This document shows, piece after piece, positions 1 through 64,000 of a DNA stretch of 64,000 nt. The position numbers and the translations under genes were made by a program. The DNA comes from Kineosporiaceae bacterium (lineage in GTDB: Bacteria > Actinomycetota > Actinomycetes > Actinomycetales > Kineosporiaceae). The notes beneath the pieces were generated by a model. That model had not been told where the DNA came from and ran no database searches. It saw only the letters and a program-made list of their open reading frames with translations. The DNA lies in NCBI GenBank assembly GCA_016794595.1, contig JAEUJN010000054.1, positions 24,595 through 88,594 of the forward strand, given 5' to 3'. Numbering within the stretch: the first letter of the stretch is position 1; each line of letters starts with the position of its first letter.

Positions 1-1244
1 GTCAGCAGTGGATCACCCCCGTCGGAGGTGCCCACTCCGCCGCGGACGGCGAGCAGCGCCGCACCGGCAGCAGTCGCCAGGGCGGTGCCGCCGACCGCTG
101 ACCACATCGGGCGGCCGCGCAGGGTCAGCCAGATCAGGACGCCACCGACCACGAGCAGCCCCAGCCCGAGGGGGGTCGCCGAGCGCAGCGCCTCGGCCAG
201 GGTCGGGCCCGCAGGCAGACCCGTCCGCACCCCGATGACCACGACCCCGGCAGCGCCGATCGCCACCCCGAGCAGGCCGCCCGCGATCGTCACCGAGCTC
301 ACCTCGACCGCGGACAGGCGCATCACCTGCCGGTTCCCGGCACCTCGCAGCCGCAGCGCGGCGATGAAGGCCACGTGGTCGTGCCGCACGGAGGCTCCGC
401 CGACCACCGCGGTGGCCAGCAGCAGCACCGCCATCGAGGACCCGAGCAGGCCGAACCGCTGGGTGGACAGCCGAGCCCGCCGATCCTGCTCGCGCACCAC
501 CTCGACCGGGGCCGTGACCACCAGTCCCTCACCGTCCCGCCACAGGTCCTCGGCCACGGCGGCGCCCTCCCGCACCCAGGCGTCCAGGCCGATCCTGCGG
601 ACCCGCTCGGCGTCCAGGGACGAGACCCACCCCGTGCTGCGTCCGAACGAGGACAGCGAGGAGAGGGCCGCGACCCGCTCGACGCCGTCCCCGATCAGCA
701 CCGGCACCCCCGGCCCGGGGTCGAACGTGCCGGAGAGCAGCAGGGGGTCGCGCCGCTCGACCCGGCCGACCACGACCAGGCCCAGCGCGGACGGCGGCGC
801 CGGGGCCCCGGCGAGAACGGCCACCTCGCATCGGGTGGGCGTGCAGGCGGCCGGCAACCGGCCGGACAGCACCCGGACGCCACCGGAGAGGTCGTCGGCG
901 CCGGCCAGGACGAACGAACCAGCCCCTGCCCCGCCCCCCTCGGCGATCTGGCGGAAGAGCATCTGTCGCCGGATCGTGGGCGCGGCGATCCGCGGGACGG
1001 CGGTGCGCACCATGCCGTCCAGCCGGGCCAGCTCCGCGCGGTCCAGGATCCCGTTGTAGGAGACGGTGACGCTGCGCTCGCCCGGCGGCAGGTCGGCGAG
1101 TTGGCGACGCAGCGCCGAGACCGCGGTCGCCGACCCGACCGCAGAGACCACGACCGGAATGGCGATCGCCACGGCAAGGCCCAGCACCACCGGCATCCAC
1201 CGCCGCCAGGTGTGGGCCAGGCGTGTGAGCGCCAGCCTAGACAT
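1..1244 (-). CDS. FtsX-like ABC transporter permease, 3' end outside the window
   Basis: Absent from the ORF track because no stop lies in the window. Manual minus-strand translation from the ATG at 1244 gives MSRLALTRLAHTWRRWMPVVLGLAVAIAIPVV... The product has an N-terminal TM helix, a long loop and a C-terminal TM bundle (VTIAGGLLGVAIGAAGVVVIGV, LGLGLLVVGGVLIWLTL). Third positions in this frame are G/C rich. Confidence 0.55.
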   Translation of the reverse strand, partial: MSRLALTRLAHTWRRWMPVVLGLAVAIAIPVVVSAVGSATAVSALRRQLADLPPGERSVTVSYNGILDRAELARLDGMVRTAVPRIAAPTIRRQMLFRQIAEGGGAGAGSFVLAGADDLSGGVRVLSGRLPAACTPTRCEVAVLAGAPAPPSALGLVVVGRVERRDPLLLSGTFDPGPGVPVLIGDGVERVAALSSLSSFGRSTGWVSSLDAERVRRIGLDAWVREGAAVAEDLWRDGEGLVVTAPVEVVREQDRRARLSTQRFGLLGSSMAVLLLATAVVGGASVRHDHVAFIAALRLRGAGNRQVMRLSAVEVSSVTIAGGLLGVAIGAAGVVVIGVRTGLPAGPTLAEALRSATPLGLGLLVVGGVLIWLTLRGRPMWSAVGGTALATAAGAALLAVRGGVGTSDGGDPLL

Positions 1245-1292
1245 AACCAGTAAAGTAGCATTCACCGGTTAGCTTGCCGGTAGCATCCGACC

Positions 1293-1904
1293 ATGAGTTC
1301 CCATCTGGTGGACGGCGTCCCGGTACCCGACCGGCTCGCCGGGCATCCCGGACTCGAGCTGTGCAACACGCGCGCCGGCTGGGGTTCGGCCTCGCCCCGG
1401 GAGTACCTCACCGACGATCACGCGCTGGCGGTCTGGGCGATGGACGTCGAACTCCTGCCGCCCGTGAGGCTCGAGGCGAGGCAGCTCGCAGCATCCGGTG
1501 ACCGGTTCGCCCGGCGGGCACGGCAACTGCGCGAGGCGCTCTACGCCTGTGTCCTGGGCCAGGGGACGACGTCGGCGTGGGACACGGTGGGCCGGGCCGC
1601 CGCCCGGGGTCGCGCCCACGCCGTCCTGCGCCCAGGGGCGGACGGCGAGGGTGCCGCGTGGCAGGTCGAGGCCTGCGCCGCCGAGGACGCCCTGACCGCC
1701 GTCGCCGAGGCCTCACTGCACGCCGCGGCCCTGGCCGCCGAGGACGTGCTGCGGTCACCGCTCGCAGTCGCCGTGAGCTCCTGCCCGGGCCAGGGCTGCG
1801 GCTGGGTGTTCGTCGACCCCCGGCGGCGCCGCCGCTGGTGCTCGATGGCGGTGTGCGGCAACCGATCCAAGGCCAGGCGTCACGCCCGGCGCAGGCTCGG
1901 CTGA
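1293..1904 (+). CDS. CGNR zinc-finger domain protein (ABATE + zf-CGNR)
   Basis: The C-terminus reads CPGQGCGWVFVDPRRRRRWCSMAVCGNRSKARRH, the CGNR zinc-finger signature. Confidence 0.85.
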   Translation: MSSHLVDGVPVPDRLAGHPGLELCNTRAGWGSASPREYLTDDHALAVWAMDVELLPPVRLEARQLAASGDRFARRARQLREALYACVLGQGTTSAWDTVGRAAARGRAHAVLRPGADGEGAAWQVEACAAEDALTAVAEASLHAAALAAEDVLRSPLAVAVSSCPGQGCGWVFVDPRRRRRWCSMAVCGNRSKARRHARRRLG

Positions 1905-1905
1905 G

Positions 1906-3297
1906 TCACTCCTCGCCGACCTCGATCACCCCCTCCTCCTCCATCCGCATGGTCAGTGGACGGCGGAGGAACTTCGTGATCCACAGCAGGACGAGGATGC
2001 CCGCCCCGAACCAGATGAAGCCGTAGTTGCGCGATTCCGCGGACAGGTTGGCCCACAGGATCAACGTGAACGCCACTCCGATCAGGGGAAGCACGATGTT
2101 CTCGAGGATGTGCTTGGGCGTGCCGAACTGCTTGTTCCGGTAGGCGAAGTACGCGATGACCGTCAGGTTGACGAAGGTGAAGGCAATCAGGGCGCCGAAG
2201 TTGATCAGCGACGCGATGAAGTCCAGGTTGAACGGAATGGCGCCCAGCGACACGACGCCGACGAAGACAATGGCGAACGCCGGGGTGCGGAAGGTCGGGT
2301 GAACCGACCCGAAGGAGCGCGAGATGGGCCCATTGCCGTTGCGTCCCATGACGTACAGCAGCCGGGCCACCGAGGCGTGCGAGGCCAGGCTCGAGGCCAT
2401 GGTGGCCGCGAAGGCCGCCGACGTCAGCAGGATCTTGAAGAACTCGCCGCCGACCTTGAACGCGATCTCCGGCAGGGCGCTGTTCTCCAGGGCGTCATCG
2501 GTGAACCCGTCGAGCGTCGGGAACAGGGACTGGGTGAACCAGGCGGCCACGAAGAAGATCGCACCACCGATCAGCAGCGCGAGCACGATCGCCTTCGGCA
2601 CGGTGTTCGCGTCCTTGGCCTCCTCGGTGTACATCGTGATCGCGTCGAACCCGATGAACGAGAAGCAGACGATCGTGGCCCCGGTGATCAGCAATCCGAG
2701 CTGGGCGTTGTCGTTCCACACCGGAGCCGTCGAGAACAGCGTGCCGTTGCCGTCCCCACCCCAGATCGCCCGCGCCGCGAGGACCAGGAAGACCGCGATC
2801 AGGACGACCTCGAAGACCACCAGCAGGGCGTTCACCTTCGAGGTGTTGGACATGCTGACCATGACCATCGTGGTGACCACCGCGACATAGACCACGACCC
2901 AGATCCACGGCGGGACATTCGGGAAGAAGGACTCCATGTAGCTGCGGATGATCAGGGCGTTCACCAAGGGCAGCAACAGGTAGTCGAGCAGCGAGGACCA
3001 CCCGATGAGGAAGCCGACATTGGGGCTCATCGTCTCGGACGTGTAGGTGTACGCCGATCCTGCCGAGGGGAAGACCCGGGTCATCCGGCCGTAGCTGATC
3101 GCCGTGAAGACCATGGCCAGCAACGCGAGCAGATAGGCGGTCGGGACCAGACCGTTGGTCTCCTCCGACACGATGCCGAAGGTGTCGAAGATGACCGTGG
3201 GGGTCATGTAGCCCAAGCCCAGGAACACGATTGCCCACAGACCGAGCGATCGCGACAGATGAGCGGATTGGTGCGATTCGGTCGTGTTCTGCGACAT
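1906..3297 (-). CDS. APC-family amino acid/polyamine permease
   Basis: About 12 TM helices with APC-like motifs (GLGYMTP, SAGSAYTY, FIGFDAITMYTEEAK). I start at the internal ATG 3297 (MSQNTTESH) rather than the track start 3363. Confidence 0.85.
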   Translation of the reverse strand: MSQNTTESHQSAHLSRSLGLWAIVFLGLGYMTPTVIFDTFGIVSEETNGLVPTAYLLALLAMVFTAISYGRMTRVFPSAGSAYTYTSETMSPNVGFLIGWSSLLDYLLLPLVNALIIRSYMESFFPNVPPWIWVVVYVAVVTTMVMVSMSNTSKVNALLVVFEVVLIAVFLVLAARAIWGGDGNGTLFSTAPVWNDNAQLGLLITGATIVCFSFIGFDAITMYTEEAKDANTVPKAIVLALLIGGAIFFVAAWFTQSLFPTLDGFTDDALENSALPEIAFKVGGEFFKILLTSAAFAATMASSLASHASVARLLYVMGRNGNGPISRSFGSVHPTFRTPAFAIVFVGVVSLGAIPFNLDFIASLINFGALIAFTFVNLTVIAYFAYRNKQFGTPKHILENIVLPLIGVAFTLILWANLSAESRNYGFIWFGAGILVLLWITKFLRRPLTMRMEEEGVIEVGEE

Positions 3298-3573
3298 GGT
3301 GGGCCCCTTCCTGTGGGGCCGGCGGCAGGCGGATCGAGGCACCCCGGCCACCGGCTGTCGCAAGGTAGCAGTTCGCAGTCAGGACTGGGCAGACCTCGAT
3401 TCCGGTTCCCCCGAAGGCACGCACGGTCACAAACTCAGGCATTCGGCCGCTCTGGCCGGTCACGGCTGGTGCCCGACGGGATCTCAGGCCTACCGTGTCA
3501 GGTCTCAGGCGCGAACCCTCTGCCCGGACCGGACCCGAGGGATGCGCCGCCGACTCGGCCCGAGGAGGCCCCC

Positions 3574-4458
3574 GTGCGATACGTCGTCGGCTATGTGCCG
3601 AATCACCGTGGAATCGATGCGGTGAAGCTGGCCGCGACCTTGGCCGCCGACCAGGCAGCCACGCTGGACATCGTCGTCGTGCTGCCGGTCGAACGGGTCA
3701 CCTTCGACATGTACTCCCCCGATCGCGCGTACTACACCCAGCTGGACAAGCAGGGCCACGAGTGGCTCGAGGAGGCGATGAGTCACGTCCCCGACGGCGT
3801 CACGGCGACCGGCCGGGTACTCAACGCCGAGACCATCACCGAGGGCCTGATCGAGGCCGCCACCGACCCGGAATTCGGGCCCGAGGCCGGCCTGATCGTG
3901 ATCGGTGCTGCCGGGCACGGGCTCGGCGGTCGGTTCACCGTCGGCAGCATCGCCGGGGCGCTGTTGCACTCCTCGCCCGTTCCGGTAGGTCTGGCTCCCG
4001 CCGACTACGAGGGGCACCCGTCCATCACCCGGATCACCTGCGCCACCGGCACCCGGGAGGGCGCCGAGGCCCTGCTCGAGGTCGCCGTCGACTCGGCCGC
4101 CCGTCGCCACGTGCCGCTGCGCCTGATGTCGTTGGTCGCCGTCGGCGGCGGATCGCAGGACGAGCACCGGGCCCGGATCGGGGCCGCTGAGCAACACGCC
4201 GTCCTGCTGGTCGAGAAGGCGAGCGCCGCTCTGCCCGAGGAGGTCCCGGTCACCAGCGTGGTCGGCCAGGGCCACTCGCTCGAGGAGTGCGTGAGCTCAC
4301 TCGACTTCGCCGACAGCGAGATCGTGCTGGTCGGTTCGAGCCGGCTGGCCGGGCCCCGGCGGCTGTTCCTCGGCGCGTCGGCGAACAAGATGCTGCGCGC
4401 CCTTCCGGTGCCCATGATCGTGGTCCCGCGCGACTACGACCCACCAACCCCCTCGTGA
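3574..4458 (+). CDS. Universal stress protein, tandem USP domains
   Basis: Only the last 295 codons of track ORF 2110..4458 look real. GTG at 3574 is preceded by GAGGAGG. USP-like ends are LIVIGAAGHGLGGRFTVGSIAGALLHSSPVPV and IVLVGSSRLAGPRRLFLGASANKMLRALPVPMIVVP. Confidence 0.8.
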   Translation: MRYVVGYVPNHRGIDAVKLAATLAADQAATLDIVVVLPVERVTFDMYSPDRAYYTQLDKQGHEWLEEAMSHVPDGVTATGRVLNAETITEGLIEAATDPEFGPEAGLIVIGAAGHGLGGRFTVGSIAGALLHSSPVPVGLAPADYEGHPSITRITCATGTREGAEALLEVAVDSAARRHVPLRLMSLVAVGGGSQDEHRARIGAAEQHAVLLVEKASAALPEEVPVTSVVGQGHSLEECVSSLDFADSEIVLVGSSRLAGPRRLFLGASANKMLRALPVPMIVVPRDYDPPTPS

Positions 4459-4490
4459 TCATGCACTTTCGACTGTTCGAAAGTGCATGA

Positions 4491-4493
<3 letters not shown>
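4456..4493. terminator. Bidirectional hairpin between the convergent usp and clpB genes
   Basis: Perfect 17-bp stem TGATCATGCACTTTCGA / TCGAAAGTGCATGATCA with a 4-nt loop. The arms contain the stop codons of both genes, and the region is locally AT-richer than its surroundings. Confidence 0.7.
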
Positions 4494-7160
<2,667 letters not shown>

Positions 7161-7226
7161 GGGGTGAGTGTCCTCCGAAGTGCGGCGTGTGCGATCGGAT
7201 GCCTACCGAGAGCAACACCCTCAGAG

Positions 7227-7245
7227 TTGAGTCTGTTCCACTCAA
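7227..7245. promoter_or_regulatory. HAIR (HspR operator) upstream of clpB
   Basis: TTGAGT-N7-ACTCAA perfect inverted repeat, 67-85 bp upstream of the clpB ATG. It matches the CTTGAGT-N7-ACTCAAG HspR-associated inverted repeat consensus. Confidence 0.8.
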
Positions 7246-7263
7246 TTCTAGCCCCCACCTGCG

Positions 7264-7369
7264 CCAACCCGCTCATGCTCCGCAGGTGACGAGGTTGACG
7301 GGCACAGTGTCCGCTTTGTCGCACCCTGAGGGAGCATGACCGGACGGCTGGGGAGCATGAGCGGGTTGG
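7264..7369. repeat. Copy A of a ~105-bp palindromic intergenic element
   Basis: Terminal inverted repeats are CCAACCCGCTCATGCTCC and GGAGCATGAGCGGGTTGG. An extra GGAGCATGA unit lies 21 bp inside the right arm. Related copies are at 13485..13589 and 48471..48580. Confidence 0.75.
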
Positions 7370-7544
7370 GGGGCGGGTTGGGGGCGGTGGTCACTCATGC
7401 TCACCGGTCGCCGCGCCGACGGGACCTGTGACCCACCATGGGTATGACAACGGTGTCATGATGGGCCCGAGCGGCCACGACGACGCCGTCGGCCGCCGGG
7501 CCCCGCCGCCCTCGTCGCACCACCCTCAGGAAGCTCTGGTCCCC

Positions 7545-9134
7545 GTGCTCACCGCACTCGAGTTCCTCGCCCGTCAACCCCTCGTCCTGCTGTTCGTCCT
7601 GTTCGCTCTCGGCTCGGCCCTCGGCGTCGTCCGGGTGGCCGGGGTCGCTGTCGGCCCAGCAGCCGTGCTCTTCACCGCCATCGCCCTGGGGTCGGTCGCG
7701 GCCGCCCACGGCGTCACGCTGGCGATCCCCGAGACGATCGGCACCCTCGGCCTGGTGCTGTTCACCTACACCGTGGGGGTGATCAGCGGGCCCACGTTCT
7801 TCGCCGCCCTGCGGACGGGATGGGCCCCGATCGTCACCGTGACCAGCCTGCTGGCCCTGGGGGCAGCCCTGTCCGCTGCCGTCGGGCTCGCTCTCGGTCT
7901 ACCGGTGGCCACCGTCGCCGGCACCTTCGCGGGGGCACTGACCAACACCCCTGCACTGGCCGCCGCCACCGAGCGATCGGGCGACGCCGCGGCCACCACC
8001 GTGGGCTACTCGATCAGTTACCTGTGGGGGGTGGCCGGCATGCTGATCGCCACCGCCTGGACGCTGCGCCACCGGACGGCAGCGGTCAGCGCCCCGAGCA
8101 CCCTGACCAATCTGACCGTGCGGGTCGAGCGCACCGACCGCCCCAGGGTGAGCGAGGTGGTCGAGCGCTTCGGTGGCGCCGTGGTGTTCTCCCGAGTGCG
8201 CCACGGCGAGACCAGCCCGATCCTGCTCGCCGAGGACGACGAGCGGCTCGAGCACGATGACCTGGTCTCGATCGTCGGCCCGAGCCAGGCCGTGACGCGC
8301 GTCGCCATGGAGCTGGGGCACCCCTCCTCGCACGACATCATCGGCAACCGGCAGGATCTGGACTCACGGCGGATCACGCTGTCCAACCGCGCCCTGGCCG
8401 GGCGGACCCTCGCCGAGCTGGAGTTGAGCGAGAGGTTCGGCGCGGCCGTCTCGCGCGTCCGCCGGGCCGACCAGGACATGGTCGCTGCCGACGACCTCGT
8501 CCTGCAGCCCGGGGACCGGCTGCGCGTGGTCGTACCCACCCCGCGGATGCGCGAGCTCGCCCGGTACCTCGGCGACTCAGAGCGCGGGCTGTCGGACATC
8601 AACCCGGTCGGGCTCGCCCTGGGACTCACCCTCGGCGTGCTCCTGGGGATGCTCCACATCCCGCTGCCCGGTGGAGGTTTCGCGATCGGCGCTGCCGGCG
8701 GAACCCTGATCATGGGGCTGGTCTTCGGCCGACTGGGACGCGTGGGCCCGCTGGTCACCACCCTCAGCCACTCCGCCGCATCGGCCCTGTCGAACTTCGG
8801 CATGCTCGCGTTCCTGGCCTATGCCGGGATGCGCGCCGGGGGATCGTTCACCTCGGCGGTGACCTCGAGTCTCGGCTGGCGGATCGCCGTGGTGGGCGCA
8901 GTGGTCACCACCGTGGTCGCGGTCACCCTGGTGATCGTCGGCCGCCTGGTGCACCGGGTCGACGCCGAGAAGGTCGCCGGCATCCTGGCCGGTGCCCAGA
9001 CCCAGCCTGCGGTGCTCGCCTTCGCCAACGAGAGAGCCGCCTTCGACAACCGGGTGGCGATCGGCTACGCCCTGGTCTACCCCGCCGCGATGATCGTCAA
9101 GATCCTGCTGGCCCAGATCCTTGCCGGCCTCTGA
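7545..9134 (+). CDS. AAE (YidE/YbjL/AspT-like) family transporter with two central RCK_C/TrkA_C domains
   Basis: Two homologous TM halves flank two soluble repeats (VRHGETSPILLAEDDERLEHDDLVSIVG and VRRADQDMVAADDLVLQPGDRLRVVV). The start is uncertain: GTG 7545 is chosen, and the track ORF begins at 7428. Confidence 0.8.
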   Translation: MLTALEFLARQPLVLLFVLFALGSALGVVRVAGVAVGPAAVLFTAIALGSVAAAHGVTLAIPETIGTLGLVLFTYTVGVISGPTFFAALRTGWAPIVTVTSLLALGAALSAAVGLALGLPVATVAGTFAGALTNTPALAAATERSGDAAATTVGYSISYLWGVAGMLIATAWTLRHRTAAVSAPSTLTNLTVRVERTDRPRVSEVVERFGGAVVFSRVRHGETSPILLAEDDERLEHDDLVSIVGPSQAVTRVAMELGHPSSHDIIGNRQDLDSRRITLSNRALAGRTLAELELSERFGAAVSRVRRADQDMVAADDLVLQPGDRLRVVVPTPRMRELARYLGDSERGLSDINPVGLALGLTLGVLLGMLHIPLPGGGFAIGAAGGTLIMGLVFGRLGRVGPLVTTLSHSAASALSNFGMLAFLAYAGMRAGGSFTSAVTSSLGWRIAVVGAVVTTVVAVTLVIVGRLVHRVDAEKVAGILAGAQTQPAVLAFANERAAFDNRVAIGYALVYPAAMIVKILLAQILAGL

Positions 9135-9142
9135 GCACCGCC

Positions 9143-9607
9143 TCAGCCGCTGCGGCGCTCACCGCGAGGGCGCCAGACCACCAGAGCCGTCCCGGCCGAC
9201 TCCCGGGTGGGGCGTCGTCCGGGAGCCATGGCGACGATGTCACCCGCGGGGCCGGCCGCGAACACCCGGCGCCGCTGCACGAGTTGGAGCCGCAGCTCCT
9301 CGAGCTCGACCAAGGCCTCCGAGAGCCGCTGCCGCAGAAGATCGTTGGCGTTCTCCAGCTCCAGGATGCGCTTGATCCCGGCGAGGTTGACGCCCTCCTC
9401 CTGTGACAGCCGTTGCACCTCGCGCAGCACGGCGACGTCCCGCGCCGAGTAGCGGCGACCCCGACCGGCGGCCCGGCCCGGGGTGACCAGGCCGAGCCGG
9501 TCGTACTGTCTGAGGGTCTGCGGGTGCATGCCGGCGAGCTGAGCGGCGACCGAGATGACGAACACCGGGGTGTTCTCGTCGACGGTGAGTTCGAACTCCA
9601 TCGCCAT
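9143..9607 (-). CDS. hspR: MerR-family heat-shock repressor HspR
   Basis: MerR helix-turn-helix (VFVISVAAQLAGMHPQTLRQYDRLGLVTPGR) and last-gene position in the dnaK operon. Confidence 0.9.
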   Translation of the reverse strand: MAMEFELTVDENTPVFVISVAAQLAGMHPQTLRQYDRLGLVTPGRAAGRGRRYSARDVAVLREVQRLSQEEGVNLAGIKRILELENANDLLRQRLSEALVELEELRLQLVQRRRVFAAGPAGDIVAMAPGRRPTRESAGTALVVWRPRGERRSG

Positions 9608-9611
9608 CGCC

Positions 9612-10658
9612 TCAACCGGCCTGTTGCGCCCGCGCGATCAGGTCGGCCCGGGGGTTCTCGCCCTTGGTGGCCCGTTCGAAGGCGTCCAGGGCATCCCGGG
9701 CGGCACCGTCCACCCGCTGCGGGACGACGACCTGGAGCGTCACCAGCAGGTCGCCGGTACGCCGAGATCCCTTGAGCCCGTGCCCTTTGGCCCGCAGGGT
9801 GCGACCGCTGGGCGTACCCGGCGGGATCTTCATCCGCACCGTGCTCCCGTCGACCACCGGGACCTCGATCTGGGCCCCGAACACTGCCTCGGTGAAGGTG
9901 ACCGGCACGGTGATCCGCACGTTCTCGCCGTCCAGGGTGAACAGGGGGTGCGGCTCGACGTGCACGGTGACCACCAGATCGCCGTCCTCGGCCCCGGGAT
10001 CGCCCGGGCGCCCCTTGCCGCGCAGCCGGACCTTCTGCCCCTCGCGCACCCCGGCCGGGATCCGCGCCGTGATGGTCCGGGCACCGTTGCGGGGATCGTC
10101 GACCCGCAGGTTGAGCTGCGCGCCGTCCACCGCCTGCCGGAAGCTCAGGTTCACCTCGGCACTCAGATCGGCGCCGCGCTGCGGACCCCGAGATGAGCGA
10201 TAGGCTCCCGGGCCGCCGCCCGGCGCCCCCCCACCGCCGAAGATCCCCCCGAACAGGTCGTCCAGGTCGAACTGTGCTCCCCCGGGCGAACCCTGGGTGG
10301 TGAACCGGACGTTGCCCGGCCGACCCCCAGCGCCCTGGCCGAACAACCCCCCCAACAGGTCCTCGAAACCACCCGCCGCCCCCGGGCCGCCGGCACCGCC
10401 GGCCGAGAACCTGGCCCCGCCGTGCGTCATCGCCCGGACGGCGTCGTACTGCTGCCGTTGCTCGGGGTCGGACAGCACCGCGTAGGCCTCGCCGATCTCC
10501 TTGAACTTCTTCTCCGACGCGGCGTCGCCGGCATTGGCGTCGGGGTGATGGGTCCTGGCCAGCTTGCGATAGGCCTTCTTGATCTCGTCCTGCTCGGCGG
10601 TGTTGGGCACCCCGAGCGTGGCGTAGAAGTCCTTCTCGAACCAATCCTGACTAGCCAC
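9612..10658 (-). CDS. dnaJ: J-domain co-chaperone (DnaJ/CbpA class II, no zinc-finger region)
   Basis: J domain with HPD (YRKLARTHHPDAN), a G/F-rich linker and C-terminal substrate-binding domains. The protein contains no Cys at all, so the CxxCxGxG repeats are absent. Confidence 0.9.
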   Translation of the reverse strand: MASQDWFEKDFYATLGVPNTAEQDEIKKAYRKLARTHHPDANAGDAASEKKFKEIGEAYAVLSDPEQRQQYDAVRAMTHGGARFSAGGAGGPGAAGGFEDLLGGLFGQGAGGRPGNVRFTTQGSPGGAQFDLDDLFGGIFGGGGAPGGGPGAYRSSRGPQRGADLSAEVNLSFRQAVDGAQLNLRVDDPRNGARTITARIPAGVREGQKVRLRGKGRPGDPGAEDGDLVVTVHVEPHPLFTLDGENVRITVPVTFTEAVFGAQIEVPVVDGSTVRMKIPPGTPSGRTLRAKGHGLKGSRRTGDLLVTLQVVVPQRVDGAARDALDAFERATKGENPRADLIARAQQAG

Positions 10659-10690
10659 AGGGCACCCCTGCTCTCATCCTCGCTCGCCCG

Positions 10691-11385
10691 TCAGCTGATC
10701 GGATCAGCGACGGCGACCCGGGCGGCACGCAGCACGCGCTCGCCCATGCGATAGCCGGGCTGGAGCACCTGAACCACGGTGGTGGCTGTGGTGCCCTCGG
10801 CCAGCTCCGCCTGGGTGTGCATCAGCGCCTCGTGCACGGTCGGGTCGAACTCCTCACCGGGCTCGCCGTAGCGGGCCAGGCCGAACTTGCCGAGGGTGGC
10901 CTCGAGCTTGTCGGCGATGGCTGCGAACGGCCCGGACTCCAGGTCACCGTGACGGCGGGCCAGGTGCAGGTCGTCCATCACCGGGAGCAGCGCCTCGAGC
11001 AGGCCCGCCACCGCCTGATCGCGGGCGACGTCCCGATCGCGGTCGACGCGCTTGCGGTAGTTGACGTACTCCGCGTTGAGCCGCTGCAGATCACCGAGAA
11101 GCTCCTCGGCGACCCGTTTGGCCTCGGTCAACTCGACCGAGACCTCTTCTGCGGTGCCGCTTCCGGGTCCGGTCAGCGGTTCGTCGCCGCCGACGGTCAC
11201 CCCCTCGGACGGCGCGGACGCGGCATAGGCCTCGCGCACCTTGCCGGTCTGCGGGTCCAGCCGGCGCCGGTCGCGGACGACGGGGCCCTGGTGGGCCTCG
11301 CCGTCCGCGCCACCGTCGGAGTGATGATGGCTGTTGGCGGCACCGCCCAGCCCGCTGTCGCGCGGTGTGCTGGTCGGTTCGGTCA

Positions 11386-11389
<4 letters not shown>
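10691..11389 (-). CDS. grpE: Nucleotide exchange factor GrpE
   Basis: GrpE core ([11 protein letters not shown] ... [11 protein letters not shown] ... [18 protein letters not shown]). The start overlaps the dnaK stop (GTGA). Confidence 0.93.
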
Positions 11390-13278
<1,889 letters not shown>

Positions 13279-13354
13279 GTTCGTGATCCCTCTCTCGGTG
13301 ATCTGTGTCGTGACTGCTCGGGCCTCGCACGGCAGCCGGACGGCGACCGCAGAG

Positions 13355-13373
13355 TTGAGTTGCCTGGGCTCAG
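13355..13373. promoter_or_regulatory. Degenerate HAIR-like repeat upstream of dnaK
   Basis: TTGAGT-N7-GCTCAG. One half-site is perfect and the other has 4 of 6 matches. Confidence 0.4.
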
Positions 13374-13417
13374 CTTCCGCGCGGCGTCCGGTCGTGTCAA
13401 CTCGAGACTACGAGAAG

Positions 13418-13436
13418 TTGAGTCCACCCCACTCAA
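13418..13436. promoter_or_regulatory. HAIR (HspR operator) upstream of dnaK
   Basis: TTGAGT-CCACCCC-ACTCAA perfect inverted repeat, 140-158 bp upstream of the dnaK ATG. Confidence 0.8.
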
Positions 13437-13484
13437 CCAGCGCACGGCGTCCGGTGTTCCCCGCCCGACGACGGCCCACCCCCA

Positions 13485-13589
13485 CCAACCGCGTCATACT
13501 CCGCAGCCGACCGTCCGTACTCCGCTGCGGACGCCTGACATGGTTGTCTTCCGGGTGCGATACAACGCCTGCGGAGTATGAGCAGGTTG
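13485..13589. repeat. Copy C of the ~105-bp palindromic intergenic element
   Basis: The ends are CCAACCGCGTCATACTCCGCAG ... CTGCGGAGTATGAGCAGGTTG. An inner unit CCGTACTCCGC lies 21 bp from the first. The core TGACATGGTTGTC matches the copy B core TGACATCGTTGTC. Confidence 0.75.
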
Positions 13590-13600
13590 AGTGCGGGCGG

Positions 13601-14065
13601 TCAGCGCGGGTCGACGCGAAAGACCGGGAACCGGTCGGCGACGGCAGCGAAGTCGGCCAGCGGGCTGCCGGGTGCCACCGGGACGTGTGGCCGGCCACCG
13701 GGCACCGCGTCCAGATAGCGCCGCAGGATGGGTGCCCGCTCGTCGACGGCCACCTCGACCAACCGCACCGACCGGGGACGGCGCCACCACAACACGGCAT
13801 CACCCCCGGCTGCGCGGACGTTACGGGTCCAGTTGCACTCGCCGAGGATGGACACCAGGTACCAGTGCCCGTCGAGGTCGGCCATGCCCAGGGGAAACCG
13901 GGTCGGGCGGCCACTGAGCCGGCCGGGCACCTCGAGCGTCACCCAGCGTCGGGGCTGAAGGCCGAGCCGGAACACCCACGCCCACACCCGGGCGAACCGC
14001 CGCGCCGTGGCGTTGCCCCGGCCCCCCGCGTACAACTGCCGCAGCCAGTCCTGATGCCGTCCCAC
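13601..14065 (-). CDS. Deazaflavin (F420)-dependent nitroreductase family protein (DUF385-like)
   Basis: The C-terminal 154 codons of track ORF 13601..14431 read RPTRFPLGMADLDGHWYLVSILGECNWTRNVRAAGGDAVL. GTG 14065 is preceded by GGAGGGG. The family assignment is from memory of the motif pattern. Confidence 0.6.
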   Translation of the reverse strand: MGRHQDWLRQLYAGGRGNATARRFARVWAWVFRLGLQPRRWVTLEVPGRLSGRPTRFPLGMADLDGHWYLVSILGECNWTRNVRAAGGDAVLWWRRPRSVRLVEVAVDERAPILRRYLDAVPGGRPHVPVAPGSPLADFAAVADRFPVFRVDPR

Positions 14066-14193
14066 GACCAGTCCCCTCCACGCCACGGCGGGTCGGCCCG
14101 TACGGCGCGGTCCGCCGAGATCGAATCTAGGCCCCAGGGCGGAGGGAAACCCTCCGGCTGGCACCATGGAATCCGCGAGAAGAAGGGGGACCG

Positions 14194-15288
14194 ATGAGCG
14201 CCGGCCCTTCCGGCGGAAGACCCTTCCCCAGCGCGGCGACAGGGTTCCCGTCCGCCCTGCGACATCCAGGGGTCCTCGCCGCGCTGGCCTCCGCCGCACT
14301 GTTCGGCGTCGCGACCCCCTTGACCAAACTCCTTCTCGACCGGGGACTGAGCCCCTACCTGTTGGCCGGCCTGCTCTACACCGGCTCGGGTGCCGGCCTG
14401 GCCCTGGTGCAGGTGGCCCGGCGACGTCCACCGCCTCGGCCCGGGCGCCACGACCTGCCGCCCCTGACCGCCGCCATCGCCCTCGGAGGGGTGGCCGCCC
14501 CCATCCTGCTGCTGCTCGGGGTCTCGCACCTGCCCGCCGCCACGGCCTCCCTATTGCTCAACGCCGAGGGTGCCCTCACCGCAGCGCTTGCCTGGGCGGT
14601 CTTTCGCGAGCACCTCGACCGCCGGATCGCCATCGGCATGGCGGTGATCGTCGCCGGCGCCACCGTTCTCGGCCACCAGGGCTGGACCTCGACCGGCAGT
14701 ACCTGGCCGGCGCTGGCCGTCGTCGGCGCCTGTGCCTGCTGGGCTCTGGACAACAACCTCACCCGGCTGGTGTCGACCACGGACGCCGTCTGGTTGGCCG
14801 CGCTGAAGGGCCTGGTCGCCGGACCGGTGAACCTCGCCCTGGCAGCCCTGGTCGGCTCGGGCCGCCCGGCTCCGGTGACCATCGCTGTCGCCGCCGTCAT
14901 CGGACTGGCAACCAACGGCGTGAGCCTGGTGCTGTTCATCACCGCACTGCGACACCTCGGGACGGCGCGCACCGGCGCCTATTTCGGCCTCGCCCCGTTC
15001 CTGGGTGCCCTGCTCGCCCTGGCCCTCGGCGAGCCGGCGACCTGGACCCTGGCGCTGGCCGGTGCCCTGATGGCCATCGGTGCCTGGCTGCACCTGAGCG
15101 AGGACCACCGCCACACCCACCACCACGAGTCAGCCGCGCATGCCCACCCCCATGCCCACGACGTGCACCACGGTCACTCGCACGACGGGGCGACGGACGG
15201 CGTCCACACGCACTGGCACGACCACGACCTGCTCGACCACAGCCACGCCCACTACCCCGACGTGCACCACCGGCACGACCACCGCTGA
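14194..15288 (+). CDS. DMT/EamA-family transporter with a histidine-rich C-terminal tail
   Basis: Ten predicted TM helices in two EamA-like halves. The last ~66 residues contain about 25 His (HRHTHHHESAAHAHPHAHDVHHGHSHD...). Confidence 0.8.
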   Translation: MSAGPSGGRPFPSAATGFPSALRHPGVLAALASAALFGVATPLTKLLLDRGLSPYLLAGLLYTGSGAGLALVQVARRRPPPRPGRHDLPPLTAAIALGGVAAPILLLLGVSHLPAATASLLLNAEGALTAALAWAVFREHLDRRIAIGMAVIVAGATVLGHQGWTSTGSTWPALAVVGACACWALDNNLTRLVSTTDAVWLAALKGLVAGPVNLALAALVGSGRPAPVTIAVAAVIGLATNGVSLVLFITALRHLGTARTGAYFGLAPFLGALLALALGEPATWTLALAGALMAIGAWLHLSEDHRHTHHHESAAHAHPHAHDVHHGHSHDGATDGVHTHWHDHDLLDHSHAHYPDVHHRHDHR

Positions 15289-15293
15289 ACGGG

Positions 15294-16094
15294 TCAGCGC
15301 AGTTGCACCAGGGTCGTCAGGTCATCGCCCGGCAGGCCGTCCGTGGCGATGGCCGACACCTGGACGTCGGTCAGCGCCATCCCGCCGGTCAGCGTCGTCA
15401 GAAAGGCGGTGTCCGCCGCGTCCCGGCCGGTGGCGATGCGCACCATCGCGCTCCGCGGGGCCAGCGCCGTCGCGTCGACGACGTACCAGGCGCCGTCCAC
15501 ATGGGCCTCGGCGACGGCATGGAAATCCATCGGTGACAGCCCGGGCGCGTAGACCGCGGCCACCCGCGCCGGCACGTCCAGCGCGCGCAGCAGCGCCACG
15601 ACCAAGTGGGCGAAGTCCCGGCACACCCCGGCTCGGGCCAGGAACGTGTCCACCGCACCGTCGATGGGCCGGCTCGATCCACTCACGTAGGCCAATTGGT
15701 GGCCGACCCAACTGCTCACGCCGTCCAGCAGGTCCTTGCCCTCGAGCCCCGAGAACTCGGCAATCGCGACCGGACGCAAGGTGTCGGAGTCGCAGTATCG
15801 GCTCGGCCGTCGATGAGCGATCAGCTCCAGCGGGCTGACCGGCCCGGGCGAGGCCTGCCCCAGCACAGTGGCCGAGTACTGCACCCGCAGCTGGCCAACC
15901 GGTAGCCGGCACAGGTGCAGCCGACCCCCCACCTCTGCCGGGACCTCTTCGACCACAACGGGTTGGGAGTCGACCGTGACCGTCAGCACTTCATCGCGCA
16001 CCTCCGGCCCGGCAGCCACGGCAACGGCCAGCACGACCTGCGAAGGCTCGCTGACCTCACCCTCGATCCGGGCCGAGACCGTGCGGGTGATCAC
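15294..16094 (-). CDS. Transglutaminase-like cysteine protease-fold protein
   Basis: Cys-His-Asp core pattern: GVCRDFAHLVVALLRALDVPAR, then MDFHAVAEAHVDGAWYVVDAT. Confidence 0.75.
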   Translation of the reverse strand: MITRTVSARIEGEVSEPSQVVLAVAVAAGPEVRDEVLTVTVDSQPVVVEEVPAEVGGRLHLCRLPVGQLRVQYSATVLGQASPGPVSPLELIAHRRPSRYCDSDTLRPVAIAEFSGLEGKDLLDGVSSWVGHQLAYVSGSSRPIDGAVDTFLARAGVCRDFAHLVVALLRALDVPARVAAVYAPGLSPMDFHAVAEAHVDGAWYVVDATALAPRSAMVRIATGRDAADTAFLTTLTGGMALTDVQVSAIATDGLPGDDLTTLVQLR

Positions 16095-16167
16095 GGCTGT
16101 TGCCTCCCGAGGCGCCGCGGAGGCCGAGATGACCGCCAGGGTCGACCCTAGCCCGCGTTCCCCGCGA

Positions 16168-17505
16168 TCACCTGCCCACGCCGTCCTGGTCGTCGGTCAG
16201 ACGCGATCGCAACATCCGGAACAACACGGCACCCAGCACCTGCCCACCGACCACCAGCACCACCCAGACCGCCGCGAGGCCGTGACCGATCAGCAGACCG
16301 GCCATGGCCGGCCCGATCACCCCGCCCATCGTCCAGGCCATGCCCTGCAACGCGTTGTACCGTCCGCGCAGGTCCTCCCGAGCCAGGCTGTTCACCAGTG
16401 CCGGAGCCACGGGCGCCCACAGGGTCTCGCTCAGCCCGAACACGGTCATCCCGACCACCACTGCCAGCGCCGCGGACCACCCCGCGGTCAGACCGGACAC
16501 CGCCACGACAGCCCAGGCGAGTCCCCACCCGAGGGAACACAGGGTCAGCAGGGTGGTGCGGCGTCGTCCTGCGATGAGCCTCAGGACGACGAGCTGTCCG
16601 ACCACGATGGCGAGCGTGTTACCCGCGTACGCCCACCCGAGAACCCGTGGCGGCACCCCCGCCACGGTCACCGTGTACGCGGCGAAGCCCGCCTCCAGTT
16701 GGGCATACCCGACGGTCAGCACCAGCACCGAGATCGCGGTGAAGCGCACCAGTGCTCGATCGCGCAGCACCACCGACCAGGACGCCACGGGCTGCTCGGC
16801 ACGCGCCGCACCCACCTCGGGCGCCCCGGTGGCAGCCACCGACCCGGTGCCCCGGGGCAGCGCCAGCAGCACCAGGATGTGCACGCCGAAGGTCAGCGCG
16901 TCGATCAGGTAGAGCCGCTGGAAGGAGGCCACCGAGTTGACGTCGATCACCAGCGAGCTGATCAGTCCACCGATACCCAGCCCGGCGTTGAGGGTCATGA
17001 AGTTGACGGCGTAGAGCCGCTCACGCACCGGCTCGGACACCATCCGGGTGAGCAGCGCCGTGGATGCCGGCCACAGGCCGGCCGTCCCGATCACGACCAG
17101 CGAGGCGACCGCGAATCCCTCGGGCACCGAGTCGGCCCACCCGATGCACCCCGTGCCGACCGCCTCGATGACCAGCCCGACGATCATGACCGGGCGTGGC
17201 CCGAGGCGGTCGATCGCGGTCCCGAGAGGCATCGCCACGGCGAAACCCAGCAAGCCCATCCAGGCGAACAGCCAACCGACGGTAGCGGTCTCGAAGTGAC
17301 GAACCTCGACCAAGTAGACGTACAGATAGGGCAGGGTCAGCCCGCTGCCCACGGCCGAGAACGCGAACCCGACCAGGAGCCACCGGACCTGGACGGGCAG
17401 ATCACGAAGCCGCACCGCCGCCCGGGCCGGGACGGCGTCCAGGTTGGCACTCACGACCGGCCACTCTCGCGCATCTCCGGTCGCCGTCGCCAACAGGTTT
17501 CGCAT
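16168..17505 (-). CDS. MFS transporter
   Basis: 12-14 TM helices and MFS loop motifs (DRLGPRPVMIVG, GRRRTTLL). The start is moved to ATG 17505 (MRNLLATATG). Confidence 0.85.
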   Translation of the reverse strand: MRNLLATATGDAREWPVVSANLDAVPARAAVRLRDLPVQVRWLLVGFAFSAVGSGLTLPYLYVYLVEVRHFETATVGWLFAWMGLLGFAVAMPLGTAIDRLGPRPVMIVGLVIEAVGTGCIGWADSVPEGFAVASLVVIGTAGLWPASTALLTRMVSEPVRERLYAVNFMTLNAGLGIGGLISSLVIDVNSVASFQRLYLIDALTFGVHILVLLALPRGTGSVAATGAPEVGAARAEQPVASWSVVLRDRALVRFTAISVLVLTVGYAQLEAGFAAYTVTVAGVPPRVLGWAYAGNTLAIVVGQLVVLRLIAGRRRTTLLTLCSLGWGLAWAVVAVSGLTAGWSAALAVVVGMTVFGLSETLWAPVAPALVNSLAREDLRGRYNALQGMAWTMGGVIGPAMAGLLIGHGLAAVWVVLVVGGQVLGAVLFRMLRSRLTDDQDGVGR

Positions 17506-17543
17506 CGCGATGGTCCGGAGCGGGGCCGCGATAGCCTGCCCAG

Positions 17544-18488
17544 GTGTCGGGGCAGCCGTGGCAGGTGAACTGCTACGAGCCGCTGCTCGGTACCCGGGTC
17601 GACATCGCCGTGCAGGCCGAGAACCCGGACGCCGCACACCGAGCCGACCAGCGGGTGCGTGAGGCGATCGAGCGCCTCACCCGCGTGTTCTCCGTGTACG
17701 ACCCCGACAGCGAGCTGTGCCGTTGGCGCCGAGGTGAACTGGCGGCCCCGGGCAGCGAACTGGCGGGTCTGCTCCGGCAGGCCGAGTACTGGTATCGGAT
17801 GGGGCGGGGTGCGTTCCACCCTGCCTGCGCCGCACTGCGACGGCGCTGGCTGGCCGCCGAACAGGAGCAACGACCGCCGGACCCGGCGGAGCTGCGGCAG
17901 TTGACCACCTCGTTGCACCCCTTGCCGTTCCGGACCACGAGCCGCGACGGCCGGGTGCACGTGGCGCGCATCGGTGACTGCGGCGACGTCGATCTCAACG
18001 CGATCGCCAAGGGGCACATCGTCGATCGTGCGGTGGCCGCGGGCCGCGCGGATCACGCCGTGCGTACCGTGGTGGTCAACGCCGGCGGTGACCTGCGCCA
18101 TAGCGGCCCCGGGGACGCCGTTCCGGTGAACGTCGAGGACCCGCACCGGGTGGCCGACAACGCGCCCCCGATCGCCCGTTTCGTCCTCGCCGAGGGCGCC
18201 GTCGCCACCAGTGGGACCACTCGGCGGGGCTTTCGGATCGGGTCCCGGTCCTTCGGTCACGTCATCGACCCCCGGACCGGATGGCCTGTGGCGCAGACGG
18301 TGTCAGCCACCGTGCGGGCGCCGTCCGCCCTGGTCGCGGACGTCGTGGCGACCATCGCGATGGTGCTCTCACCGGCCGAGGCGGTGGCCTTCGTCGGGCG
18401 CCTGTCCGAAGAGGTGACCGCGTTGCTGATCGAGGGGGACGGCACGCAGCACGCCTCCACCGGATGGGCCAACGCGGTCAGCCGCTGA
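17544..18488 (+). CDS. apbE: FAD:protein FMN transferase (ApbE family), no signal peptide
   Basis: ApbE motifs DVDLNAIAKGHIVDRA, VNAGGDLR, AVATSGTTRRGF, GHVIDPRTGWP and ATVRAPSALVADVVAT. GTG start. Confidence 0.85.
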   Translation: MSGQPWQVNCYEPLLGTRVDIAVQAENPDAAHRADQRVREAIERLTRVFSVYDPDSELCRWRRGELAAPGSELAGLLRQAEYWYRMGRGAFHPACAALRRRWLAAEQEQRPPDPAELRQLTTSLHPLPFRTTSRDGRVHVARIGDCGDVDLNAIAKGHIVDRAVAAGRADHAVRTVVVNAGGDLRHSGPGDAVPVNVEDPHRVADNAPPIARFVLAEGAVATSGTTRRGFRIGSRSFGHVIDPRTGWPVAQTVSATVRAPSALVADVVATIAMVLSPAEAVAFVGRLSEEVTALLIEGDGTQHASTGWANAVSR

Positions 18489-19095
18489 GGGCCACCAGTA
18501 CCAACGAGACCGCGGTGCCGGCCGCCGCCAGCACCAGGCCGAGTGCGCGCGTGCGCTTGATCGTCAGCTGCAACGCGATGCCGGTGATCGACATCATCAC
18601 CAGCAACCCCGCCGTGATGTCGATGACCCACTTCCACAGGGTCGAGGTGTGCCGCCCCTTGTGCAGGTCGTTGAGCACCGCCACCAGCCCGCTCTTCTGG
18701 CTGGTCAGGGTGAACGAGCGATCCGCCAGCCGGAAGGACACGTCGGCTGCGTACCCGGGACCGCGATAGCTGATCGACCCCTCGCCGTTCTGGCTGCTGT
18801 GGTCGGTCACCTCGCCGGTGACGTGCTGACCGCTGCGCAGGAACTCGCTGACCGCGAGGAAGTCGATCGTCCCACCATGCACGACGTCCGGCGGGAGGGT
18901 GCCGGACACCGTGGCCGAGACGGGGTCCTGCCCGAAGGTCCAGGTGGGGTGGTTCAGGGTGATGCCGGTGATGGAGAAGAAGAGCACGATGAGCAGACTC
19001 GTCATCGAGATCCACATGTGCACGCTGCGCATCCACTTGCCTGTCAGGTTGCGCTGACGGCGAGTCTTCTCCCGCGGCGCGACGTCCGCAGTCAT
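18478..19095 (-). CDS. PepSY-associated TM helix protein
   Basis: KWMRSVHMWISMTSLLIVLFFSITGITLNHP, then LNDLHKGRHTSTLWKWVIDITAGLLVMMSITGIAL. Start at ATG 19095, 10 bp after the upstream gene's stop. Confidence 0.75.
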   Translation of the reverse strand: MTADVAPREKTRRQRNLTGKWMRSVHMWISMTSLLIVLFFSITGITLNHPTWTFGQDPVSATVSGTLPPDVVHGGTIDFLAVSEFLRSGQHVTGEVTDHSSQNGEGSISYRGPGYAADVSFRLADRSFTLTSQKSGLVAVLNDLHKGRHTSTLWKWVIDITAGLLVMMSITGIALQLTIKRTRALGLVLAAAGTAVSLVLVALSG

Positions 19096-19105
19096 GACCG
19101 CACCG

Positions 19106-19786
19106 TCACACCGTGTAGGAGACCGCGGCCGCGGTGAGCTCGTTGGACGGCGCCAGGGTCTTGCGCATCGGGCTGGCACCCAGCTCGATCGGCTCGCGGA
19201 TCAGCTCGTAGGGTCCGTGTTCCCGCGCCGCCTCGATGCAGATGAAGTACCCGCCCGAGGTGACTCGCCCGGCGCGGCCCGTACCGTCCCACTCGACGGT
19301 GTAGGAACCCGGCACCCGGGTGGGCCCGGTGTTCACCTCGAAGCCACCCGAGACCGTGTACCACCGTTTGAGTTCGTGCAGCCAGCGTTCGTTCTGTTGC
19401 ATGTGCCAGATGGCGAGAGTGTGCACCAGCTCCTCGCCGGCGTTCTCCACCCACACCGCGATGTAGGGGTTGCGGGCGGGCCCACGGCCCCCCTCACCGG
19501 TGGTGGCGAACGTGAACTCGACGGTCAGCCTGGCAGTGGCGGCCAGCGGCGCCCCGGTGGCAGCCGCAGGCACGGGGGCCGCCCCCGAGGTGCCCAGTGC
19601 CTCCGGCGCGGGAGGGGTCGAGGTCGCCGGGTCGATGGATGAGTCGGTGGGTGAGCTGACGAACACCTGGTCGTCCTTGTTCGAGCAACCCGCGAGCGCA
19701 CCGGCCGCGGCCGCCACTCCCAGGCCCTTGAGCATCGCCCGCCGAGACACCTCGGCATAGCGCGACTCTGTCGATCCCACCCACAT
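19106..19786 (-). CDS. Tat-exported lipoprotein with a DUF2271-like domain
   Basis: Twin-arginine signal with lipobox (SRRAMLKGLGVAAAAGALAGC). The domain reads NPYIAVWVENAGEELVHTLAIWH...WLHELKRWY...PGSYTVEWDGTG...GGYFICIEAAREHGPYE. Start moved to ATG 19786. Confidence 0.7.
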   Translation of the reverse strand: MWVGSTESRYAEVSRRAMLKGLGVAAAAGALAGCSNKDDQVFVSSPTDSSIDPATSTPPAPEALGTSGAAPVPAAATGAPLAATARLTVEFTFATTGEGGRGPARNPYIAVWVENAGEELVHTLAIWHMQQNERWLHELKRWYTVSGGFEVNTGPTRVPGSYTVEWDGTGRAGRVTSGGYFICIEAAREHGPYELIREPIELGASPMRKTLAPSNELTAAAVSYTV

Positions 19787-20001
19787 CACGTCCACTCCAC
19801 GGCGTCGGTCCCGGCCGGCTGCGGCGATCCACCGGCCACCCCGGCGCAAGGTAGCACCCGCAACTGAAGCGGCTCGGGGACTCCGAGCCACCCGGTCCGC
19901 GGCACCCGGAGCCGTTGACCTGCGTTTGACCACCGCCGAACGGGTGGTGTTGACACACATCACCCGATCGGGCCATTCCAGGCGTCATCGGGCCACCTAG
20001 C

Positions 20002-20871
20002 GTGGGCAACATGCTTCGCCCCACCGAGATCGCCCGGCTGCGCACCGGAACCGTCGAGTACCGCCACGAACACCACGGTCCTGCCACCGTACTGATCTGT
20101 CACGGCGGGCACCTTCGCGCGGAGGTCTCGCTCGGGGAGCAGCCCCTGACGGCAGCCGGGTTCTCGATTCTGGTGCCCTCGCGCCCCGGGTACGGCCGTA
20201 CCCCGACCGCCTGGTCGGACCCATCGCGGACGGCGGTGCTGCTGGCCGAGCTCTGCAGTCACCTGGGGATCGACCGGGTTGCGGTGCTGGGGATCTCCGC
20301 AGGGGCCCCGCTGGCCGTGGCACTGGCTGCGCGCCATCCCGAGCTGGTCAGCGCCCTCGTGCTGCAGTCCCCTCGATCCTCCCTCGCCTGGCCGGATCTG
20401 TTGACCCGGGTGAGCGGCGCGCTGGCCTTCCACCCGATGACCCAGATGCTCACGTGGACCGCCATGCAGGCCTCGATGAGCCTGTTTCCCGGCCATGGGC
20501 TGCGAACCACCCTGGGCGCCATGTCGACCCTGCCGGCCCACCAGGTGGTGGCCGATCTGACCCCGGCCGAGAGGGCCGCCGTCCAGCGACTGTTCCGGGT
20601 CATGAGGTCCGACCAGGGGTTCCAGCTGGACCTGGAGCTCTCCCCCGACCCGCACCTGGAGGCGGCGGTCAGCCAGCCGACCCTGGTGGTCGCCTCCCCC
20701 ACGGATGCCGCGGTCCCCTACAAGCACGCGCAGCATCTGGCCCGCGCGATCCCGGACTCGACATTGTGGCCCAGTCCCTCGCTCAGCCACCTGATCTGGT
20801 ACGGCACCGGCGCCCGGGCGACCGCGCAGCGCACGGTGGACTTCCTCGCCCGGGCGCCGCTGAACCGGTAG
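20002..20871 (+). CDS. Alpha/beta hydrolase
   Basis: Nucleophile elbow GISAG, HGG oxyanion region and C-terminal His. An alternative start is ATG 20011. Confidence 0.75.
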   Translation: MGNMLRPTEIARLRTGTVEYRHEHHGPATVLICHGGHLRAEVSLGEQPLTAAGFSILVPSRPGYGRTPTAWSDPSRTAVLLAELCSHLGIDRVAVLGISAGAPLAVALAARHPELVSALVLQSPRSSLAWPDLLTRVSGALAFHPMTQMLTWTAMQASMSLFPGHGLRTTLGAMSTLPAHQVVADLTPAERAAVQRLFRVMRSDQGFQLDLELSPDPHLEAAVSQPTLVVASPTDAAVPYKHAQHLARAIPDSTLWPSPSLSHLIWYGTGARATAQRTVDFLARAPLNR

Positions 20872-20892
20872 CCCGCAGGAGTGCCGAGAGGA

Positions 20893-21819
20893 TCAGCCGG
20901 CGGCCACCTGCTGCCGGCCTTCCTGGGCGGGAACCGCCTGCTGGCCCGCCAGCCGCTGACCGGCCCGGTGCTCACGCACGGAGTAGGCCACCGCACCCGC
21001 CCAGAGGGTCCAGATCAGCGCGTAGACCGTCCACATCACCGGTGACGATGCCTCGACCCAGTCGCTGTGCAGCAGCGTGCGGGTGTTGGTGAGCACGATC
21101 AGTCCGCCCACGGCCGACCCCAGCACGCGGGGCGGCAGGTGCCGTACCAGCCAGGCCGCAATCGGGGCCGCGATCGCGCCACCGATCAGCAGCCCGAGCA
21201 CCCAGGTGAGTTCGATCCCCTGAGTTCCCAGGGCGGCGAGGAACCCGAGGCTGGCAGCCAGCGCCACCAGGAACTCGCTGGTGTCGATCGAACCGATCAC
21301 CCGGCGCGGCTCCAGGCGGCCGCTGGCCAGGATCGCCGGGGTGCCGACCGGCCCCCAGCCACCGCCACCGGTGGCGTCGACGAAACCGGCGAACAGCCCC
21401 AGGGGAGCCAGGAACCGGGCCCGCAGCGGGTGGCCCAGCCGGTCGTGGCGCAGCCCTCGCACCGTGAAGCGGATCAGCACGTACAGGCCCAACGTGAGCA
21501 GCACCATCGACATCAACGGCTTGGCCACGGACGTGTCGAGGTGGGAGAGCACGGTGGCCCCGGCGAAGGCGCCCACGGCCCCGGGCAGGCCGACCTTGAG
21601 CACCACAGCCCAGTCCACGTTGCCGAACTTCCAGTGCGAGGCACCCGAGATCAGCGTTGTGCCGATCTCGGCCAGGTGCACCGTGGCCGATGCCGCGGCA
21701 GGGCTCGTACCCAGGGCGAGCAGCAGGGTGGACGACGTCACGCCGTAGGCCATGCCGAGACTGCCGTCCACCAATTGGGCACCCAACCCGACCAGGGCGA
21801 GCAGGACGAGCTTGTGCAT
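20893..21819 (-). CDS. TauE/SafE (TSUP) family anion exporter
   Basis: Eight TM helices and typical duplicated halves (VDGSLGMAYGV ... VDATGGGGWGPV). Confidence 0.85.
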   Translation of the reverse strand: MHKLVLLALVGLGAQLVDGSLGMAYGVTSSTLLLALGTSPAAASATVHLAEIGTTLISGASHWKFGNVDWAVVLKVGLPGAVGAFAGATVLSHLDTSVAKPLMSMVLLTLGLYVLIRFTVRGLRHDRLGHPLRARFLAPLGLFAGFVDATGGGGWGPVGTPAILASGRLEPRRVIGSIDTSEFLVALAASLGFLAALGTQGIELTWVLGLLIGGAIAAPIAAWLVRHLPPRVLGSAVGGLIVLTNTRTLLHSDWVEASSPVMWTVYALIWTLWAGAVAYSVREHRAGQRLAGQQAVPAQEGRQQVAAG

Positions 21820-21945
21820 TCGAGTCTCCCCGTTGCCGACTGTTTCAGTGAATCCTATGGGTTAAGTAGGGAATAGTCGAGCACCGAGCTCACTGTGCAC
21901 CCGTTCGGCGGACCATCTGCCCACTCCAGGTGCCAGGATGTGCCC

Positions 21946-22410
21946 GTGGACATCTCGGCCAAGACCGATTACGCCGTGCGAGCCCTGCTCACCCTCGCGG
22001 ACGCGCAGCGCACGGATGCTCGCCCCGTTCCGGCCGAGGTCCTGGCCGAGCAGCAGGACCTGCCGCGCAAGTTCCTGGAGGCCATCCTGGCCGACCTGCG
22101 GCGGGCCGGTCTGGTCACCAGCGTTCGCGGAGCAGCCGGCGGGTACCGGCTCGCGCGGCCCGCGGGGCAGATCCTGCTCGGCGCCGTGTTCCGCGCCGTG
22201 GACGGGCCGCTCGCCGAGGTGCGCGGGCTACGACCGCACGAGACCGCCTACACGGGCGCGGCGCAGCACCTGCCGACGGTGTGGGTCGCCGTCCGGGCGA
22301 GCCTGCGGCGGGTGCTCGACGAGGTCAGCGTGGAGGACGTGCTCTCGGGCAAGCTGCCTGCCCACGTACGGCGACTACTCGCCGCCGAGGACGCCTGGGC
22401 CAGCCGCTGA
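21946..22410 (+). CDS. Rrf2-family transcriptional regulator
   Basis: VDISAKTDYAVRALLTLA ... LPRKFLEAILADLRRAGLVTSVRGAAGGYRLARP. A GTG start at 21946 gives the canonical N-terminus; the track ORF starts at 21895. Confidence 0.85.
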   Translation: MDISAKTDYAVRALLTLADAQRTDARPVPAEVLAEQQDLPRKFLEAILADLRRAGLVTSVRGAAGGYRLARPAGQILLGAVFRAVDGPLAEVRGLRPHETAYTGAAQHLPTVWVAVRASLRRVLDEVSVEDVLSGKLPAHVRRLLAAEDAWASR

Positions 22411-22440
22411 CCCCGCCCGCCCGGCGAATGACACAGCTGA

Positions 22441-22476
22441 GTGGGGTTCACCACCGACTTCGGTGGTGAACCCCAC
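22441..22476. terminator. Hairpin between the Rrf2 gene and the dctA remnant
   Basis: Perfect 17-bp inverted repeat GTGGGGTTCACCACCGA / TCGGTGGTGAACCCCAC around a 2-nt centre. Confidence 0.65.
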
Positions 22477-22486
22477 ACAGTCCGGC

Positions 22487-23070
22487 TCAGTGCACCGTGA
22501 CGACGCTGGGCGGCGCAGCCACTCCCACGCTGCTTGCTCCCACCCCGGCGCCGACCGGCTCGGGCCGAGGTTCCGGGTCGTCGATCAGGGTGTTCTCGTC
22601 GAACGGCAGGTGGCCACCCAGCACGTTCCCGGCCTGCTCGCTGTCGAGCTCACCCACCCAGGTGGCGATGATCACGGTGGCGATGGCGTTGCCCGCGAAG
22701 TTGGTCTAGGCCCGCGCCTCGCTCATCATGCGGTCGATGCCGACGATGAAGCCGACGCCGTCGACCAGATCGGGGCGGTGCGAGGCCAGCCCACCGGCCA
22801 GGGTGGCCAGACCGGCGCCGGTGACCCCGGCCGCACCCTTGCTGGCGATCATCATGAAGACCAGCAGCGAGATCTGCTGGCCGATGGTGAACGGCTTGTC
22901 CAGCGCCTCGGCGATGAACAGCGAGGCCATGGTCAGGTAGATCGCCGTGCCGTCCAGGTTGAAGGAGTACCCGGTCGGCACCGTGATGCCGACCACCGGA
23001 CGGGAGATCCCCAGGTGCTCCATCTTGGCGATCAGCCGGGGCAGGGCCGACTCGGAGGAGGAGGTCGACC
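22487..23070 (-). pseudogene. dctA: Remnant of a DctA/GltP-type dicarboxylate:cation symporter (5'-truncated, in-frame TAG)
   Basis: Translation reads [54 protein letters not shown]...[35 protein letters not shown]. This matches the last ~190 aa of DctA. The stop at 22706-22708 sits where Leu is expected. No homology appears upstream of ~23070. Confidence 0.8.
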
Positions 23071-23207
23071 TGGTCGAGTCCGGGCGCGCGCTGCGGCGGC
23101 AACGCCCTACGCGCGCGGGACGTCCCGAGGTGGAATACCTCTGGACGGATCGGTCGGCGGGCTGACCGCGCTCCTGCGAAGGGTCCAGCGCGACGCAAGG
23201 CTAGCCG

Positions 23208-23795
23208 TCAGACGGTCCGGGCGAGATCGCCGACCACCTCGGCGCCGGGCAACCGCGCGAGTGCGGCACCGGGCAGGATCAGCTTGGAGTGACGCACCCC
23301 CGAGCCGATGACGACCTCGGGGGTGGCGGCGACGGCCGCATCGATCCAGAGCGCCCAGTCGCCCGGCAGCCCGACCGGGGTGATCCCGCCGTACGCCATC
23401 CCGCTCAGCCGGACGGCGTCGTCCATGGGCGCGAACGATGCCCGGCGTGCCTCGAGCCGGCGCCGGACGACGGTGTTCACGTCCACCCGGGTGGTGGCCA
23501 GGGCGACGCAGGCCGCATAGCGCGTCACCCCCGCACGGGTGCCGGCCACGACGACACAGTTCGCGGCAGTGGCCAGCGGGAGATCGAAGGCAGCGCAGAG
23601 CGCGGCGGTGTCGGCGAGATCGGGATCGATGCCGAGGACCCGTATCAGATCGGCGAGCTCGGACGCCGGCCCACCTGGCGCCAGGGCGGCGGCCACCGGA
23701 GCGGCGAGCAGGTCGAGATGCGCCGCGACCGGTAGCGCGGCGAGCCCCGCGAGCGGCCGGTCGAGTTCGGAGGGCGAGGACGGTGTCGAGGTCAC
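23208..23795 (-). CDS. YbaK/EbsC/ProX-type aminoacyl-tRNA deacylase domain protein
   Basis: The C-terminal part of track ORF 23208..24539 reads NCVVVAGTRAGVTRYAACVALATTRVDVN...SGMAYGGITPVGLP. The GTG 23795 start is uncertain. Confidence 0.6.
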   Translation of the reverse strand: MTSTPSSPSELDRPLAGLAALPVAAHLDLLAAPVAAALAPGGPASELADLIRVLGIDPDLADTAALCAAFDLPLATAANCVVVAGTRAGVTRYAACVALATTRVDVNTVVRRRLEARRASFAPMDDAVRLSGMAYGGITPVGLPGDWALWIDAAVAATPEVVIGSGVRHSKLILPGAALARLPGAEVVGDLARTV

Positions 23796-24033
23796 GACGC
23801 CATTGTGTCCGCCGGCCACCGAAGGGGAGTGAGGGTGGCGACCCAGTGACGCACGGTGTCCCCCGGTAGGACCGATACAGGGCAGAGGTGCGCGAACGTC
23901 GCCCCGCGTGGCGGGGTGCACCTGCGCACAGTCATCGTTACGGTGAAGCCGATTGCGGCATGCCACCGGGGGTATCGCTGCGTGACCAGCCGCCATCGAC
24001 CACCACGCACCATGATGTCGACAGGGCACCGAC

Positions 24034-24603
24034 GTGACGGGAATGACGATGACTGGGCCCTTCCCCGCCCGCATCACGCGACTGATCGCTGTGACCACCC
24101 TGTGCGCTGTCGTCCCCCTGCTCGCGTCGTGCAAGCCCATCGATCGCACCGAGTGGGGCAGCGACCCGTTCCGGACGGCCGAGGCTGCAGCCCGGGCGAA
24201 GGCCTTCGACGCCTCGGCCACCGCACGGGCACGGGCCACCACCCAGACCGGGTCGACGGTGACTGCCAACCCGAACGGCAGCACCGGACGGCAGCCCCAG
24301 CCGGCGCGGATCACCGATGACTCCGGGGTGATCGCCGGCGCCGACGCCGGATCGCGGCGGTCCTCGACGTCCAGCGTTGTGCTGTCCACCGCACCGTCGA
24401 CCTGTTGGTACCTGGTGGTGGACGGCAATCGCCACAAAGGGTGTGGCAACGCCACGATCAGTGACACCCGCGGGGTGCGTGCCGGGCGGGCGACGAAGCT
24501 GAGCGGCACCGACCCGATCACGCTCCAGCTGCTCACCAACGGTCAGGCGGTGGCCTCGGGCACCGTCTCGGGCAACAACAGGTATGTCACCGTTCGCGGG
24601 TGA
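24034..24603 (+). CDS. Putative lipoprotein, function unknown
   Basis: Signal peptide with lipobox (RLIAVTTLCAVVPLLASC). G/C-rich third positions. No recognisable domain. Confidence 0.6.
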   Translation: MTGMTMTGPFPARITRLIAVTTLCAVVPLLASCKPIDRTEWGSDPFRTAEAAARAKAFDASATARARATTQTGSTVTANPNGSTGRQPQPARITDDSGVIAGADAGSRRSSTSSVVLSTAPSTCWYLVVDGNRHKGCGNATISDTRGVRAGRATKLSGTDPITLQLLTNGQAVASGTVSGNNRYVTVRG

Positions 24604-24637
24604 GCCAGGGCGGCACGCACCTCCGCCGCCCGCCGCC

Positions 24638-24670
24638 CACCCGCGAACCATCCGACACCGTTCGCGGGTG
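24638..24670 (+). terminator. Hairpin downstream of the lipoprotein gene
   Basis: CACCCGCGAAC - 11 nt - GTTCGCGGGTG. A second GTTCGCGGGTG copy at 24592..24602 overlaps the stop codon. Confidence 0.45.
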
Positions 24671-24723
24671 AAGCCGCCGGACGCATTGCCCAAAACCCAC
24701 TCTCACGGGATACCGTCCTTGGC

Positions 24724-25410
24724 GTGGCTGTGATCCTGCTGGTCGAGGACGACGCCGGAATTCGTTCCGCGCTGACCCGAGCGCTCACCGAGCGCGGGCA
24801 CGCCGTCACCTGGCAACCGGCGGGCCTGCCCGGGCTGCAGGCGGTGATCGACGAGCGTCCCGATGTGGTGCTGCTCGACCTGGGCCTGCCGGATGTGGAC
24901 GGGGTCCAGGTGCTCACCATGATGCGCGCGGTGAGCGATGTGCCGGTGATCGTGGTGACCGCCCGGGACGACGACGCCGACATCGTCAAGGCCCTGGACG
25001 CCGGGGCCGACGACTACGTCGCCAAACCGTTCGGCGCCGATCACCTCGAGGCGCGCATCCGCGCCGTCCTGCGGCGCAGTGCCGGGCAACGGGCCGAGGG
25101 ACCGTTGACCGTGGGCGACCTGGTGGTCGATCCGCGCACCCGCTCCGCCAGCCTGCAGAATCGCCCACTCGAGCTCTCCCGCAAGGAGTTCGACCTGCTG
25201 TACGCCCTCGCCCAGCGTGCCGGCGAGGTGGTCAGCAAACGGGAGCTGCTGGCCGAGGTGTGGCGCCAGCCGTACGGGGGTGGTGACCGCACGGTCGACG
25301 TCCACCTGTCGTGGCTGCGACGCAAGCTCGGTGAGACAGCAGCCGAACCGCGGTACCTGCACAGCACCCGGGGAGTCGGGGTCCGCTTGGCGGCGCCCGA
25401 GGCCGGCTGA
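24724..25410 (+). CDS. OmpR/PhoB-family response regulator
   Basis: Receiver domain (LLVEDD, DVVLLDLGLPDVDG, KPF) and winged-helix output (VDVHLSWLRRKL). Confidence 0.93.
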   Translation: MAVILLVEDDAGIRSALTRALTERGHAVTWQPAGLPGLQAVIDERPDVVLLDLGLPDVDGVQVLTMMRAVSDVPVIVVTARDDDADIVKALDAGADDYVAKPFGADHLEARIRAVLRRSAGQRAEGPLTVGDLVVDPRTRSASLQNRPLELSRKEFDLLYALAQRAGEVVSKRELLAEVWRQPYGGGDRTVDVHLSWLRRKLGETAAEPRYLHSTRGVGVRLAAPEAG

Positions 25411-25421
25411 GGCGAGTTCCG

Positions 25422-26723
25422 GTGCGCCGCCGCCTGACCTTTCTCGTTGCCGCGACGACGTCGGCCGTCATCGTGGCGTTCCTGGTGCCGATGACCTTCC
25501 TGCTGCGGACTCTGGCGAACGAGCGGGTGGCGGCCGGCTCGGCCCAGCGCCAACTGGGCGTGCTCACCCTGGTGGGCACCCAGAGCAAGCAGGAACTGCC
25601 TGCGCGCGTCGAGGAGTACCTGAAGCGCCAGCAGGACGGGACCCGCACCACTCTCTACCTGCCCGAGGGCTACCTGCAGGGCCGCACGATGCTCGGCGCC
25701 CAGGTCAGCGATGACGCCGGGGTCGCCCGGGCGATCGAGGTGCGCGATCCCTACAGCCGCCCCCAGGACGGCGCACTGATCAGTTACCGCGTGTTGTTCG
25801 CCGGCAACGAGGCGTTCGTGACCCGGGACGAGGTCAGCGCCGAGATCCGCGAGGCGGGCGTGCTGCGGCGCACCCTGGTGATCGGCGCTCTGGCGATCCT
25901 GCTGCTCGGGATCGCGGCTTTCGCGGCCGATCGCCTGGCTCGACGGGTGACCGAGCCGATCCAGGAGGTCGCCCGGGCCGCGGACGCCATGCACGAGGGC
26001 AGCCTCGACGTCCGGGTGGAGGAAGCAGGCATGCCCGAGGTGATCGCCCTGGCGCGGGCGCTGAACCGGCTGGCCGAGCGTGTCGGCCGCCTGCTCAGCG
26101 CCGAGCGCGACGCCGTGGCGGACCTGTCCCACCGGCTGCGCACCCCGGTGACCGCGCTCCGGCTGGACACCGAGATGATCACCGATCCGGACGTCAGCGA
26201 GCGCCTGCGGACCCACATCACCCAACTCGAGCGGACGGTGGACGCGATCGTGCACGACGCCCGCCGGCCCACCCGCGCCGACTCGACCGGGTCGTGCGAC
26301 GCCGCCAAGGTGGTGCGCGAGCGGGTGGCGTTCTGGTCGGCCCTGGCCGAGGAGCAGGATCGACCGCTGCGGACGGCGGTGCCGGACCGGCCGCTGCGGG
26401 CGAAGGTCAGCGCCGACGACCTGTCCGACGTGGTCGACGTCCTGCTCGACAACGTGTTCGCCCACACCGACGACGGCGTGCCGATCGAGGTCTGGGTGGT
26501 TCCCCGCGCGGACGGCGCGATCGTGCTCACGGTCGAGGACGGCGGCACCGGACTGCCGGCCGGCGACATCGTCTCGCGCGGGAGTTCCGGGGCGGGATCC
26601 ACCGGCCTGGGACTGGACATCGCCCGGCGCGCGGCGATGGCATCCGGCGGTTGGCTGGAGCTGGGCCAGTCCCGGCTGGGCGGGGCGCTGGTGCGGGTGG
26701 TGCTCGGCAAGGCGGCGTCCTGA
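25422..26723 (+). CDS. HAMP-domain sensor histidine kinase
   Basis: Two TM helices, HAMP, H-box DLSHRLRTPVTAL, and N/G boxes (LDNVFAHT, GTGLPAG, GSTGLGLDIA). Confidence 0.92.
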   Translation: MRRRLTFLVAATTSAVIVAFLVPMTFLLRTLANERVAAGSAQRQLGVLTLVGTQSKQELPARVEEYLKRQQDGTRTTLYLPEGYLQGRTMLGAQVSDDAGVARAIEVRDPYSRPQDGALISYRVLFAGNEAFVTRDEVSAEIREAGVLRRTLVIGALAILLLGIAAFAADRLARRVTEPIQEVARAADAMHEGSLDVRVEEAGMPEVIALARALNRLAERVGRLLSAERDAVADLSHRLRTPVTALRLDTEMITDPDVSERLRTHITQLERTVDAIVHDARRPTRADSTGSCDAAKVVRERVAFWSALAEEQDRPLRTAVPDRPLRAKVSADDLSDVVDVLLDNVFAHTDDGVPIEVWVVPRADGAIVLTVEDGGTGLPAGDIVSRGSSGAGSTGLGLDIARRAAMASGGWLELGQSRLGGALVRVVLGKAAS

Positions 26724-26866
26724 CCCGCTCGCCGCCGCAGCTGTGGGTGACACGCCTCACTCTCGGGTTGATGTGCGCAGGTCAGGGCCTTGATCGCGGG
26801 ATGCGTTGAGTGGCTCTTGACCCTTGACTGACGCAACGTTCACGGCGTGTCGGCCATGCTCGTGGC

Positions 26867-27367
26867 ATGGCTCAGGTGACCACCGGCGATCGGGACCGCG
26901 CCCGCAGGGCGGTGTCGGTCATGACCGGGGGCATCACCGTCGGGGCTCTGGTGGCCACCGGAGCGGCCATGGCGCTGGCCAGGTCGCAGACCGAGCACGA
27001 ACAGTCACTGAAGCGGGCGCAGAAGGCGGCCCAGGCTGCCGTGGCGGCGGACACCACGTCGGGTGCGGCGTCCGGGTCGATCACGACCCTGGACGACCTC
27101 GCCCCCACCTCCCCCACGACGTCCGCCTCCAAGGCGGCCACCCGCAGGAGTACGACAACCAGCACGACAACCAGCACGGCAACCACGAAGGCCGCCAAGA
27201 AGACCACCGCGCAGGCCACCAAGAAGGCCACGACCCGGGCAGTCACCAGCACGAAGGCCCCGCAGCCCGTCGCCGAACCGCCCGCCGAGCAACCGCCTCA
27301 GCAGCAACAACCGGTTCAGCAGACCGAGCAGCAGCAGATCGAGCCGGCCCCGACCAGCGGATCGTGA
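26867..27367 (+). CDS. Membrane-anchored Thr/Ser/Lys/Gln-rich low-complexity protein
   Basis: One N-terminal TM helix (VMTGGITVGALVATGAAMALA) followed by a disordered tail. Third-position G/C bias supports this frame over the overlapping 26824 frame. The stop overlaps the ApbE start. Confidence 0.65.
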   Translation: MAQVTTGDRDRARRAVSVMTGGITVGALVATGAAMALARSQTEHEQSLKRAQKAAQAAVAADTTSGAASGSITTLDDLAPTSPTTSASKAATRRSTTTSTTTSTATTKAAKKTTAQATKKATTRAVTSTKAPQPVAEPPAEQPPQQQQPVQQTEQQQIEPAPTSGS

Positions 27368-28350
27368 CGGGCGAACCGACGTCCACCGAGCCCGTCGTCT
27401 ACCGCTCGACCAGATGGCGGGCACTGGGCACGTTCGTCTTCCTGGGCGTCGCCCAGGGGAGGCAGATGGATCGGGCCAGGGCACTTGCCGGCTCGATGCT
27501 GGACGAGGTCGACCGAGCCTGTAGCCGGTTCCGGGATGACTCCGAGCTGATGCGGGCCAATGCCCGCGCCGGTCAGTGGGTCACGACCGGTCCGCTCCTG
27601 GTCGAGGCGGTGGCCTGTGCCCTGGACGTGGCCGCGCGGACGGATGGCCTGGTCGACCCCACGCTCGGCAGGGCCCTGGTCGCCCTGGGGTACGACCGTG
27701 ACCTCGCCCGGATTCGTGATCGCACGGACGGTCCAGCCGACCCGCAGCCGGTCGATCCCGCGGGGCTGCCCCCGATCCCGGCGCGGCCGGGCGCCTGGCG
27801 CGAGGTCGAGCTCGACCCGGCCGGCCGGATCCGAGTGCCCGCGGGGGTGGCCCTCGACCTGGGGGCAACCGGCAAGGCGTTCGCCTGCGACCGGATCGCC
27901 TCGGCCCTGGCCGACCGGCTGGGCATCGACTGCATCCTGAGCCTGGGCGGCGACGTCGCCGTCGGCCACGGCACGACCACCGTGCACCCATGGCCGGTGA
28001 CCGTCGCCGAACGGCCGGACGGCGAGGTGGCCGAGACCCTCACCCTCGAGCACGGGGCGATCGCCACCTCGACGGTGGTCCACCGGACCTGGACCCACGA
28101 CGGGCGCAGCCTGCATCACCTGCTCGACCCCGCGACCGGCCGGCCGGTCGTCCCCAGCTGGCGCACCGCCACGGTCCGAGCGGCCAGCTGCGTCGAGGCC
28201 AACGGCGCCAGCACGGCGTCCCTGGTCCTGGGTGATCGGGCCGAGCGGTGGCTGGCATCCCGGGGAATGGCCGCCCGATTGGTGTCCCGGGACGGCAGGG
28301 TCCGTACCCTGGGGGCGTGGCCCGACCACCCTGTTGAAGGGCGTCTGTGA
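27364..28350 (+). CDS. apbE: FAD:protein FMN transferase (ApbE family), second copy, no signal peptide
   Basis: ALDLGATGKAFACDRIA, LSLGGDVAV, AIATSTVVHR, HHLLDPATGRP and ATVRAASCVEANGASTASLVLG. GTG at 27364 overlaps the upstream TGA. Confidence 0.85.
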   Translation: MTGEPTSTEPVVYRSTRWRALGTFVFLGVAQGRQMDRARALAGSMLDEVDRACSRFRDDSELMRANARAGQWVTTGPLLVEAVACALDVAARTDGLVDPTLGRALVALGYDRDLARIRDRTDGPADPQPVDPAGLPPIPARPGAWREVELDPAGRIRVPAGVALDLGATGKAFACDRIASALADRLGIDCILSLGGDVAVGHGTTTVHPWPVTVAERPDGEVAETLTLEHGAIATSTVVHRTWTHDGRSLHHLLDPATGRPVVPSWRTATVRAASCVEANGASTASLVLGDRAERWLASRGMAARLVSRDGRVRTLGAWPDHPVEGRL

Positions 28351-28929
28351 ATGGTGCTGTGGTATGCCAACCGGGGAACCGGCGTGGTGCTGGTCCTGCT
28401 GCTGAGCGCGGCGACCGCGCTCGGCGTGCTGTCGACCGCCCGCGCGGGCTCCACCCGGTGGCCGCGCTTCGCGACCCAGTCACTGCACCGGAACGTCTCG
28501 CTGCTGGCCATGGTGCTCCTGCTCGCGCACGTCGTCACGCCCGTCGTCGACTCCTTCACCGACCTGCGCTGGTTCCATGCCCTGGCGCCGGTGAACGGTG
28601 AGTACGTGGCCCGGCACCGGCTGCCCATGGCCCTGGCGGCCCTGGCCTTCGACCTGCTGGTGCTGATCACCGTGACCAGCCTGGTGCGGGCGCGGCTACC
28701 TCACCGGGCCTGGCGGGGCCTGCACCTGCTCAGCTATCTCAGTTGGGCACTCGGCGTCCTGCACGGCTGGCTGCTCGGCACCGACGCCGACACCCTGTGG
28801 AGCCGCACAGTGACGGTGATCGCGGTGACCGTGGTGGCACTGGCTGTGCTGGTACGCCTGGCGACGTGGTGGCACGAGTCCCGGCGGTCCACGCGGCAAT
28901 CCGATCAGGCGATGGCTCACCTGCCATGA
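28351..28929 (+). CDS. Ferric-reductase-like (MsrQ/YedZ-type) transmembrane protein
   Basis: Six TM helices with paired His (LHRNVSLLAMVLLLAHVV and GLHLLSYLSWALGVLHGW), consistent with two b haems. Confidence 0.75.
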   Translation: MVLWYANRGTGVVLVLLLSAATALGVLSTARAGSTRWPRFATQSLHRNVSLLAMVLLLAHVVTPVVDSFTDLRWFHALAPVNGEYVARHRLPMALAALAFDLLVLITVTSLVRARLPHRAWRGLHLLSYLSWALGVLHGWLLGTDADTLWSRTVTVIAVTVVALAVLVRLATWWHESRRSTRQSDQAMAHLP

Positions 28930-30209
28930 CCGGATATGTGAGCGTGCCGGCTGCCCTGACCGGTGAGATCTCGGTCCTGGTCGGACCGCGACTCCTGGCC
29001 GGAGTGGCCGATCCGGCTGGTCTGACGGCGCACCGTCGCCGGTGGGGCCCGCTGCCGACCTTGGGCGCCAACCAGCTGGTCGAGCTCACCCGGGACGTCC
29101 GGGTGGCCGGGCGTGGTGGAGCGGCATTCCCCTTCTCGCGCAAGCTGTCCTCGGCCATCTCGGCCAACCGGCGGCGCAGCGTGGTGGTGAACGCCGCCGA
29201 GGGCGAGCCGGGCAGTGCCAAGGACTGCGCGCTGATGCTCACCGCACCCCACCTGGTCCTGGACGGCGCGGCCGTGGTGGCGAGGGCGCTCGACGTCCCG
29301 GTGGTGCACCTCGTGGTGCCGGGCGATCGGCCCGCCGTGCGGCCCGCGGCCGAGCGGGCCGTTGCCGACCACGACAGCGGCGTGGAGTTCCTGATCACCG
29401 AGACCACGGCAGGCTTCGTGGGGGGGCAGTCGCGTGCGGTCCTGGAGCTGCTCTCGGGCCGGGACAACCTGCCGGTCACGGCCTGGGAACCGGAGGCAGT
29501 CAGCGGGTTGCGGGGTCGCCCCACCCTGCTGTCGAACGCCGAGACCTACGCCCAGGTGGCCGCACTGGCCATGATGGGAGCCCGCGAGTACGCAGGGCTC
29601 GGCACCCCCGACGAACCCGGGACGACGCTGCTGACCATCGGTGGGGACGGGCTCACCGGGGTGGTGGTCGAGGTGGCTCACGGGACACCCCTGCGCGACG
29701 TCCTGGCCCTGTGCGGGTACGACCTGGACGCTCCGGTGGTCCTGGGGGGCTATCACGGCACCTGGCTGACGCCGCAGATGCTGGCCGACCAGACGGTCAC
29801 CCGCACGAACCGGCGTGGGCAGCACGTCGCCCTGGCGGCCGGAGTGGTGCTCCCGGTTCGCCGGGACGCCTGCCCGGTGGAGCTGACCGCCCAGGTGGTG
29901 GTCTACCTGGCCGGGCAGAGCGCCCGGCGGTGCGGTCCGTGTTTCAACGGTTTGCCGGCCCTGGCCGAGGCCTGCCTCGCGCTGGCTCACGGCAGCGCGG
30001 GCCAGCCGGTGCTGGAGCGGATCGAACAACTCATCGGTTTGCTCCCCGGGCGTGGGGCTTGCTCGCACCCGGACGGCACGGTGCTCCTGGTGCGCTCACT
30101 GTTGCGGGCCTTCCCGGACGAGGTGGCCATGCACCTGGTGGGCCCGTGCGCGCATGCCGCTCCCGCCATCGACCCGGCGCAGACGCTGAGAGGGCTGGTG
30201 GCCCGATGA
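28926..30209 (+). CDS. NuoF-like (complex I 51-kDa family) NAD(P)H/FMN/4Fe-4S protein
   Basis: GRGGAAFPFSRKL, VVNAAEGEPGSAKD, and the Cys cluster RRCGPCFNGLPALAEAC...GRGACSHPDG. ATGA overlap with the upstream gene. Confidence 0.8.
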   Translation: MTGYVSVPAALTGEISVLVGPRLLAGVADPAGLTAHRRRWGPLPTLGANQLVELTRDVRVAGRGGAAFPFSRKLSSAISANRRRSVVVNAAEGEPGSAKDCALMLTAPHLVLDGAAVVARALDVPVVHLVVPGDRPAVRPAAERAVADHDSGVEFLITETTAGFVGGQSRAVLELLSGRDNLPVTAWEPEAVSGLRGRPTLLSNAETYAQVAALAMMGAREYAGLGTPDEPGTTLLTIGGDGLTGVVVEVAHGTPLRDVLALCGYDLDAPVVLGGYHGTWLTPQMLADQTVTRTNRRGQHVALAAGVVLPVRRDACPVELTAQVVVYLAGQSARRCGPCFNGLPALAEACLALAHGSAGQPVLERIEQLIGLLPGRGACSHPDGTVLLVRSLLRAFPDEVAMHLVGPCAHAAPAIDPAQTLRGLVAR

Positions 30210-30535
30210 GTGAACCCCCCGCGGACGCCACCGGCCCGCAGACCCTGATGATCCCGCTGATCGAGGCCACCGGGGCGATCACGCTGCCCGGCGAGCTGAA
30301 CGGCCGCTCGCCGCGCCGTCCCCGGCGGGGCAAGCGGCTGCGCGTGGACTGGCCGGCCTGCAAGGGCCACGCCCTGTGCAGTGAACTGGTTCCCGAGCGG
30401 ATCACGCTCGACGAGTGGGGGTATCCCCTGATCGATGACCGACCGCTGCGCGGGGCGGCCCTGGACCACGCCAAGAAGGCGGTCGCAGCCTGCCCGACCC
30501 TGGCACTGCGACTGGTGGACGTCACCTCCCGCTGA
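30206..30535 (+). CDS. Small ferredoxin (single-cluster type)
   Basis: VDWPACKGHALCSELVPERITLDEWGYP ... AVAACPTLAL. ATGA overlap with the upstream gene. Confidence 0.7.
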   Translation: MSEPPADATGPQTLMIPLIEATGAITLPGELNGRSPRRPRRGKRLRVDWPACKGHALCSELVPERITLDEWGYPLIDDRPLRGAALDHAKKAVAACPTLALRLVDVTSR

Positions 30536-30554
30536 GCCGTCGGGTCGGCGTCGC

Positions 30555-31628
30555 CTACTCCGGCCGGAGCAGGTCGCCACGTACGGCCAACCGGACGACC
30601 CCGAGCACCACTGAGAGGACCACGACCGTGGCCAGGCCCAGCAGTACTGCGGCGATCCCGTCGTAGGCCACCCCCGGCCGGACGCCGGCCATGGCCACCG
30701 CAGAGGCTGCGGCCGCTGCGCTGGGAAACGTGTAGGCAAGCCAGGGCAGCGCGAAGGGCAGGCTGCGCAACCGTCCGGCCTGGCCGAGCACCAGCAGCAC
30801 GAACATGATCGTGACGGCCTGGAGGATCATGGCCACCGGGTCGGCAGAGGGATCGCCGGACCTGCCGGTCAGCGCTTGCCACGACAGCCCGGTCACCGCG
30901 GGCGGAGCGATGAAGATCGCCAGCGTGGGCAGCAGCTTCGCCGGCATGGGGTCGACGTGCACGAGCACCCGCAGCAACAGGATCGGCAACAGCCCGATCC
31001 AGAACACCAGGCCGACCCCGAAGGCGAACCAGGCCAGATCGATCGACCCGAGCTCCGGCGCGGCCAACGGGGTGATCACGTTGCCCACGATCGGGATGAA
31101 CCACGCCGGGGTCATCTGGGTCAACCCGATGTCCGGTCGGCCGAACCAGGCGCTCAGGACGGCAACCGTGAGGGCCAGGTGGCCCACAGCCCCCGCCCAC
31201 CAGGCCACCCGCGCAGGCCCGGGCAGCAGGTCCTGCCCGGCCGTGGCGAGGATCAGCAGGGCGATGGTGATGGTCGGCACGAAGGCCATCCGGATCGGGT
31301 GGCGCAGTTCGGCCCGAGCGGCCGCCGGGTACCGGATCCACTTGGCCGCGTAGGCGATGGCCACGACGACGAAGACCGCACAGGCCAGCCAGAACAGGCT
31401 GTGCGCGGGCCAGGTGGGTAGCTGCCACACCCTGGCGGCGCGGCGCCAGGCCAGGGAAAGTCCGCCGATACCCATCACCGAGGCGAAGAGGGTGACCGGA
31501 AGGTGCGCCAACCCGTGCGCCGCAGCCACCGGCGCCGTCGGCACAGTCGGCGTGATCGGCGTGGCCGACGCGGTCGGGGCGGTTGGGGTGATGGCAGAAC
31601 CGGCAGCCTTCGTAACCGTGTCGTCCAT
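30555..31628 (-). CDS. TehA/SLAC1/Mae1-family anion (C4-dicarboxylate/tellurite-resistance type) channel
   Basis: Ten TM helices and family-typical motifs (FASVMGIGGLSLAW, TPAWFIPIVGN, LLPTLAIFIAPPAV). Confidence 0.8.
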   Translation of the reverse strand: MDDTVTKAAGSAITPTAPTASATPITPTVPTAPVAAAHGLAHLPVTLFASVMGIGGLSLAWRRAARVWQLPTWPAHSLFWLACAVFVVVAIAYAAKWIRYPAAARAELRHPIRMAFVPTITIALLILATAGQDLLPGPARVAWWAGAVGHLALTVAVLSAWFGRPDIGLTQMTPAWFIPIVGNVITPLAAPELGSIDLAWFAFGVGLVFWIGLLPILLLRVLVHVDPMPAKLLPTLAIFIAPPAVTGLSWQALTGRSGDPSADPVAMILQAVTIMFVLLVLGQAGRLRSLPFALPWLAYTFPSAAAAASAVAMAGVRPGVAYDGIAAVLLGLATVVVLSVVLGVVRLAVRGDLLRPE

Positions 31629-31634
31629 GGCGGA

Positions 31635-34600
31635 ATGATACCCCTCGGGGTATCAGTGATCCGGGGGTCCGAGGCCGCGCTCGCCTATGCTGACCCGGTG
31701 AGGCAGCGCTACGCCGAGGCACGGCGCCAGGCCATCCCGGCGGAGATCCGCTACCCCGCCGAGCTGCCGATCAGCGCCGCGCGCGAACGGATCGCCGCCG
31801 CGATCCGCGACCATCAGGTGGTCGTGATCGCCGGGGAGACCGGGTCGGGCAAGACCACCCAGCTGCCCAAGATCTGCCTGGAGCTGGGACGCGGAGTGTC
31901 CGGCATGATCGGGCACACCCAGCCCCGCCGGCTGGCCGCGCGCACCGTCGCCGAACGCATCGCCGCGGAGTTGGGCGTCGAACTCGGCGAGGCCGTGGGC
32001 TACCAGGTGAGGTTCACCGACCGGATCTCCCCCGCCACCAGCGTCAAGCTGATGACCGACGGCATCCTGCTCACCGAGCTGCAGCGCGACAAGCTCCTGC
32101 GTCGATACGACACCCTCATCATCGACGAGGCCCACGAACGCAGCCTGAACATCGACTTCATCCTGGGCTACCTGCGCCGGCTGTTGCCGCGCCGTCCGGA
32201 TCTCAAGGTGATCATCACCTCGGCCACCATCGACCCCCAGCGGTTCGCCGACCACTTCACCCTGCCCGGCGCGAAACCCGTTCCGGTGCTGGAGGTCTCG
32301 GGCCGCACGTACCCGGTCGAGCTGCGCTACCGCCCGGTCGAACCCGCCGGCGCGGCCGAGGAGCAGCAGGACACCATCGACGGCATCTGCGCCGCGGTCG
32401 ACGAACTGTGGGGCGAGGGGGACGGCGACATCCTGGTCTTCCTGTCCGGCGAGCGCGAGATCCGCGACACCGCCGACGCCCTGACCGCCCATGTCGGGCG
32501 GCGCTGGCCGTACACCGAGATCGTGCCCCTGTACGCCCGGCTGTCGATCGCCGAGCAGCATCGGGTGTTCGCGGCGCGACCGCACGGCGTCCTACGCCGC
32601 GTCGTCCTGGCCACCAACGTCGCCGAGACCTCGCTGACCGTGCCCGGCATCCGCTACGTGATCGACCCGGGGACGGCGCGCATCTCGCGCTACAGCTTCC
32701 GCACCAAGGTGCAGCGGCTGCCGATCGAACCGATCTCGCAAGCCTCGGCCAACCAGCGCGCCGGACGCTGCGGGCGCGTTGCCGACGGCATCTGCATCCG
32801 GCTGTACAGCGAGGACGACTTCGCCGCCCGCCCGGCGTTCACCGACCCCGAGATCCTGCGCACGAACCTGGCCTCGGTGATCCTGCAGATGGCCGCCATC
32901 GGGCTCGGTGACATGTCGGCCTTCCCGTTCGTCGACCCTCCGGACCGGCGATCGATCGCGGATGGGATCGCCCTGCTGACCGAACTGAACGCGCTCGAGC
33001 CCGCCGCCTCCGGGCCCTCCGGGGCCTCCGGGGCATCCGGGGCTTCAGGTGCCGGGCAACGACTCACCGTCCTCGGACGGCGGCTGGCCCAGTTGCCGGT
33101 CGACCCGCGGATGGCCCGCATGATCCTCGAGGCGGAGGCCAACGGGTGCGTGCGCGAGGTGATCGTGATCGCGGCGGCGCTGTCGATCCAGGATCCGCGC
33201 GAACGTCCCCAGGAGGCCCAGCAGGCCGCTGACGAGTCACACCGCCGGTTCGCCGACCCGACCTCGGACTTCCTCAGCTACCTCGAGCTGTGGACCTACC
33301 TTCGTGATCAAGCTGACGCGTTGTCGTCCAATCAGTTCCGCCGGATGTGCCGCCGGGAGTACCTGGGCTACCTACGGGTCCGCGAGTGGCAGGACCTGGT
33401 CGGTCAGCTGCGGGCCATCGCCCGCGGGGTGGGCATCACGTTGCCCCCGCGGGGTACCCCACCGGCCGAACCGGACGCGGTCCATCGCAGCCTGCTGGCA
33501 GGGCTGCTGTCACACATCGGCGTGCGCGAGGAGCGCGAGGCCACCAAACCCGCTGGGCAGCAAGCGAAGTCTCTCGGTAAGCCGACGCGCCCCGGACGGC
33601 AGGAGTTCACCGGGGCGCGCGGTGCGAAGTTCCTGATCTGGCCCGGGTCGGCCCTGGCCCGCAAGCCCCCGACCTGGGTGATGGCCGGCGAACTCGTCGA
33701 GACCAGCCGGCTCTGGGGGCGCGACGTGGCCCGGATCGAGCCGGAGTGGGTCGAACCACTGGCACTGCACCTGGTCAAGCGCACCTACAGCGAACCGCAC
33801 TGGTCGAGCAAGCGAGCCGCAGCGATGGCTTACGAGAGGGTCACGCTGTACGGCGTCCCGGTCGTCACCCAGCGCCTGGTCGGGTACGCCCGCATCGACG
33901 CCGAGCTGGCCCGCGAGCTGTTCATCCGGCACGCCCTGGTCGAGGGTGACTGGCGCACCCACCACCGGTTCTTCCACGCCAACCGCGATCTGCTCGAGGA
34001 CGTCGAGGCGCTCGAGCACCGGGCCCGGCGGCGCGACATCCTGGTGGACGACGAGACCCTGTTCGACTTCTATGACCAGCGCATCCCGGCCGAGGTGGTC
34101 TCCGGCAGGCACTTCGACACCTGGTGGAAGAAGGCCCGGCGCGCCGAACCGGAGCTGCTCACCTTCACCGAGGACCTGCTGGTCAGCCACGACGCCGCCG
34201 CAGTGCACGCCAGGGACTACCCGGACACCTGGCCGGTCGAGGGCGGCGAGCTGGCCCTCAGCTACCAGTTCGAGCCGGGGACGGCGCACGACGGGGTCAC
34301 CGTCGACGTCCCGGTGCCGCTGCTGGCCGCACTGGATCCCGACCCGTTCACCTGGCTGGTGCCGGGTCTGCGCGAGGAGCTGGTCACCGCTCTGATCCGT
34401 AGCCTGCCCAAGGCGATCCGCACCAACTTCGTCCCTGCGCCGGACACCGCCCGTGCCGCGTTGGCGGCGATCGCCCCGGCGTCCGAACCCCCGACCGGCT
34501 CGCTGTACGCGGCCCTCGAGACCGACCTCGGACGGCGTGCGGGCATCGTGATCCCGCCGCACGCCTGGGATCTGGGCAAGCTGCCGGGGCACCTGCAGCT

Positions 34601-35603
34601 CACCTTCCGGGTGCTGTCCGAGGGTGACGCACCGACCGTCCTGGCCGAGGGCAAGAGCCTGGTCGCCTTGCAGAACCAGTTGCGCCAGAAGGTGAGGGCC
34701 GCCGTGGCGGCCATCGCCGGGGCCGGGGTCGAACGGTCGCGCCTGACCACCTGGGACGTCGGCGAGCTACCCCGCACCGTCGAACGCGAGGCGGGCGGGC
34801 GCACGGTGGCGGGCTTCCCGGCGTTGGTCGACGAGGGCGATGGCGCCGCGATCCGGGTGCTTCCCACGGCCGCAGACCAGGCGACGGCGATGCGGGCCGG
34901 CACCCGGCGGCTGCTGATCGAGAGCCTGACCAACCCGTTGGGCCGGTTGCAGGGCCAGGTCGATTACGTTCTGCCCCAGGCCGATCGGCTGGCGCTCGCC
35001 GCGAGCCCCTATCCGAGCCCCGGGGCGCTGCTGAGCGACTGTCTCGACGCGGCGATCGACGACTTGGTCGCCCGTCACGGCGGTCCGGCGTGGGACGGCG
35101 AGGCGTTCACCGCCCTGCTCGACGCGGTCCGCGCCGGGCTCGACGAGGCCGGGTTGGACGTCGTCCGGATCGTGGCTCGGGTGCTGACCGCCTGGCGCGA
35201 GGTCGACCGGGCCCTGGGCAGTACCAGCTCGTTGCCCCTGCTCCCGATGCTCACCGACGTCCGGAATCAGGTAGAGGCCCTGATCCACAACGGCTTTGTC
35301 GCCGAGGTGGGCAGCGCGCGGCTGCCCGACCTGCTGCGCTACCTGCGCGGTATCGCCCACCGGCTGGCCAAGGCCCCGGAGAACGTCAACGCCGACCGCG
35401 GCCGGATGGACCGGGTGCGCACCATGCAGGCCGAGTACGCGGCGGTGCTGGACGAACTGCCTCCGAACCGCCGGGACGACGAGGACGTGCTCGCCGTCCG
35501 CTGGATGCTGGAGGAGTTCCGGCTCAGCCTGTTCGCCCAGGGCGTCGGTACGGCCTACCCGATCTCGGAGCAACGGATCCTGAGGGCACTGGACGCGCTG
35601 TGA
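31635..35603 (+). CDS. hrpA: ATP-dependent RNA helicase HrpA (DEAH box)
   Basis: GETGSGKTTQLPK, DEAHERS, SATID, TNVAETSLTVPGI and QRAGRCGR, plus the long HrpA C-terminal region. The start is uncertain among ATG 31635, GTG 31656 and GTG 31698. Confidence 0.95.
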   Translation: MIPLGVSVIRGSEAALAYADPVRQRYAEARRQAIPAEIRYPAELPISAARERIAAAIRDHQVVVIAGETGSGKTTQLPKICLELGRGVSGMIGHTQPRRLAARTVAERIAAELGVELGEAVGYQVRFTDRISPATSVKLMTDGILLTELQRDKLLRRYDTLIIDEAHERSLNIDFILGYLRRLLPRRPDLKVIITSATIDPQRFADHFTLPGAKPVPVLEVSGRTYPVELRYRPVEPAGAAEEQQDTIDGICAAVDELWGEGDGDILVFLSGEREIRDTADALTAHVGRRWPYTEIVPLYARLSIAEQHRVFAARPHGVLRRVVLATNVAETSLTVPGIRYVIDPGTARISRYSFRTKVQRLPIEPISQASANQRAGRCGRVADGICIRLYSEDDFAARPAFTDPEILRTNLASVILQMAAIGLGDMSAFPFVDPPDRRSIADGIALLTELNALEPAASGPSGASGASGASGAGQRLTVLGRRLAQLPVDPRMARMILEAEANGCVREVIVIAAALSIQDPRERPQEAQQAADESHRRFADPTSDFLSYLELWTYLRDQADALSSNQFRRMCRREYLGYLRVREWQDLVGQLRAIARGVGITLPPRGTPPAEPDAVHRSLLAGLLSHIGVREEREATKPAGQQAKSLGKPTRPGRQEFTGARGAKFLIWPGSALARKPPTWVMAGELVETSRLWGRDVARIEPEWVEPLALHLVKRTYSEPHWSSKRAAAMAYERVTLYGVPVVTQRLVGYARIDAELARELFIRHALVEGDWRTHHRFFHANRDLLEDVEALEHRARRRDILVDDETLFDFYDQRIPAEVVSGRHFDTWWKKARRAEPELLTFTEDLLVSHDAAAVHARDYPDTWPVEGGELALSYQFEPGTAHDGVTVDVPVPLLAALDPDPFTWLVPGLREELVTALIRSLPKAIRTNFVPAPDTARAALAAIAPASEPPTGSLYAALETDLGRRAGIVIPPHAWDLGKLPGHLQLTFRVLSEGDAPTVLAEGKSLVALQNQLRQKVRAAVAAIAGAGVERSRLTTWDVGELPRTVEREAGGRTVAGFPALVDEGDGAAIRVLPTAADQATAMRAGTRRLLIESLTNPLGRLQGQVDYVLPQADRLALAASPYPSPGALLSDCLDAAIDDLVARHGGPAWDGEAFTALLDAVRAGLDEAGLDVVRIVARVLTAWREVDRALGSTSSLPLLPMLTDVRNQVEALIHNGFVAEVGSARLPDLLRYLRGIAHRLAKAPENVNADRGRMDRVRTMQAEYAAVLDELPPNRRDDEDVLAVRWMLEEFRLSLFAQGVGTAYPISEQRILRALDAL

Positions 35604-35635
35604 TCCATCCGAGCCGGCCGGTGCCCCCCCAGAGG

Positions 35636-36493
35636 TCACCAGCTGGCGAACACCCTGGCCTGCCCGCCCGATCCCTGCCGGAACGGGATCAGGCCGACCG
35701 TGATGGTCGCCCCCGTGGGCGGGATGCAGTGCAGGTTGGCGAGGTTCTCGATCCCGTAGCGGTCGGCCCCGTTGACGATCAGGTGCGTGTCGAAGGTCTC
35801 CGACTCCCCGCGGTCGATACTCAGGGTGTCCACGCCCAGGCTGCGGATCCGGCGGTGCCTGAGCAGCCAGGTCGCGGCCTCCGGGTCGAACCCCGGGAAG
35901 TGCAGCATCCCCGCGGCATCGGTGCCCCGATAGGCGTCGACACTGCCGACCTTGGCGCCCCAGCCGGAGTACATCAGCACCGCGGCGTTGGTCGGGATCG
36001 TGCCGTGCCGGCGCTCGAAGGCCCGGACGTCGTCGACGGTCACCAGGGCATCGGGATTCCTCGCCGCCTTCGCGGCGATGTCGATGACCACGGCCGGGGT
36101 GATCAGCTCGGCGACAGCGATCCGGTCGGCGAGCCGGCCACCCTTGGCGAAGTGGCCCGGCGCATCGACATGCGTACCGGTGTGCTCGATGAGCGTCCAC
36201 TCCTGCATGTAGTACCCGTCGGGCTCGATCTGCACCACGGTGCGCCGGCGAGCCTCCTCGCCCGGCGCGAACGCCGGGAACTCCGGGCCGAGGGGATAGG
36301 TGAGATCCACCAGCCCGTGCCGCGACCACCGGCGCGCGGGGGCACTGGCCGCGGCCTGCGCCGGAGTGGCCACACCGACCAGGACGGCGCTCGCCGCGGT
36401 GGCGGTGGCAACCAGGGCCGCCCGCCGGCTGAGCGAGGGGCCCTCGGCCGGCGGGCAGTCCTGCAGGAGGTGAAGGCCGTGTTCGGTGCACAT
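35636..36493 (-). CDS. Tat-signal cyclase-family protein (kynurenine-formamidase-like metal hydrolase)
   Basis: SRRAALVATATAASAVLVGVATPAQA, then the HTGTHVDAPGHF motif. ATG 36493 is preceded by AAGGGGGA. Confidence 0.8.
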   Translation of the reverse strand: MCTEHGLHLLQDCPPAEGPSLSRRAALVATATAASAVLVGVATPAQAAASAPARRWSRHGLVDLTYPLGPEFPAFAPGEEARRRTVVQIEPDGYYMQEWTLIEHTGTHVDAPGHFAKGGRLADRIAVAELITPAVVIDIAAKAARNPDALVTVDDVRAFERRHGTIPTNAAVLMYSGWGAKVGSVDAYRGTDAAGMLHFPGFDPEAATWLLRHRRIRSLGVDTLSIDRGESETFDTHLIVNGADRYGIENLANLHCIPPTGATITVGLIPFRQGSGGQARVFASW

Positions 36494-36662
36494 GGTGATC
36501 CCCCTTCGTCGACGATGACGAGTCAGGCCGTTGAACCTACTCGCGACCACCGCCCCCGGAAAGGATCCTCGGGTGAAGACCCGAGACGACAAATCCCCCG
36601 GACTGTGTGATGGTGCGATCGCCAGTAGGGACTTTCGGCCTAATCTCTGGGAGAGTACGACC

Positions 36663-37178
36663 ATGTCCGAGATCCGCGTACGCCCCCTGGCCGAGGACGA
36701 CTGGCAGAACTACCGGTCGATTCGACTGGCCGCCCTGGAGGACTCCCCGGACGCCTTCGTGGCCACCCACGACGAGGAGGAGGCCTTCGAGGAGGACTCC
36801 TGGCGGGCCCGGATGACGCGCTCGGAACGCCTCCTGGCCGAGGTGGACGGCGTGGCTGTGGGCGTGGCCAGTCTCGGCGAGGACGAGGAGGACACCGGGA
36901 CCGCCCAGCTGTTCGGCCTGTGGGTCACCCCCGCTGCGCGCGGCACCGGGGTGGCCACCGCGCTGGTGCAGGCCGGAGCCGACGCCGCGCTGGCCTCGGG
37001 CCGGACCCAGCTGTCGTACTGGGTGAGTACCGACAACGCGCGTGCGGTCGCGTTCGCCAGTGGGTTCGGCTTCCGGCCGGGGAACCGTCGGCGACCGATG
37101 CACGGACGTGGGGGCGAGGAGGAGATCGTGATGGTGATGGCCCTGGGGGACGATCGCGGCCAACCGACCCCGTTCTGA
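36663..37178 (+). CDS. GNAT-family N-acetyltransferase
   Basis: Acetyl-CoA motif LWVTPAARGTGVATALV. Start at ATG 36663. Confidence 0.8.
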   Translation: MSEIRVRPLAEDDWQNYRSIRLAALEDSPDAFVATHDEEEAFEEDSWRARMTRSERLLAEVDGVAVGVASLGEDEEDTGTAQLFGLWVTPAARGTGVATALVQAGADAALASGRTQLSYWVSTDNARAVAFASGFGFRPGNRRRPMHGRGGEEEIVMVMALGDDRGQPTPF

Positions 37179-37182
37179 CCCG

Positions 37183-37716
37183 GTGGACGGACGCATCGTC
37201 CTATTGCTCCGCGCGGTCAACCTCGGGCCTCACAATCGGGTGCCCATGCCGGTGTTCCGCGACCTGCTGACCGGCCTGGGGGCGCGCGACGTGGTCACCT
37301 ACCTGGCCAGCGGCCAGGCCGTCGCGGACATCGACGAGCCCCACGAGAACTTCGTCGAACGAGTGCACAAGGGCATCCTCGATCAACTGGGGCTCGACAT
37401 CGACGTCTTCTCCCGAACCCCGGCCGAACTGGCGGACATCGTGCGCGCCAATCCCTTCCCCCACCTGGCGAACACGCCCAGGCAGCTGCACGTGGCCTTC
37501 CTGGACGCACCGGTGGACCCCGCCCGGATCGGGGCCATCGGCCGTCGCCACGGCCAGGACGAACTGGCCGTGGGCGATCGTGCGGTGTACCTGGCGTACA
37601 CCGGAACGATGCACGACTCACCACTGGGAACAGCGATGCGGCGATTGGGCGGTCGCCAGACGGCGCGCAACTGGACGACCGTGACCACGCTCGCCGAGCT
37701 CTCGGCCCGCGGGTAG
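37183..37716 (+). CDS. DUF1697 domain protein
   Basis: IVLLLRAVNLGPHNRVPMPVFRDLLTGLGARDVVTYLASGQ matches the DUF1697 N-terminal pattern. Confidence 0.7.
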   Translation: MDGRIVLLLRAVNLGPHNRVPMPVFRDLLTGLGARDVVTYLASGQAVADIDEPHENFVERVHKGILDQLGLDIDVFSRTPAELADIVRANPFPHLANTPRQLHVAFLDAPVDPARIGAIGRRHGQDELAVGDRAVYLAYTGTMHDSPLGTAMRRLGGRQTARNWTTVTTLAELSARG

Positions 37717-37728
37717 GGAGGGCATCGC

Positions 37729-38544
37729 GTGACCGCTTTCGCCTGGGATCCGGTGCAGTACAACCGTTTCGGCGATGAGCGAGGCCGCCCGTTCGATGAC
37801 CTCCTGGCCCGGGTCACCCCAGCCGGCGACCCGCACCTGGTGGTCGACCTGGGCTGCGGCCCCGGGCAACTGACCGCCTCCCTGCTGAGCCGGTGGCCGG
37901 CGTCCTCGGTCATCGGGGTCGACTCGAGCGCCGAGATGATCGTCGCCGCGGAACAGGTACGGGCCGGGCTGCCCGACGCGCACGCGCGACGCTGGCACCT
38001 GGCCCAGGCCGACCTGCGGGACTGGGCACCGCCTCGCCCGGTGGACGTCCTGATCTCGAATGCCACCCTGCAATGGGTTCCGGGACACCTCGACCTGCTG
38101 GCGGGCTGGGTCGCCTGCCTGGCCCCCGGAGGGTGGCTGGCCGTGCAGGTGCCCGGCAACCACGAGGCGCCGAGCCACGCCATCCTGCGCGAGCTGCGCC
38201 ACTCGTCCCGTTGGGCCCCCCTGGTGGGGCCGGACGTCGCCCCCGGGCTCGACCGGCGGATGGCGGTCGCCGAGCCCGCCGCCTACCTGGCTGCCCTGGC
38301 CGCGGCCGGGTGTACGACCGACGTCTGGGAGACCACCTACCTGCACGTCCTGCCCGGCGAGGACGCCGTCCTGGAGTGGGTCCGGGGCACCGGGGCTCGT
38401 CCCACGCTGGCCGCGCTGCCGGAGGCGTCCCGGGCCGAGTTCGAGGCCGAGTACGGGGCGCGGCTGCGCGAGGCCTACCCGCGGCGGGAGTTCGGCACCG
38501 TGCTGCCGTTCCGCAGGATCTTCGTGGTCGCCCGGCGTCCCTGA
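37729..38544 (+). CDS. tam: Trans-aconitate 2-methyltransferase
   Basis: WDPVQYNRFGDERGRPFDDLL, VVDLGCGPGQLT, NATLQWVP. Confidence 0.85.
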   Translation: MTAFAWDPVQYNRFGDERGRPFDDLLARVTPAGDPHLVVDLGCGPGQLTASLLSRWPASSVIGVDSSAEMIVAAEQVRAGLPDAHARRWHLAQADLRDWAPPRPVDVLISNATLQWVPGHLDLLAGWVACLAPGGWLAVQVPGNHEAPSHAILRELRHSSRWAPLVGPDVAPGLDRRMAVAEPAAYLAALAAAGCTTDVWETTYLHVLPGEDAVLEWVRGTGARPTLAALPEASRAEFEAEYGARLREAYPRREFGTVLPFRRIFVVARRP

Positions 38545-38558
38545 GCCCCTGGGCGGGG

Positions 38559-39338
38559 TCAGGCGATCACGATGTCCCAGGTACCGGCCGCCATGGCCGC
38601 CCCGACCGCCACCGCCACCAGCGCCAGCCCGCCGAGCACGATCAGGAGATCGCCGACTCCCAGGCGGCTCTCCCGGGCCCAGGTCCGTGGACGGGAGGTA
38701 CCGAAGCCGCGGGACTCCATCGTGGTGGCCAGCACGGCTCCTCGCCGGATCGCCAGCACCAGCAGGGCGAACAGGCGCCCTCCCCAGTCACGGACCCGCT
38801 CGATCGGGCCGCCTCCACCGACTCCTCGCGCGCGCCGGGCCATGGTCAGTGCGGCCCATTCCTCGGCCAGCACGCCGAACAGCCGCATCGACGCCAAGGC
38901 GGCCAGGACGAACCGGGACGGCAGCCGGGCCTTCTGCGCCAACGCATCCGCGAGGTCCGTGGGGTCCGTGGTGGCCAGCAACACCACCCCCGGCAGCCCG
39001 ATCGCGAACACCCGGAGACCGATCGCCAGCCCCGAGGTCACGGGCGCGTCGGAGTCGCCGAGCACGGCCGTGGCCACCGCGGCCGGCACCGCCGCGACGA
39101 CCAGGATCCACCCGCGCCGGGCCAATGCCCGAGGGGCCAACCCGCACCAGGGCAGGGCCAGCAGCTCCAGCCCCAGGGCCACCCCGGCACTGACCACGTC
39201 GACGCTCAAGACCAGGGCCATCGAGATCGTCAGCGAGACAGCGAGTTTCGCCAGTGGGTTGGCCCGGGCCAACGGCGCGGTCGGGTCGATGCCATTGCCG
39301 GCTCTGCCGCTGCCGTCCAGGGCGCCGAGCGCGCTCAC
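38559..39338 (-). CDS. ykoC: ECF transporter transmembrane (T) component
   Basis: EcfT/CbiQ-like TM protein ending with the ARG motif region (MARRARGVG...AIRRGAVLATTMESRGF). The GTG 39338 start overlaps the ATPase stop. Confidence 0.8.
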   Translation of the reverse strand: MSALGALDGSGRAGNGIDPTAPLARANPLAKLAVSLTISMALVLSVDVVSAGVALGLELLALPWCGLAPRALARRGWILVVAAVPAAVATAVLGDSDAPVTSGLAIGLRVFAIGLPGVVLLATTDPTDLADALAQKARLPSRFVLAALASMRLFGVLAEEWAALTMARRARGVGGGGPIERVRDWGGRLFALLVLAIRRGAVLATTMESRGFGTSRPRTWARESRLGVGDLLIVLGGLALVAVAVGAAMAAGTWDIVIA

Positions 39339-40849
39339 GACGTCCCCGGGTCGCCGGCCGGCAGCACCACCACCCGGTCGGCGAGGTGCTCGAGCAGCCA
39401 CTGGTCGTGCGTGGCCATCACCAGCCCGGCCCCCTGGGCCCGCAGCTCGTCCAGCAGCCGCACCAGCGCCGCCCAGGTGAGCGCGTCCTGCCCGAAGGTC
39501 GGCTCGTCCAGGATCAGCACCCGCGGCCGGGTGGCGAGCACCGTGGCCACGGACAGCCGGCGCTGCTCTCCGCCGGAGAGGGTGAACGGATTGGCGCGCG
39601 CGAGCCGGGTGAGGCCGAGCCGGGCGAGCAGGTCCGCCACGCGGGTCTCGGTCTCACCCGGGGTCAGCCCCACCCGGCGCGGCCCCACGGCCAGTTCCTC
39701 GGCGCAGGTGGCGGCCACGAACTGGTGCTGCGGCTCCTGGAACACGGTGCCGATCCGGCTGACCAGTTCCCGCGGACGCCACCGGTGGGGCTCGGCGCCG
39801 TCCGGGGGCTCGAGGCCCGGACCGGCGACCACCCGCCCCTGCGCCGGGGGGATCAGCCCGCCGAGGGCCAGGGCGAGCGAGGACTTGCCCGACCCGTTCG
39901 GACCGACCAGACAGACCACCTCTCCGGCCCGCACGCCGGTGGTGATGCCCCGAACGGCGACCGGAGCCGATCGCGCCGGGCGGACGGCGAGGTCTCGTGC
40001 CTCGAGCAGGCTCGGTCCGGCGGTGGACCCGGCCCGGGTGCTCACCCTCGGATGACGCCCCGGCACCCACACCCCGTGGGCGGCGAGCCGCTCACCGGCG
40101 GCCGCGAACACCCCGGACGGCGAACCCTGCTCGACCACCCCACCGCCGGGCTCGAGCACGGCCACCCGGTCCACCAGCTCGGCCCACGCCTCGACCCGGT
40201 GCTCGACCACGACGCAGGTCGCCCCGGTCTCGGCGAGGACGTCCGCGATCGTCGAGCGCAGCCGCGCGGCGCCGTCCGGGTCGAGCATCGAGGTCGGCTC
40301 GTCCAGCAGCCACAGCCCGGGGCGCAGGGCCAGGACACCGGCCAGCGCGAGCCGCTGCCGCTCCCCGCCCGAGAGTCGATGCGTGGGGTGCTCGAGGCCG
40401 TACCGCAACCCCACGGCGTCCAGCGCGCGGGTGACGCGGGGCCAGATCTCGTGCCGGGCCACGGCATGGTTCTCCAACCCGAACGCGACGTCGTCCCCGC
40501 ACCGGGCGAGCACCGTCTGCGCCGTCGGGTCCTGGAGCAGCAGCCCGGCGCGGGCCTGGCCGGCATCCAGAGCGGCCAGCCGGGCCCGATCGGCCGGGAC
40601 ACCGTCCAGCAGGAGTTCCCCCTCGTCCTCACCGGTCGCGTCCTGTGCCGAGCGGCCGGCCGACGAGGTGAGCAGCCCCGCGAGACCGGCCAGCAGGGTC
40701 GACTTGCCGGACCCGCTGGGCCCGAGCAGCAACACCCGTTCACCCGGGGCGACGTCCAGGTCCAGCCCGCGCACCGCCCAGGCCGCGCGTGAGGCATGCC
40801 GCCAGCCCCACCCGCGGGCCGTGATCCTCACGGGCGCAACGGACTCCAC
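39335..40849 (-). CDS. ykoD: ECF transporter fused double ATPase
   Basis: Two ABC modules in one polypeptide: GPSGSGKST ... LSGGERQRLALA ... LDEPTS, and GPNGSGKSS ... LSGGEQRRLSVA ... LDEPTFG. Confidence 0.9.
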   Translation of the reverse strand: MESVAPVRITARGWGWRHASRAAWAVRGLDLDVAPGERVLLLGPSGSGKSTLLAGLAGLLTSSAGRSAQDATGEDEGELLLDGVPADRARLAALDAGQARAGLLLQDPTAQTVLARCGDDVAFGLENHAVARHEIWPRVTRALDAVGLRYGLEHPTHRLSGGERQRLALAGVLALRPGLWLLDEPTSMLDPDGAARLRSTIADVLAETGATCVVVEHRVEAWAELVDRVAVLEPGGGVVEQGSPSGVFAAAGERLAAHGVWVPGRHPRVSTRAGSTAGPSLLEARDLAVRPARSAPVAVRGITTGVRAGEVVCLVGPNGSGKSSLALALGGLIPPAQGRVVAGPGLEPPDGAEPHRWRPRELVSRIGTVFQEPQHQFVAATCAEELAVGPRRVGLTPGETETRVADLLARLGLTRLARANPFTLSGGEQRRLSVATVLATRPRVLILDEPTFGQDALTWAALVRLLDELRAQGAGLVMATHDQWLLEHLADRVVVLPAGDPGTS

Positions 40850-40870
40850 CTCCCTCAGATCCGCACCGGC

Positions 40871-41695
40871 TCAGATCCGGACCGTGCCGCGCGCCCCCAG
40901 TGGGGCGAGCGCCCCTGCCCGGTCCAGCGCGCGGGTGAGCGCCCAGCACCCGGCACCGGCGATCACCGCGCCCGAGATCACCGCGAGCACCACGTACGCG
41001 GTGATGTAGGACGCGGAGAACTCCGGGTAGTAGACGAAACTGTCCAGCAGGCCGACCGCCACTCCCGCGCCGGCGCCGGTGAGCAGGGCGGCCGGCAGCC
41101 CGAAGGCCCGGTAGAGCAGCAGGGCGAGCACGAACTCGGCACCCAGGCCCTCGATCAGCCCGTACCAGACCGTCGCGAACCCCCAGCTGTTGCCGAGCAG
41201 GGCCTCGACCACGGCCGCCACCAGTTCGACATACACGGCGGCCCCCGGGCGGCGGATCACCAGCCCGCCCAGGACACCGGGGACCAGCCACAATCCGGCC
41301 AGGATCGCCGAGGCGGGCGGGAAGAAGGACAAGGGAGCCGTCACCGTGTTCCAGGCCTGGGCCACCACCCACAGGAACAGGCCACCGGTCACGCCCAGCA
41401 CGCTGGCGATCACGATCTCGACCACCCGCCAGGGGCGGTGAGCCGCCAGCGCCCCGGTCAGCGTGATGCCGGTGAAGGCCACGACGAGTGCCGCGGGCAC
41501 GGTCAGCGTCGACAGCGGGGTGTCGAAGAGCGAGGTCGACTCGGGCAACCCGACCAGCCAGATGCTCGCGGCGATCACGAGGCTGATCGCGATCGCCAGC
41601 AGGTGTGCCCTGCGCAGACCGGGGGCCGTGGTGGTGACCGTCAGATCACCCGCCGCCGACGTGGCCACGGACCTGCCGGATCGTGGTGCTGACAT
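40871..41695 (-). CDS. ykoE: ECF substrate-binding (S) component, YkoE-like (thiamine-precursor type)
   Basis: IRRPGAAVYVELVAAVVEALLGNSWG and LIEGLGAEFV closely resemble B. subtilis YkoE as I remember it. There is a ~95-aa N-terminal extension with extra TM segments. The gene lies directly downstream of a TPP riboswitch. Confidence 0.8.
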   Translation of the reverse strand: MSAPRSGRSVATSAAGDLTVTTTAPGLRRAHLLAIAISLVIAASIWLVGLPESTSLFDTPLSTLTVPAALVVAFTGITLTGALAAHRPWRVVEIVIASVLGVTGGLFLWVVAQAWNTVTAPLSFFPPASAILAGLWLVPGVLGGLVIRRPGAAVYVELVAAVVEALLGNSWGFATVWYGLIEGLGAEFVLALLLYRAFGLPAALLTGAGAGVAVGLLDSFVYYPEFSASYITAYVVLAVISGAVIAGAGCWALTRALDRAGALAPLGARGTVRI

Positions 41696-41741
41696 GCTGT
41701 CCTCCCGGGGATCCGGGGGAACCGGTCGCCCGGCCGAGACT

Positions 41742-41830
41742 CGACTCCCTTCGCCGGCATGACCCGGATCAGGTTCGAGGGTCTGCGGTCGCCCGCACTC
41801 TCAGCGCCTCGTGTGGCGCTCCCCTGTCGC
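41742..41830 (-). promoter_or_regulatory. TPP (THI-box) riboswitch
   Basis: The minus-strand RNA reads CGACAGGGGAGCGCCACACGAGGCGCUGAGAGUGCGGGCGACCGCAGACCCUCGAACCUGAUCCGGGUCAUGCCGGCGAAGGGAGUCG. It contains the conserved CUGAGA, ACCUGAUCCGG.U.AUGCCGGCG.AGGGA elements and a P1 stem CGAC/GUCG. Confidence 0.92.
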
Positions 41831-41893
41831 AGCATCGACGGTACATGATGGGGTCTGGTGCGTCACCGGGAGCTGGAGGTCACCGTGGGGTCG

Positions 41894-42163
41894 ATGGTCT
41901 GGAAGGTGCTCGGAACCGGTGCCGCGGTACTGGCCGCCTCGGTGGCCGAGAAGGGCGTGACCAGCCTCTGGCGAGCGGCCACCGGCGAGGAGCCCCCGGT
42001 CAATCCCGAGGACCCGGACACCCACTGGTCCCAGGCCGTCACCTGGGCCGTGTTGTCCGGAGCCGCCATCGGCGTCGCCCGCCTGCTGGCCACCCGGCGC
42101 GCCGCCGCCTACTACCGCGCGTCCTCCGGCTCTCTGCCCCGGGCCCTCTCCCCTCGCCCGTGA
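41894..42163 (+). CDS. DUF4235 domain protein
   Basis: MVWKVLGTGAAVLAASVAEKGVTSLWRAATGEEPP...WSQAVTWAVLSGAAIGVARLLATR matches the remembered DUF4235 pattern. Start at the internal ATG 41894. Confidence 0.7.
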   Translation: MVWKVLGTGAAVLAASVAEKGVTSLWRAATGEEPPVNPEDPDTHWSQAVTWAVLSGAAIGVARLLATRRAAAYYRASSGSLPRALSPRP

Positions 42164-43402
42164 TCACACTGCGGTGATGCCGCCCCTGACCACTCGCCGG
42201 GCCAGCGGGACCCCGGGGCGATAGGCCAGGTGCACGTGGGACGGCGCATCGAGGATCACCAGATCCCCCCGGGCGCCCGGGGCCAGAACCCCGATGTCCT
42301 CGCGCCGCAGCGACCGAGCCCCGCCGGCCGTGGCCGACCACAGCGCCTCGGCCGGGGTCATCCGCATGGCGATCACCGCCAGGGCGATGCACAGCGGCAT
42401 CGAGGAGGTGTACGAGGACCCGGGATTGCAGTCCGTCGCCAGCGCCACCGTGACCCCCGCCGCGAGCAACCGGCGGGCATCCGGGTACGGCGACCGGGTC
42501 GACAGCTCCGCCCCCGGCAGCAGGGTGGCGACCACCCCCGCATCGGCCAGCGCCGCGACGTCCGCGTCGTCCAGATGGGTGCAGTGATCGGCCGAGGCGG
42601 CACCGACCTCCGCGGCCACCTGCACTCCCGGCCCGGGGCCGAGCTGGTTGGCGTGCACCCGCGGCGCCAGGCCGCGGGCCATGCCCGCCCGCAGGACGGC
42701 GCGCGCGGCGTCCGCGTCGAAGGCACCGCGCTCGCAGAACACGTCCACCCACCGCGCGTGCGGCGCGCAGGCGTCGAGCATCTCCCCCGTGACCAGGGCG
42801 ACGTAGTCGGCCACCGGGTCGAGCGCCGCGGTGAATTCCGGGGCCACCACGTGCGCCCCCAGGAACGTGGTCTCGGTGGTGAACTCGCCGGCCACGACCA
42901 GGGAGCGGGACTCATCGAGCGTGGTCAGCCCGTAGCCGGACTTGATCTCGACCGTGGTCGTGCCCTGACGGAGCATCTCGGCCACCAGCCGCGCGGTGGT
43001 GGACCGCAGGGTGCGGTCGTCGGCCGCCCGGGTGGCGGCCACCGTGGTCCTGATCCCCCCGGCGGCGTAGGGCACGCCCGTCATCCGGGCGGCGAACTCG
43101 GCGGCGCGGTCGCCCGCGAAGACCAGGTGGGCGTGCGCGTCGACGAACCCGGGCACGACCGAGGCGCCCTCGGCATCGATCCGGACGTCGGCGCCCGCGC
43201 CGTCCAGCTCCGACCGTTCGCCCACCCAGACCACCCGACCGGCCTCGATCACCACGGCGGCGTCCCGGACGATGCCCAGTCGCGCGAGGTCGGGCGGATC
43301 GTGCGGCCGGCGACGGCCGGGGTCGTTGGTCACCAGCTCACCGATGCCGGTGATCACCAGGCTGGAGCCGGCTGCTGACCCAGGGTTGCCGGTGGCGGAC
43401 AC
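42164..43402 (-). CDS. hutI: Imidazolonepropionase
   Basis: [28 protein letters not shown] and [11 protein letters not shown]. The start is uncertain (GTG 43402 or 43411; the track ORF begins at 43468). Confidence 0.92.
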
Positions 43403-43560
43403 GCGCCCCACGGTAGGGCAGCCGAGGGCATGGCGGGCGGGTGGCGGCCAGGTGACGATCAGGTTCACCCCCGCAAGGAAAGGGCCGCCTTACCGGGGTG
43501 TTCACCGGCTGGTCGTCCAATGGGTACCTGCTGGTGGCCTGACCCGGACACCTTTCCCAG

Positions 43561-43962
43561 ATGCCTGCACGCTTCCAGTACTACCGCCACCAGAAGGGGT
43601 GGTACTGGCGGCTGCTCGGGGCCAACAACCGGACCATCGCCGTCGGACCCGACCCTTTCGCCGAGCGGACAGCCGCGGTCCGGGACTCCCTCGAGGTGTG
43701 CGTGCTGGCGATGCGAGCCGGGTTCGAGCTCTCCGAGGAGGGCCGCACCTGGTCTTGGTCGATGGTGGACCGCGGGCAGCCGCGCGCCGGCTCCCCCAAT
43801 CGCTACGGGCGCCGGATCGACTGCGAGCGGGCGGTCCGCCAGTTCCGTGACGCGGCCCGCGAGGCCCTGCGCGCCGCCCGCGAGGCCTCGCAGACCCGTG
43901 CCCCCACCCCGGTGGACGGGGGCCTCGCCACCACGACCGTGCCCGACACTTCTGTGTCGTGA
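43561..43962 (+). CDS. Tandem YegP/DUF1508-like protein
   Basis: Two repeats of the pattern FxxYxxxxGxWxWRL ... N...IA (ARFQYYRHQKGWYWRLLGANNRTIAV and a second, weaker repeat). Confidence 0.55.
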   Translation: MPARFQYYRHQKGWYWRLLGANNRTIAVGPDPFAERTAAVRDSLEVCVLAMRAGFELSEEGRTWSWSMVDRGQPRAGSPNRYGRRIDCERAVRQFRDAAREALRAAREASQTRAPTPVDGGLATTTVPDTSVS

Positions 43963-44912
43963 CCTCTGACGAGCCCCCGCCGCCCACCAGCCTCTCCTCC
44001 GCCCTCACCCGGGACGTGGTGATCCTCGACGGGGGGCTCGCCACCGAACTCGAACGGCGCGGGTTCGACGTGTCCTCCGACCTGTGGTCGGCCGCGCTGT
44101 TGCGTGATGCCCCGGCGGCGGTGCGGGACACCCATGCCGCCTACTTCCGAGCGGGCGCGCGCGTGGCCACCACGGCCAGCTACCAGGCCAGCTTCGAGGG
44201 GTTCGCGGCCGCCGGCCTCGACGCCGCCGAGGCCGAGCGGCTGATGCGGCGCTCGGTGGGGCTGGCCGCGCAGGCCCGCCACGACGAGGGCCTGGACGGC
44301 AGGGCGTGGGTCGCGGCGTCCGTCGGCCCGTACGGGGCGGTGCTCGCCGAGGGCCAGGAGTACACCGGTGACTACCCGGCCCCGCGCGACACCGTGGCCG
44401 GGTTGCGGGACTTTCACCGGGCCAGGCTGGAACTGCTGCTCGAGGCGGGAGCGGACGTGCTGGCCTGCGAGACGATCCCGCGGCTGGCCGAGGTCGAGGC
44501 CCTGGTCACCGAGCTGGACACCCTCGGCGCCACGGCCTGGATCTCGCTGACCACGGTCATCGACACCCAGGGCCGCGTCCGCACGCGCCGCGACGAGGAC
44601 GCCGGCGAGGCGTTCGCGCTCGCCGGCGCCGCGCCGTCCGTGGTGGCCGTGGGGGTGAACTGCACCGCTCCGGCCGGCGTCGAGGCCGCCGTGCGGCTGG
44701 CGGCCGAGCGATCGGGCAAGCCGGTGATCGCCTACCCGAACAGCGGGGAGACCTGGGACGGCGCCAACCGCCGGTGGGTCGGCGCGCCCGGACTGGACGG
44801 CGGGGACGTCGCCGACTGGATCAGCGGCGGGGCCCGGCTGGTGGGCGGGTGCTGCCGGATCGGACCGGAGGACATCGAGGCGCTCGCCGGCGCTGTCGGC
44901 CGCCTACGGTGA
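43959..44912 (+). CDS. mmuM: Homocysteine S-methyltransferase
   Basis: LDGGLATELERRGFDVSSDLWSA, VLACETIP, GVNC, and the C-terminal GGCCRIGP zinc site. GTGA overlap with the upstream gene. Confidence 0.9.
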   Translation: MTSDEPPPPTSLSSALTRDVVILDGGLATELERRGFDVSSDLWSAALLRDAPAAVRDTHAAYFRAGARVATTASYQASFEGFAAAGLDAAEAERLMRRSVGLAAQARHDEGLDGRAWVAASVGPYGAVLAEGQEYTGDYPAPRDTVAGLRDFHRARLELLLEAGADVLACETIPRLAEVEALVTELDTLGATAWISLTTVIDTQGRVRTRRDEDAGEAFALAGAAPSVVAVGVNCTAPAGVEAAVRLAAERSGKPVIAYPNSGETWDGANRRWVGAPGLDGGDVADWISGGARLVGGCCRIGPEDIEALAGAVGRLR

Positions 44913-44916
44913 GGGC

Positions 44917-46185
44917 ATGCGCGCAGGCATTGTCGTCACCGGAACCGAGGTGCTCACCGGGCGGGTGAGCGACCGGAACGGCCCCTGGATCGCCGATCGG
45001 CTGCTCGGCCTGGGGGTGGACGTGGGCCGCGTCGTGGTCGTCGGTGATCGTCCCGCGGACCTGCTGGCCGCGCTCGGGCAGCTGGCCGACGACCACGACC
45101 TGCTGGTCACCACCGGGGGACTCGGCCCGACCGCCGATGACCTGACGGCCGCCGTGGTGGCCGAGCACCAGGGGCGGGCGATGGTCCTCGACGAGGCCCT
45201 GCGGTCCCGGATCACGGCGATCGTGGACGGCGTGGTCGCCCAGCGTCGTCACCGGCCCGATCCGGCGGCGCTGGCGGCCGGCACCCACAAGCAGGCGATG
45301 GTGCCGGACGGCGCGGTGGTGCTCGCGCCGGTGGGCACCGCGCCGGGCCTGGTGGTCACGCCGGCCCCCGGGCGGGACGGCGTCCCGATCGTCGTGCTGC
45401 CCGGCCCGCCCGGCGAGCTGCGCGGGATGTGGCCGGATGCGCTGGCGGCCGCCCCGGTTCGGGCAGTGCTGGAGCGAGCCAGCCCCCTGACCCAGCGAAC
45501 GATCCGGATGTGGGGCAGTTGGGAGGCCGAGCTCGCCGTGACGCTGGAGCGGATCGCGGATCGGATCGAGGGGCTCGAGGTCACCACGTGTCTGCGCGAC
45601 GGTGAGCTCGAGGTGGTCACCCGGTACCGCCCGGAGTCCGCCGACCAGTACCCGACCCTGCAGGCGGCGATCGAGACCGATTTCGCCGCAACGGTCTTCA
45701 GCGTGGACGGGGGGTCGGTGGACGAGGTCGTGGCGGGCGCCCTGATCGATCGGGGATGGCGAATCGCCACCGCCGAGTCGTGCACCGGGGGGTTGCTGGC
45801 CGGCCGGCTCACCGCTCGTCCCGGATCCTCGGCGTACGTCGCCGGGGGCCTGGTGGTCTACGCCAACGAGGCGAAGACCACGCTGGCCGGCGTCCCCGCC
45901 GAATTGATCACCACCCATGGGGCCGTCAGCCGCGAGGTAGCCGAGGCCCTGGCCGCCGGGGCACGCGCAGCGCTGGGAACCGAGCTGGGCGTGGGGATCA
46001 CGGGCATCGCCGGGCCCGACGGCGGCACGAGGGACAAGCCGGTCGGCACCGTGCACGTCGCCGTGTCCTCACCCACCGGGTGCCGTCACCGTGAGCTGCA
46101 CCTGCCCGGCGACCGGGACGCCGTCCGGCAGCGCACGGTCGTGGTCGCCCTGCACGAGGTGCGGCTGCTGCTGACCCGCTCCTGA
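44917..46185 (+). CDS. cinA: CinA-family protein (MoCF-binding domain + nicotinamide-nucleotide amidohydrolase PncC domain)
   Basis: IVVTGTEVLTGRVSDRNGPW, TTGGLGPTADD, and the C-terminal TAESCTGGLLA ... GVGITGIAGPDGG. Confidence 0.9.
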   Translation: MRAGIVVTGTEVLTGRVSDRNGPWIADRLLGLGVDVGRVVVVGDRPADLLAALGQLADDHDLLVTTGGLGPTADDLTAAVVAEHQGRAMVLDEALRSRITAIVDGVVAQRRHRPDPAALAAGTHKQAMVPDGAVVLAPVGTAPGLVVTPAPGRDGVPIVVLPGPPGELRGMWPDALAAAPVRAVLERASPLTQRTIRMWGSWEAELAVTLERIADRIEGLEVTTCLRDGELEVVTRYRPESADQYPTLQAAIETDFAATVFSVDGGSVDEVVAGALIDRGWRIATAESCTGGLLAGRLTARPGSSAYVAGGLVVYANEAKTTLAGVPAELITTHGAVSREVAEALAAGARAALGTELGVGITGIAGPDGGTRDKPVGTVHVAVSSPTGCRHRELHLPGDRDAVRQRTVVVALHEVRLLLTRS

Positions 46186-46217
46186 CCTGACCTGACCTGG
46201 CGCGCTGCGCCGGCCCG

Positions 46218-46625
46218 TCAGCTCAGGACGAAGGCCGCCACGACCAGGGCGAGGGAAATCACGGCGAACACCACGCCCCCGACGATGTAGGTCCGCGACC
46301 TGGCCGGCCCGGTCAGCACGGTCTGCGGCCTGCGCGGGTCGTAGACCACGGCGATCGCCTTGTCGGTCGGGAAGGGGCGCACCGAGGCGGTATCGCCTAC
46401 GGCCCGAACCGATCTGCCGCGCTGGGTGCGGAAGGTGACCACCGGGTGATACACCACCCGGCCGCTCGGGTCCGTGGTCGAGCGGCTGTCCACGATGGTG
46501 CCGACCGCTCCCTCCCCCGTGCGGCGCAGTTCGGGTTCGGTGAGCCGGGAGCGCACTCCCGCGGCCACCATGCCGATCGCGCCCAGCAGCGGGAACAGCG
46601 ACACCCACAGAACGAAGGTCCTCAC
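46218..46625 (-). CDS. DUF3592-like membrane protein
   Basis: TM helix, a beta-rich segment (GTIVDSRSTTDPSGRVVYHPVVTFRT...AIAVVYDPRRP) and a second TM helix. GTG 46625 overlaps the MFS stop. Confidence 0.6.
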   Translation of the reverse strand: MRTFVLWVSLFPLLGAIGMVAAGVRSRLTEPELRRTGEGAVGTIVDSRSTTDPSGRVVYHPVVTFRTQRGRSVRAVGDTASVRPFPTDKAIAVVYDPRRPQTVLTGPARSRTYIVGGVVFAVISLALVVAAFVLS

Positions 46626-47854
46626 GGCAGTGAGGCTACGCGAGCCGGAACCTCCTCCGGCAGCCCGCTGGTGACCTTGCCGGGCACCCGGCGCCAGGCC
46701 AGGGGCACCGCGATCAGCAGGACCAGGGTGACCAGCATGACGCCGACGAAGGGCAGCCAGTCGGCGATGCCGAACGCGGCGCCGCACACCCCGGCCGAGA
46801 CCGCGACCGCCGCCGTCTGCACCGCCGTGAACACTCCCTGGGCGCGACCGGCCGCCTGGACCGGGACGTGTTGGGTGAGCAGTGACTGGGCAGCGGGGAC
46901 GGCGAACACGAAGCCCAGCGACTCGACCATGCCCAGCCCGATCAGCCAGGACACGCTGGGCAGGAAGGGGTACAGCCCGGCGAACAGGCTGCCGCTGAGC
47001 AGGCCGCCCATCACCAGCACCCGCCGGTCGCTGCGATCCGCGAGCCAGCCGGCGAACGGGGCCACCACGGCGAACGGGAGCGCGAACAGGGTCCACGACA
47101 GGCCGATCTGGGTCTCGCTGGCGCCGCGGGCATCCATCAGCAGCGACCAGCAGGCCTCGTAGACCCCGGTCAGCGTGCCCCCGACCACGGCCACCACCAG
47201 CACGCCGGCCAGCGCCCGCGCCGCCAGGCCGCGGCGGGGCAGGCGCGCGGCCGCGGCGTCCGGGTCACCGGCGAGTGCGGCCCCGGCGACCCGCGAGGCC
47301 AGTACGGGGATGCAGGCGAGCAGCGCGGCCCCGGCCGAGATCACGAACAGCACGCCCATGTGCTCGATGCCCACAGCGGCGCCGAGCATCGGGCCGGCCG
47401 CGATCCCGGCCAGCTCGGCTCCGCTGATCAGGGCGTAGGCCCGGCCACGGGCCTGCAGCGGGACGACCCGGGCGACCAGCGCGAGGCAGGCCACCTGGGC
47501 GGCCCCGGCCGCTGCTCCCTGGGCTCCGCGCAGAACGAGGTAGCCCCACCCGTTGACCTCGGCCAGGAATCCCGCGCTGGCGACGGCATAGCCGACCAAC
47601 CCGCCGACCAGGACGCGGCGGTGGCCGATCCGGTCCCCGAGGCGGCCGGACAGGTACTGGGCGACGACCCCGGTGGCGAAGAACGAGGCCATCACGGTGC
47701 CGATCAGCGCGGTCGAGGTACCGCGCCCGGACAGGTAGATCGGCAACAGGGGCAACACGGCCGAGGCGCCGGTCCACTGCAGGAAGACGGCGGCGGACAG
47801 GGCCAGCACCACCAGGGCACCACTGCCGGCGAGCAGGGAGCGCAGCGGTCTCAC
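46622..47854 (-). CDS. MFS transporter (drug-efflux-like)
   Basis: 12 TM helices and the motif GRLGDRIGHRRVLVGG. GTG 47854 overlaps the TetR stop. Only the last 411 codons of track ORF 46622..48469 are used. Confidence 0.85.
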   Translation of the reverse strand: MRPLRSLLAGSGALVVLALSAAVFLQWTGASAVLPLLPIYLSGRGTSTALIGTVMASFFATGVVAQYLSGRLGDRIGHRRVLVGGLVGYAVASAGFLAEVNGWGYLVLRGAQGAAAGAAQVACLALVARVVPLQARGRAYALISGAELAGIAAGPMLGAAVGIEHMGVLFVISAGAALLACIPVLASRVAGAALAGDPDAAAARLPRRGLAARALAGVLVVAVVGGTLTGVYEACWSLLMDARGASETQIGLSWTLFALPFAVVAPFAGWLADRSDRRVLVMGGLLSGSLFAGLYPFLPSVSWLIGLGMVESLGFVFAVPAAQSLLTQHVPVQAAGRAQGVFTAVQTAAVAVSAGVCGAAFGIADWLPFVGVMLVTLVLLIAVPLAWRRVPGKVTSGLPEEVPARVASLP

Positions 47855-48426
47855 GATTGCTCCCGGGGGGCATGGTCGACCAGCAGGCGCAGACGGTGGG
47901 CTACCTGCTCGCGGAGCTGGGGGGAGAGGCCGTCGATGCCGAACAACTCGCACAGCCACAACCCGTCGGCCGCGAGCCTGGCAATGGTCGCGGCCACCGG
48001 ATCGGCGGACTGCTCGATCTGGTGCTGCCAGCCGCCGAACGCGGCGCGCAGAGGGGCGAGCAGCGCCGGCTCCGCGGCGATCGCCGCGATCAGGGCCGAG
48101 CCCACCCGCTCCTCGTGCGGCACAGGTTCCCCCTCGGCCGGGGCGGCGAGGCACTCCTCGAGGTAGGCCCGGGCGAAGGAGTAGTGGGGATGCGCGGCGC
48201 GCACGTCGTCCATGCCGGCCTGGAAGCGGGTGGCGAGCCGTTCGACCATGGCCGCGACCAGGTCGTTGCGGGTCGCGAAGTGGTAGAGCACGCCACCCTT
48301 GCTGACTCCCGCCCGTGCAGCGGCCTTCTCCAGGGTCAGTCTGGCCACGCCATCGGCGATCACCACGTCCTCGGCAGCTCGCAGGATCAGCTCCCGCGTC
48401 GTCGCACTGTCCCGCTTCCTCGCCAC
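47851..48426 (-). CDS. TetR/AcrR-family transcriptional regulator
   Basis: N-terminal HTH: TRELILRAAEDVVIADGVARLTLEKAAARAGVSKGGVLYHF. Confidence 0.92.
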   Translation of the reverse strand: MARKRDSATTRELILRAAEDVVIADGVARLTLEKAAARAGVSKGGVLYHFATRNDLVAAMVERLATRFQAGMDDVRAAHPHYSFARAYLEECLAAPAEGEPVPHEERVGSALIAAIAAEPALLAPLRAAFGGWQHQIEQSADPVAATIARLAADGLWLCELFGIDGLSPQLREQVAHRLRLLVDHAPREQS

Positions 48427-48448
48427 CCCGCAACGCTACCACCAACTG

Positions 48449-48464
48449 TACCGTCCAGACGGTA
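48449..48464. promoter_or_regulatory. Candidate TetR operator palindrome
   Basis: TACCGTC-CA-GACGGTA (7-bp perfect arms), 23-38 bp upstream of the tetR ATG. Confidence 0.55.
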
Positions 48465-48470
48465 AACATC

Positions 48471-48580
48471 CCCCAACCTGCTCATGCTCCGCAGCCGACC
48501 CGTCATGCTCCGCGGGTGAGGTGTTGACATCGTTGTCGGACGACGCCGCGCGTCACCCACGGAGCATGAGCAGGTTGGGG
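48471..48580. repeat. Copy B of the ~105-bp palindromic intergenic element
   Basis: The ends are CCCCAACCTGCTCATGCTCCG ... CGGAGCATGAGCAGGTTGGGG. A second TCATGCTCCGC unit lies exactly 21 bp after the first. The core is TGACATCGTTGTC. Confidence 0.8.
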
Positions 48581-48614
48581 ACGCCGGTCGGGCGGCGGGC
48601 GGGGGGCGGCGAGG

Positions 48615-49487
48615 TCAGCGGGCGGTGATCGCCTCGTGGAAGGCCAGCACGCGACGGGCCGTGTCGACGTGCAGGTTCTCGACCATGCGGCCGTTGTGCA
48701 CCACCACGCCCTTGCCCTCGGCGTTGGCCGCCTCGAAGGTGGCGATCAGCGCCCGGGCATCCTCGACGGCCGCCTCGGACGGCGCCCAGGCCTCGTTGCA
48801 CGGCCCGATCTGCCCCGGGTGGATCAGGGTTTTGCCGTCGAAGCCCAACTCCACGCCCTGGCGGCACTCGGCGGCGAAACCCTCGGCGTTCTTCACGTCG
48901 TTGTAGACCCCGTCGAGGATCGCCTTGCCGGTCGCCCGCGCGGCGAGCAGGCACAGCCCGAGCCCGGTCAGCAACGGCTGGCGGCCCGGGACATGTTCGG
49001 CGCGAAGCTCTTTGGCCAGGTCATTCGTTCCCATCACCAGCACGGCGAGTCGCTCGCTGGCGGCCGCGATCTGCTCGCAGTACAACATCGCGATCGGGGT
49101 CTCGACCATCGCCCAGATGAAGGTGTGGTCCGGCGCGCCGGCCGCCTCCATCGCGGCCTCGATGGTGCGCACGTCCTGCACGGAGGAGACCTTGGGGACG
49201 ACGATCCCACCCGGCCCGGCCTGGCTCGCCGCGACGATGTCGTCGGCAAACCAGTCGGTGTCCAGGCCGTTCACCCGGATGGTGAGCTCCTTGCGGCCGT
49301 ACTCCCCCGAGGTCGCCGCCGCGCAGACGCGTTCGCGCGCATCGGCTTTGCCGTCCGGAGCCACCGAGTCCTCGAGATCGAGGATCAGCGCGTCGGCGTC
49401 CAGGGCCTTGGCCTTCTCGAGTGCTCGTTCGTTGGCGCCGGGCATGTACAGCACGCTGCGCCGCGGGGTGAGGCTGGGGTCGGTCAC
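48615..49487 (-). CDS. HpcH/HpaI aldolase / CitE-like acyl-CoA lyase or thioesterase
   Basis: RSVLYMPGANERALEKAKALDADALILDLEDSVAP, MVETP, IHPGQI. Confidence 0.85.
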   Translation of the reverse strand: MTDPSLTPRRSVLYMPGANERALEKAKALDADALILDLEDSVAPDGKADARERVCAAATSGEYGRKELTIRVNGLDTDWFADDIVAASQAGPGGIVVPKVSSVQDVRTIEAAMEAAGAPDHTFIWAMVETPIAMLYCEQIAAASERLAVLVMGTNDLAKELRAEHVPGRQPLLTGLGLCLLAARATGKAILDGVYNDVKNAEGFAAECRQGVELGFDGKTLIHPGQIGPCNEAWAPSEAAVEDARALIATFEAANAEGKGVVVHNGRMVENLHVDTARRVLAFHEAITAR

Positions 49488-49498
49488 GCTGGTCTCCT

Positions 49499-50563
49499 TC
49501 AGAAGCCGTAGGCGGCAGCGAGTTCGGGGTCACGGGCAGCCAGCGCCCGGGCGAGGTCGACCTGCACCTGGCACTGCTTGCAGGAGGCGTCGTCCTCCAT
49601 CCGGCCGTCGAGCATGACCGCGCCGGTGCCGTCCCCCATGGCCTCGATCACCCGCAGGGCGTGCCTGACGTCCTTGGGGTCGGGGGAGAACACCTTCTTG
49701 GCGATGTCGACCTGCACCGGGTGCAGGCTCCAGGCGCCCACGCACCCCAGCAGGAAGGCGTTGCGGAACTGGTCCTCGCAGGCCACGACGTCCTTGATGT
49801 CGCCGAACGGGCCGTAATAGGCGTAGATGCCGTGGGTGGCGCAGGCGTCCACCATGCGCGCGATCGTGTAGTGCCACAGATCCTGCTGGAAGATCCCCCG
49901 GTCGGCCGTGTAGGCCAGGGCGCCGTCGTCCAGGGCCGGCGGGTCCTCGCGGACCAGGTAACCCGGGTGCCCGCCGCCGACCCGGGTGGTCTTCATCCGC
50001 CGGTTGGCCGCGAGGTCGGCGGGGCCGAGCGAGAGGCCCTGCATCCGCGGGCTCGCGCCGCAGATCTCCTCGACATTGGCCACACCGCGCGCGGTCTCGA
50101 GGATGGCGTGGATCAGGATCGGGCGGGTCAGCCCCGCCTTCGCCTCGAGCTGGGCGAGTAGCCGGTCGACATAGTGGATGTCCTCGGCGCCCTCGACCTT
50201 GGGCACCATGACGACGTCCAGCTTGCGCCCGATCGCCGGGACCAGCGTGGTCAGGTCGTCGAGCACCCAGGGCGAGTCGAGCGCGTTGACCCGGGTCCAC
50301 AACTGGGTGTCTCCGAAGTCGGTCGAGGAGGCGATCGCCACCAGCCCGGCGCGCGCGGCCTCCTTGTTCTCCGCCTTGACCGCGTCCTCCAGATTGCCCA
50401 GCAGGACGTCGACCTGGGCGGCCATCTGCGGCACCTTGGCGGCCATCTTGGCGTTCGAGGGATCGAAGAAGTGGATCATCCGTGAGGGCCGGAACGGGAT
50501 CTCCCGGGGCGGGGTCGGTGCCCCGACGGCGAGCGGACGGAAGAAGTCCTTCGGAGGGCGCAT
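49499..50563 (-). CDS. mclA: L-malyl-CoA/beta-methylmalyl-CoA lyase-like (Chloroflexus MclA type)
   Basis: Near-collinear with Chloroflexus aurantiacus MclA as I remember it: [90 protein letters not shown]. Start at ATG 50563. Confidence 0.8.
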
Positions 50564-50742
50564 GGCGATCAGCCTAGGGGCGGGCAGGATGCCCATTGCG
50601 TCGCGCTGGTCACACCCGGCGAACCGCTCTCGATACTCGATCGGGCGGCCACATGAGGCTTTTGCGGTCATTCATCGCTAGGGTGACCTCGCCCGGGGGG
50701 CGCATCGGCGCCCCGGCCACCCGGGCACCTCGGGAGGCCGAC

Positions 50743-51585
50743 GTGACGTTCAACGATCCAGGCGATGCCCCGTCGACGGGTGCGCCCCCTTCGGAGATCA
50801 ACCAGATCGTCCCTCAGTCGGCCCGGATCTATGACTACCTGCTCGGCGGCAAGGACAACTACGAGTGCGACCGAGCGGTCGGCGACGCCCTGATGCGGCA
50901 GTTGCCCGCCCTGCCGGTCATGGTTCGGGCCCAGCGCAGCTTCCTGGCACGCGCCGTCCGGTACCTGATCGCCGACGCGGGGGTTCGTCAGTTCCTCGAC
51001 ATCGGCACCGGGATCCCCGCCGCCGAGAACGTGCACGAGGTCGCTCAGTCGCTCGCCCCTGACGCGCGGGTGCTCTACGTGGACAACGACCCCATCGTGC
51101 TCGCCCACGCCCGAGCCCTGACGAGCAGCACCCCCGAGGGGGCGACCGCGTTCATCCAGGCCGACCTGCGCCGGCCGGAGACGATCCTGGAACACCCGCT
51201 CCTGGCGGCAACCCTCGATCACGATCTGCCCGTCGCCCTGATGCTGATCGGCATCCTGCACCACGTGCGTGACGACGACGATCCGTACGGGCTCGTCGCC
51301 AGGCTGGTCGACTGGCTGCCCACGGGCAGCTACGTCACCATCGCCGGCCCGGGATCGGACTTCGACCCGGCCGTGATGAGCGCCGTCGCGGCGTCCGCCG
51401 AACAGTCGGGAATCCCGTACGTGGCTCGTTCCCACGAGCAGACCCTGAGGTTCCTCGACGGGCTGCAATTGGTCGAACCGGGACTTGTCCCCATCCAGAG
51501 CTGGCGCCCGGACGTCGAGGGGGCGCCGGACGTCTACGGCTGGGCCGGGATGGCACGCAAGGGTGCCCGCGCCCAGGCCGGCTGA
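50743..51585 (+). CDS. SAM-dependent methyltransferase (actinobacterial DUF574 / Methyltransf_19-like)
   Basis: ARIYDYLLGGKDNYECDR, QFLDIGTGIP, VLYVDNDPIV. GTG 50743 is preceded by GGGAGG. Confidence 0.8.
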   Translation: MTFNDPGDAPSTGAPPSEINQIVPQSARIYDYLLGGKDNYECDRAVGDALMRQLPALPVMVRAQRSFLARAVRYLIADAGVRQFLDIGTGIPAAENVHEVAQSLAPDARVLYVDNDPIVLAHARALTSSTPEGATAFIQADLRRPETILEHPLLAATLDHDLPVALMLIGILHHVRDDDDPYGLVARLVDWLPTGSYVTIAGPGSDFDPAVMSAVAASAEQSGIPYVARSHEQTLRFLDGLQLVEPGLVPIQSWRPDVEGAPDVYGWAGMARKGARAQAG

Positions 51586-51597
51586 CCGCGAGCAGGT

Positions 51598-52944
51598 TCA
51601 GGCCTCGCCCCAGGCGCGGGCGATCGCGCGGGTCAGGGCCCGGGGGACGCCGCCGGCGGTGCGCAGGGGCTGATGGCGACCGTCCTCGACCACGGTGCGT
51701 CCACCGACCACCACCGTGTCGACGTCGGAGGCGGAGGCCACCAACGGGATCTGGGTGGGCATCGCACCGGCGGTCCGCAGCGAGTCCAGCCGGACCCCGA
51801 CCAGGTCGCACAGCGAGCCCACCTCGAGCCGTCCGGCCTCGGGCCAGCCCAGGGCAGCGTGCCCGGACGCCGACAGCGAGGTGATCAGCTCCTCCACCGA
51901 GAACCGGCCGCGCCGCCCCGAGGCCAGCCGCTCGTGCATCTCGAGCATCCGGGACTCACCGATCATGTCGATCATCACGTGCTGGTCGGTGCCCAGGGCG
52001 ATCGGCGCCCCGGCGTCGGCCAGCTCGCGCGCCGGCCCGATGCCGTCCGCCAGGTCCTGCTCGGTGCTGGGACAGATGCAGGCCGTGGTCTGGGATTCCC
52101 CGAGCAGCCGGATGTCCCCGGGCGTGAGGTGGGTGGCGTGCACCGCGGTGGTCGCCGAACCCAGCACGCCGTGGTCGGCGAGCAACTGGGTGGGCGTGCG
52201 CCCGTAGGCGGCCACGCACGAGGCGTTCTCGGCCGGCTGCTCGGAGACGTGCACGTGCAACGGGCGGGGTGCGCCGTCCTCGCCGACGTCCGCCTCGACG
52301 ATCACCGACAGCTCCTCGACCGGGACGGCGCGCACCGAGTGCACGGCGGCGGCCACCCGGAACCGCTCGTCGTCGGCCAGCTCGCTGACCCGCATCGCCC
52401 AGCTCTCGGCGTCCCCGTCGTCGAAGCGCCGCTGGACCCCCTCGAGCGGGATGTCGATCCCGCCGCGCAGGTAACAGGTGTCCAGCAAGGTCATCCGCAA
52501 CCCGGCCACCGATGCGGCCTCCCGCAGCGCCTCCCCCATGGCGTTCGGCTCGCCGTAGCGGGCACCACCGGGGCCGTGGTGCAGGTAGTGGAACTCCCCC
52601 ACACACGTGATCCCGGACAGCACCATCTCGGAGAACACGGCCGTGGCCAGCTCGCAGTAGGTGTCCGGGGTGAGCCGGTCGGCCAGGGCGTACATCCGGT
52701 CGCGCCACGTCCAGAAGGTGCCGCCCTCGGTGTGCGTGCGCCCGCGCAGCGCCCGGTGAAAGGCGTGCGAGTGCGTGTTCGCGAACCCGGGCAGCACCAT
52801 CAGGGCGAGTTGGACGTCGCCGGGCTCGGGTCGGGTGTCGATCTGGATGGCGGTGATGCGGCCGTCCTCGCCGCAACTGATCCTCACCCCATCGGCTGGG
52901 CCCTTGGGCAACCAAGCGTGGGCGCACCACCACGTGCGGTTCAC
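51598..52944 (-). CDS. hutF: Formimidoylglutamate deiminase
   Basis: AHAWLP..., PGFANTHSHAFHRALRGR, HVHVSEQ, GTDQH. Amidohydrolase fold in a hut context. Confidence 0.85.
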   Translation of the reverse strand: MNRTWWCAHAWLPKGPADGVRISCGEDGRITAIQIDTRPEPGDVQLALMVLPGFANTHSHAFHRALRGRTHTEGGTFWTWRDRMYALADRLTPDTYCELATAVFSEMVLSGITCVGEFHYLHHGPGGARYGEPNAMGEALREAASVAGLRMTLLDTCYLRGGIDIPLEGVQRRFDDGDAESWAMRVSELADDERFRVAAAVHSVRAVPVEELSVIVEADVGEDGAPRPLHVHVSEQPAENASCVAAYGRTPTQLLADHGVLGSATTAVHATHLTPGDIRLLGESQTTACICPSTEQDLADGIGPARELADAGAPIALGTDQHVMIDMIGESRMLEMHERLASGRRGRFSVEELITSLSASGHAALGWPEAGRLEVGSLCDLVGVRLDSLRTAGAMPTQIPLVASASDVDTVVVGGRTVVEDGRHQPLRTAGGVPRALTRAIARAWGEA

Positions 52945-53047
52945 GGTCGCATCCTGCCGTGTCCGGACGTGCGGCGCATCACCTCTGCCGCGGAACCGCC
53001 CGTCAGGCCCAGCCCCCGGGCATCGCCGAGGTGAACCGTGCGTGAGC

Positions 53048-55036
53048 TCAGCGCAACGACACCGCGCTCTCGCTCACCACGGCCCTCCCGGTCCCCGTGG
53101 TGGCCAGCACGCGCACGGTGACACTGTCGCCGGGCAGGTGGCCGACCGGCAGGTCGACGGAGGCCTCGCTCAACCCCACGGCGACCGTCTGCCAGGACTG
53201 CCCGCCGTCAGTGCTGAGCTGCACGGCGTAGCGCTGGGACGGCGGGGCCGCCGCAGCGTCCCAGGCCAGGTGCAGGACGCCACCGCTGACCACGGGCGGG
53301 GCCGCCCCGAACGCCGGGGCGTCGTTGCGGACCGCCGCGGGCTCAGCGGGTGCGCCGCCGATCGGGTGCTCGGCGACCACCGCGCCGTTCAGCAGGAGCT
53401 GCAGTCGGGCCGCGCCGTCCGGGTCGGGCAGGTCGACGTCCACCGTGCCGGTGACCTCCTGATCGGGGGCCTCGCACGCGCTGCGGCGCAGCGGCACCGT
53501 GAGCTGTTCGAGAACGGTGTCGTCCGCGGCCAGGATGCGCACCGCGACCTCACCGGCCGGATCGGGCCCGGCAGCCTCGGGCGAGTCCCCTCCGCCGAAG
53601 TCGGAGGAGGGCAGCACCGCCGCGACCTCGGCCGTCCCGCGATCGAGGTTGAGCGAGGCGATCAAGCGCATGGTCGGTGATCCTCCAGGTGGGGCAGCGG
53701 CGCCGGCTGCTGCCAGCCCCAGGGCCGCTGCCGGGCCGGCGGGCAGGGCGTCCTCGGCGATCAGCCGGTCGTGGATCCCGGTGTAGGTGAACGCACTGAG
53801 CCACTGGTTGTCGCAGTAGCTCATCACGTCGTGCGAGCTGACGGGCGGGACGACGCGCAGCGGCAGGCCGAGCGCGGCGTCCCCGGTGTCGATGCCGACG
53901 AAGGCCTCGTCGGCATCGGAGAGCTGACCGTTCGGGTAGGGGTAGGGGGCACCGCCGCCGGCGCCGCAGAACTCGGCATGGAAGCGTCCGAGGGTGTGGC
54001 CCAGTTCGTGGGCGCCGTACCAGTCACCGTAGGAACCGTCGGTGTCCCAGGCGAATCCGGATGCCGCGGCCGGCCCGGAGGCGACGGTGCCGGGCTGGGG
54101 GGTCCCGGGGATGTCGGAGGCGAGCCCGCGCATGAAGAACCCGTCGGCGTCGACCATGCCGTAGTAGTGCGTCCGGGCGTCGGTCCCGGTGGCCACGTCG
54201 ACCGCCCGCAGGGCCAGCAGTTGGGCGTTGACCTGCGAGGCATCGAACTCGACCGGGGCACTCGCCGGGACGGTCACGGTGGTCAGCTCGACCCGGCTGA
54301 CCGGATAGGCGCGCCGCAGCCAGGACCGCAACAACTCGACGTCCGTGGTCGAGGGGGTGAAGGTGACCCCGTCCTGCACGTACGAGAGCAGGACCAACCG
54401 AAGCCGGAACGGCACCGCCGGGCCGAGAGTGAACCGGCGGCGGCGGACACCGGCCACGGACGGCACCGCGCCGGACCCGACGGCCCGGATCAGCCGGCCC
54501 ATCCGAAGGTAGAGCGGACCGGGGGTGGACACCAGGTCGTCGGGTAGCCGGAAGTTCAGGCTGAAGCCGAGATCGGCTCGGCGCGAACGCAATTGCGCAG
54601 GCGAGGTGCCCGAGCGGGACGGATCCAGCCGAGCTGTGCCGAGGGAGGCGACCGCCTGCCAGGGACCGGACGGCGACCGCGCCGCCAGGAGTTCGCCGCG
54701 CAGGGTGATCGCCCCTGCGGGCCGGCTGAGGTAGGCGCGCACGATGGTGGCCTTGCCCGCCACCAGCGGGACGGTGTGGGACAGGTCCTGGATCTCCTGG
54801 GTCACCTCGAGCCCGTCCAGGCGGACCACCGGCAGCAGCGGGACGCCGGCGGGCGCCGCGCGGCGTGCCCCGCCGTCCGGAGTCGACGAGGCCAGTGCTC
54901 GCTCGATCAGGCGTTCGGCGCCGGCCTCGTCATCCGCGACGGGGTCCTCTGCGAGCGCTCTGGTCAGTGCGCGGGCAAGTGCGGTCTCCTGACGCTGCTG
55001 CCTGGACACCCGCCGCCGTGACAGATCGAGTCCCAT
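53048..55036 (-). CDS. Large signal-less protein with a metzincin-type zinc-peptidase motif and a C-terminal Asp-box beta-domain
   Basis: HELGHTLGRFH fits HExxHxxGxxH. It is followed by SSHDVMSYC (Met-turn-like) and a C-terminal LSTDGGQSWQTV (SxDxGxxW Asp-box). The RBS GGGGGAGG precedes the ATG at 55036. The N-terminus (MGLDLSRRRVSRQQRQETALARAL) is not a signal peptide. Confidence 0.55.
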   Translation of the reverse strand: MGLDLSRRRVSRQQRQETALARALTRALAEDPVADDEAGAERLIERALASSTPDGGARRAAPAGVPLLPVVRLDGLEVTQEIQDLSHTVPLVAGKATIVRAYLSRPAGAITLRGELLAARSPSGPWQAVASLGTARLDPSRSGTSPAQLRSRRADLGFSLNFRLPDDLVSTPGPLYLRMGRLIRAVGSGAVPSVAGVRRRRFTLGPAVPFRLRLVLLSYVQDGVTFTPSTTDVELLRSWLRRAYPVSRVELTTVTVPASAPVEFDASQVNAQLLALRAVDVATGTDARTHYYGMVDADGFFMRGLASDIPGTPQPGTVASGPAAASGFAWDTDGSYGDWYGAHELGHTLGRFHAEFCGAGGGAPYPYPNGQLSDADEAFVGIDTGDAALGLPLRVVPPVSSHDVMSYCDNQWLSAFTYTGIHDRLIAEDALPAGPAAALGLAAAGAAAPPGGSPTMRLIASLNLDRGTAEVAAVLPSSDFGGGDSPEAAGPDPAGEVAVRILAADDTVLEQLTVPLRRSACEAPDQEVTGTVDVDLPDPDGAARLQLLLNGAVVAEHPIGGAPAEPAAVRNDAPAFGAAPPVVSGGVLHLAWDAAAAPPSQRYAVQLSTDGGQSWQTVAVGLSEASVDLPVGHLPGDSVTVRVLATTGTGRAVVSESAVSLR

Positions 55037-55183
55037 TCCTGCCTCCCCCTGCCCGAGCCGTCCGGACGGGCGGCTGTCTGCAGGTCAGAGCCTCGGGGGC
55101 GGGCCGTGATACGGCGGTGTGCAGGTCTCACCAGGGGAACGGCACCAACGCAGCGTCGGTGAAGGCGCCCCCGACGAGGGCTC

Positions 55184-56422
55184 TCACTCCACGGCCAGCA
55201 AACGGGTCAGCACCGCGGCCAGCGCCTGGGCCCCCATCTCGCAGTCGTCGGGCTCGGCGTACTCCGCCGGGGAGTGCGAGACCCCGGTCGGGTTGCGCAC
55301 GAACAGCATGGACGACGCCACTCCCGCCTGCGCGAGCACCCCGGCGTCGTGCCCCGCGCCGGTGGGCAGGACCGGGACCGGGCCCGAGCCGAGAGCGGCA
55401 CCGACGGCACCGGCCACCTCAGCCGCCAGGTCGGCGGGGAAGACGGTGGCCGCCGTCCAGGATTCCTGCACCGCCGCCTGCCCGATCGCCGCTTCCACGT
55501 CGACCAGCACGGCCCGCACCTGCTGCTCGGTGTCGGCGCGCACGTCCACCCACGCCCTCACCCCGGACGGGATGGCGTTCACCGCGTTCGGTGCCACCTC
55601 GACCTTGCCCACCGTGGCCAGCGCACCGTGACCGGACGCCGCGGCCCGCGCCACCGAGATCACCGTGGCCAGGGCGAGCATCGGATCATCCCGGTCGGCC
55701 AGCAGGGTGGTGCCGGCGTGATCGGCCCGGCCGGCCAGGTCGAGCCGGAACCGCCCGTGTGGCCGGATCGCGCTGGCCACCCCGACCGGCACGTTCAGCT
55801 CGGGCAGGGCGAGCGCGCGGCCCTGCTCGACGTGCAGTTCGACGAAACACCCCACCCGGCGCAGGGTCTCGTCGTCCCGGCCCATGTGGTCCGGGTTCAG
55901 CCCGCCGGCCCGGGCGGCCTCGGCATAGCTGACCCCCTCGGCGTCCCGCAGGGCCAGCACCGATGACGGGGCACTGATCCCGCTGAGCAACCGGCTCCCC
56001 GAGCAGGCCAGCCCGAACCGGGCGCCCTCCTCGTCGACGAACCGCACCAGCCCCAACGGACGTCCTCGAGCAGCGATCGCCTCGTCCAGAATTCCGTTGT
56101 CCCGCAACGCCTCGACGGCGACCAGCGCGGCCGCGACCCCCAGGGGACCGTCCATCGGGCCCCCGTCGGGCACCGAGTCGAGATGGCTTCCGGTGACCAC
56201 CCCCGGCCTGCCGCGGGCGGCCGCCCGGTCCGGATCGCCCCACCAGGCCCACTGGTTCCCACACCGGTCCACGGTGACGTCCGCCCCGAGTGCCCTCACC
56301 CGCGCGGCGAACCACTCGCCCAGGGCGACGTCGTCCGCGGTGAAGGCGAATCTGCGGTATCCACCCGTGATCCGGTCGCGGCCGATGGTCGCGATCTCCT
56401 CCAGCAGGCCAGTGACCCTCAT
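55184..56422 (-). CDS. M20-family amidohydrolase (allantoate amidohydrolase / N-carbamoyl-amino-acid hydrolase type; probable N-formylglutamate-hydrolysing step of hut)
   Basis: TGSHLDSVPDGGPMDGPLG, FVDEEGARFG, ELHVEQG, DHAGTT, GAGHDAG. Positioned between hutU and hutF. Confidence 0.8.
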   Translation of the reverse strand: MRVTGLLEEIATIGRDRITGGYRRFAFTADDVALGEWFAARVRALGADVTVDRCGNQWAWWGDPDRAAARGRPGVVTGSHLDSVPDGGPMDGPLGVAAALVAVEALRDNGILDEAIAARGRPLGLVRFVDEEGARFGLACSGSRLLSGISAPSSVLALRDAEGVSYAEAARAGGLNPDHMGRDDETLRRVGCFVELHVEQGRALALPELNVPVGVASAIRPHGRFRLDLAGRADHAGTTLLADRDDPMLALATVISVARAAASGHGALATVGKVEVAPNAVNAIPSGVRAWVDVRADTEQQVRAVLVDVEAAIGQAAVQESWTAATVFPADLAAEVAGAVGAALGSGPVPVLPTGAGHDAGVLAQAGVASSMLFVRNPTGVSHSPAEYAEPDDCEMGAQALAAVLTRLLAVE

Positions 56423-57816
56423 TGCTCAGCACCCTTCATGGTCGGGCCCGACGCCTCGGGCACCCGGGACAGCACGGCCTCGAGCACCGGCGTCGCCAGG
56501 GCGAGCCGGTGCGCCCGGATCACCAGGTCCCACAACGGCTCGAACTTCCTCCAGCCCGCGGCATAGGCCAGGTGTTTGGCGCGGTGGCGGGCCGAGGCGT
56601 GGGTGCCCGCGGCGCGCGCGATGGCCGACCAGCGGTAGAAATCCCGATAGGCCCGGTGGTAGCCGTCCAGCAGTTGCCCGGCGGTGAGCCGTGCCGGACG
56701 GTACACGACGTGGCGGGTGTCGTACTCGTCCCAGTCGTGGCTGGTGATCCGGCCCTGGGCAGCCAGCATGTCGTGGAGCCGCGTTCCCGGGTACGGGGTC
56801 TGGATGTGAAAGGTGCACGTGGTCACCCCGTGATCGACCGCCCAGCCGACCGTGCGGTCGAAGACCTCCGGCCCGTCGTCGTCCATCCCGAACACGAACG
56901 ATCCGTTGATCATCACTCCCAGGTCACTCAGCCGCCGGGCCACCGCGGCATAGTCACGAGACAGGTTTTGGTGCTTGTTGCCGGCGCGCAGGTTCGCCGG
57001 GCTGAAGGTCTCGAACCCCACGAACAGGCTGCGCAGGCCCGCCTCGGCGGCCCGCTCGATCAGGTCACCCCGCAACACCGAGTCGACCGTGGCTGCCCCC
57101 TGGAAGATCCGGTTCATCCCGCGCATCCCCGCGAACAGCTCCCGCGCGAACCGGGCATTACCGAGCAGGTGATCGTCCAGGAAGTACAGGTGCCGGCCCG
57201 GCAGACGATCGATCTCGGCCAGAGCGGCATCGACCCGCTGGACGTAGAAACCGTCACCGCCGGCGAAGAAGGCATCCTTGTAACAGAAATCGCAGTGCCG
57301 AGGACACCCGCGGGAGACCACGATCGAGTTGGGCACCAGATACCGGTTGCGCCGGATCAGCTCGCGCCGCACCGGCGGCAGGTCCTGGATCGTGCGCCCA
57401 TGGGTCGAGACGTACCTGGACGCCGGGTGCCCGGCCCGCACATCAGCCAGGAATGCCGGGAAGGTCTGCTCCCCCGGCCCGAGGAACACGTGGTCGGCGT
57501 GCCCGGCCGCCTCCTCGGGCAGAGAGGTCACGTGCAGCCCGCCGAGGGCGACCCGGCATCCCTTGGCGCGGTAGTGATCCGCGATGGCGTAGGCGCGTCG
57601 GGCATTGGTGATGTAGACCTGGATCACCACCAGGTCGGGGACGTCGTCCAGGTCGAGCCGCTCGACGTGATCGTCGACCAGCTGCGCCTCGTCGTCCGGG
57701 CCCAGGTGGGCCGCGAGCGTCGCCAGCCCCAACGGCGGGAAGAGGGAGTACTTGACCGGGCGCCAGGCCGGGCTCCTCGCCTCGGCCAGCGCCGGCAGGA
57801 TGAACTTGACGAACAT
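56419..57816 (-). CDS. B12-binding-domain radical SAM protein
   Basis: The N-terminal Rossmann-like region (KYSLFPPLGLATLAAHL ... DLVVIQVYITNA ... VALGGLHVT) precedes the radical SAM cluster motif GCPRHCDFC. The stop overlaps the M20 start (ATGA). Confidence 0.85.
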   Translation of the reverse strand: MFVKFILPALAEARSPAWRPVKYSLFPPLGLATLAAHLGPDDEAQLVDDHVERLDLDDVPDLVVIQVYITNARRAYAIADHYRAKGCRVALGGLHVTSLPEEAAGHADHVFLGPGEQTFPAFLADVRAGHPASRYVSTHGRTIQDLPPVRRELIRRNRYLVPNSIVVSRGCPRHCDFCYKDAFFAGGDGFYVQRVDAALAEIDRLPGRHLYFLDDHLLGNARFARELFAGMRGMNRIFQGAATVDSVLRGDLIERAAEAGLRSLFVGFETFSPANLRAGNKHQNLSRDYAAVARRLSDLGVMINGSFVFGMDDDGPEVFDRTVGWAVDHGVTTCTFHIQTPYPGTRLHDMLAAQGRITSHDWDEYDTRHVVYRPARLTAGQLLDGYHRAYRDFYRWSAIARAAGTHASARHRAKHLAYAAGWRKFEPLWDLVIRAHRLALATPVLEAVLSRVPEASGPTMKGAEQ

Positions 57817-57855
57817 TCCTGGAATCCCTCCCCGACGGATCGATCCCGGCAGCGA

Positions 57856-59580
57856 TCAGCTCCCCTCACCCTCTGGCTCACTCTCCCGCATGGGCACTCG
57901 AACCCCCCGCTCGGACGCCACGCGGATCGCCTCGGGATAGCCCGCGTCCACGTGCCGGATCACTCCCATCTCCGGGTCGTTGGTCAGCACTCGGGCCAGT
58001 TTGGCTGCGGCGAGCGGGGTTCCGTCCGCGACGCTGACCTGACCGGCGTGAATCGACCGTCCGATCCCGACGCCGCCGCCGTGGTGGATCGAGACCCACG
58101 TGGCCCCGGACGACGCCGCGACCAGCCCGTTGAGCAACGGCCAGTCGGCGATCGCGTCCGACCCGTCGAGCATGGCCTCGGTCTCCCGGTAGGGGCTGGC
58201 CACCGAGCCGCAGTCGAGATGGTCCCGCCCGATCACGATCGGCGCGCTGATCTCACCCGAGGCGACCAGTTCGTTGAACCGCAGCCCGGCGACGTCCCGC
58301 TCGCCGTGACCCAACCAGCAGATCCGCGCCGGCATCCCCTGGAAGGCGACCTTCTCGGACGCCGCACGCAGCCACTTCTGCAGGTGGTCGTTGTCGGGGA
58401 ACAACTCCGCGACCGCGCGGTCGGTCACCGCGATGTCGCGCGGGTCGCCGGACAGTGCCGCCCAGCGGAAGGGACCCTTGCCCTCGCAGAACAGCGGGCG
58501 GATGTAGGCCGGCACGAACCCCGGGAAGGCGAAGGCGCGCTCGTAACCACCCTGGCGCGCCTCGTCGCGGATCGAGTTGCCGTAGTCGAACACCTCGGCT
58601 CCGGCGTCCAGGTACCCGACCATCGCCTCGACGTGTCGGGCCATCGAGGCCCGGGCCCGGTCGGTGAACTCCTCCGGCTTGGCCTCGGCGTAGTCGTGCC
58701 AGTCGGCCAGGTCGGTGCCCTCGGGCAGGTAGGCCAGCGGGTCGTGCGCACTGGTCTGGTCGGTGACGATGTCGACCTCGACGCCACGGCGGAGCAGTTC
58801 GGGGAGCACGACCGCGCAGTTGCCGACCAGCCCCACTGACAGGGCGCGGCCCTCGGCCTTGGCGGCGAGCACCCGGCGCAGCGCGTCGTCCAGGGCCGCC
58901 TCCCCCTCGCCGGTCGCCAGCTCGTCCAGGTACCGGGTCTCCACCCGGCGCTGCAGCCGGTGCGGGTCGACGTCCACGACCAGGCAGACCCCGTCGTTCA
59001 GGGTGACCGCGAGCGGCTGGGCCCCACCCATTCCGCCACAGCCCCCGGTCACGGTGAGCGTGCCCCGCAGGCTGCCCCCGAACCGCTTGGCCGCCACCGC
59101 GGCGAAGGTCTCGTAGGTGCCCTGCAGGATGCCCTGGGTGCCGATGTAGATCCAGGACCCTGCGGTCATCTGCCCGTACATGGTCAGGCCGAGGTGCTCC
59201 AGGCGCCGGAACTCCGGCCACGTGGCCCAGTCGCCGACCAGGTTGGAGTTGGCGATCAGCACCCGGGGCGCCCACTCGTGGGTGCGCATCACCCCTACCG
59301 GCCGGCCGGACTGCACCAGCAGCGTCTCGTCGTCCGCCAGGCTGGTCAGCGTGCGCACGATGGCGTCGAAGCTCGCCCAGTCGCGGGCGGCCTTGCCGGT
59401 GCCGCCGTAGACGACCAAGTCGTCGGGCCGCTCGGCGACGTCCGGGTCGAGGTTGTTCATCAGCATGCGCAGCGGCGCCTCGGTCTGCCAGGAGCGCGCG
59501 GTCAACCGGGTCCCGCGCGGGGCACGGACCGAGCGGACGACACGGGCCTCGTGCGGGTCGGGCGGGGTCGAGGCGCTCAT
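57856..59580 (-). CDS. hutU: Urocanate hydratase
   Basis: [49 protein letters not shown] 59580 is preceded by AAGGAG; the upstream part of the track ORF is discarded. Confidence 0.97.
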
Positions 59581-59682
59581 CGCAGTCTCCTTCGGGACGT
59601 CACCGGTCCACGCCGTCCTCCGCGTGGTGAGTCCACGCTGCCCTGCCGGCGCCCGGTCCGACATCCCTCGACCCGGTGATGC

Positions 59683-59700
59683 TGTCTGAGATGCCAGACA
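59683..59700. promoter_or_regulatory. Candidate hut operator palindrome upstream of hutU
   Basis: TGTCTG-AGATGC-CAGACA, nested inside an outer inverted repeat ACCCGGTGA (59671-59679) / TCACCGGGT (59705-59713). The same TGTCTG-N6-CAGACA lies upstream of hutH. Confidence 0.55.
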
Positions 59701-59734
59701 CCCCTCACCGGGTCGGTTCGTCGGAGATGATGGG

Positions 59735-60397
59735 GTGATGCCGAGCCCACGCGCCACGCCTGTCAGGACGCTGGTCGCGGCCATCGCGTTGCTCCCCGCA
59801 ACGGCCTGGCCCGCTCCCGCGGCCACGACCCCGGCCACCCTCCCACCCTTCACCTACAACGTGCACCGGGTGAGCGCGGCCGAACTCGGGGCATCGTGGC
59901 GTTCGGGATGCCCGGTCGCCCCGTCCTCCCTGCGCCGGATCAGGATGACCCACCTGGGCTGGGACGGCCGGGCCCGCACCGGGGATCTCGTGGTGCACAA
60001 CGACATCGCCGGACCGACCGTGGTCGCCTTCCGCCGGCTCTACACCCAGCGCTTCCCGATCCGGTCGATGCGCCCGATCTCGGTCTTCGGCGGCTCCGAC
60101 GACCGGTCGATGGCCGCCGACAACACCTCGGGATTCAACTGCCGCAAGGTCACCGGCGGCACGGGGTGGTCGCGACACGCCTTCGGGCGCGCGATCGACC
60201 TCAACCCGGTCGAGAACCCCTACGTGAAGGGCGCCACCGTGCTGCCGCCCGCCGGTGCCGCCTACGTCCGCCGCACCCCGGCCCGCAAGGGCATGCTGGT
60301 CGCCGGCACCCTGCCGGTCACCACCTTCACCGGCTACGGCTGGAGCTGGGGCGGAAACTACCGCTCGCTGAAGGACTTCCAGCACCTCGAACGTTGA
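59735..60397 (+). CDS. Secreted M15-family (VanY / D-Ala-D-Ala carboxypeptidase-like) metallopeptidase
   Basis: Signal peptide ([20 protein letters not shown]), [13 protein letters not shown], and the C-terminal DFQHLE. Confidence 0.7.
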
Positions 60398-60406
60398 GGG
60401 ACGGCT

Positions 60407-62005
60407 TCAGACGAGCTCGCCCACCACCGCCTCGGCCGCGCCGGCCACCGCACCGGAGCGCACCAGGCGGGACACCAGCTCGATCTCGGGCGCGAGGTGA
60501 CGATCCGGGCCGGGGTCCCCGATACCGTTGCGGCGCATCAGGTCCACGACCGCTGCGCCGGCCGGCGAGGGGGCCAGCGGAGCCCGCAGCGCCAACGCCC
60601 GGGTGCCGGCCAGCACCTCGATCGCCAGGACGGCGCCCAGCGCCTCGACCGCGCGCCGCAGCTTGCGCGCTGCGTGCCAGCCCATCGAGACGTGGTCCTC
60701 CTGCATCGCCGAGGAGGGGATCGAGTCGACGCTGGCCGGCACCGCGAGCCGCTTCAGCTCGCTGACCAGCCCGGCCGCCGTGTACTGGGCGATCATCAGC
60801 CCGGAATCCACCCCGGCATCGGCCGCCAGGAACGGCGGCAGCCCGTGGCTGCGCGCGCGGTCGAGGAACCGGTCCGTGCGCCGCTCACTGATGCTCGCGA
60901 CGTCCGCGGCGGCAATGGCCAGGAAGTCGAGCACGTACCCGACCGGCGCCCCGTGGAAGTTCCCGTTGCTCTCCACCCGCCCGTCCAGGGTCACCACCGG
61001 GTTGTCGATCACGGAGGCCAGCTCGCGCTCGGCCACGGCCTGCGCGTGATCCAGGGTGTCCCGGGCCGCGCCGTGCACCTGCGGGGAGCACCGCAGCGAG
61101 TAGGCGTCCTGCACCCGGGTGCAATCCGGCGTCCGGTGGCTGTCCATGATCGCGGACGACGCGAGCAGCCGCCGCAGGTTGTCCGCGCTGGCCGCCTGTC
61201 CGGGGTGGGGACGCAGAGCCATCAGGTCGGCCGCGAAGGCTCGGTCGGTGCCCAGCTGGGCCTCGACCGAGAGCGCGGCCGCGACGTCCGCCGTGCGCAG
61301 CAGCAGCCGCAGGTCGGCGAGCGCCAGGGCGAGCATGCCCAGCATGCCGTCGGTCCCGTTGATCAGCGCCAGACCTTCCTTGGCACCCAGGGTCAGCGGC
61401 CTCAGGCCCGCCTGCGCCAGCGCCTCGGCGGCCGGACGGCGAACGCCCGCGACATCGGTCACCTCGCCCTCCCCGCAGGCGGTCAGGGCGATGGCGGACA
61501 GCGGGGCCAGGTCACCGGAACACCCCAGCGACCCGAACTCGTGCACGTCGGGGGTGATCCCGGCATTCAGCATGCCCGCGTAGAGCTCGACCGTGGCCGG
61601 CCGGACGCCGGTGCGGCCACTGGCCAGGGTGCGCAAGCGCAGCACCATCAGCGCCCGCACCACCTCGGGCTCGACCAGCGTGCCGGCGCCCGCCGCGTGC
61701 GAACGGATCAGGGAGCGCTGCAGCCGCTCACGATCGGCTGGGGCGATGTGCCGCGTCGCGAGTGCCCCGAAACCGGTCGAGACGCCGTAGACCGGACGCT
61801 CGGCCGCCGCCAGTTCCTCGATGACGGCACGGGTGGCAGCCACCCCGGCGAGCGCGGCGTCGGCGAGCACCACCGGAGCGCCGTGCCGGGCCACCGCCAC
61901 CACCTGCCGAACGCTCAGCGGCGAGGCATCCACGACGACTGCGGACGGCGGGGCCACATCCAGGGGGCCCAGGGGGCCCGAGGGAACGGTCATGCCGTGC
62001 AGCAC
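60407..62005 (-). CDS. hutH: Histidine ammonia-lyase
   Basis: YGVSTGFGALA, the MIO-forming region GSLGCSGDLAPLS (Cys-Ser-Gly instead of the textbook Ala-Ser-Gly), NGTDGM and QEDHVSMG. Confidence 0.95.
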   Translation of the reverse strand: MLHGMTVPSGPLGPLDVAPPSAVVVDASPLSVRQVVAVARHGAPVVLADAALAGVAATRAVIEELAAAERPVYGVSTGFGALATRHIAPADRERLQRSLIRSHAAGAGTLVEPEVVRALMVLRLRTLASGRTGVRPATVELYAGMLNAGITPDVHEFGSLGCSGDLAPLSAIALTACGEGEVTDVAGVRRPAAEALAQAGLRPLTLGAKEGLALINGTDGMLGMLALALADLRLLLRTADVAAALSVEAQLGTDRAFAADLMALRPHPGQAASADNLRRLLASSAIMDSHRTPDCTRVQDAYSLRCSPQVHGAARDTLDHAQAVAERELASVIDNPVVTLDGRVESNGNFHGAPVGYVLDFLAIAAADVASISERRTDRFLDRARSHGLPPFLAADAGVDSGLMIAQYTAAGLVSELKRLAVPASVDSIPSSAMQEDHVSMGWHAARKLRRAVEALGAVLAIEVLAGTRALALRAPLAPSPAGAAVVDLMRRNGIGDPGPDRHLAPEIELVSRLVRSGAVAGAAEAVVGELV

Positions 62006-62048
62006 ACCATCGAGCAGAGGCGGACGGGGACCCCCGAACGCTCGATGC

Positions 62049-62066
62049 TGTCTGTCATCTCAGACA
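62049..62066. promoter_or_regulatory. Candidate hut operator palindrome upstream of hutH
   Basis: TGTCTG-TCATCT-CAGACA, preceded by GATGC exactly as at the hutU site. It lies 44-61 bp upstream of the hutH start. Confidence 0.55.
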
Positions 62067-62217
62067 CCTCGGACCCGCCGGGTCACGACCACTGGGGGCC
62101 CTCTAGTGTGAGGGTCGCAACACCCCGAATGGGGTCGGGCCACCGGTAAAGTATCTTGACGTCGAGATTCTTGCGGCACATTCACGCCAGCACGTCGAAG
62201 CCAGCAAAGGAGCTGTG

Positions 62218-64000
<1,783 letters not shown>

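Follow-up and report, generated by a model that had tools for sequence, protein, structure and literature searches.

The window, by which we mean the whole 64-kb stretch of DNA that was analysed, covers positions 24595-88594 of contig C17 in a Kineosporiaceae genome (G000) with an assembly size of 4.95 Mb, a G+C content of 72% and 123 contigs. It carries three related palindromic elements, designated copies A, B and C, to which no strand was assigned. Copy A (7264..7369, 106 bp) lies in the divergent gap between clpB, which is encoded on the minus strand with its start at 7160, and a plus-strand permease gene (start ~7428) with Asp-Al_Ex and TrkA_C matches in Pfam. Its left outer unit, CCAACCCGCTCATGCTCCGC (7264..7283, plus strand), shows no mismatch to the end pattern CCAACCNGCTCATGCTCCGC, and its right outer unit (7350..7369, minus strand) shows one. 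The right arm also contains an inner unit, GGGAGCATGAC (7330..7340, minus strand), whose partner at a distance of 21 bp is the unit inside 7350-7369, and the element is followed by a G-rich tail, GGGGCGGGTTGGGGGCGGTGG (7370..7391, plus strand), repeating the terminal GCGGGTTGG motif. Copy C (13485..13590, 106 bp) has outer units at 13485-13504 and 13571-13590 and an inner unit at 13515-13525, with A replacing G in all three units. It is found between the stop codon (13601) of a minus-strand ORF of 276 aa, for which a Pfam search revealed no match, and the dnaK promoter/HAIR region, dnaK itself starting at 13278. Copy B (48473..48578, 106 bp), with outer units at 48473-48492 and 48559-48578 and an inner unit at 48503-48513, is the best-preserved copy of the window and is located between a minus-strand gene for an HpcH/CitE-like lyase (stop 48615; Pfam) and tetR (start 48426). 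Copies B and C are each flanked by a stop codon on one side and by the promoter of the following gene on the other. The left-hand neighbours of the three copies were identified via Pfam as ClpB, Hsp70/DnaK and a TetR regulator, confirming the gene identities given in the original prediction, and the distances to the three start codons were also as described there.

A search with the end pattern, allowing up to three mismatches, yielded six matches in the window, which are the six ends of the three copies, and no others. Shuffled versions of the window gave a mean of 0.06 matches, and none of the 100 shuffles reached six. Alignment of the copies revealed ends reading CCAACCNGCTCATGCTCCGC ... 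GCGGAGCATGAGCNGGTTGG and an end-to-end length of exactly 106 bp in all three. The three related elements of the original prediction are, hence, real; the boundaries proposed for copy A (7264-7369) proved correct, whereas those of the other two had to be mended to 13485-13590 and 48473-48578, measured from end repeat to end repeat. An extra unit exactly 21 bp from a terminal unit had been described for each copy and is indeed present in all three (A 7330-7340, B 48482/48503, C 13494/13515), that of copy C carrying A for G. The core GACAT(C/G)GTTGTC common to copies B and C is genuine as well, being carried by five of 59 copies where 0.08 would be expected. A shared orientation of all three copies, on the other hand, did not hold, as copy A, judged by its inner unit, points the opposite way to B and C.

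Within G000, the 20-nt end motif matched 143 times, and these matches formed 61 clean pairs. Fifty-one of the 61 pairs have a length of 106 bp (32) or 107 bp (19), six have a length of 117 bp, and lengths of 105, 108, 116 and 295 bp were found once each. An nhmmer profile search of the same genome unveiled 76 loci distributed over more than 40 contigs. Counting the end motif across 40 related genomes gave 234 matches in G004, 176 in G001, 164 in G003, 78 in G009, 24 in G006 and 19 in G008, followed by two in G002, corresponding to one copy, and none in G005 and G007; in 31 genomes of the order from outside the genus, the end motif stayed at control level. Three sister species contain 80-120 copies each, and other members of the genus display few or none. 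In a scan of 185,579 species, each represented by one genome, the extended motif was repeated in only two MAGs, namely JAXLRT01 (Kineosporiaceae), which is G001, and CAWHEL01 (uncultured Actinomycetota), which is G004. Searching the whole window against Rfam at the gathering threshold provided a single match, a TPP riboswitch elsewhere in the window, and copy B in E-value mode provided only sub-threshold miRNA-precursor hairpins; no Rfam family matched the element. The suggestion of a MITE- or REP-like family is borne out by these further copies in the genome and its relatives, with 76 loci here, hundreds in sister species, a distribution confined to the genus and, as detailed below, orthologous sites of which some are filled and some are empty. 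The rival idea that the similarity stems from local duplication or from chance matching of low-complexity sequence within the window is refuted by the 76 loci on more than 40 contigs, the copies in sister species and the outcome of the 100 shuffles, leaving it with a probability close to nil. A look-alike string, GGTCATGCTCC, seen at four contig ends turned out to be the end of an unrelated insertion sequence.

The layout of the repeat was derived from an alignment of 60 copies together with per-position statistics. Two inverted outer units of 20 bp are placed at a fixed distance, each of them including an invariant 16-mer, AACCNGCTCATGCTCC, which occupies positions 3-18 of the unit and is 90-100% conserved, except for a free N at position 7. 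Further inwards, a linker with the commonest form RGGTGACNN leads to the inner unit YCATGCTCCGC, which duplicates the core of the outer unit in tandem exactly 21 bp closer to the centre; this offset is identical for 74 of the 81 inner units of G000. A variable apex of 24-25 nt follows, the middle of which has an A+T fraction of 0.7 compared with 0.28 for the genome, and the second arm is a mirror image of outer unit, linker and inner unit. Among the 59 non-redundant copies, inner units are present on both arms in 22 and on one arm in 37, where the inner unit faces unrelated sequence and has no pairing partner. Not one of the 59 copies is devoid of an inner unit, although 5.8 such copies would be expected under independent decay of the arms (P = 0.002). 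This rule of at least one inner unit is not genus-wide, since the copies of G004 carry none. Their version consists of the same outer unit, the linker GGGGTACAYGT and an apex of 24 nt, and forms a strict 86-bp class, essentially every one of the pairs listed spanning 82 nt from AACC to AACC. G001 and G003 display the 106/107-bp class, and the length of the element across the family varies between 86 and 118 bp.

Outside this core, the left flank is rich in C and the right flank in G; counted over 20 nt past either end, G amounts to 57% and C to 17%. The tails have a median length of 11 nt, with a range from 0 to more than 33 nt, and a G-quadruplex motif was found in 27% of them versus 1-3% of post-stop control windows. 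Tail lengths are unequal between orthologous copies, and one copy in G003 revealed a terminal motif expanded to five tandem 16-bp repeats. This means that the tails grow and shrink in place, and their length variation is apparently due to slippage. The G003 copy is the one clear case of tandem duplication of the terminal motif. A general origin of the tails from copy-specific tandem duplication of the terminal 11-mer was rejected (9% versus 8% in a swapped-tail control).

The genomic context of the copies was determined using a crude GC3-based ORF filter with gene calls covering 80% of the genome, and on this basis 28 of the 61 copies are hosted by convergent gene pairs, a 2.5-fold enrichment over the background of 18% (p = 9e-7), and only four of the 61 by divergent gene pairs (p = 0.008). 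Copies occur in all gene contexts, the core usually starting 0-50 bp from the nearest stop codon, and the orientation of the inner unit shows no bias with respect to transcription (6 versus 5). The neighbourhood of copies A and C had implied a link to heat-shock promoters, for which no support was found. Of the roughly 76 copies, two are adjacent to HAIR, most plausibly by coincidence, and we infer that the elements next to clpB and dnaK belong to the family like any other copy and do not serve as heat-shock operators. The family accounts for some 76 intergenic palindromes of G000, and annotating those near clpB and dnaK as regulatory operators should be avoided.

Mapping the flanks of individual loci onto sister genomes provided three comparisons of filled and empty sites. 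At C17:21025, the element is present in G000, and G003 has just 26 bp separating two stop codons; at C20:12406, it is again present in G000, and G004 has 10 bp separating the stops; at C80:21739-21796, G000 is empty, and G001, G003 and G004 are filled. The core and its C-rich and G-rich tails came or went as one block in all three comparisons, and in none of them was a direct target-site duplication seen. With C prevailing in the left flank and G in the right one, the flanks represent inverted and not direct repeats. The ortholog of copy A is present in G001 and G003 and absent in G002, G004 and G009. Several kb-scale differences between the species fall exactly at elements, and three variable segments, namely an ABC sugar-transporter operon, a PadR-ABC-FtsX operon and a globin gene, have copies at both borders. 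Indels of at least 1 kb were found for 10 of 21 locus-genome pairs at elements versus 7 of 28 at controls, which were 17 matched element-free intergenic sites, and this excess is not significant (Fisher p = 0.09 by pair, p = 0.14 by site). A role of the elements as hot spots of gene gain and loss is, in these data, a trend and not a demonstrated effect.

Operon-sized segments of variable presence with copies on both sides are what would be expected if the outer units were sites of a site-specific recombinase and the copies bordered exchangeable gene cassettes, as a dispersed analogue of integron attC. The element does share with attC a variable centre enclosed by inverted boxes, outer and inner ones, its placement after stop codons and its ends, which are near RYYYAAC/GTTRRRY (YYYAAC...GTTRRR, close to the R''/R' cores), and an IS110 recombinase of the kind called RNA-guided already uses the outer unit as a site (see below). 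Unlike attC, it is symmetric, dispersed and conserved in sequence beyond structure, its copies being spread over at least 40 contigs with no one-way arrays. The variable segments are, moreover, ordinary operons with their own promoters, the larger indels are not significantly commoner than at controls, and no integrase was noted in linkage with the copies. We, therefore, consider such a cassette system built on a dedicated recombinase very improbable.

Folding revealed long hairpins on both strands, as the original prediction had proposed, with energies of -51 to -72 kcal/mol and z-scores of -5 to -8.7 compared with shuffles. It is conceivable that the RNA hairpin itself is the selected feature, acting as a two-way terminator, an insulator or a stabiliser of mRNA 3' ends, in which case the uniformity of the sequence would reflect common descent and selection against stem mismatches in both directions. 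REP-stabilised mRNA ends are known in E. coli, and terminators of actinobacteria can be devoid of a U-tract. Besides the strong folds, such a role is consistent with the position 0-50 bp after stop codons and the convergent enrichment, with the AT-rich, loop-like apex, with the arms of G004, which pair over 31 nt, with the frequent G-quadruplex motif of the tails and with the order of C-rich tail, C-rich arm (43% C, 25% G), G-rich arm and G-rich tail, which applies in either direction. Hairpin potential and post-stop position fit a function at the RNA level equally well, and long stems selected in both reading directions could hold an ancestral sequence without covariation.

The behaviour of the arms argues against this explanation. 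Left and right arms are identical at 22.63 of 28 positions within a copy versus 22.48 of 28 in chimeric pairs (p = 0.20), mirror pairing showed no excess in any of four segments, and four tests for arm-to-arm covariation of the hairpin were all non-significant. At the polymorphic positions 7, 19, 21, 23, 24 and 28, the arms vary independently of each other, and at positions 19-24 they are unlike in about half of the copies. Due to this lack of covariation, pairing is not the conserved feature; instead, the arms are conserved as primary sequence, each side independently. A selected hairpin would also not account for the conserved inner unit that faces unrelated sequence in 37 of 59 copies, nor for copies in promoter regions that are kept across species, such as the one in the divergent gap between clpB and the permease gene, and strict length classes would be needless for it. 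In contrast to an intrinsic (Rho-independent) terminator, the GC-rich hairpin is present and the U-tract is absent, with a G-rich tail instead of a T-run after the hairpin. We regard an RNA hairpin as the selected feature as possible, if on the unlikely side.

Ten pairs of orthologous copies, whose flanking genes are about 75-90% identical, displayed an identity of 0.90 in the outer units, 0.78 in the inner units, 0.71 in the linkers and 0.65 in the centre, with the length held at 106/107 bp. Across G000, no two copies have centres alike, apart from a 117-bp subfamily whose members are loosely related and a single exact duplicate, in inverted orientation, on contig C54. As the centres are unshared, the copies must be old; nothing indicates that any of them transposed recently, and mobility of the family may by now be lost. 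Near-perfect arms in copies of such age require either purifying selection on the sequence of each arm or a continuing homogenisation of the arms.

The length classes differ between species even at shared loci. The 86-bp copies of G004 occupy positions orthologous to those of 106- or 117-bp copies in G000, G001 and G003, and this was seen for at least five of about 10 shared loci examined (E4, E7, E12, E13/14 and the C80 site). Full-length alignment of both types was possible at locus E4, where the 106-bp form corresponds to the 86-bp one with a single arm carrying a tandem duplication of 21 bp. With many loci changed in parallel, either concerted evolution of the arms or repeated targeted replacement suggests itself. 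The species-specific types at shared loci are the least explained part of the finding.

Constraint that falls inwards from the outer units at orthologous loci would also be expected of a domesticated array of binding sites for a host DNA-binding or nucleoid-associated protein, with four sites on one helical face and purifying selection acting per locus. The invariant 16-mers, the 21-bp phase, the retention of copies at the same locus across species and the length classes about 10.5 or 21 bp apart (86, 106/107 and 117 bp) are compatible with such an array. The copies would then mark boundaries of operons or domains in a BIME-like manner; in enterobacteria, BIMEs bind gyrase and IHF. Whole operons bounded by copies (the ABC sugar transporter, PadR-ABC-FtsX and, as a single gene, the globin gene) are in line with this. 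On the other hand, species of the same genus manage without the element (none in G005 and G007, one in G002), and 86- versus 106-bp copies at shared loci fit concerted or selfish dynamics better than selection per locus. Three length classes are, in addition, too few to speak of helical quantisation. Neither a binding protein nor a candidate for one was found. We consider a domesticated binding-site array unlikely.

With respect to a mobilising enzyme, a six-frame search for Y1/RAYT transposases (Y1_Tnp, PF01797) revealed none in 12 genomes of the genus and family, with matches in the positive controls, E. coli and five other genomes. A serine recombinase, as needed for an IS607-type route, is absent from G000 and G004. 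IS110-family genes are found in all 10 genomes of the genus, with or without the element, and, thus, show no correlation with its presence. No autonomous insertion sequence with matching ends was detected in the 123 contigs of G000, an assembly in which insertion sequences are possibly collapsed. In the search for an autonomous or composite form, the unpaired ends of G000 turned out to be truncated copies, copies interrupted by the insertion sequence or chance matches, and the distant end pairs of G003 to be separate small elements. Genes located between two copies are ordinary ones, encoding a globin, membrane and secreted proteins and the PadR-ABC operon. With neither a mobilising enzyme nor a long form found, the element is to be regarded as non-autonomous.

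Considering these features, we believe that the family is probably a genus-restricted, non-coding, non-autonomous palindromic repeat with REPIN-like architecture and MITE-like behaviour, the arms of which are kept uniform by a sequence-specific process at the DNA level. The arms would be recognition sites, either of a recombinase or transposase that makes no staggered cuts or of a DNA-binding protein, and the 21-bp phase would set the units on one face of the helix. Phased binding sites for a protein, one of the original proposals, are supported indirectly, as they account best for the conservation pattern, in which the 16-mer is invariant with no covariation between the arms, the inner unit is kept even when unpaired, and phase and total length are strict. 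This DNA-level activity would have spread the element and would keep its arms uniform across loci by selection or concerted evolution. A settled copy probably also forms a strong two-way 3' hairpin serving as terminator, insulator or protector of mRNA ends. The hairpin at gene 3' ends is likely a side effect, and such a role would account for copies being tolerated and kept where genes end. For the DNA-level activity, which is the central step, the evidence consists of the conservation patterns.

In the arrangement of its units, the element is closest to the REPINs, known from Pseudomonas fluorescens SBW25 as REP doublets forming hairpins and associated with a RAYT transposase (Bertels & Rainey 2011, PMC3116915). 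REPINs are composed of inverted invariant 16-mers whose distance is fixed; the sequence in between is less conserved, and it is the length of this spacer that matters (PMC3116915). Our family resembles them in its inverted invariant 16-mers at fixed spacing, its variable spacer and its overall length of about 100-110 bp, as well as in its tens to hundreds of extragenic copies, which are lineage-specific and are maintained by vertical descent at orthologous positions. It lacks, however, two features that define REPINs, as no Y1/RAYT was present in the 12 genomes and no compensatory changes between the arms were seen. Furthermore, the conserved unit is not a small palindrome but is tandemly duplicated at 21-bp phase, and the element carries C-rich and G-rich tails. 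The Correia elements (CREE) of Neisseria are bacterial MITEs of about 100-150 bp with terminal inverted repeats of about 20-26 bp, non-coding and intergenic, which can be transcribed as hairpins at gene ends. Like MITEs and CREE, the family described here is short, non-coding and dispersed in intergenic regions, with 20-bp terminal inverted repeats. It differs from MITEs by showing no target-site duplication in three comparisons, and from ordinary decaying MITEs by old copies that keep perfect ends around randomised centres; an insertion sequence with matching ends was not detected among the contigs.

Among bacterial repeats, the family adds a new case to the REP/REPIN/MITE kind. Being a well-defined REPIN-like repeat of a lineage that lacks RAYT, it bears on what spreads and maintains such repeats without the known enzyme. 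Combining invariant arms and randomised centres with a strict phase and length and species-specific classes, it also provides a tractable case for weighing selection against concerted evolution. Four features place it above a routine repeat family: RAYT is absent, the arms are constrained at the level of sequence only, phase and length are strict, and the species differ in the type they carry at shared loci.

The outer unit is also a landing site of an IS110-family insertion sequence with a length of 1,534 bp, encoding a protein of 433 aa with the domains DEDD_Tnp_IS110 (PF01548) and Transposase_20 (PF02371). All three copies of this insertion sequence lie inside an outer unit at GGAGCATGAG^CNGGTTGG, in one orientation relative to the arm, and removing the insertion sequence restores the outer unit. 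These three insertions illustrate that the outer unit is amenable to sequence-specific recognition at the DNA level, and through the family an IS110-type recombinase of actinobacteria has a natural target. Comparable landing pads are known for IS621 of E. coli (PMC11208160) and ISPpu9 of P. putida (PMC12288879), which insert into REP sequences guided by a bridge RNA. The present case is similar in that the IS110-family element was found at the identical position of the repeat in three out of three copies; it is dissimilar in its actinobacterial host, in a repeat that is unrelated in sequence and in a bridge RNA that is only hinted at. One could go further and suppose that the outer units are sites of a non-RAYT site-specific or RNA-guided recombination which keeps the arms uniform across about 100 loci, giving what would in effect be a dispersed integron-like cassette system of actinobacteria, an idea to which we assign a small chance. 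If true, it would explain the 86- and 106-bp versions at shared loci with locus-specific centres, and the same recombination would mediate the gain and loss of operon-sized segments bounded by two copies. A search of the IS110 insertion sequence against Rfam provided no match. Its 5' leader contains the sequence GCATGAG-TTC-AGCGGGG, which resembles both halves of the target and hints at a possible bridge-RNA guide for this element.

The sister species G004 (CAWHEL01) carries a version of the repeat with a strict length of 86 bp (for example C2:576684-576765 and C4:586080-586161; loci L124-L143); its outer unit, the inverted 20-bp end of each copy, is identical to that of the other species, its linker reads GGGGTACAYGT, and the inner unit, a duplicate at 21-bp phase, is missing. 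At orthologous loci, this 86-bp version in G004 is matched by the 106/117-bp version in the source genome (G000) and in two further sister species, G001 and G003, the change between G004 and its sisters being parallel at many loci. The variable centre of some copies displays a small palindrome, GACA-N4-TGTC, at a constant offset, found in five of 59 copies compared with 0.08 expected, namely at 13530-13545 and 48525-48540 of the window and at C27:138469, C34:68385, and C78:149402 elsewhere in G000. It is also present in 4 of the 20 copies of G004 (loci L125, L127, L133, and L143), and may represent a sub-lineage marker or a small binding site.

The repeat also serves as an insertion point for a mobile element. 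Outside the window, G000 carries a 1,534-bp insertion sequence of the IS110 family (C120:16371-17904; locus L019:571-2104), encoding a protein of 433 aa with the domains PF01548 and PF02371. Three occurrences were found in this genome, and further junctions lie at C12:3963, on the minus strand of C13, at C55:140, and on the minus strand of C94. The insertion point is constant, GGAGCATGAG^CNGGTTGG, and falls within an outer unit of the repeat. The 5' leader of the insertion sequence contains GCATGAG-TTC-AGCGGGG, which may be a bridge-RNA target guide.

Some individual copies revealed unusual features. In G003, the terminal motif of one copy (C11:66360-66800, locus L122) has grown into five tandem 16-bp repeats (GAGCAGGTTGTGGGCCT), which shows that the G-rich tails flanking the outer units lengthen through local repeat expansion. 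Near opposite ends of contig C54 of G000, two copies and their flanks (3285-3391 and 50086-50192) are exact reverse complements; this contig either carries a large inverted duplication or has been misassembled. The G000 copy at C17:101954-102059 looks wholly inverted relative to its orthologues in G001 (C16:53182-53281) and G003 (C1:609789-609887), in that its inner unit, as well as a rare GAGCC end variant, lies on the opposite side; this would be explained by either an in-place inversion or an independent insertion. In the copy near dnaK (window 13485-13590), A replaces the G of CATGC in all three units, hinting at homogenisation within the copy; the only other copy with this substitution on both arms is C122:169301, and two such copies genome-wide compared with 0.5 expected are not significant.

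Among Rfam models, only the TPP riboswitch (RF00059; minus strand, 41729-41835) exceeded its threshold in the window, with 66.1 bits against a gathering threshold of 54.3. Four contig ends of G000 (C39:1-140, C42:1-140, C69:1-140, and the end of C29) are identical over about 140 bp. The presence of GGTCATGCTCC in this shared sequence is due to chance, and there is no relationship to the repeat family. It is the terminus of a different repeated element, most likely an insertion sequence at which the assembly breaks.

Follow-up and report, generated by a model that had tools for sequence, protein, structure and literature searches.

The 64,000-nucleotide stretch of DNA analysed here (the window), from a soil actinobacterium, holds a histidine utilization (hut) locus on its minus strand, where hutH, hutU, a B12-binding radical SAM gene, an M20 hydrolase gene, a gene for a 662-residue HExxHxxGxxH protein and hutF follow one another; hutI lies 8.2 kb beyond hutF, behind nine genes of mixed orientation. 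A preliminary description of this DNA had named these genes, and our gene calls place each of them where it was described or no more than a few codons away, and agree on the nine genes between hutF and hutI. It had also placed an M15 peptidase gene between hutH and hutU; the gene is present at that position and lies on the plus strand. The features of the locus are as follows.

42164..43468, minus strand: hutI, imidazolonepropionase, apart from the other hut genes (TIGR01224, 360 bits; cutoff 298)
43561..51585, mixed strands: nine-gene block from hutI to hutF (Pfam assignments)
51598..52944, minus strand: hutF, formimidoylglutamate deiminase (NF006681, 596 bits, cutoff 362; TIGR02022, 434 bits, cutoff 413)
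52945..53011, minus strand: spacer upstream of hutF, common to the related locus L005 (the blastn match runs 67 nt past the hutF start)
53048..55036, minus strand: gene for a 662-residue putative zinc metallopeptidase with Ig/Fn3-like domains, read as an insertion (HExxHxxGxxH motif)
55184..56422, minus strand: M20 amidohydrolase (NF006770, 496 bits; cutoff 372)
56419..56460, minus strand: C-terminal tail of the radical SAM protein, PEASGPTMKGAEQ, with the stop codon (resembles the L005 hutU tail)
56419..57816, minus strand: B12-binding radical SAM gene, read as an insertion (PF02310 and PF04055 above gathering cutoffs)
57856..59580, minus strand: hutU, urocanate hydratase (TIGR01228, 880 bits; cutoff 375)
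59683..59700, no strand assigned: second predicted HutR-type operator, TGTCTGAGATGCCAGACA, a perfect palindrome about 100 nt upstream of hutU
59735..60397, plus strand: M15-family peptidase gene with an N-terminal hydrophobic leader, read as an insertion (PF13539, 68.2 bits; cutoff 25)
60407..62005, minus strand: hutH, histidine ammonia-lyase (TIGR01225, 641 bits; cutoff 539)
62049..62066, no strand assigned: predicted ancestral HutR-type operator, TGTCTGTCATCTCAGACA, a perfect palindrome upstream of hutH
62215..64000, plus strand: partial gene, presumably for monomeric isocitrate dehydrogenase, divergent from hutH (reading frame and GC profile)

HutH, HutU and HutI each score above a curated equivalog cutoff, and HutF is present. 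The hutU start codon (ATG at 59580) is preceded by a GAAGGAG ribosome-binding site; for hutI, a start at 43402 is as likely as the one at 43468. None of the genes examined encodes a canonical HutG. The M20 protein matches a family that carries the name “allantoate amidohydrolase” (NF006770). We presume, by synteny, that it is the N-formylglutamate hydrolase of the last step because its gene is flanked by hutU and hutF wherever a relative has both of these neighbours. The nine-gene block encodes, by Pfam, a DUF1508-like protein, a homocysteine S-methyltransferase, CinA, a DUF3592 protein, an MFS transporter, a TetR regulator, two HpcH/HpaI lyases and a Methyltransf_19 protein. The partial gene next to hutH was named by recognising its N-terminal sequence rather than by a family scan.

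We compared gene order with that of 80 related actinomycete loci, counting each junction only among relatives that hold both of its flanking genes. The prevailing order is hutH-hutU-M20-hutF-hutI: hutH and hutU are contiguous in 33 of 35 relatives, hutU and the M20 gene in 36 of 59, the M20 gene and hutF in 66 of 77, and hutF and hutI in 47 of 53, the six exceptions all being Kineosporiaceae-like loci. All five enzymes of this actinobacterial five-step hut locus are found in the window, with the relative order and strand of the 80 relatives; the window differs in its interleaved M15, radical SAM and 662-residue genes, in the distance to hutI, in the opposite-strand gene that cuts off hutH and in its duplicated operator. 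In Streptomyces the order is hutU-hydrolase-hutF-hutI, with hutH elsewhere, and the preliminary description had assumed an ancestral unit of this hutU-led kind; the relatives point instead to one in which hutH comes first. At the junctions concerned, the radical SAM gene is found in none of 59 relatives, the 662-residue gene in none of 77 and the M15 gene in none of 35. For instance, the Kineosporiaceae contig L034 has the same neighbourhood of isocitrate dehydrogenase and hutH as the window, yet its hutH-hutU-M20 series is uninterrupted. Judged by gene order, the three genes are lineage-specific insertions, since not one of the 80 related loci has them at these junctions; for the radical SAM and 662-residue genes, this bears out what had been claimed earlier. 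Apart from the operator repeat and a short similarity to the hutU tail (both described below), no convincing repeats or mobile-element ends flank the inserts.

Other cargo occupies the junction of the M20 gene and hutF elsewhere. In L005 it consists of an AbiEi/AbiEii toxin-antitoxin pair, a sigma factor and an amidohydrolase, in L012 of a histidine kinase, in L046 of an MFS transporter and in L023 of a low-molecular-weight phosphatase, and a gap of like size is seen in six more loci (L020, L024, L026, L027, L041 and L042). The AbiE pair of L005 raised the idea of a defence island hotspot, which nothing in the window supports; a PADLOC scan of the three inserted genes gave no defence-system match.

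The 8-kb block between hutF and hutI had likewise been described as an insertion, and here the comparison speaks against the claim, which fails on the refuting condition set in that description itself. The order Hpc365-Hpc290-TetR-MFS-DUF3592...g317-g133 also follows hutF in L007 (whose hutI is outside the compared locus), partial versions of it occur in L008, L009, L014 and L017, and the break is found in every Kineosporiaceae-like relative and confined to such loci. Because the order is shared in this way, wholly or in part, the separation of hutF and hutI is best read from synteny as an older, family-level rearrangement and not as a recent single insertion.

At the M15 locus, third-position GC is 0.92 for the plus-strand gene and 0.63 for an open reading frame at the same place on the minus strand, which we rejected as a shadow of the true gene. 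The M15 gene converges with hutH, the stop codons lying 9 bp apart, and diverges from hutU. Its family is that of D-Ala-D-Ala carboxypeptidases and endolysin-like proteins, and a PHROGs scan of the three inserts gave only weak endolysin matches, for the M15 gene. This gene is the third insertion, and its opposite orientation separates the transcription of hutH from that of hutU.

The radical SAM stop codon and the M20 start codon overlap by four nucleotides, ATGA. This overlap had been noted before, correctly, and had been taken for a newly acquired translational coupling. In the close relatives L005-L009, however, the hutU stop codon and the M20 start overlap as GTGA in the same geometry, so that ATGA would be the ancestral hutU/M20 overlap, taken over by the radical SAM gene. 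Homology within the radical SAM family ends at ...LEAVLSRV, ahead of the C-terminal tail. The local DNA alignment of this tail with the L005 hutU tail (RVPMREGATS and stop) is equalled or bettered by only about 0.1% of shuffles; the similarity is short, is weaker against the hutU tails of L006-L009 and is significant against L005 only. The window's hutU itself ends in a new tail of eight codons (RVPMRE followed by SEPEGEGS, where L005 has RVPMREGATS). The 3' tail and stop codon of the radical SAM gene probably derive from the 3' end of the ancestral hutU.

The product of this gene contains a B12-binding domain (PF02310, 36.8 bits; cutoff 32.1) and a radical SAM core (PF04055, 41.8 bits; cutoff 29.5) with the CX3CX2C cluster motif C171-P-R-H-C175-D-F-C178 (CPRHCDFC), features that place it in class B, the cobalamin-dependent enzymes. 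It shares its architecture, an N-terminal B12-binding domain followed by the radical SAM core, with the lipid-acting class B proteins HpnJ, HpnR and TIGR04072 (“lipid biosynthesis B12-binding/radical SAM protein”). These are its best, though weak, profile matches; its scores are far under the equivalog cutoffs, and hopanoid genes are absent next door. No NCBIfam equivalog was reached (HpnJ, 70 against 578 bits; BchE, 61 against 481; HpnR, 60 against 650), and a PDB sequence search returned AprD4 as the sole match (E = 1e-4).

The closest named relatives of the radical SAM protein, at 77-80% identity, are from Sphingomonadales. We considered whether 80% identity to Sphingomonas proves a recent transfer; the argument is weakened by the conservation of the family, with identities of 67-80% among members from Actinomycetota, Alphaproteobacteria and Bacteroidota (67% even in Bacteroidota), and by a neighbour-joining tree that puts the window's protein, with a long branch, next to the sphingomonad clade rather than within it. 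Nor is the fall in GC to 0.69 over the gene usable as evidence of horizontal transfer, as it is confined to codon positions 1 and 2, reflecting amino-acid constraint, and third-position GC is host-like at 0.89. In 82 other loci with a family member, no hut genes were found. About half of the 82 have, directly adjacent, a UPPS-type cis-prenyltransferase, a DgkA-like kinase or a polyprenyl-phosphate sugar transferase, often preceded by an HTH_34 regulator and a 205-residue membrane protein; in a Bacteroidota replicon, CreD takes the place of the polyprenyl-enzyme gene. The recurrent module reads membrane protein, wHTH regulator, cis-prenyltransferase (or DgkA or CreD) and then radical SAM. A literature search for links between B12-radical SAM enzymes and undecaprenyl or cis-prenyltransferase returned nothing relevant. 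The neighbourhood seen in about half of the loci suggests a lipid-related role for the enzyme, and in the hut locus the gene is most likely a passenger.

The 662-residue protein has no match in Pfam or NCBIfam and no signal peptide. Its extended zinc motif reads HELGHTLGRFH, and among 38 of its approximately 490 homologues, the named ones of which are actinobacterial hypothetical proteins, H343, E344, H347, G350, H353, H402, D403, M405, Y407 and C408 are invariant. The combination of HExxHxxGxxH with a downstream HDxMxYC, a candidate Met-turn (HDVMSYC, including the invariant M405 and Y407), recalls metzincins and the M66 (StcE-like) and M12 peptidases, and some homologues give sub-threshold Pfam matches to Peptidase_M66 and Reprolysin_5. 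The protein differs from metzincins in having no significant family match, and its catalytic region is modelled at low confidence: the AF2 model has a mean pLDDT of 78.7, with values below 50 for residues 399-413. Foldseek with this model gave only Fn3/Ig matches, from the Fn3-like part, and a PDB sequence search gave nothing meaningful. Homologues in three genomes were without hut context in every case.

In Corynebacterium resistens, the IclR-type regulator HutR controls the hut genes through the motif GTCTGWWATWCCAGAC (Schroder et al. 2012, as given in Table 1 of PMC8222616). The 64 kb contain only two perfect TGTCTG-N6-CAGACA sites, one upstream of hutH and the other upstream of hutU, the latter within a 45-nt repeat that is common to the hutH upstream region. 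Both predicted operators fit GTCTGWWATWCCAGAC (PMC8222616) save at the degenerate W positions, which are not all A/T here. The palindrome core GTCTG-N6-CAGAC likewise occurs upstream of hutH in the window and in 15 relatives; unlike the corynebacterial system, the window has two predicted operators rather than one per locus, and their central positions are richer in G/C than the corynebacterial W. Relatives have at most one copy per locus, and 15 of their 16 sites are upstream of hutH at approximately 50-200 nt; in L010, a copy lies between hutH and hutU. An IclR gene is located upstream of hutH in 22 relatives, 0.1-4 kb away. A tblastn search of the 64-kb window with the IclR proteins of relatives found no hutR, and the cognate gene may be outside it.

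Given the predicted HutR box upstream of hutU, it is plausible from spacing and motifs that the radical SAM gene is under histidine-linked (hut/HutR) control; the spacer that separates it from hutU measures 39 nt and has a ribosome-binding site but no hairpin of terminator type. A scan for consensus promoters and terminators from 51000 to 62600 found none, as one would anticipate in a high-GC actinobacterium, so that this result is uninformative, and RNA folding of four spacers gave no hairpins beyond chance (z-scores of -0.4 to +1.5). The hutF match to L005, at 86.5% identity over its whole length, includes the spacer 52945..53011. In L005, the same spacer stands between hutF and a divergent gene and must serve as a promoter region there. 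It is possible that hutF has its own promoter in this shared spacer, and therefore the 662-residue gene and hutF may be off the hutU transcript. From the arrangement of genes and motifs, the likely transcription units are hutH alone, hutU with the radical SAM and M20 genes (possibly through the 662-residue gene and hutF) and hutI alone.

Based on these data, we propose that the locus is, with good probability, a standard actinobacterial hut operon that has been loosened by gene accretion, with three passenger inserts and a HutR-type operator in front. The starting point would be a hutH-hutU-M20-hutF-hutI operon behind a HutR (IclR-type) operator. The genes hutF and hutI would have been separated in an older, family-wide step. 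In this lineage only, the M15 gene would then have entered in reverse orientation between hutH and hutU, severing hutH, and a second copy of the operator would have come to precede hutU. The B12-radical SAM gene, again in this lineage only, would have landed in the last few codons of hutU and lost its own 3' end, so that it would read via a hutU-tail remnant to the ancestral hutU stop overlapping the M20 start; the inherited overlap would keep translation coupled to that of M20. Between M20 and hutF, a third event restricted to this lineage would have added the gene of the putative metallopeptidase. The inserts would be passengers and not enzymes of the pathway.

An alternative to accretion is functional recruitment, in which at least one of the inserted genes now serves to extend the catabolism of histidine or peptides and selection keeps these genes under HutR control. 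The 662-residue metallopeptidase or the M15 enzyme might free histidine from peptides, for example, or the substrate of the radical SAM enzyme might be a modified histidine, urocanate or imidazole intermediate. The tight packing of the radical SAM gene, with its short spacer and 4-nt overlap, would agree with this, as the coupling could equally reflect selection for co-expression, and so would the predicted box upstream of hutU, the intact state of the inserted genes with their conserved catalytic motifs and the presence of two peptidase-like products among three inserts in an amino-acid catabolic operon. Against recruitment, homologues of the radical SAM and 662-residue genes were found away from hut genes, in 82 other loci and in three genomes respectively, the former with recurring polyprenyl-phosphate/envelope neighbours; none of the 80 relatives needs the inserts in its hut locus; the overlap is inherited and did not evolve for the radical SAM gene; the M15 gene has the opposite strand and an apparent secretion leader; and sister lineages carry unrelated cargo, such as the AbiE pair, at the same junction. 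We give recruitment only a small chance. Similarly, there is a slim chance that the radical SAM gene has been rewired, so that histidine or urocanate acts via HutR on polyprenyl-lipid/envelope modification, or that it has been co-opted for a histidine-derived substrate.

It is very improbable that the radical SAM and 662-residue genes belong to an ancestral interleaved order and that the relatives lost them. Shared order in relatives, identical in L007 and partial in other Kineosporiaceae-like loci, extends to the hutF-to-hutI block only. Loss would take many independent and precise deletions in Kineosporiaceae, Pseudonocardiales, Geodermatophilaceae and Streptosporangiaceae, each of which would have to restore the GTGA overlap or a short spacer; moreover, the closest named relatives of the radical SAM protein come from Alphaproteobacteria and not from actinobacteria, and the hutU-tail remnant at the 3' end of the gene points to insertion. 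Finally, an assembly or binning artefact, a chimeric contig of proteobacterial and actinobacterial DNA as the sphingomonad relatives and the GC dip might suggest, is scarcely credible, as the radical SAM-M20 junction was assembled independently from runs SRR10555721 and DRR784957 with 100% identical proteins (the contig from SRR10555721 additionally holding the 662-residue gene and hutF), the radical SAM protein agrees with the NCBI MAG record, actinobacterial hut genes flank the gene on both sides with the overlap in frame, and its third-position GC is that of the host.

The locus is thus a case of operon accretion, not of a new pathway, and leaves our knowledge of histidine catabolism as it was. 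It does offer two leads for enzyme discovery: a highly conserved, uncharacterised B12-radical SAM family linked with polyprenyl-phosphate genes, and a set of about 490 cytoplasmic HExxHxxGxxH proteins that have no Pfam family. Conservation of the HutR-type box, described up to now for Corynebacterium, extends to several orders of actinomycetes. The locus also gives a clean and datable picture of how a conserved catabolic operon can gain foreign genes and keep its function: an insert in the last codons of one gene would reuse the ancestral stop-start overlap so that coupling survives, and a second copy of the predicted operator stands where a gene inserted on the other strand would interrupt the transcript.

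Real genes in the window (GC ~73%) were told from shadow ORFs by codon-position GC and named with Pfam and NCBIfam. This analysis confirmed the minus-strand histidine-utilisation (hut) order and the block of nine mixed-orientation genes between hutF and hutI given in the preliminary description. The locus contains the following genes:

60407-62005, minus strand: hutH, above curated equivalog cutoff
59735-60397, plus strand: M15 peptidase gene (PF13539, 68 bits)
57856-59580, minus strand: hutU, above curated equivalog cutoff
56419-57816, minus strand: B12-binding radical SAM (rSAM) gene
55184-56422, minus strand: M20 amidohydrolase gene
53048-55036, minus strand: 662-aa protein with an HELGHTLGRFH motif and without a family match
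51598-52944, minus strand: hutF, above curated equivalog cutoff
42164-43468, minus strand: hutI, above curated equivalog cutoff

An M15 peptidase gene does lie between hutH and hutU, as first described, but it is encoded on the plus strand, and the minus-strand ORF at this position is a shadow ORF. The M15 gene is thus convergent with hutH and divergent from hutU. Just downstream of hutI (38559-41695) are three minus-strand ECF/cobalt-type ABC transporter genes, encoding a CbiQ-like permease, a duplicated ATPase and an ABC_cobalt component. A chimeric contig is very unlikely, because the rSAM-M20 junction was assembled independently, with 100% identical proteins, from two other sequencing runs; one of these two contigs runs on through the 662-aa gene and hutF.

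We compared this order with 80 loci from Kineosporiaceae, Pseudonocardiales, Geodermatophilaceae, Streptosporangiaceae and other groups, collected by scanning a genome collection with the M20 protein and taking 10-kb flanks, onto which all window proteins were mapped. Across these loci, hutH-hutU-M20-hutF-hutI on one strand is the common order. Counting a junction as contiguous when the gap is 300 bp or less, in relatives that have both flanking genes, hutH/hutU is contiguous in 33 of 35, hutU/M20 in 36 of 59, M20/hutF in 66 of 77 and hutF/hutI in 47 of 53. At hut junctions in the 80 loci, the rSAM, 662-aa and M15 genes are found in no relative. In L034, a Kineosporiaceae contig in which isocitrate dehydrogenase adjoins hutH as in the window, hutH-hutU-M20 is unbroken. 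(The isocitrate dehydrogenase gene is of the monomeric type and divergent from hutH, at 62215-64000 in the window and 1-777 in L034.) Because the three genes are absent from the relatives' junctions and hutH-hutU-M20 is intact in L034, comparative gene order identifies them as lineage-specific insertions. The earlier proposal that the rSAM and 662-aa genes are insertions is therefore borne out by synteny, with the M15 gene as a third.

The same cannot be said of the 8-kb hutF-hutI block, which had been put forward as a comparable insertion. All six exceptions to hutF/hutI contiguity are Kineosporiaceae-like loci, and L007, whose hutI lies beyond the fetched region, continues after hutF with two HpcH/HpaI lyase genes (Hpc365 and Hpc290), TetR, MFS and DUF3592 genes and then g317 and g133, as in the window. 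These shared arrangements mark the hutF/hutI break as an older rearrangement at the level of the family. The HpcH/HpaI-type pair (window 48615-50596) is also near hut in the Kineosporiaceae-like loci L007, L008, L009 and L010 (82-92% identity), and its position shifts: it follows hutF in the window and L007 and precedes hutH in L008 and L009. In L010, hutF is also duplicated in tandem upstream of hutH (1582-4300).

The tail of the rSAM gene suggests how it entered the operon. The reported ATGA overlap of the rSAM stop and the M20 start exists, but its interpretation as a newly acquired coupling does not hold: L005-L009, the closest relatives, have an overlap of the same geometry, GTGA, between the hutU stop and the M20 start. 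Family homology of the window rSAM protein stops at "...LEAVLSRV"; in every homologue T or S comes next, with a variable tail 18-35 residues long. The window tail after "...SRV", PEASGPTMKGAEQ and then a stop, resembles the ancestral hutU tail, RVPMREGATS and a stop. In a local DNA alignment, its match to the hutU tail of L005 exceeds all but ~0.1% of shuffles, and the alignments to L006-L009 are weaker. The window hutU keeps RVPMRE, followed by a new eight-codon tail. We propose that the rSAM gene integrated into the final codons of hutU, perhaps at a CGGGTG microhomology, and lost its own 3' end, its reading frame now ending at the ancestral hutU stop codon. Given this proposed termination, and to the extent that such short similarities can be trusted, translational coupling to M20 would have been inherited rather than evolved anew.

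A repeat search (family D3) showed that the upstream regions of hutU and hutH resemble each other over 45 nt. At the core of this similarity is a perfect palindrome, TGTCTG-N6-CAGACA, present at 59683-59700 and 62049-62066 and nowhere else in the 64 kb. The palindrome fits the box GTCTGWWATWCCAGAC of HutR, an IclR-type regulator from Corynebacterium resistens (tabulated in PMC8222616; background in PMC3350403), although the central W positions are G/C-richer in the window. Relatives have at most one palindrome per locus. In 15 loci it precedes hutH by ~50-200 nt, a position kept, among L005-L078, in Kineosporiaceae, Pseudonocardiales, Geodermatophilaceae and Phytoactinopolyspora; in L010 it is found between hutH and hutU (8201), not upstream of hutH. 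In 22 relatives hutH has an IclR-family gene upstream, and in most relatives this regulator gene is 0.1-4 kb away; none was found in the 64-kb window. The opposite-strand M15 insertion cut hutU off from the hutH promoter, and a second operator before hutU is what would be expected if hut control was restored afterwards. The rSAM gene has its own ribosome-binding site, and the spacers of 39, 147 and 103 nt hold no terminator-like structures. It is plausible that hutU, rSAM and M20 share a HutR-controlled transcript, which possibly reads on into the 662-aa gene and hutF.

Other genomes carry other genes at these junctions. In L005, the closest relative, M20 and hutF are separated by 5 kb with a sigma factor, an AbiEi/AbiEii toxin-antitoxin pair and an amidohydrolase. 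Elsewhere this junction holds a histidine kinase (L012), an MFS transporter (L046) or a low-molecular-weight phosphatase (L023), with a gap of equal size in six more loci (L020, L024, L026, L027, L041 and L042). In Nonomuraea-type and related Streptosporangiaceae loci, hutU and M20 stand 1-5 kb apart. Based on this comparison, the junctions of the hut operon are porous, with different lineages holding different cargo. Since 67 nt upstream of hutF are common to the window and L005, the M20/hutF break probably predates their split, with the cargo exchanged later; hutF may also have a promoter of its own.

Several further features of these loci were observed. The sigma factor in the L005 cargo (11230-16180) carries a SnoaL domain, the Abi pair is of type IV, and a large inverted repeat directly follows the M20 stop codon. 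In the spacer after M20, window 55127-55167 matches L005 14923-14963, the 3' end of the amidohydrolase gene, over 41 nt (80% identity, E = 4e-4), and may be a remnant of former cargo. In L049-L082 (Nonomuraea, Streptosporangium and related), where the hutU-M20 gap is another recurrent break of the operon, hutH is not adjacent, and genes for an RpiR-like regulator and a short-chain dehydrogenase lie in the vicinity of the gap.

The rSAM protein combines a B12-binding domain with a CX3CX2C core. It reaches no named NCBIfam equivalog (HpnJ, 70 bits versus a cutoff of 578), its best PDB relative is AprD4 (E = 1e-4), and we found no published function for the family. Its nearest named relatives are in Sphingomonadales and other Alphaproteobacteria (76-80% identity), with a copy in a Bacteroidota replicon (67%); over three phyla, the proteins share 67-80% identity. 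Neighbour-joining places the window protein on a long branch next to, not within, the sphingomonad clade, and third-position GC of the gene is host-like; on these grounds horizontal acquisition is likely. In about half of 82 other rSAM loci, the directly adjoining gene encodes a cis-prenyltransferase of the UPPS type, a DgkA-like kinase or a sugar transferase acting with polyprenyl phosphate, and often follows genes for a regulator (HTH_34) and a membrane protein of 205 aa; in Chondrinema, CreD takes this place. Because hut genes are near none of the 82 and prenyl-type genes recur, genomic context points to a polyprenyl-lipid or envelope role, not histidine chemistry. The recurrent module reads 205-aa membrane protein, HTH_34 regulator, one of UPPS-type cis-prenyltransferase, DgkA-like kinase, Ldi or CreD, then rSAM (loci include L003, L100, L103, L106, L112, L117, L142, L150-L152, L155, L158, L163, L164 and L170); some other loci have a divergent polyprenyl-phosphate sugar transferase instead.

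The 662-aa protein has ~490 unannotated homologues, the named ones actinobacterial, among which we saw no conserved genomic context; in Actinomycetospora the gene adjoins DyP and LodA genes. The zinc motif HExxHxxGxxH and a possible Met-turn, HDxMxYC, are invariant in 38 homologues, and no Pfam model covers the family. An AF2 model gives confident Ig/Fn3-like domains and a poorly resolved catalytic region, and neither Foldseek nor Pfam returns a significant peptidase match, so "metzincin-like" remains a motif-level statement. Family members (window 53048-55036; L085-L089) lack a signal peptide and have a beta-sandwich at the N-terminus and Fn3/Ig-like domains in tandem at the C-terminus.

Recruitment of the inserted genes into histidine catabolism is an unlikely alternative, which nothing here supports. 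The locus is best explained by passenger genes accreting in a porous catabolic operon under putative HutR control. The hut locus, a variant of a well-known system, holds modest interest; as side leads it offers an actinomycete-wide HutR box and two uncharacterised protein families, that of the rSAM protein and that of the 662-aa protein.

Follow-up and report, generated by a model that had tools for sequence, protein, structure and literature searches.

A radical SAM gene of an uncharacterized family inserted into the hut operon of a Kineosporiaceae bacterium, probably as a passenger

We analyzed a 64,000-nucleotide (nt) stretch of DNA from a Kineosporiaceae bacterium, hereafter called the window. 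It carries all genes of the canonical actinobacterial hut operon (hutH, hutU, M20, hutF; hutI apart) in the same order and orientation as in relatives. In contrast to the canonical operon, the copy in the window is broken by three extra genes, which encode an M15 peptidase, a radical SAM (rSAM) enzyme, and a 662-aa HExxH protein (p662). The features used in this analysis are the following (positions are those of the window).

53048 to 55036, minus strand: p662, the 662-aa HExxH protein, second lineage-specific insertion, at the M20/hutF junction; absent from the hut loci of 10 of 10 relatives
55184 to 56422, minus strand: M20 amidohydrolase ("allantoate amidohydrolase"), downstream operon gene; NF006770, 496 bits
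56419 to 56422, minus strand: ATGA overlap of the rSAM TGA (56421-56419) and the M20 ATG (56422-56420), read from the sequence
56419 to 56466, minus strand: lineage-specific C-terminal tail of the rSAM protein, PEASGPTMKGAEQ and stop, past the conserved LEAVLSRV; defined by the end of homology to the copy in the same-genus genome G005
56419 to 57816, minus strand: rSAM gene, 465 aa, ATG start, intact, the probable inserted passenger; from ORF, translation, and Pfam
56851 to 57324, minus strand: radical SAM core, residues 165-322; PF04055, with Foldseek matches to AprD4, TsrM, MgmA, CysS, and TokK
57283 to 57306, minus strand: CPRHCDFC, that is C171-x3-C175-x2-C178, the [4Fe-4S] cluster motif; read from the sequence and the family alignment
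57451 to 57741, minus strand: N-terminal Rossmann, B12-binding-like domain, residues 26-122; PF02310 and AF2 model
57817 to 57855, minus strand: spacer of 39 nt between hutU stop and rSAM start, with GGGGAGGG, a GGAGG-type Shine-Dalgarno sequence; read from the sequence
57856 to 59580, minus strand: hutU (urocanate hydratase), upstream operon gene; TIGR01228, 879.6 bits; 82-93% identical in relatives
59683 to 59700, plus strand: palindrome TGTCTG-N6-CAGACA upstream of hutU, candidate hut operator
59735 to 60397, plus strand: M15-family peptidase, third insertion, at the hutH/hutU junction; PF13539, 68 bits; no counterpart in the hut loci of relatives

The genes hutF and hutH are also among the neighbors of the rSAM gene according to NCBIfam. 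For p662, no Pfam or NCBIfam match was obtained.

The rSAM ORF is not a chance reading frame, since its product has more than 8000 database homologues, the best of them with ~80% identity. An earlier note on this DNA described a 465-aa protein with a cobalamin-binding-like Rossmann region and a CPRHCDFC motif, and both Pfam and a 25-sequence family alignment confirmed this description. The protein matched PF04055 with 41.8 bits (cut-off 29.5) and PF02310 with 36.8 bits, which is marginal against the cut-off of 32.1. C171, C175, and C178 are invariant in the alignment. The AF2 model (pLDDT 80.5) matched radical SAM structures at a probability of 1.00 in Foldseek. In the model, strands alternate with helices over residues 2-127, as in a Rossmann-like beta/alpha domain, and residues 379-448 form a C-terminal helical bundle. 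The DUF4070-type extension (PF13282) proposed for a check is absent, as is any other C-terminal Pfam domain at E ≤ 0.01, leaving PF04055 and PF02310 only; Pfam did not reveal SPASM, RRE, or PqqD domains either. The enzyme would be expected to cleave SAM reductively at a [4Fe-4S] cluster held by C171/C175/C178 and to direct the 5'-deoxyadenosyl radical at an unactivated carbon, possibly with cobalamin as a methyl carrier.

On the minus strand, the hutU stop codon is located at 57858-57856 and the rSAM ATG at 57816-57814. The two genes are as close as previously noted, at a distance of 39 nt by the stop and start coordinates instead of the 40 bp given before, and the overlap of the rSAM stop with the M20 start was found again as ATGA. 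Operon membership and such an overlap are classical signs of functional linkage, and they count against reading the gene as a passenger. No promoter-like or terminator-like site was found in the spacer, and neither a promoter of its own nor an Rfam element was detected for the rSAM gene. The palindrome upstream of hutU has two exact matches in the 64-kb window versus 0.09 expected by chance, the second of them (62049-62066) being located upstream of hutH. The short spacer without promoter, terminator, or Rfam element, together with the palindrome upstream of hutU, suggests that the rSAM gene is probably cotranscribed with hutU and M20. It would then be transcribed from the hutU promoter and operator, and the candidate palindromic hut operator would also control it.

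The hut loci of 10 relatives were compared, covering the same genus (six), one other genus of the family, and two other families. In 10 of 10, the rSAM gene is missing from the hut operon and hutU is directly followed by M20, which in 7 of them is directly followed by hutF. A hutU-to-M20 gap of 1.43 kb exists in the window alone versus these 10 relatives. Their junction sequences show, in 8 of 10, a GTGA overlap between hutU stop and M20 start, the counterpart of the ATGA described above. An rSAM orthologue is present in only 4 of 41 related genomes. None of the other three actinobacterial orthologues has a hut gene within ~9 kb; their neighbors are Polyketide_cyc2/DUF6855/glyoxalase, MarR/PRTase, and thioredoxin-like/Amt genes. 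G005 carries its rSAM orthologue on one contig (C17) and an uninterrupted hutH-hutU-M20-hutF operon on another (C19). The exact rSAM protein is recorded on one contig only, according to a search of 5.8 billion protein clusters. Thus, the rSAM gene is a lineage-specific insertion between hutU and M20. No syntenic counterpart of the flanks of the G005 copy was found in this genome.

The borders of the insertion were delimited by blastn. Homology to the G005 copy begins 1 base inside the ATG (57815) and ends 48 nt before the stop codon, and the 39-nt spacer has no homology to the region upstream of the G005 orthologue. After LEAVLS[KR]V, the tails of the family are variable. The tail of the rSAM protein most likely ends on the same TGA that terminates hutU in the relatives. 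Of five comparisons of the tail with hutU 3' ends, a single one lay above the 95% null: the 3' end from the nearest relative, G001, gave a score of 25 (null 95th percentile, 19; null maximum, 26). This weak resemblance is no more than suggestive of an origin of the tail by duplication of the hutU 3' end. Neither flanking direct or inverted repeats beyond chance nor a transposase or integrase was found at the insertion. We propose that a single gene of ~1.43 kb, including its ribosome-binding spacer, was inserted where the hutU stop overlaps the M20 start in relatives, and that the inserted reading frame runs into a pre-existing TGA, most likely the old hutU stop. If the frame ends on this old TGA, the coupling to M20 was inherited. 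The apparent translational coupling would then stem from the former hutU-M20 junction and would not have evolved for joint function.

Linkage to hut genes was also analyzed outside the close relatives, using 84 non-redundant loci from Sphingomonadales, Acidobacteriota, and others (62-80% identity; best 80 of ~579-plus orthologues). Hut genes were present within 10 kb at two of the 84 loci (L040 and L060). At both, unrelated or opposite-strand genes lie between the rSAM orthologue and the hut genes, and neither arrangement is operonic. Two loci are not significant versus a rough chance expectation of 0.4-0.8. The Pfam gene tables of six other contexts, three of them belonging to the nearest database homologues, also contained no hut genes. 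Hence the co-occurrence that had been suggested as a check was not found: there is no hut association outside this strain, because the operons of the 10 relatives lack the gene and the orthologues at the 84 loci are not hut-linked. These results support the part of the earlier note that considered a hitch-hiking gene.

The rSAM gene is not the only insertion in this region. In G001, an AbiEi/AbiEii toxin-antitoxin pair and a SnoaL-like gene occupy the M20-hutF junction, where p662 is encoded in the window. The hut operon of the genus is an insertion-prone locus, and the odd gene order is an insertion accident. Acquisition of the rSAM gene together with the other inserts was considered and rejected, since neither p662 nor the M15 peptidase was found near any orthologue at the 84 loci.

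To which family does the enzyme belong? Thirteen matches to NCBIfam equivalogs (HpnJ, BchE, HpnR, ApyD, AprD4, PhpK, MgmA, ladderane rSAM) were obtained, all far below the cut-offs; the best, HpnJ, reached 70.4 bits versus 577.6. Ten relatives of the protein at 31-51% identity likewise stayed below every equivalog cut-off, and comparison with characterized class B enzymes thus gave no membership in any NCBIfam equivalog. Among the sequence matches, HpnJ, HpnR, and BchE (class B; hopanoid or tetrapyrrole substrates) were the best. However, with 60-70 bits versus cut-offs of 481-650, the protein is not a member, and no hopanoid or bacteriochlorophyll genes are located near the rSAM gene. The best fold match was AprD4, a radical SAM 1,2-diol dehydratase of apramycin biosynthesis (PDB 6fd2; Foldseek E 4e-17; TM 0.65-0.67), which has a similar length. 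It was also the sole PDB sequence match below 1e-3, and both proteins have two domains, with the radical SAM barrel preceded by an N-terminal Rossmann-like domain. In contrast to this similarity, identity is only 18-20%, and the NCBIfam AprD4 match was 33 bits versus a cut-off of 500. AprD4 works with the reductase AprD3 in an aminoglycoside cluster, whereas the rSAM locus contains no such partner or cluster. The cobalamin-dependent methylases TsrM, TokK, CysS, and MgmA/QCMT share the Rossmann B12 domain and the radical SAM core (Foldseek E 5e-11 to 3e-9; TM 0.56-0.61) at ~15-16% identity; TsrM, CysS, and TokK are 65-160 residues longer.

These comparisons bear on the label "class B, B12-dependent" that had been given to the protein. 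Its B12-binding-like domain stands, with the marginal PF02310 match, but the dependence on B12 does not follow, the closest fold being cobalamin-free: AprD4 is a cobalamin-independent dehydratase that binds no cobalamin (PMC12931638). With a cobalamin-independent enzyme as the closest solved fold, the chemistry of the rSAM enzyme may be methylation or something else. The genome encodes seven B12-binding domains and CobS and contains a cobalamin riboswitch, a supply that makes cobalamin use by the enzyme possible but does not prove it.

The protein belongs to a highly conserved orphan family of ~470 aa (full-length collinear, ≥60% identity), which has no characterized member and, judged from the sequences, occurs in Actinomycetota, Alphaproteobacteria, Acidobacteriota, and Bacteroidota with 70-80% identity. 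Over its full length, it is 70-79% identical to the 24 other family members in the alignment (mean column identity, 76%), and it falls into a single 50%-identity cluster with a representative that is 71% identical. Its best database matches, at ~80%, are alphaproteobacterial. In the tree, the copies from the window and G005 group together as sisters, but support is weak (71), and monophyly of all four actinobacterial copies was not rejected (p-AU 0.40). Given this, the sister copy, and a host-like GC3, a recent transfer from Sphingomonadales was considered but not adopted, and no donor is claimed.

The conservation of the gene also bears on whether it could be a nonfunctional or decaying remnant of horizontal transfer, or an assembly chimera that joins foreign DNA to the hut operon. 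Its patchy distribution (4 of 41 relatives), a GC content of 0.69 that is slightly lower than that of the flanks (0.72-0.75), and the alphaproteobacterial best matches would fit such an origin. However, the reading frame is open over its full length and retains each of the 190-plus columns that are invariant in the family alignment, dN/dS versus orthologues is 0.15-0.23, and GC3 (0.89) lies in the range of the host (0.86-0.95). Moreover, both junctions are in register with functioning neighbors on a 110-kb contig, and a sister copy exists in the same genus. The gene is intact and under purifying selection, and a remnant or chimera is very improbable. Slightly less probable still would be a role in the modification of a RiPP or another small peptide with its gene close by, for which the 19-codon micro-ORF at 55128-55187 would be a candidate. 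In favor of it, peptide methylation is known for some B12-type rSAM enzymes, NCBIfam gave a weak ApyD match (49.8 bits), and one metagenomic homologue (L110) is located near a PqqD/Asn-synthase/SPASM-rSAM cluster. Yet the ApyD match falls far short of the cut-off (750), the protein has no SPASM, RRE, or PqqD domain, and no small ORF recurs among the 84 loci (ORFs of at least 90 aa considered). The micro-ORF lies beyond M20, in the M20-p662 spacer, which has no counterpart in the seven relatives in which M20 abuts hutF. We regard this role as the least credible of those considered.

Recruitment into histidine or imidazole metabolism was weighed on the same evidence. The enzyme might, for instance, carry out the methylation or rearrangement of a hut intermediate or of a side product derived from histidine, and would work alongside the coupled M20 hydrolase. 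The position of the gene inside the operon, 39 nt past hutU and overlapping M20, speaks for this, as do the candidate operator upstream and the two other loci with hut genes within 10 kb. But all 10 relatives have a complete, uninterrupted operon that lacks the gene, and proteins with 70-80% identity exist in hundreds of species in non-hut contexts, implying one conserved substrate. In addition, the ATGA most likely reuses the old hutU/M20 overlap, and known hut chemistry needs no radical step. Recruitment is therefore unlikely. The earlier note had offered a histidine- or imidazole-derived metabolite or a peptide as substrate in place of hitch-hiking; neither substrate gained support, the former in view of the family's conservation across phyla outside hut contexts, the latter in view of the missing domains and the micro-ORF's position in a spacer without counterpart in those seven relatives. 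With a probability of roughly 0.7, we consider the rSAM protein an intact enzyme of an uncharacterized family that was inserted at the end of hutU in this lineage alone and that is carried by the hut operon as a passenger, without contributing a step to histidine catabolism.

The neighbors of the orthologues point to another kind of substrate. Genes for a small membrane protein and for an HTH_34 regulator are located upstream at 24-29 of the 84 loci. A UppS-like gene is located directly upstream at 16 of these loci, DgkA at 7, and a divergent Bac_transf gene at 9. Polyprenyl-phosphate genes are immediate neighbors in three separate clades; they encode a second UppS paralogue, a DgkA of the undecaprenol/diacylglycerol kinase family, and a phosphoglycosyl transferase of the Bac_transf type. 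Three Acidobacteriota genomes that were checked have another PF01255 gene besides the adjacent cis-prenyltransferase, which is thus an extra copy and, in two of the three genomes, scores lower than the other. None of the UppS-like, DgkA, and Bac_transf partner genes accompanies the rSAM gene in the genome studied here. The neighborhood at the other loci suggests an isoprenoid or envelope carrier lipid as substrate, which is more likely than an imidazole compound. HpnJ and HpnR act on isoprenoid lipids, and the same is suspected for the orphan family from its neighbors. It is conceivable, though rather doubtful, that the family represents a new kind of rSAM enzyme, possibly cobalamin-dependent, which edits an isoprenoid lipid of the envelope, be it polyprenyl (undecaprenyl-type) phosphate or another one, for instance through C-methylation, and that promoter capture placed it under histidine/urocanate control here. 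Literature on radical SAM enzymes in connection with urocanate/histidine utilization, undecaprenyl, cis-prenyltransferase, Sphingomonas, or brGDGT contained nothing on the orphan family, and reviews from 2026 on B12-rSAM and on lipid-modifying rSAM enzymes mention no polyprenyl-modifying member. If the polyprenyl proposal is true, a nutrient signal would turn on envelope-lipid editing.

With respect to the hut pathway, the outcome is negative but clarifying, in that we obtained no evidence that histidine catabolism includes a step with radical or B12-dependent chemistry. The orphan family merits biochemical study, for which the hut locus described here is not the best starting place. The locus itself is a clear case from nature in which a single gene without a promoter entered an operon junction and probably took over an old stop/start overlap. 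It shows that translational coupling can be inherited from an earlier junction and does not have to mean that two genes share a function.

The radical SAM (rSAM) gene lies on the minus strand between hutU and the gene of an M20 amidohydrolase, and the window's hut operon was annotated with Pfam and NCBIfam as follows.

57816 to 56419, minus strand: rSAM gene, ATG start, 465 aa
rSAM residues 26-122: B12-binding domain PF02310 (Pfam, 36.8 bits against a cut-off of 32.1, marginal)
rSAM residues 165-322: Radical_SAM core PF04055 (Pfam, 41.8 bits against a cut-off of 29.5)
Neighbour of the rSAM gene: hutU (NCBIfam TIGR01228, 880 bits)
Downstream of the rSAM gene: M20 'allantoate amidohydrolase'-type enzyme (NCBIfam NF006770, 496 bits)
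53048-55036, minus strand, between M20 and hutF: 662-aa HExxH protein with a zinc-protease-like motif, HELGHTLGRFH
hutF (NCBIfam NF006681, 596 bits)
hutH (NCBIfam NF006871, 671 bits; TIGR01225, 641 bits)
59735-60397, plus strand, between hutH and hutU and opposite to them: M15_4 D-Ala-D-Ala carboxypeptidase-family gene (PF13539)
43402-42164: hutI

The rSAM ATG follows the hutU stop after 39 nt, a spacer that contains a GGAGG-type ribosome-binding site, and the rSAM TGA overlaps the M20 ATG as ATGA. The CPRHCDFC motif supplies C171, C175 and C178. The earlier note had described the ORF, its domains and its neighbours correctly, except that it left out the strand and was one base off for the spacer. 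The DUF4070-type extension that it proposed to look for was not detected by Pfam, nor was any other C-terminal domain. An HpcH/HpaI-family pair (CitE/malyl-CoA-lyase-like; 48615-50671, minus strand) adjoins hutF, and several relatives (L102, L103, L104 and L105) likewise have such genes beside their hut locus.

No NCBIfam equivalog came near its cut-off for the rSAM protein (best scores: HpnJ, 70 bits versus 578; BchE, 61 versus 481; HpnR, 60 versus 650), and the same was true of ten remoter relatives with 31-51% identity. AprD4 was the only PDB sequence match below 1e-3. It was also the best structural match (E 4e-17, TM 0.65-0.67) to an AlphaFold2 model of the protein (pLDDT 80.5, pTM 0.83), ahead of TsrM, MgmA, CysS and TokK. 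AprD4 has the same Rossmann-like domain as the rSAM protein. It nevertheless does not bind cobalamin (PMC12931638), and the domain therefore leaves the cobalamin dependence of the rSAM family putative. The genome encodes seven B12-binding domains and CobS and has a cobalamin riboswitch; the cofactor would thus be available. Literature searches found no description of the family. The window's gene is under constraint: every one of the 190-plus positions that are invariant across 25 aligned members is kept, and dN/dS against orthologues is 0.15-0.23. Its GC3 of 0.89 is inside the host range (0.86-0.95), with an overall GC slightly below that of the flanks. The protein is of a known kind, a radical SAM enzyme with a B12-binding-like domain, and belongs to an uncharacterised, unusually conserved family.

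The earlier note had considered both a hitch-hiking gene and an enzyme acting on a histidine- or imidazole-derived metabolite or on a peptide. As grounds for refutation it had named two observations: that the gene is not associated with hut genes beyond this strain, and that it is silent under hut-inducing conditions. A whole-genome search detected orthologues (62-78% identity) in 4 of 41 related genomes, the window's own counted. In the other three, no hut gene lies closer than about 9 kb to the orthologue, and the neighbours are mutually unrelated (Polyketide_cyc2/DUF6855/glyoxalase; MarR/phosphoribosyltransferase; thioredoxin-like/ammonium transporter). In G005, a genome of the same genus, the rSAM gene and an uninterrupted hutH-hutU-M20-hutF cluster are on separate contigs. 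This genome also carries a second, distant B12-type rSAM paralogue (32% identity) at another locus (G005:C1:226208-227380). The window's hut proteins were also used as tblastn queries against 84 non-redundant loci of orthologues, most of them extending 10 kb to each side; hut genes were found near the orthologue in only two. In Sphingomonas sp. BE123, hutU is in the opposite orientation at a distance of 3.7 kb, beyond a gene for a periplasmic binding protein; in a Ca. Angelobacter MAG, hutH lies 1.5 kb upstream, past a gene for SseB and one for a tautomerase on the opposite strand. Since chance alone would give 0.4-0.8 such loci by a rough estimate, hut genes are not enriched near rSAM orthologues. 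Gene tables (Pfam) of six more contexts, three of them the nearest database homologues, also contained no hut gene. Therefore, the three related genomes, the 84 loci and the six further contexts do not bear out an association of the family with hut genes, which is the first of the two observations that the earlier note had named.

Among the 5.8 billion protein clusters searched, a single contig was recorded for the exact protein, and the best homologues (77-81% identity) were from Sphingomonas, Allosphingosinicella and other Alphaproteobacteria. A one-genome-per-species scan yielded at least 579 relatives, the best 80 of which belong to Sphingomonadales, Parvularculales, many Acidobacteriota, one Flavobacteriales MAG and one Actinomycetota MAG. 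The tree roughly tracks taxonomy and contains clades of Sphingomonadales, of Parvularculales and of Acidobacteriota. It places the copies of the window and G005 as sisters with weak support, and monophyly of all four actinobacterial copies was not rejected.

Hut loci were compared with those of ten relatives (six genomes of the window's genus and, in addition, G005; one from a second genus of the family; two from other families). M20 directly follows hutU in all ten, with the hutU TGA overlapping the M20 GTG as GTGA at eight of the ten junctions, and hutF directly follows M20 in seven. Only in the window are hutU and M20 separated by 1.43 kb. The M15 peptidase and 662-aa protein genes of its operon are also missing from the relatives, in which the hutH-hutU gap is only about 90-220 nt where the window holds the M15 gene. 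The 662-aa protein matched no Pfam or NCBIfam family and was absent from all rSAM orthologue loci as well; it is a second lineage-specific insertion. The nearest relative, G001 of the same genus, has 5 kb of other inserted DNA at its M20-hutF junction (locus L099 from contig C16, 3113-8073), comprising the toxin-antitoxin pair AbiEi/AbiEii and a gene for a SnoaL-like protein. In another relative, G003, no hutF was found within 8 kb past M20 (locus L100 from contig C1, beyond 9279). In this genus, the M20-hutF junction looks like an insertion hot spot. Together, the window's three extra genes and the different G001 insert show that the hut operon of the genus is a repeated target of accessory insertions, one of which is the rSAM gene.

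Compared base by base, the gene copies of the window and G005 share DNA homology that starts one base inside the ATG (57815) and stops 48 nt ahead of the stop codon, past the conserved LEAVLSRV, beyond which tails vary within the family. The 39-nt spacer is not common to G005. M20 starts at the G of GTGA in eight of ten relatives and at ATGA in the window, and its subsequent codons are homologous. On the simplest and most likely reading, the inserted frame would end on the pre-existing TGA that formerly closed hutU. In that case, the 'translational coupling' to M20 would be inherited from the overlap that once joined hutU and M20. Weak similarity to the 3' end of G001 hutU was seen in the final ~45 nt of the rSAM gene (local score 25; shuffled null, 95th percentile 19, maximum 26), and a short stretch of the hutU end may have been duplicated where the gene inserted. 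Neither flanking repeats nor mobile-element genes were detected around the insertion.

The 64 kb contain just two copies of the perfect palindrome TGTCTG-N6-CAGACA, versus 0.09 expected, and it is a candidate operator of a hut repressor.

59683-59700: exact match upstream of hutU
62049-62066: exact match upstream of hutH

No promoter-like, terminator-like or Rfam element was found from hutU to hutF. Because of this and the palindrome upstream of hutU, the rSAM gene is likely to share a hut-controlled transcript with hutU and M20.

The ORFs flanking the family's genes were clustered without bias and then tabulated with Pfam and tblastn, and a recurrent module of neighbours emerged. In 24-29 of 84 loci, a ~200-aa membrane protein (no Pfam family) and an HTH_34 regulator are encoded upstream in the same orientation, in Sphingomonadales and Acidobacteriaceae alike. 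The gene directly beside rSAM varies by clade: a cis-prenyltransferase (PF01255) upstream at 16 loci, mainly Acidobacteriaceae; DgkA (PF01219) upstream and often overlapping the rSAM start at seven loci, all sphingomonads, and also at L111; and a divergent Bac_transf phosphoglycosyl transferase (PF02397) at nine, mainly Vicinamibacterales. The cis-prenyltransferase was an extra copy besides a second PF01255 gene in all three Acidobacteriota genomes checked, and the lower-scoring one in the two with both copies intact. The recurrent operon consists of the ~200-aa membrane protein, HTH_34, optional CreD or Ldi, a UppS paralogue or DgkA, rSAM, and an optional 178-198-aa membrane protein. It is common to Acidobacteriaceae and Sphingomonadales, and three instances are the following.

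L085: 6572-11964
L031: 8201-11356
L111: 5379-9000

In a soil metagenome contig (L110, 8493-14323), the orthologue is followed by Glyco_transf_17 and a PqqD/asparagine-synthase/ScmC-like/SPASM-rSAM cluster, a RiPP-like set seen this once.

None of the polyprenyl-phosphate partner genes accompanies the rSAM gene in the window's genome. By guilt by association, three polyprenyl-phosphate-handling neighbours in three clades hint at the substrate and are the best available clue. The rSAM gene is a lineage-specific single-gene passenger insertion in an insertion-prone hut operon: its placement is real, yet ordinary as regards histidine catabolism, and for the function of its family a link with isoprenoid or envelope lipids is more likely than one with imidazole chemistry.
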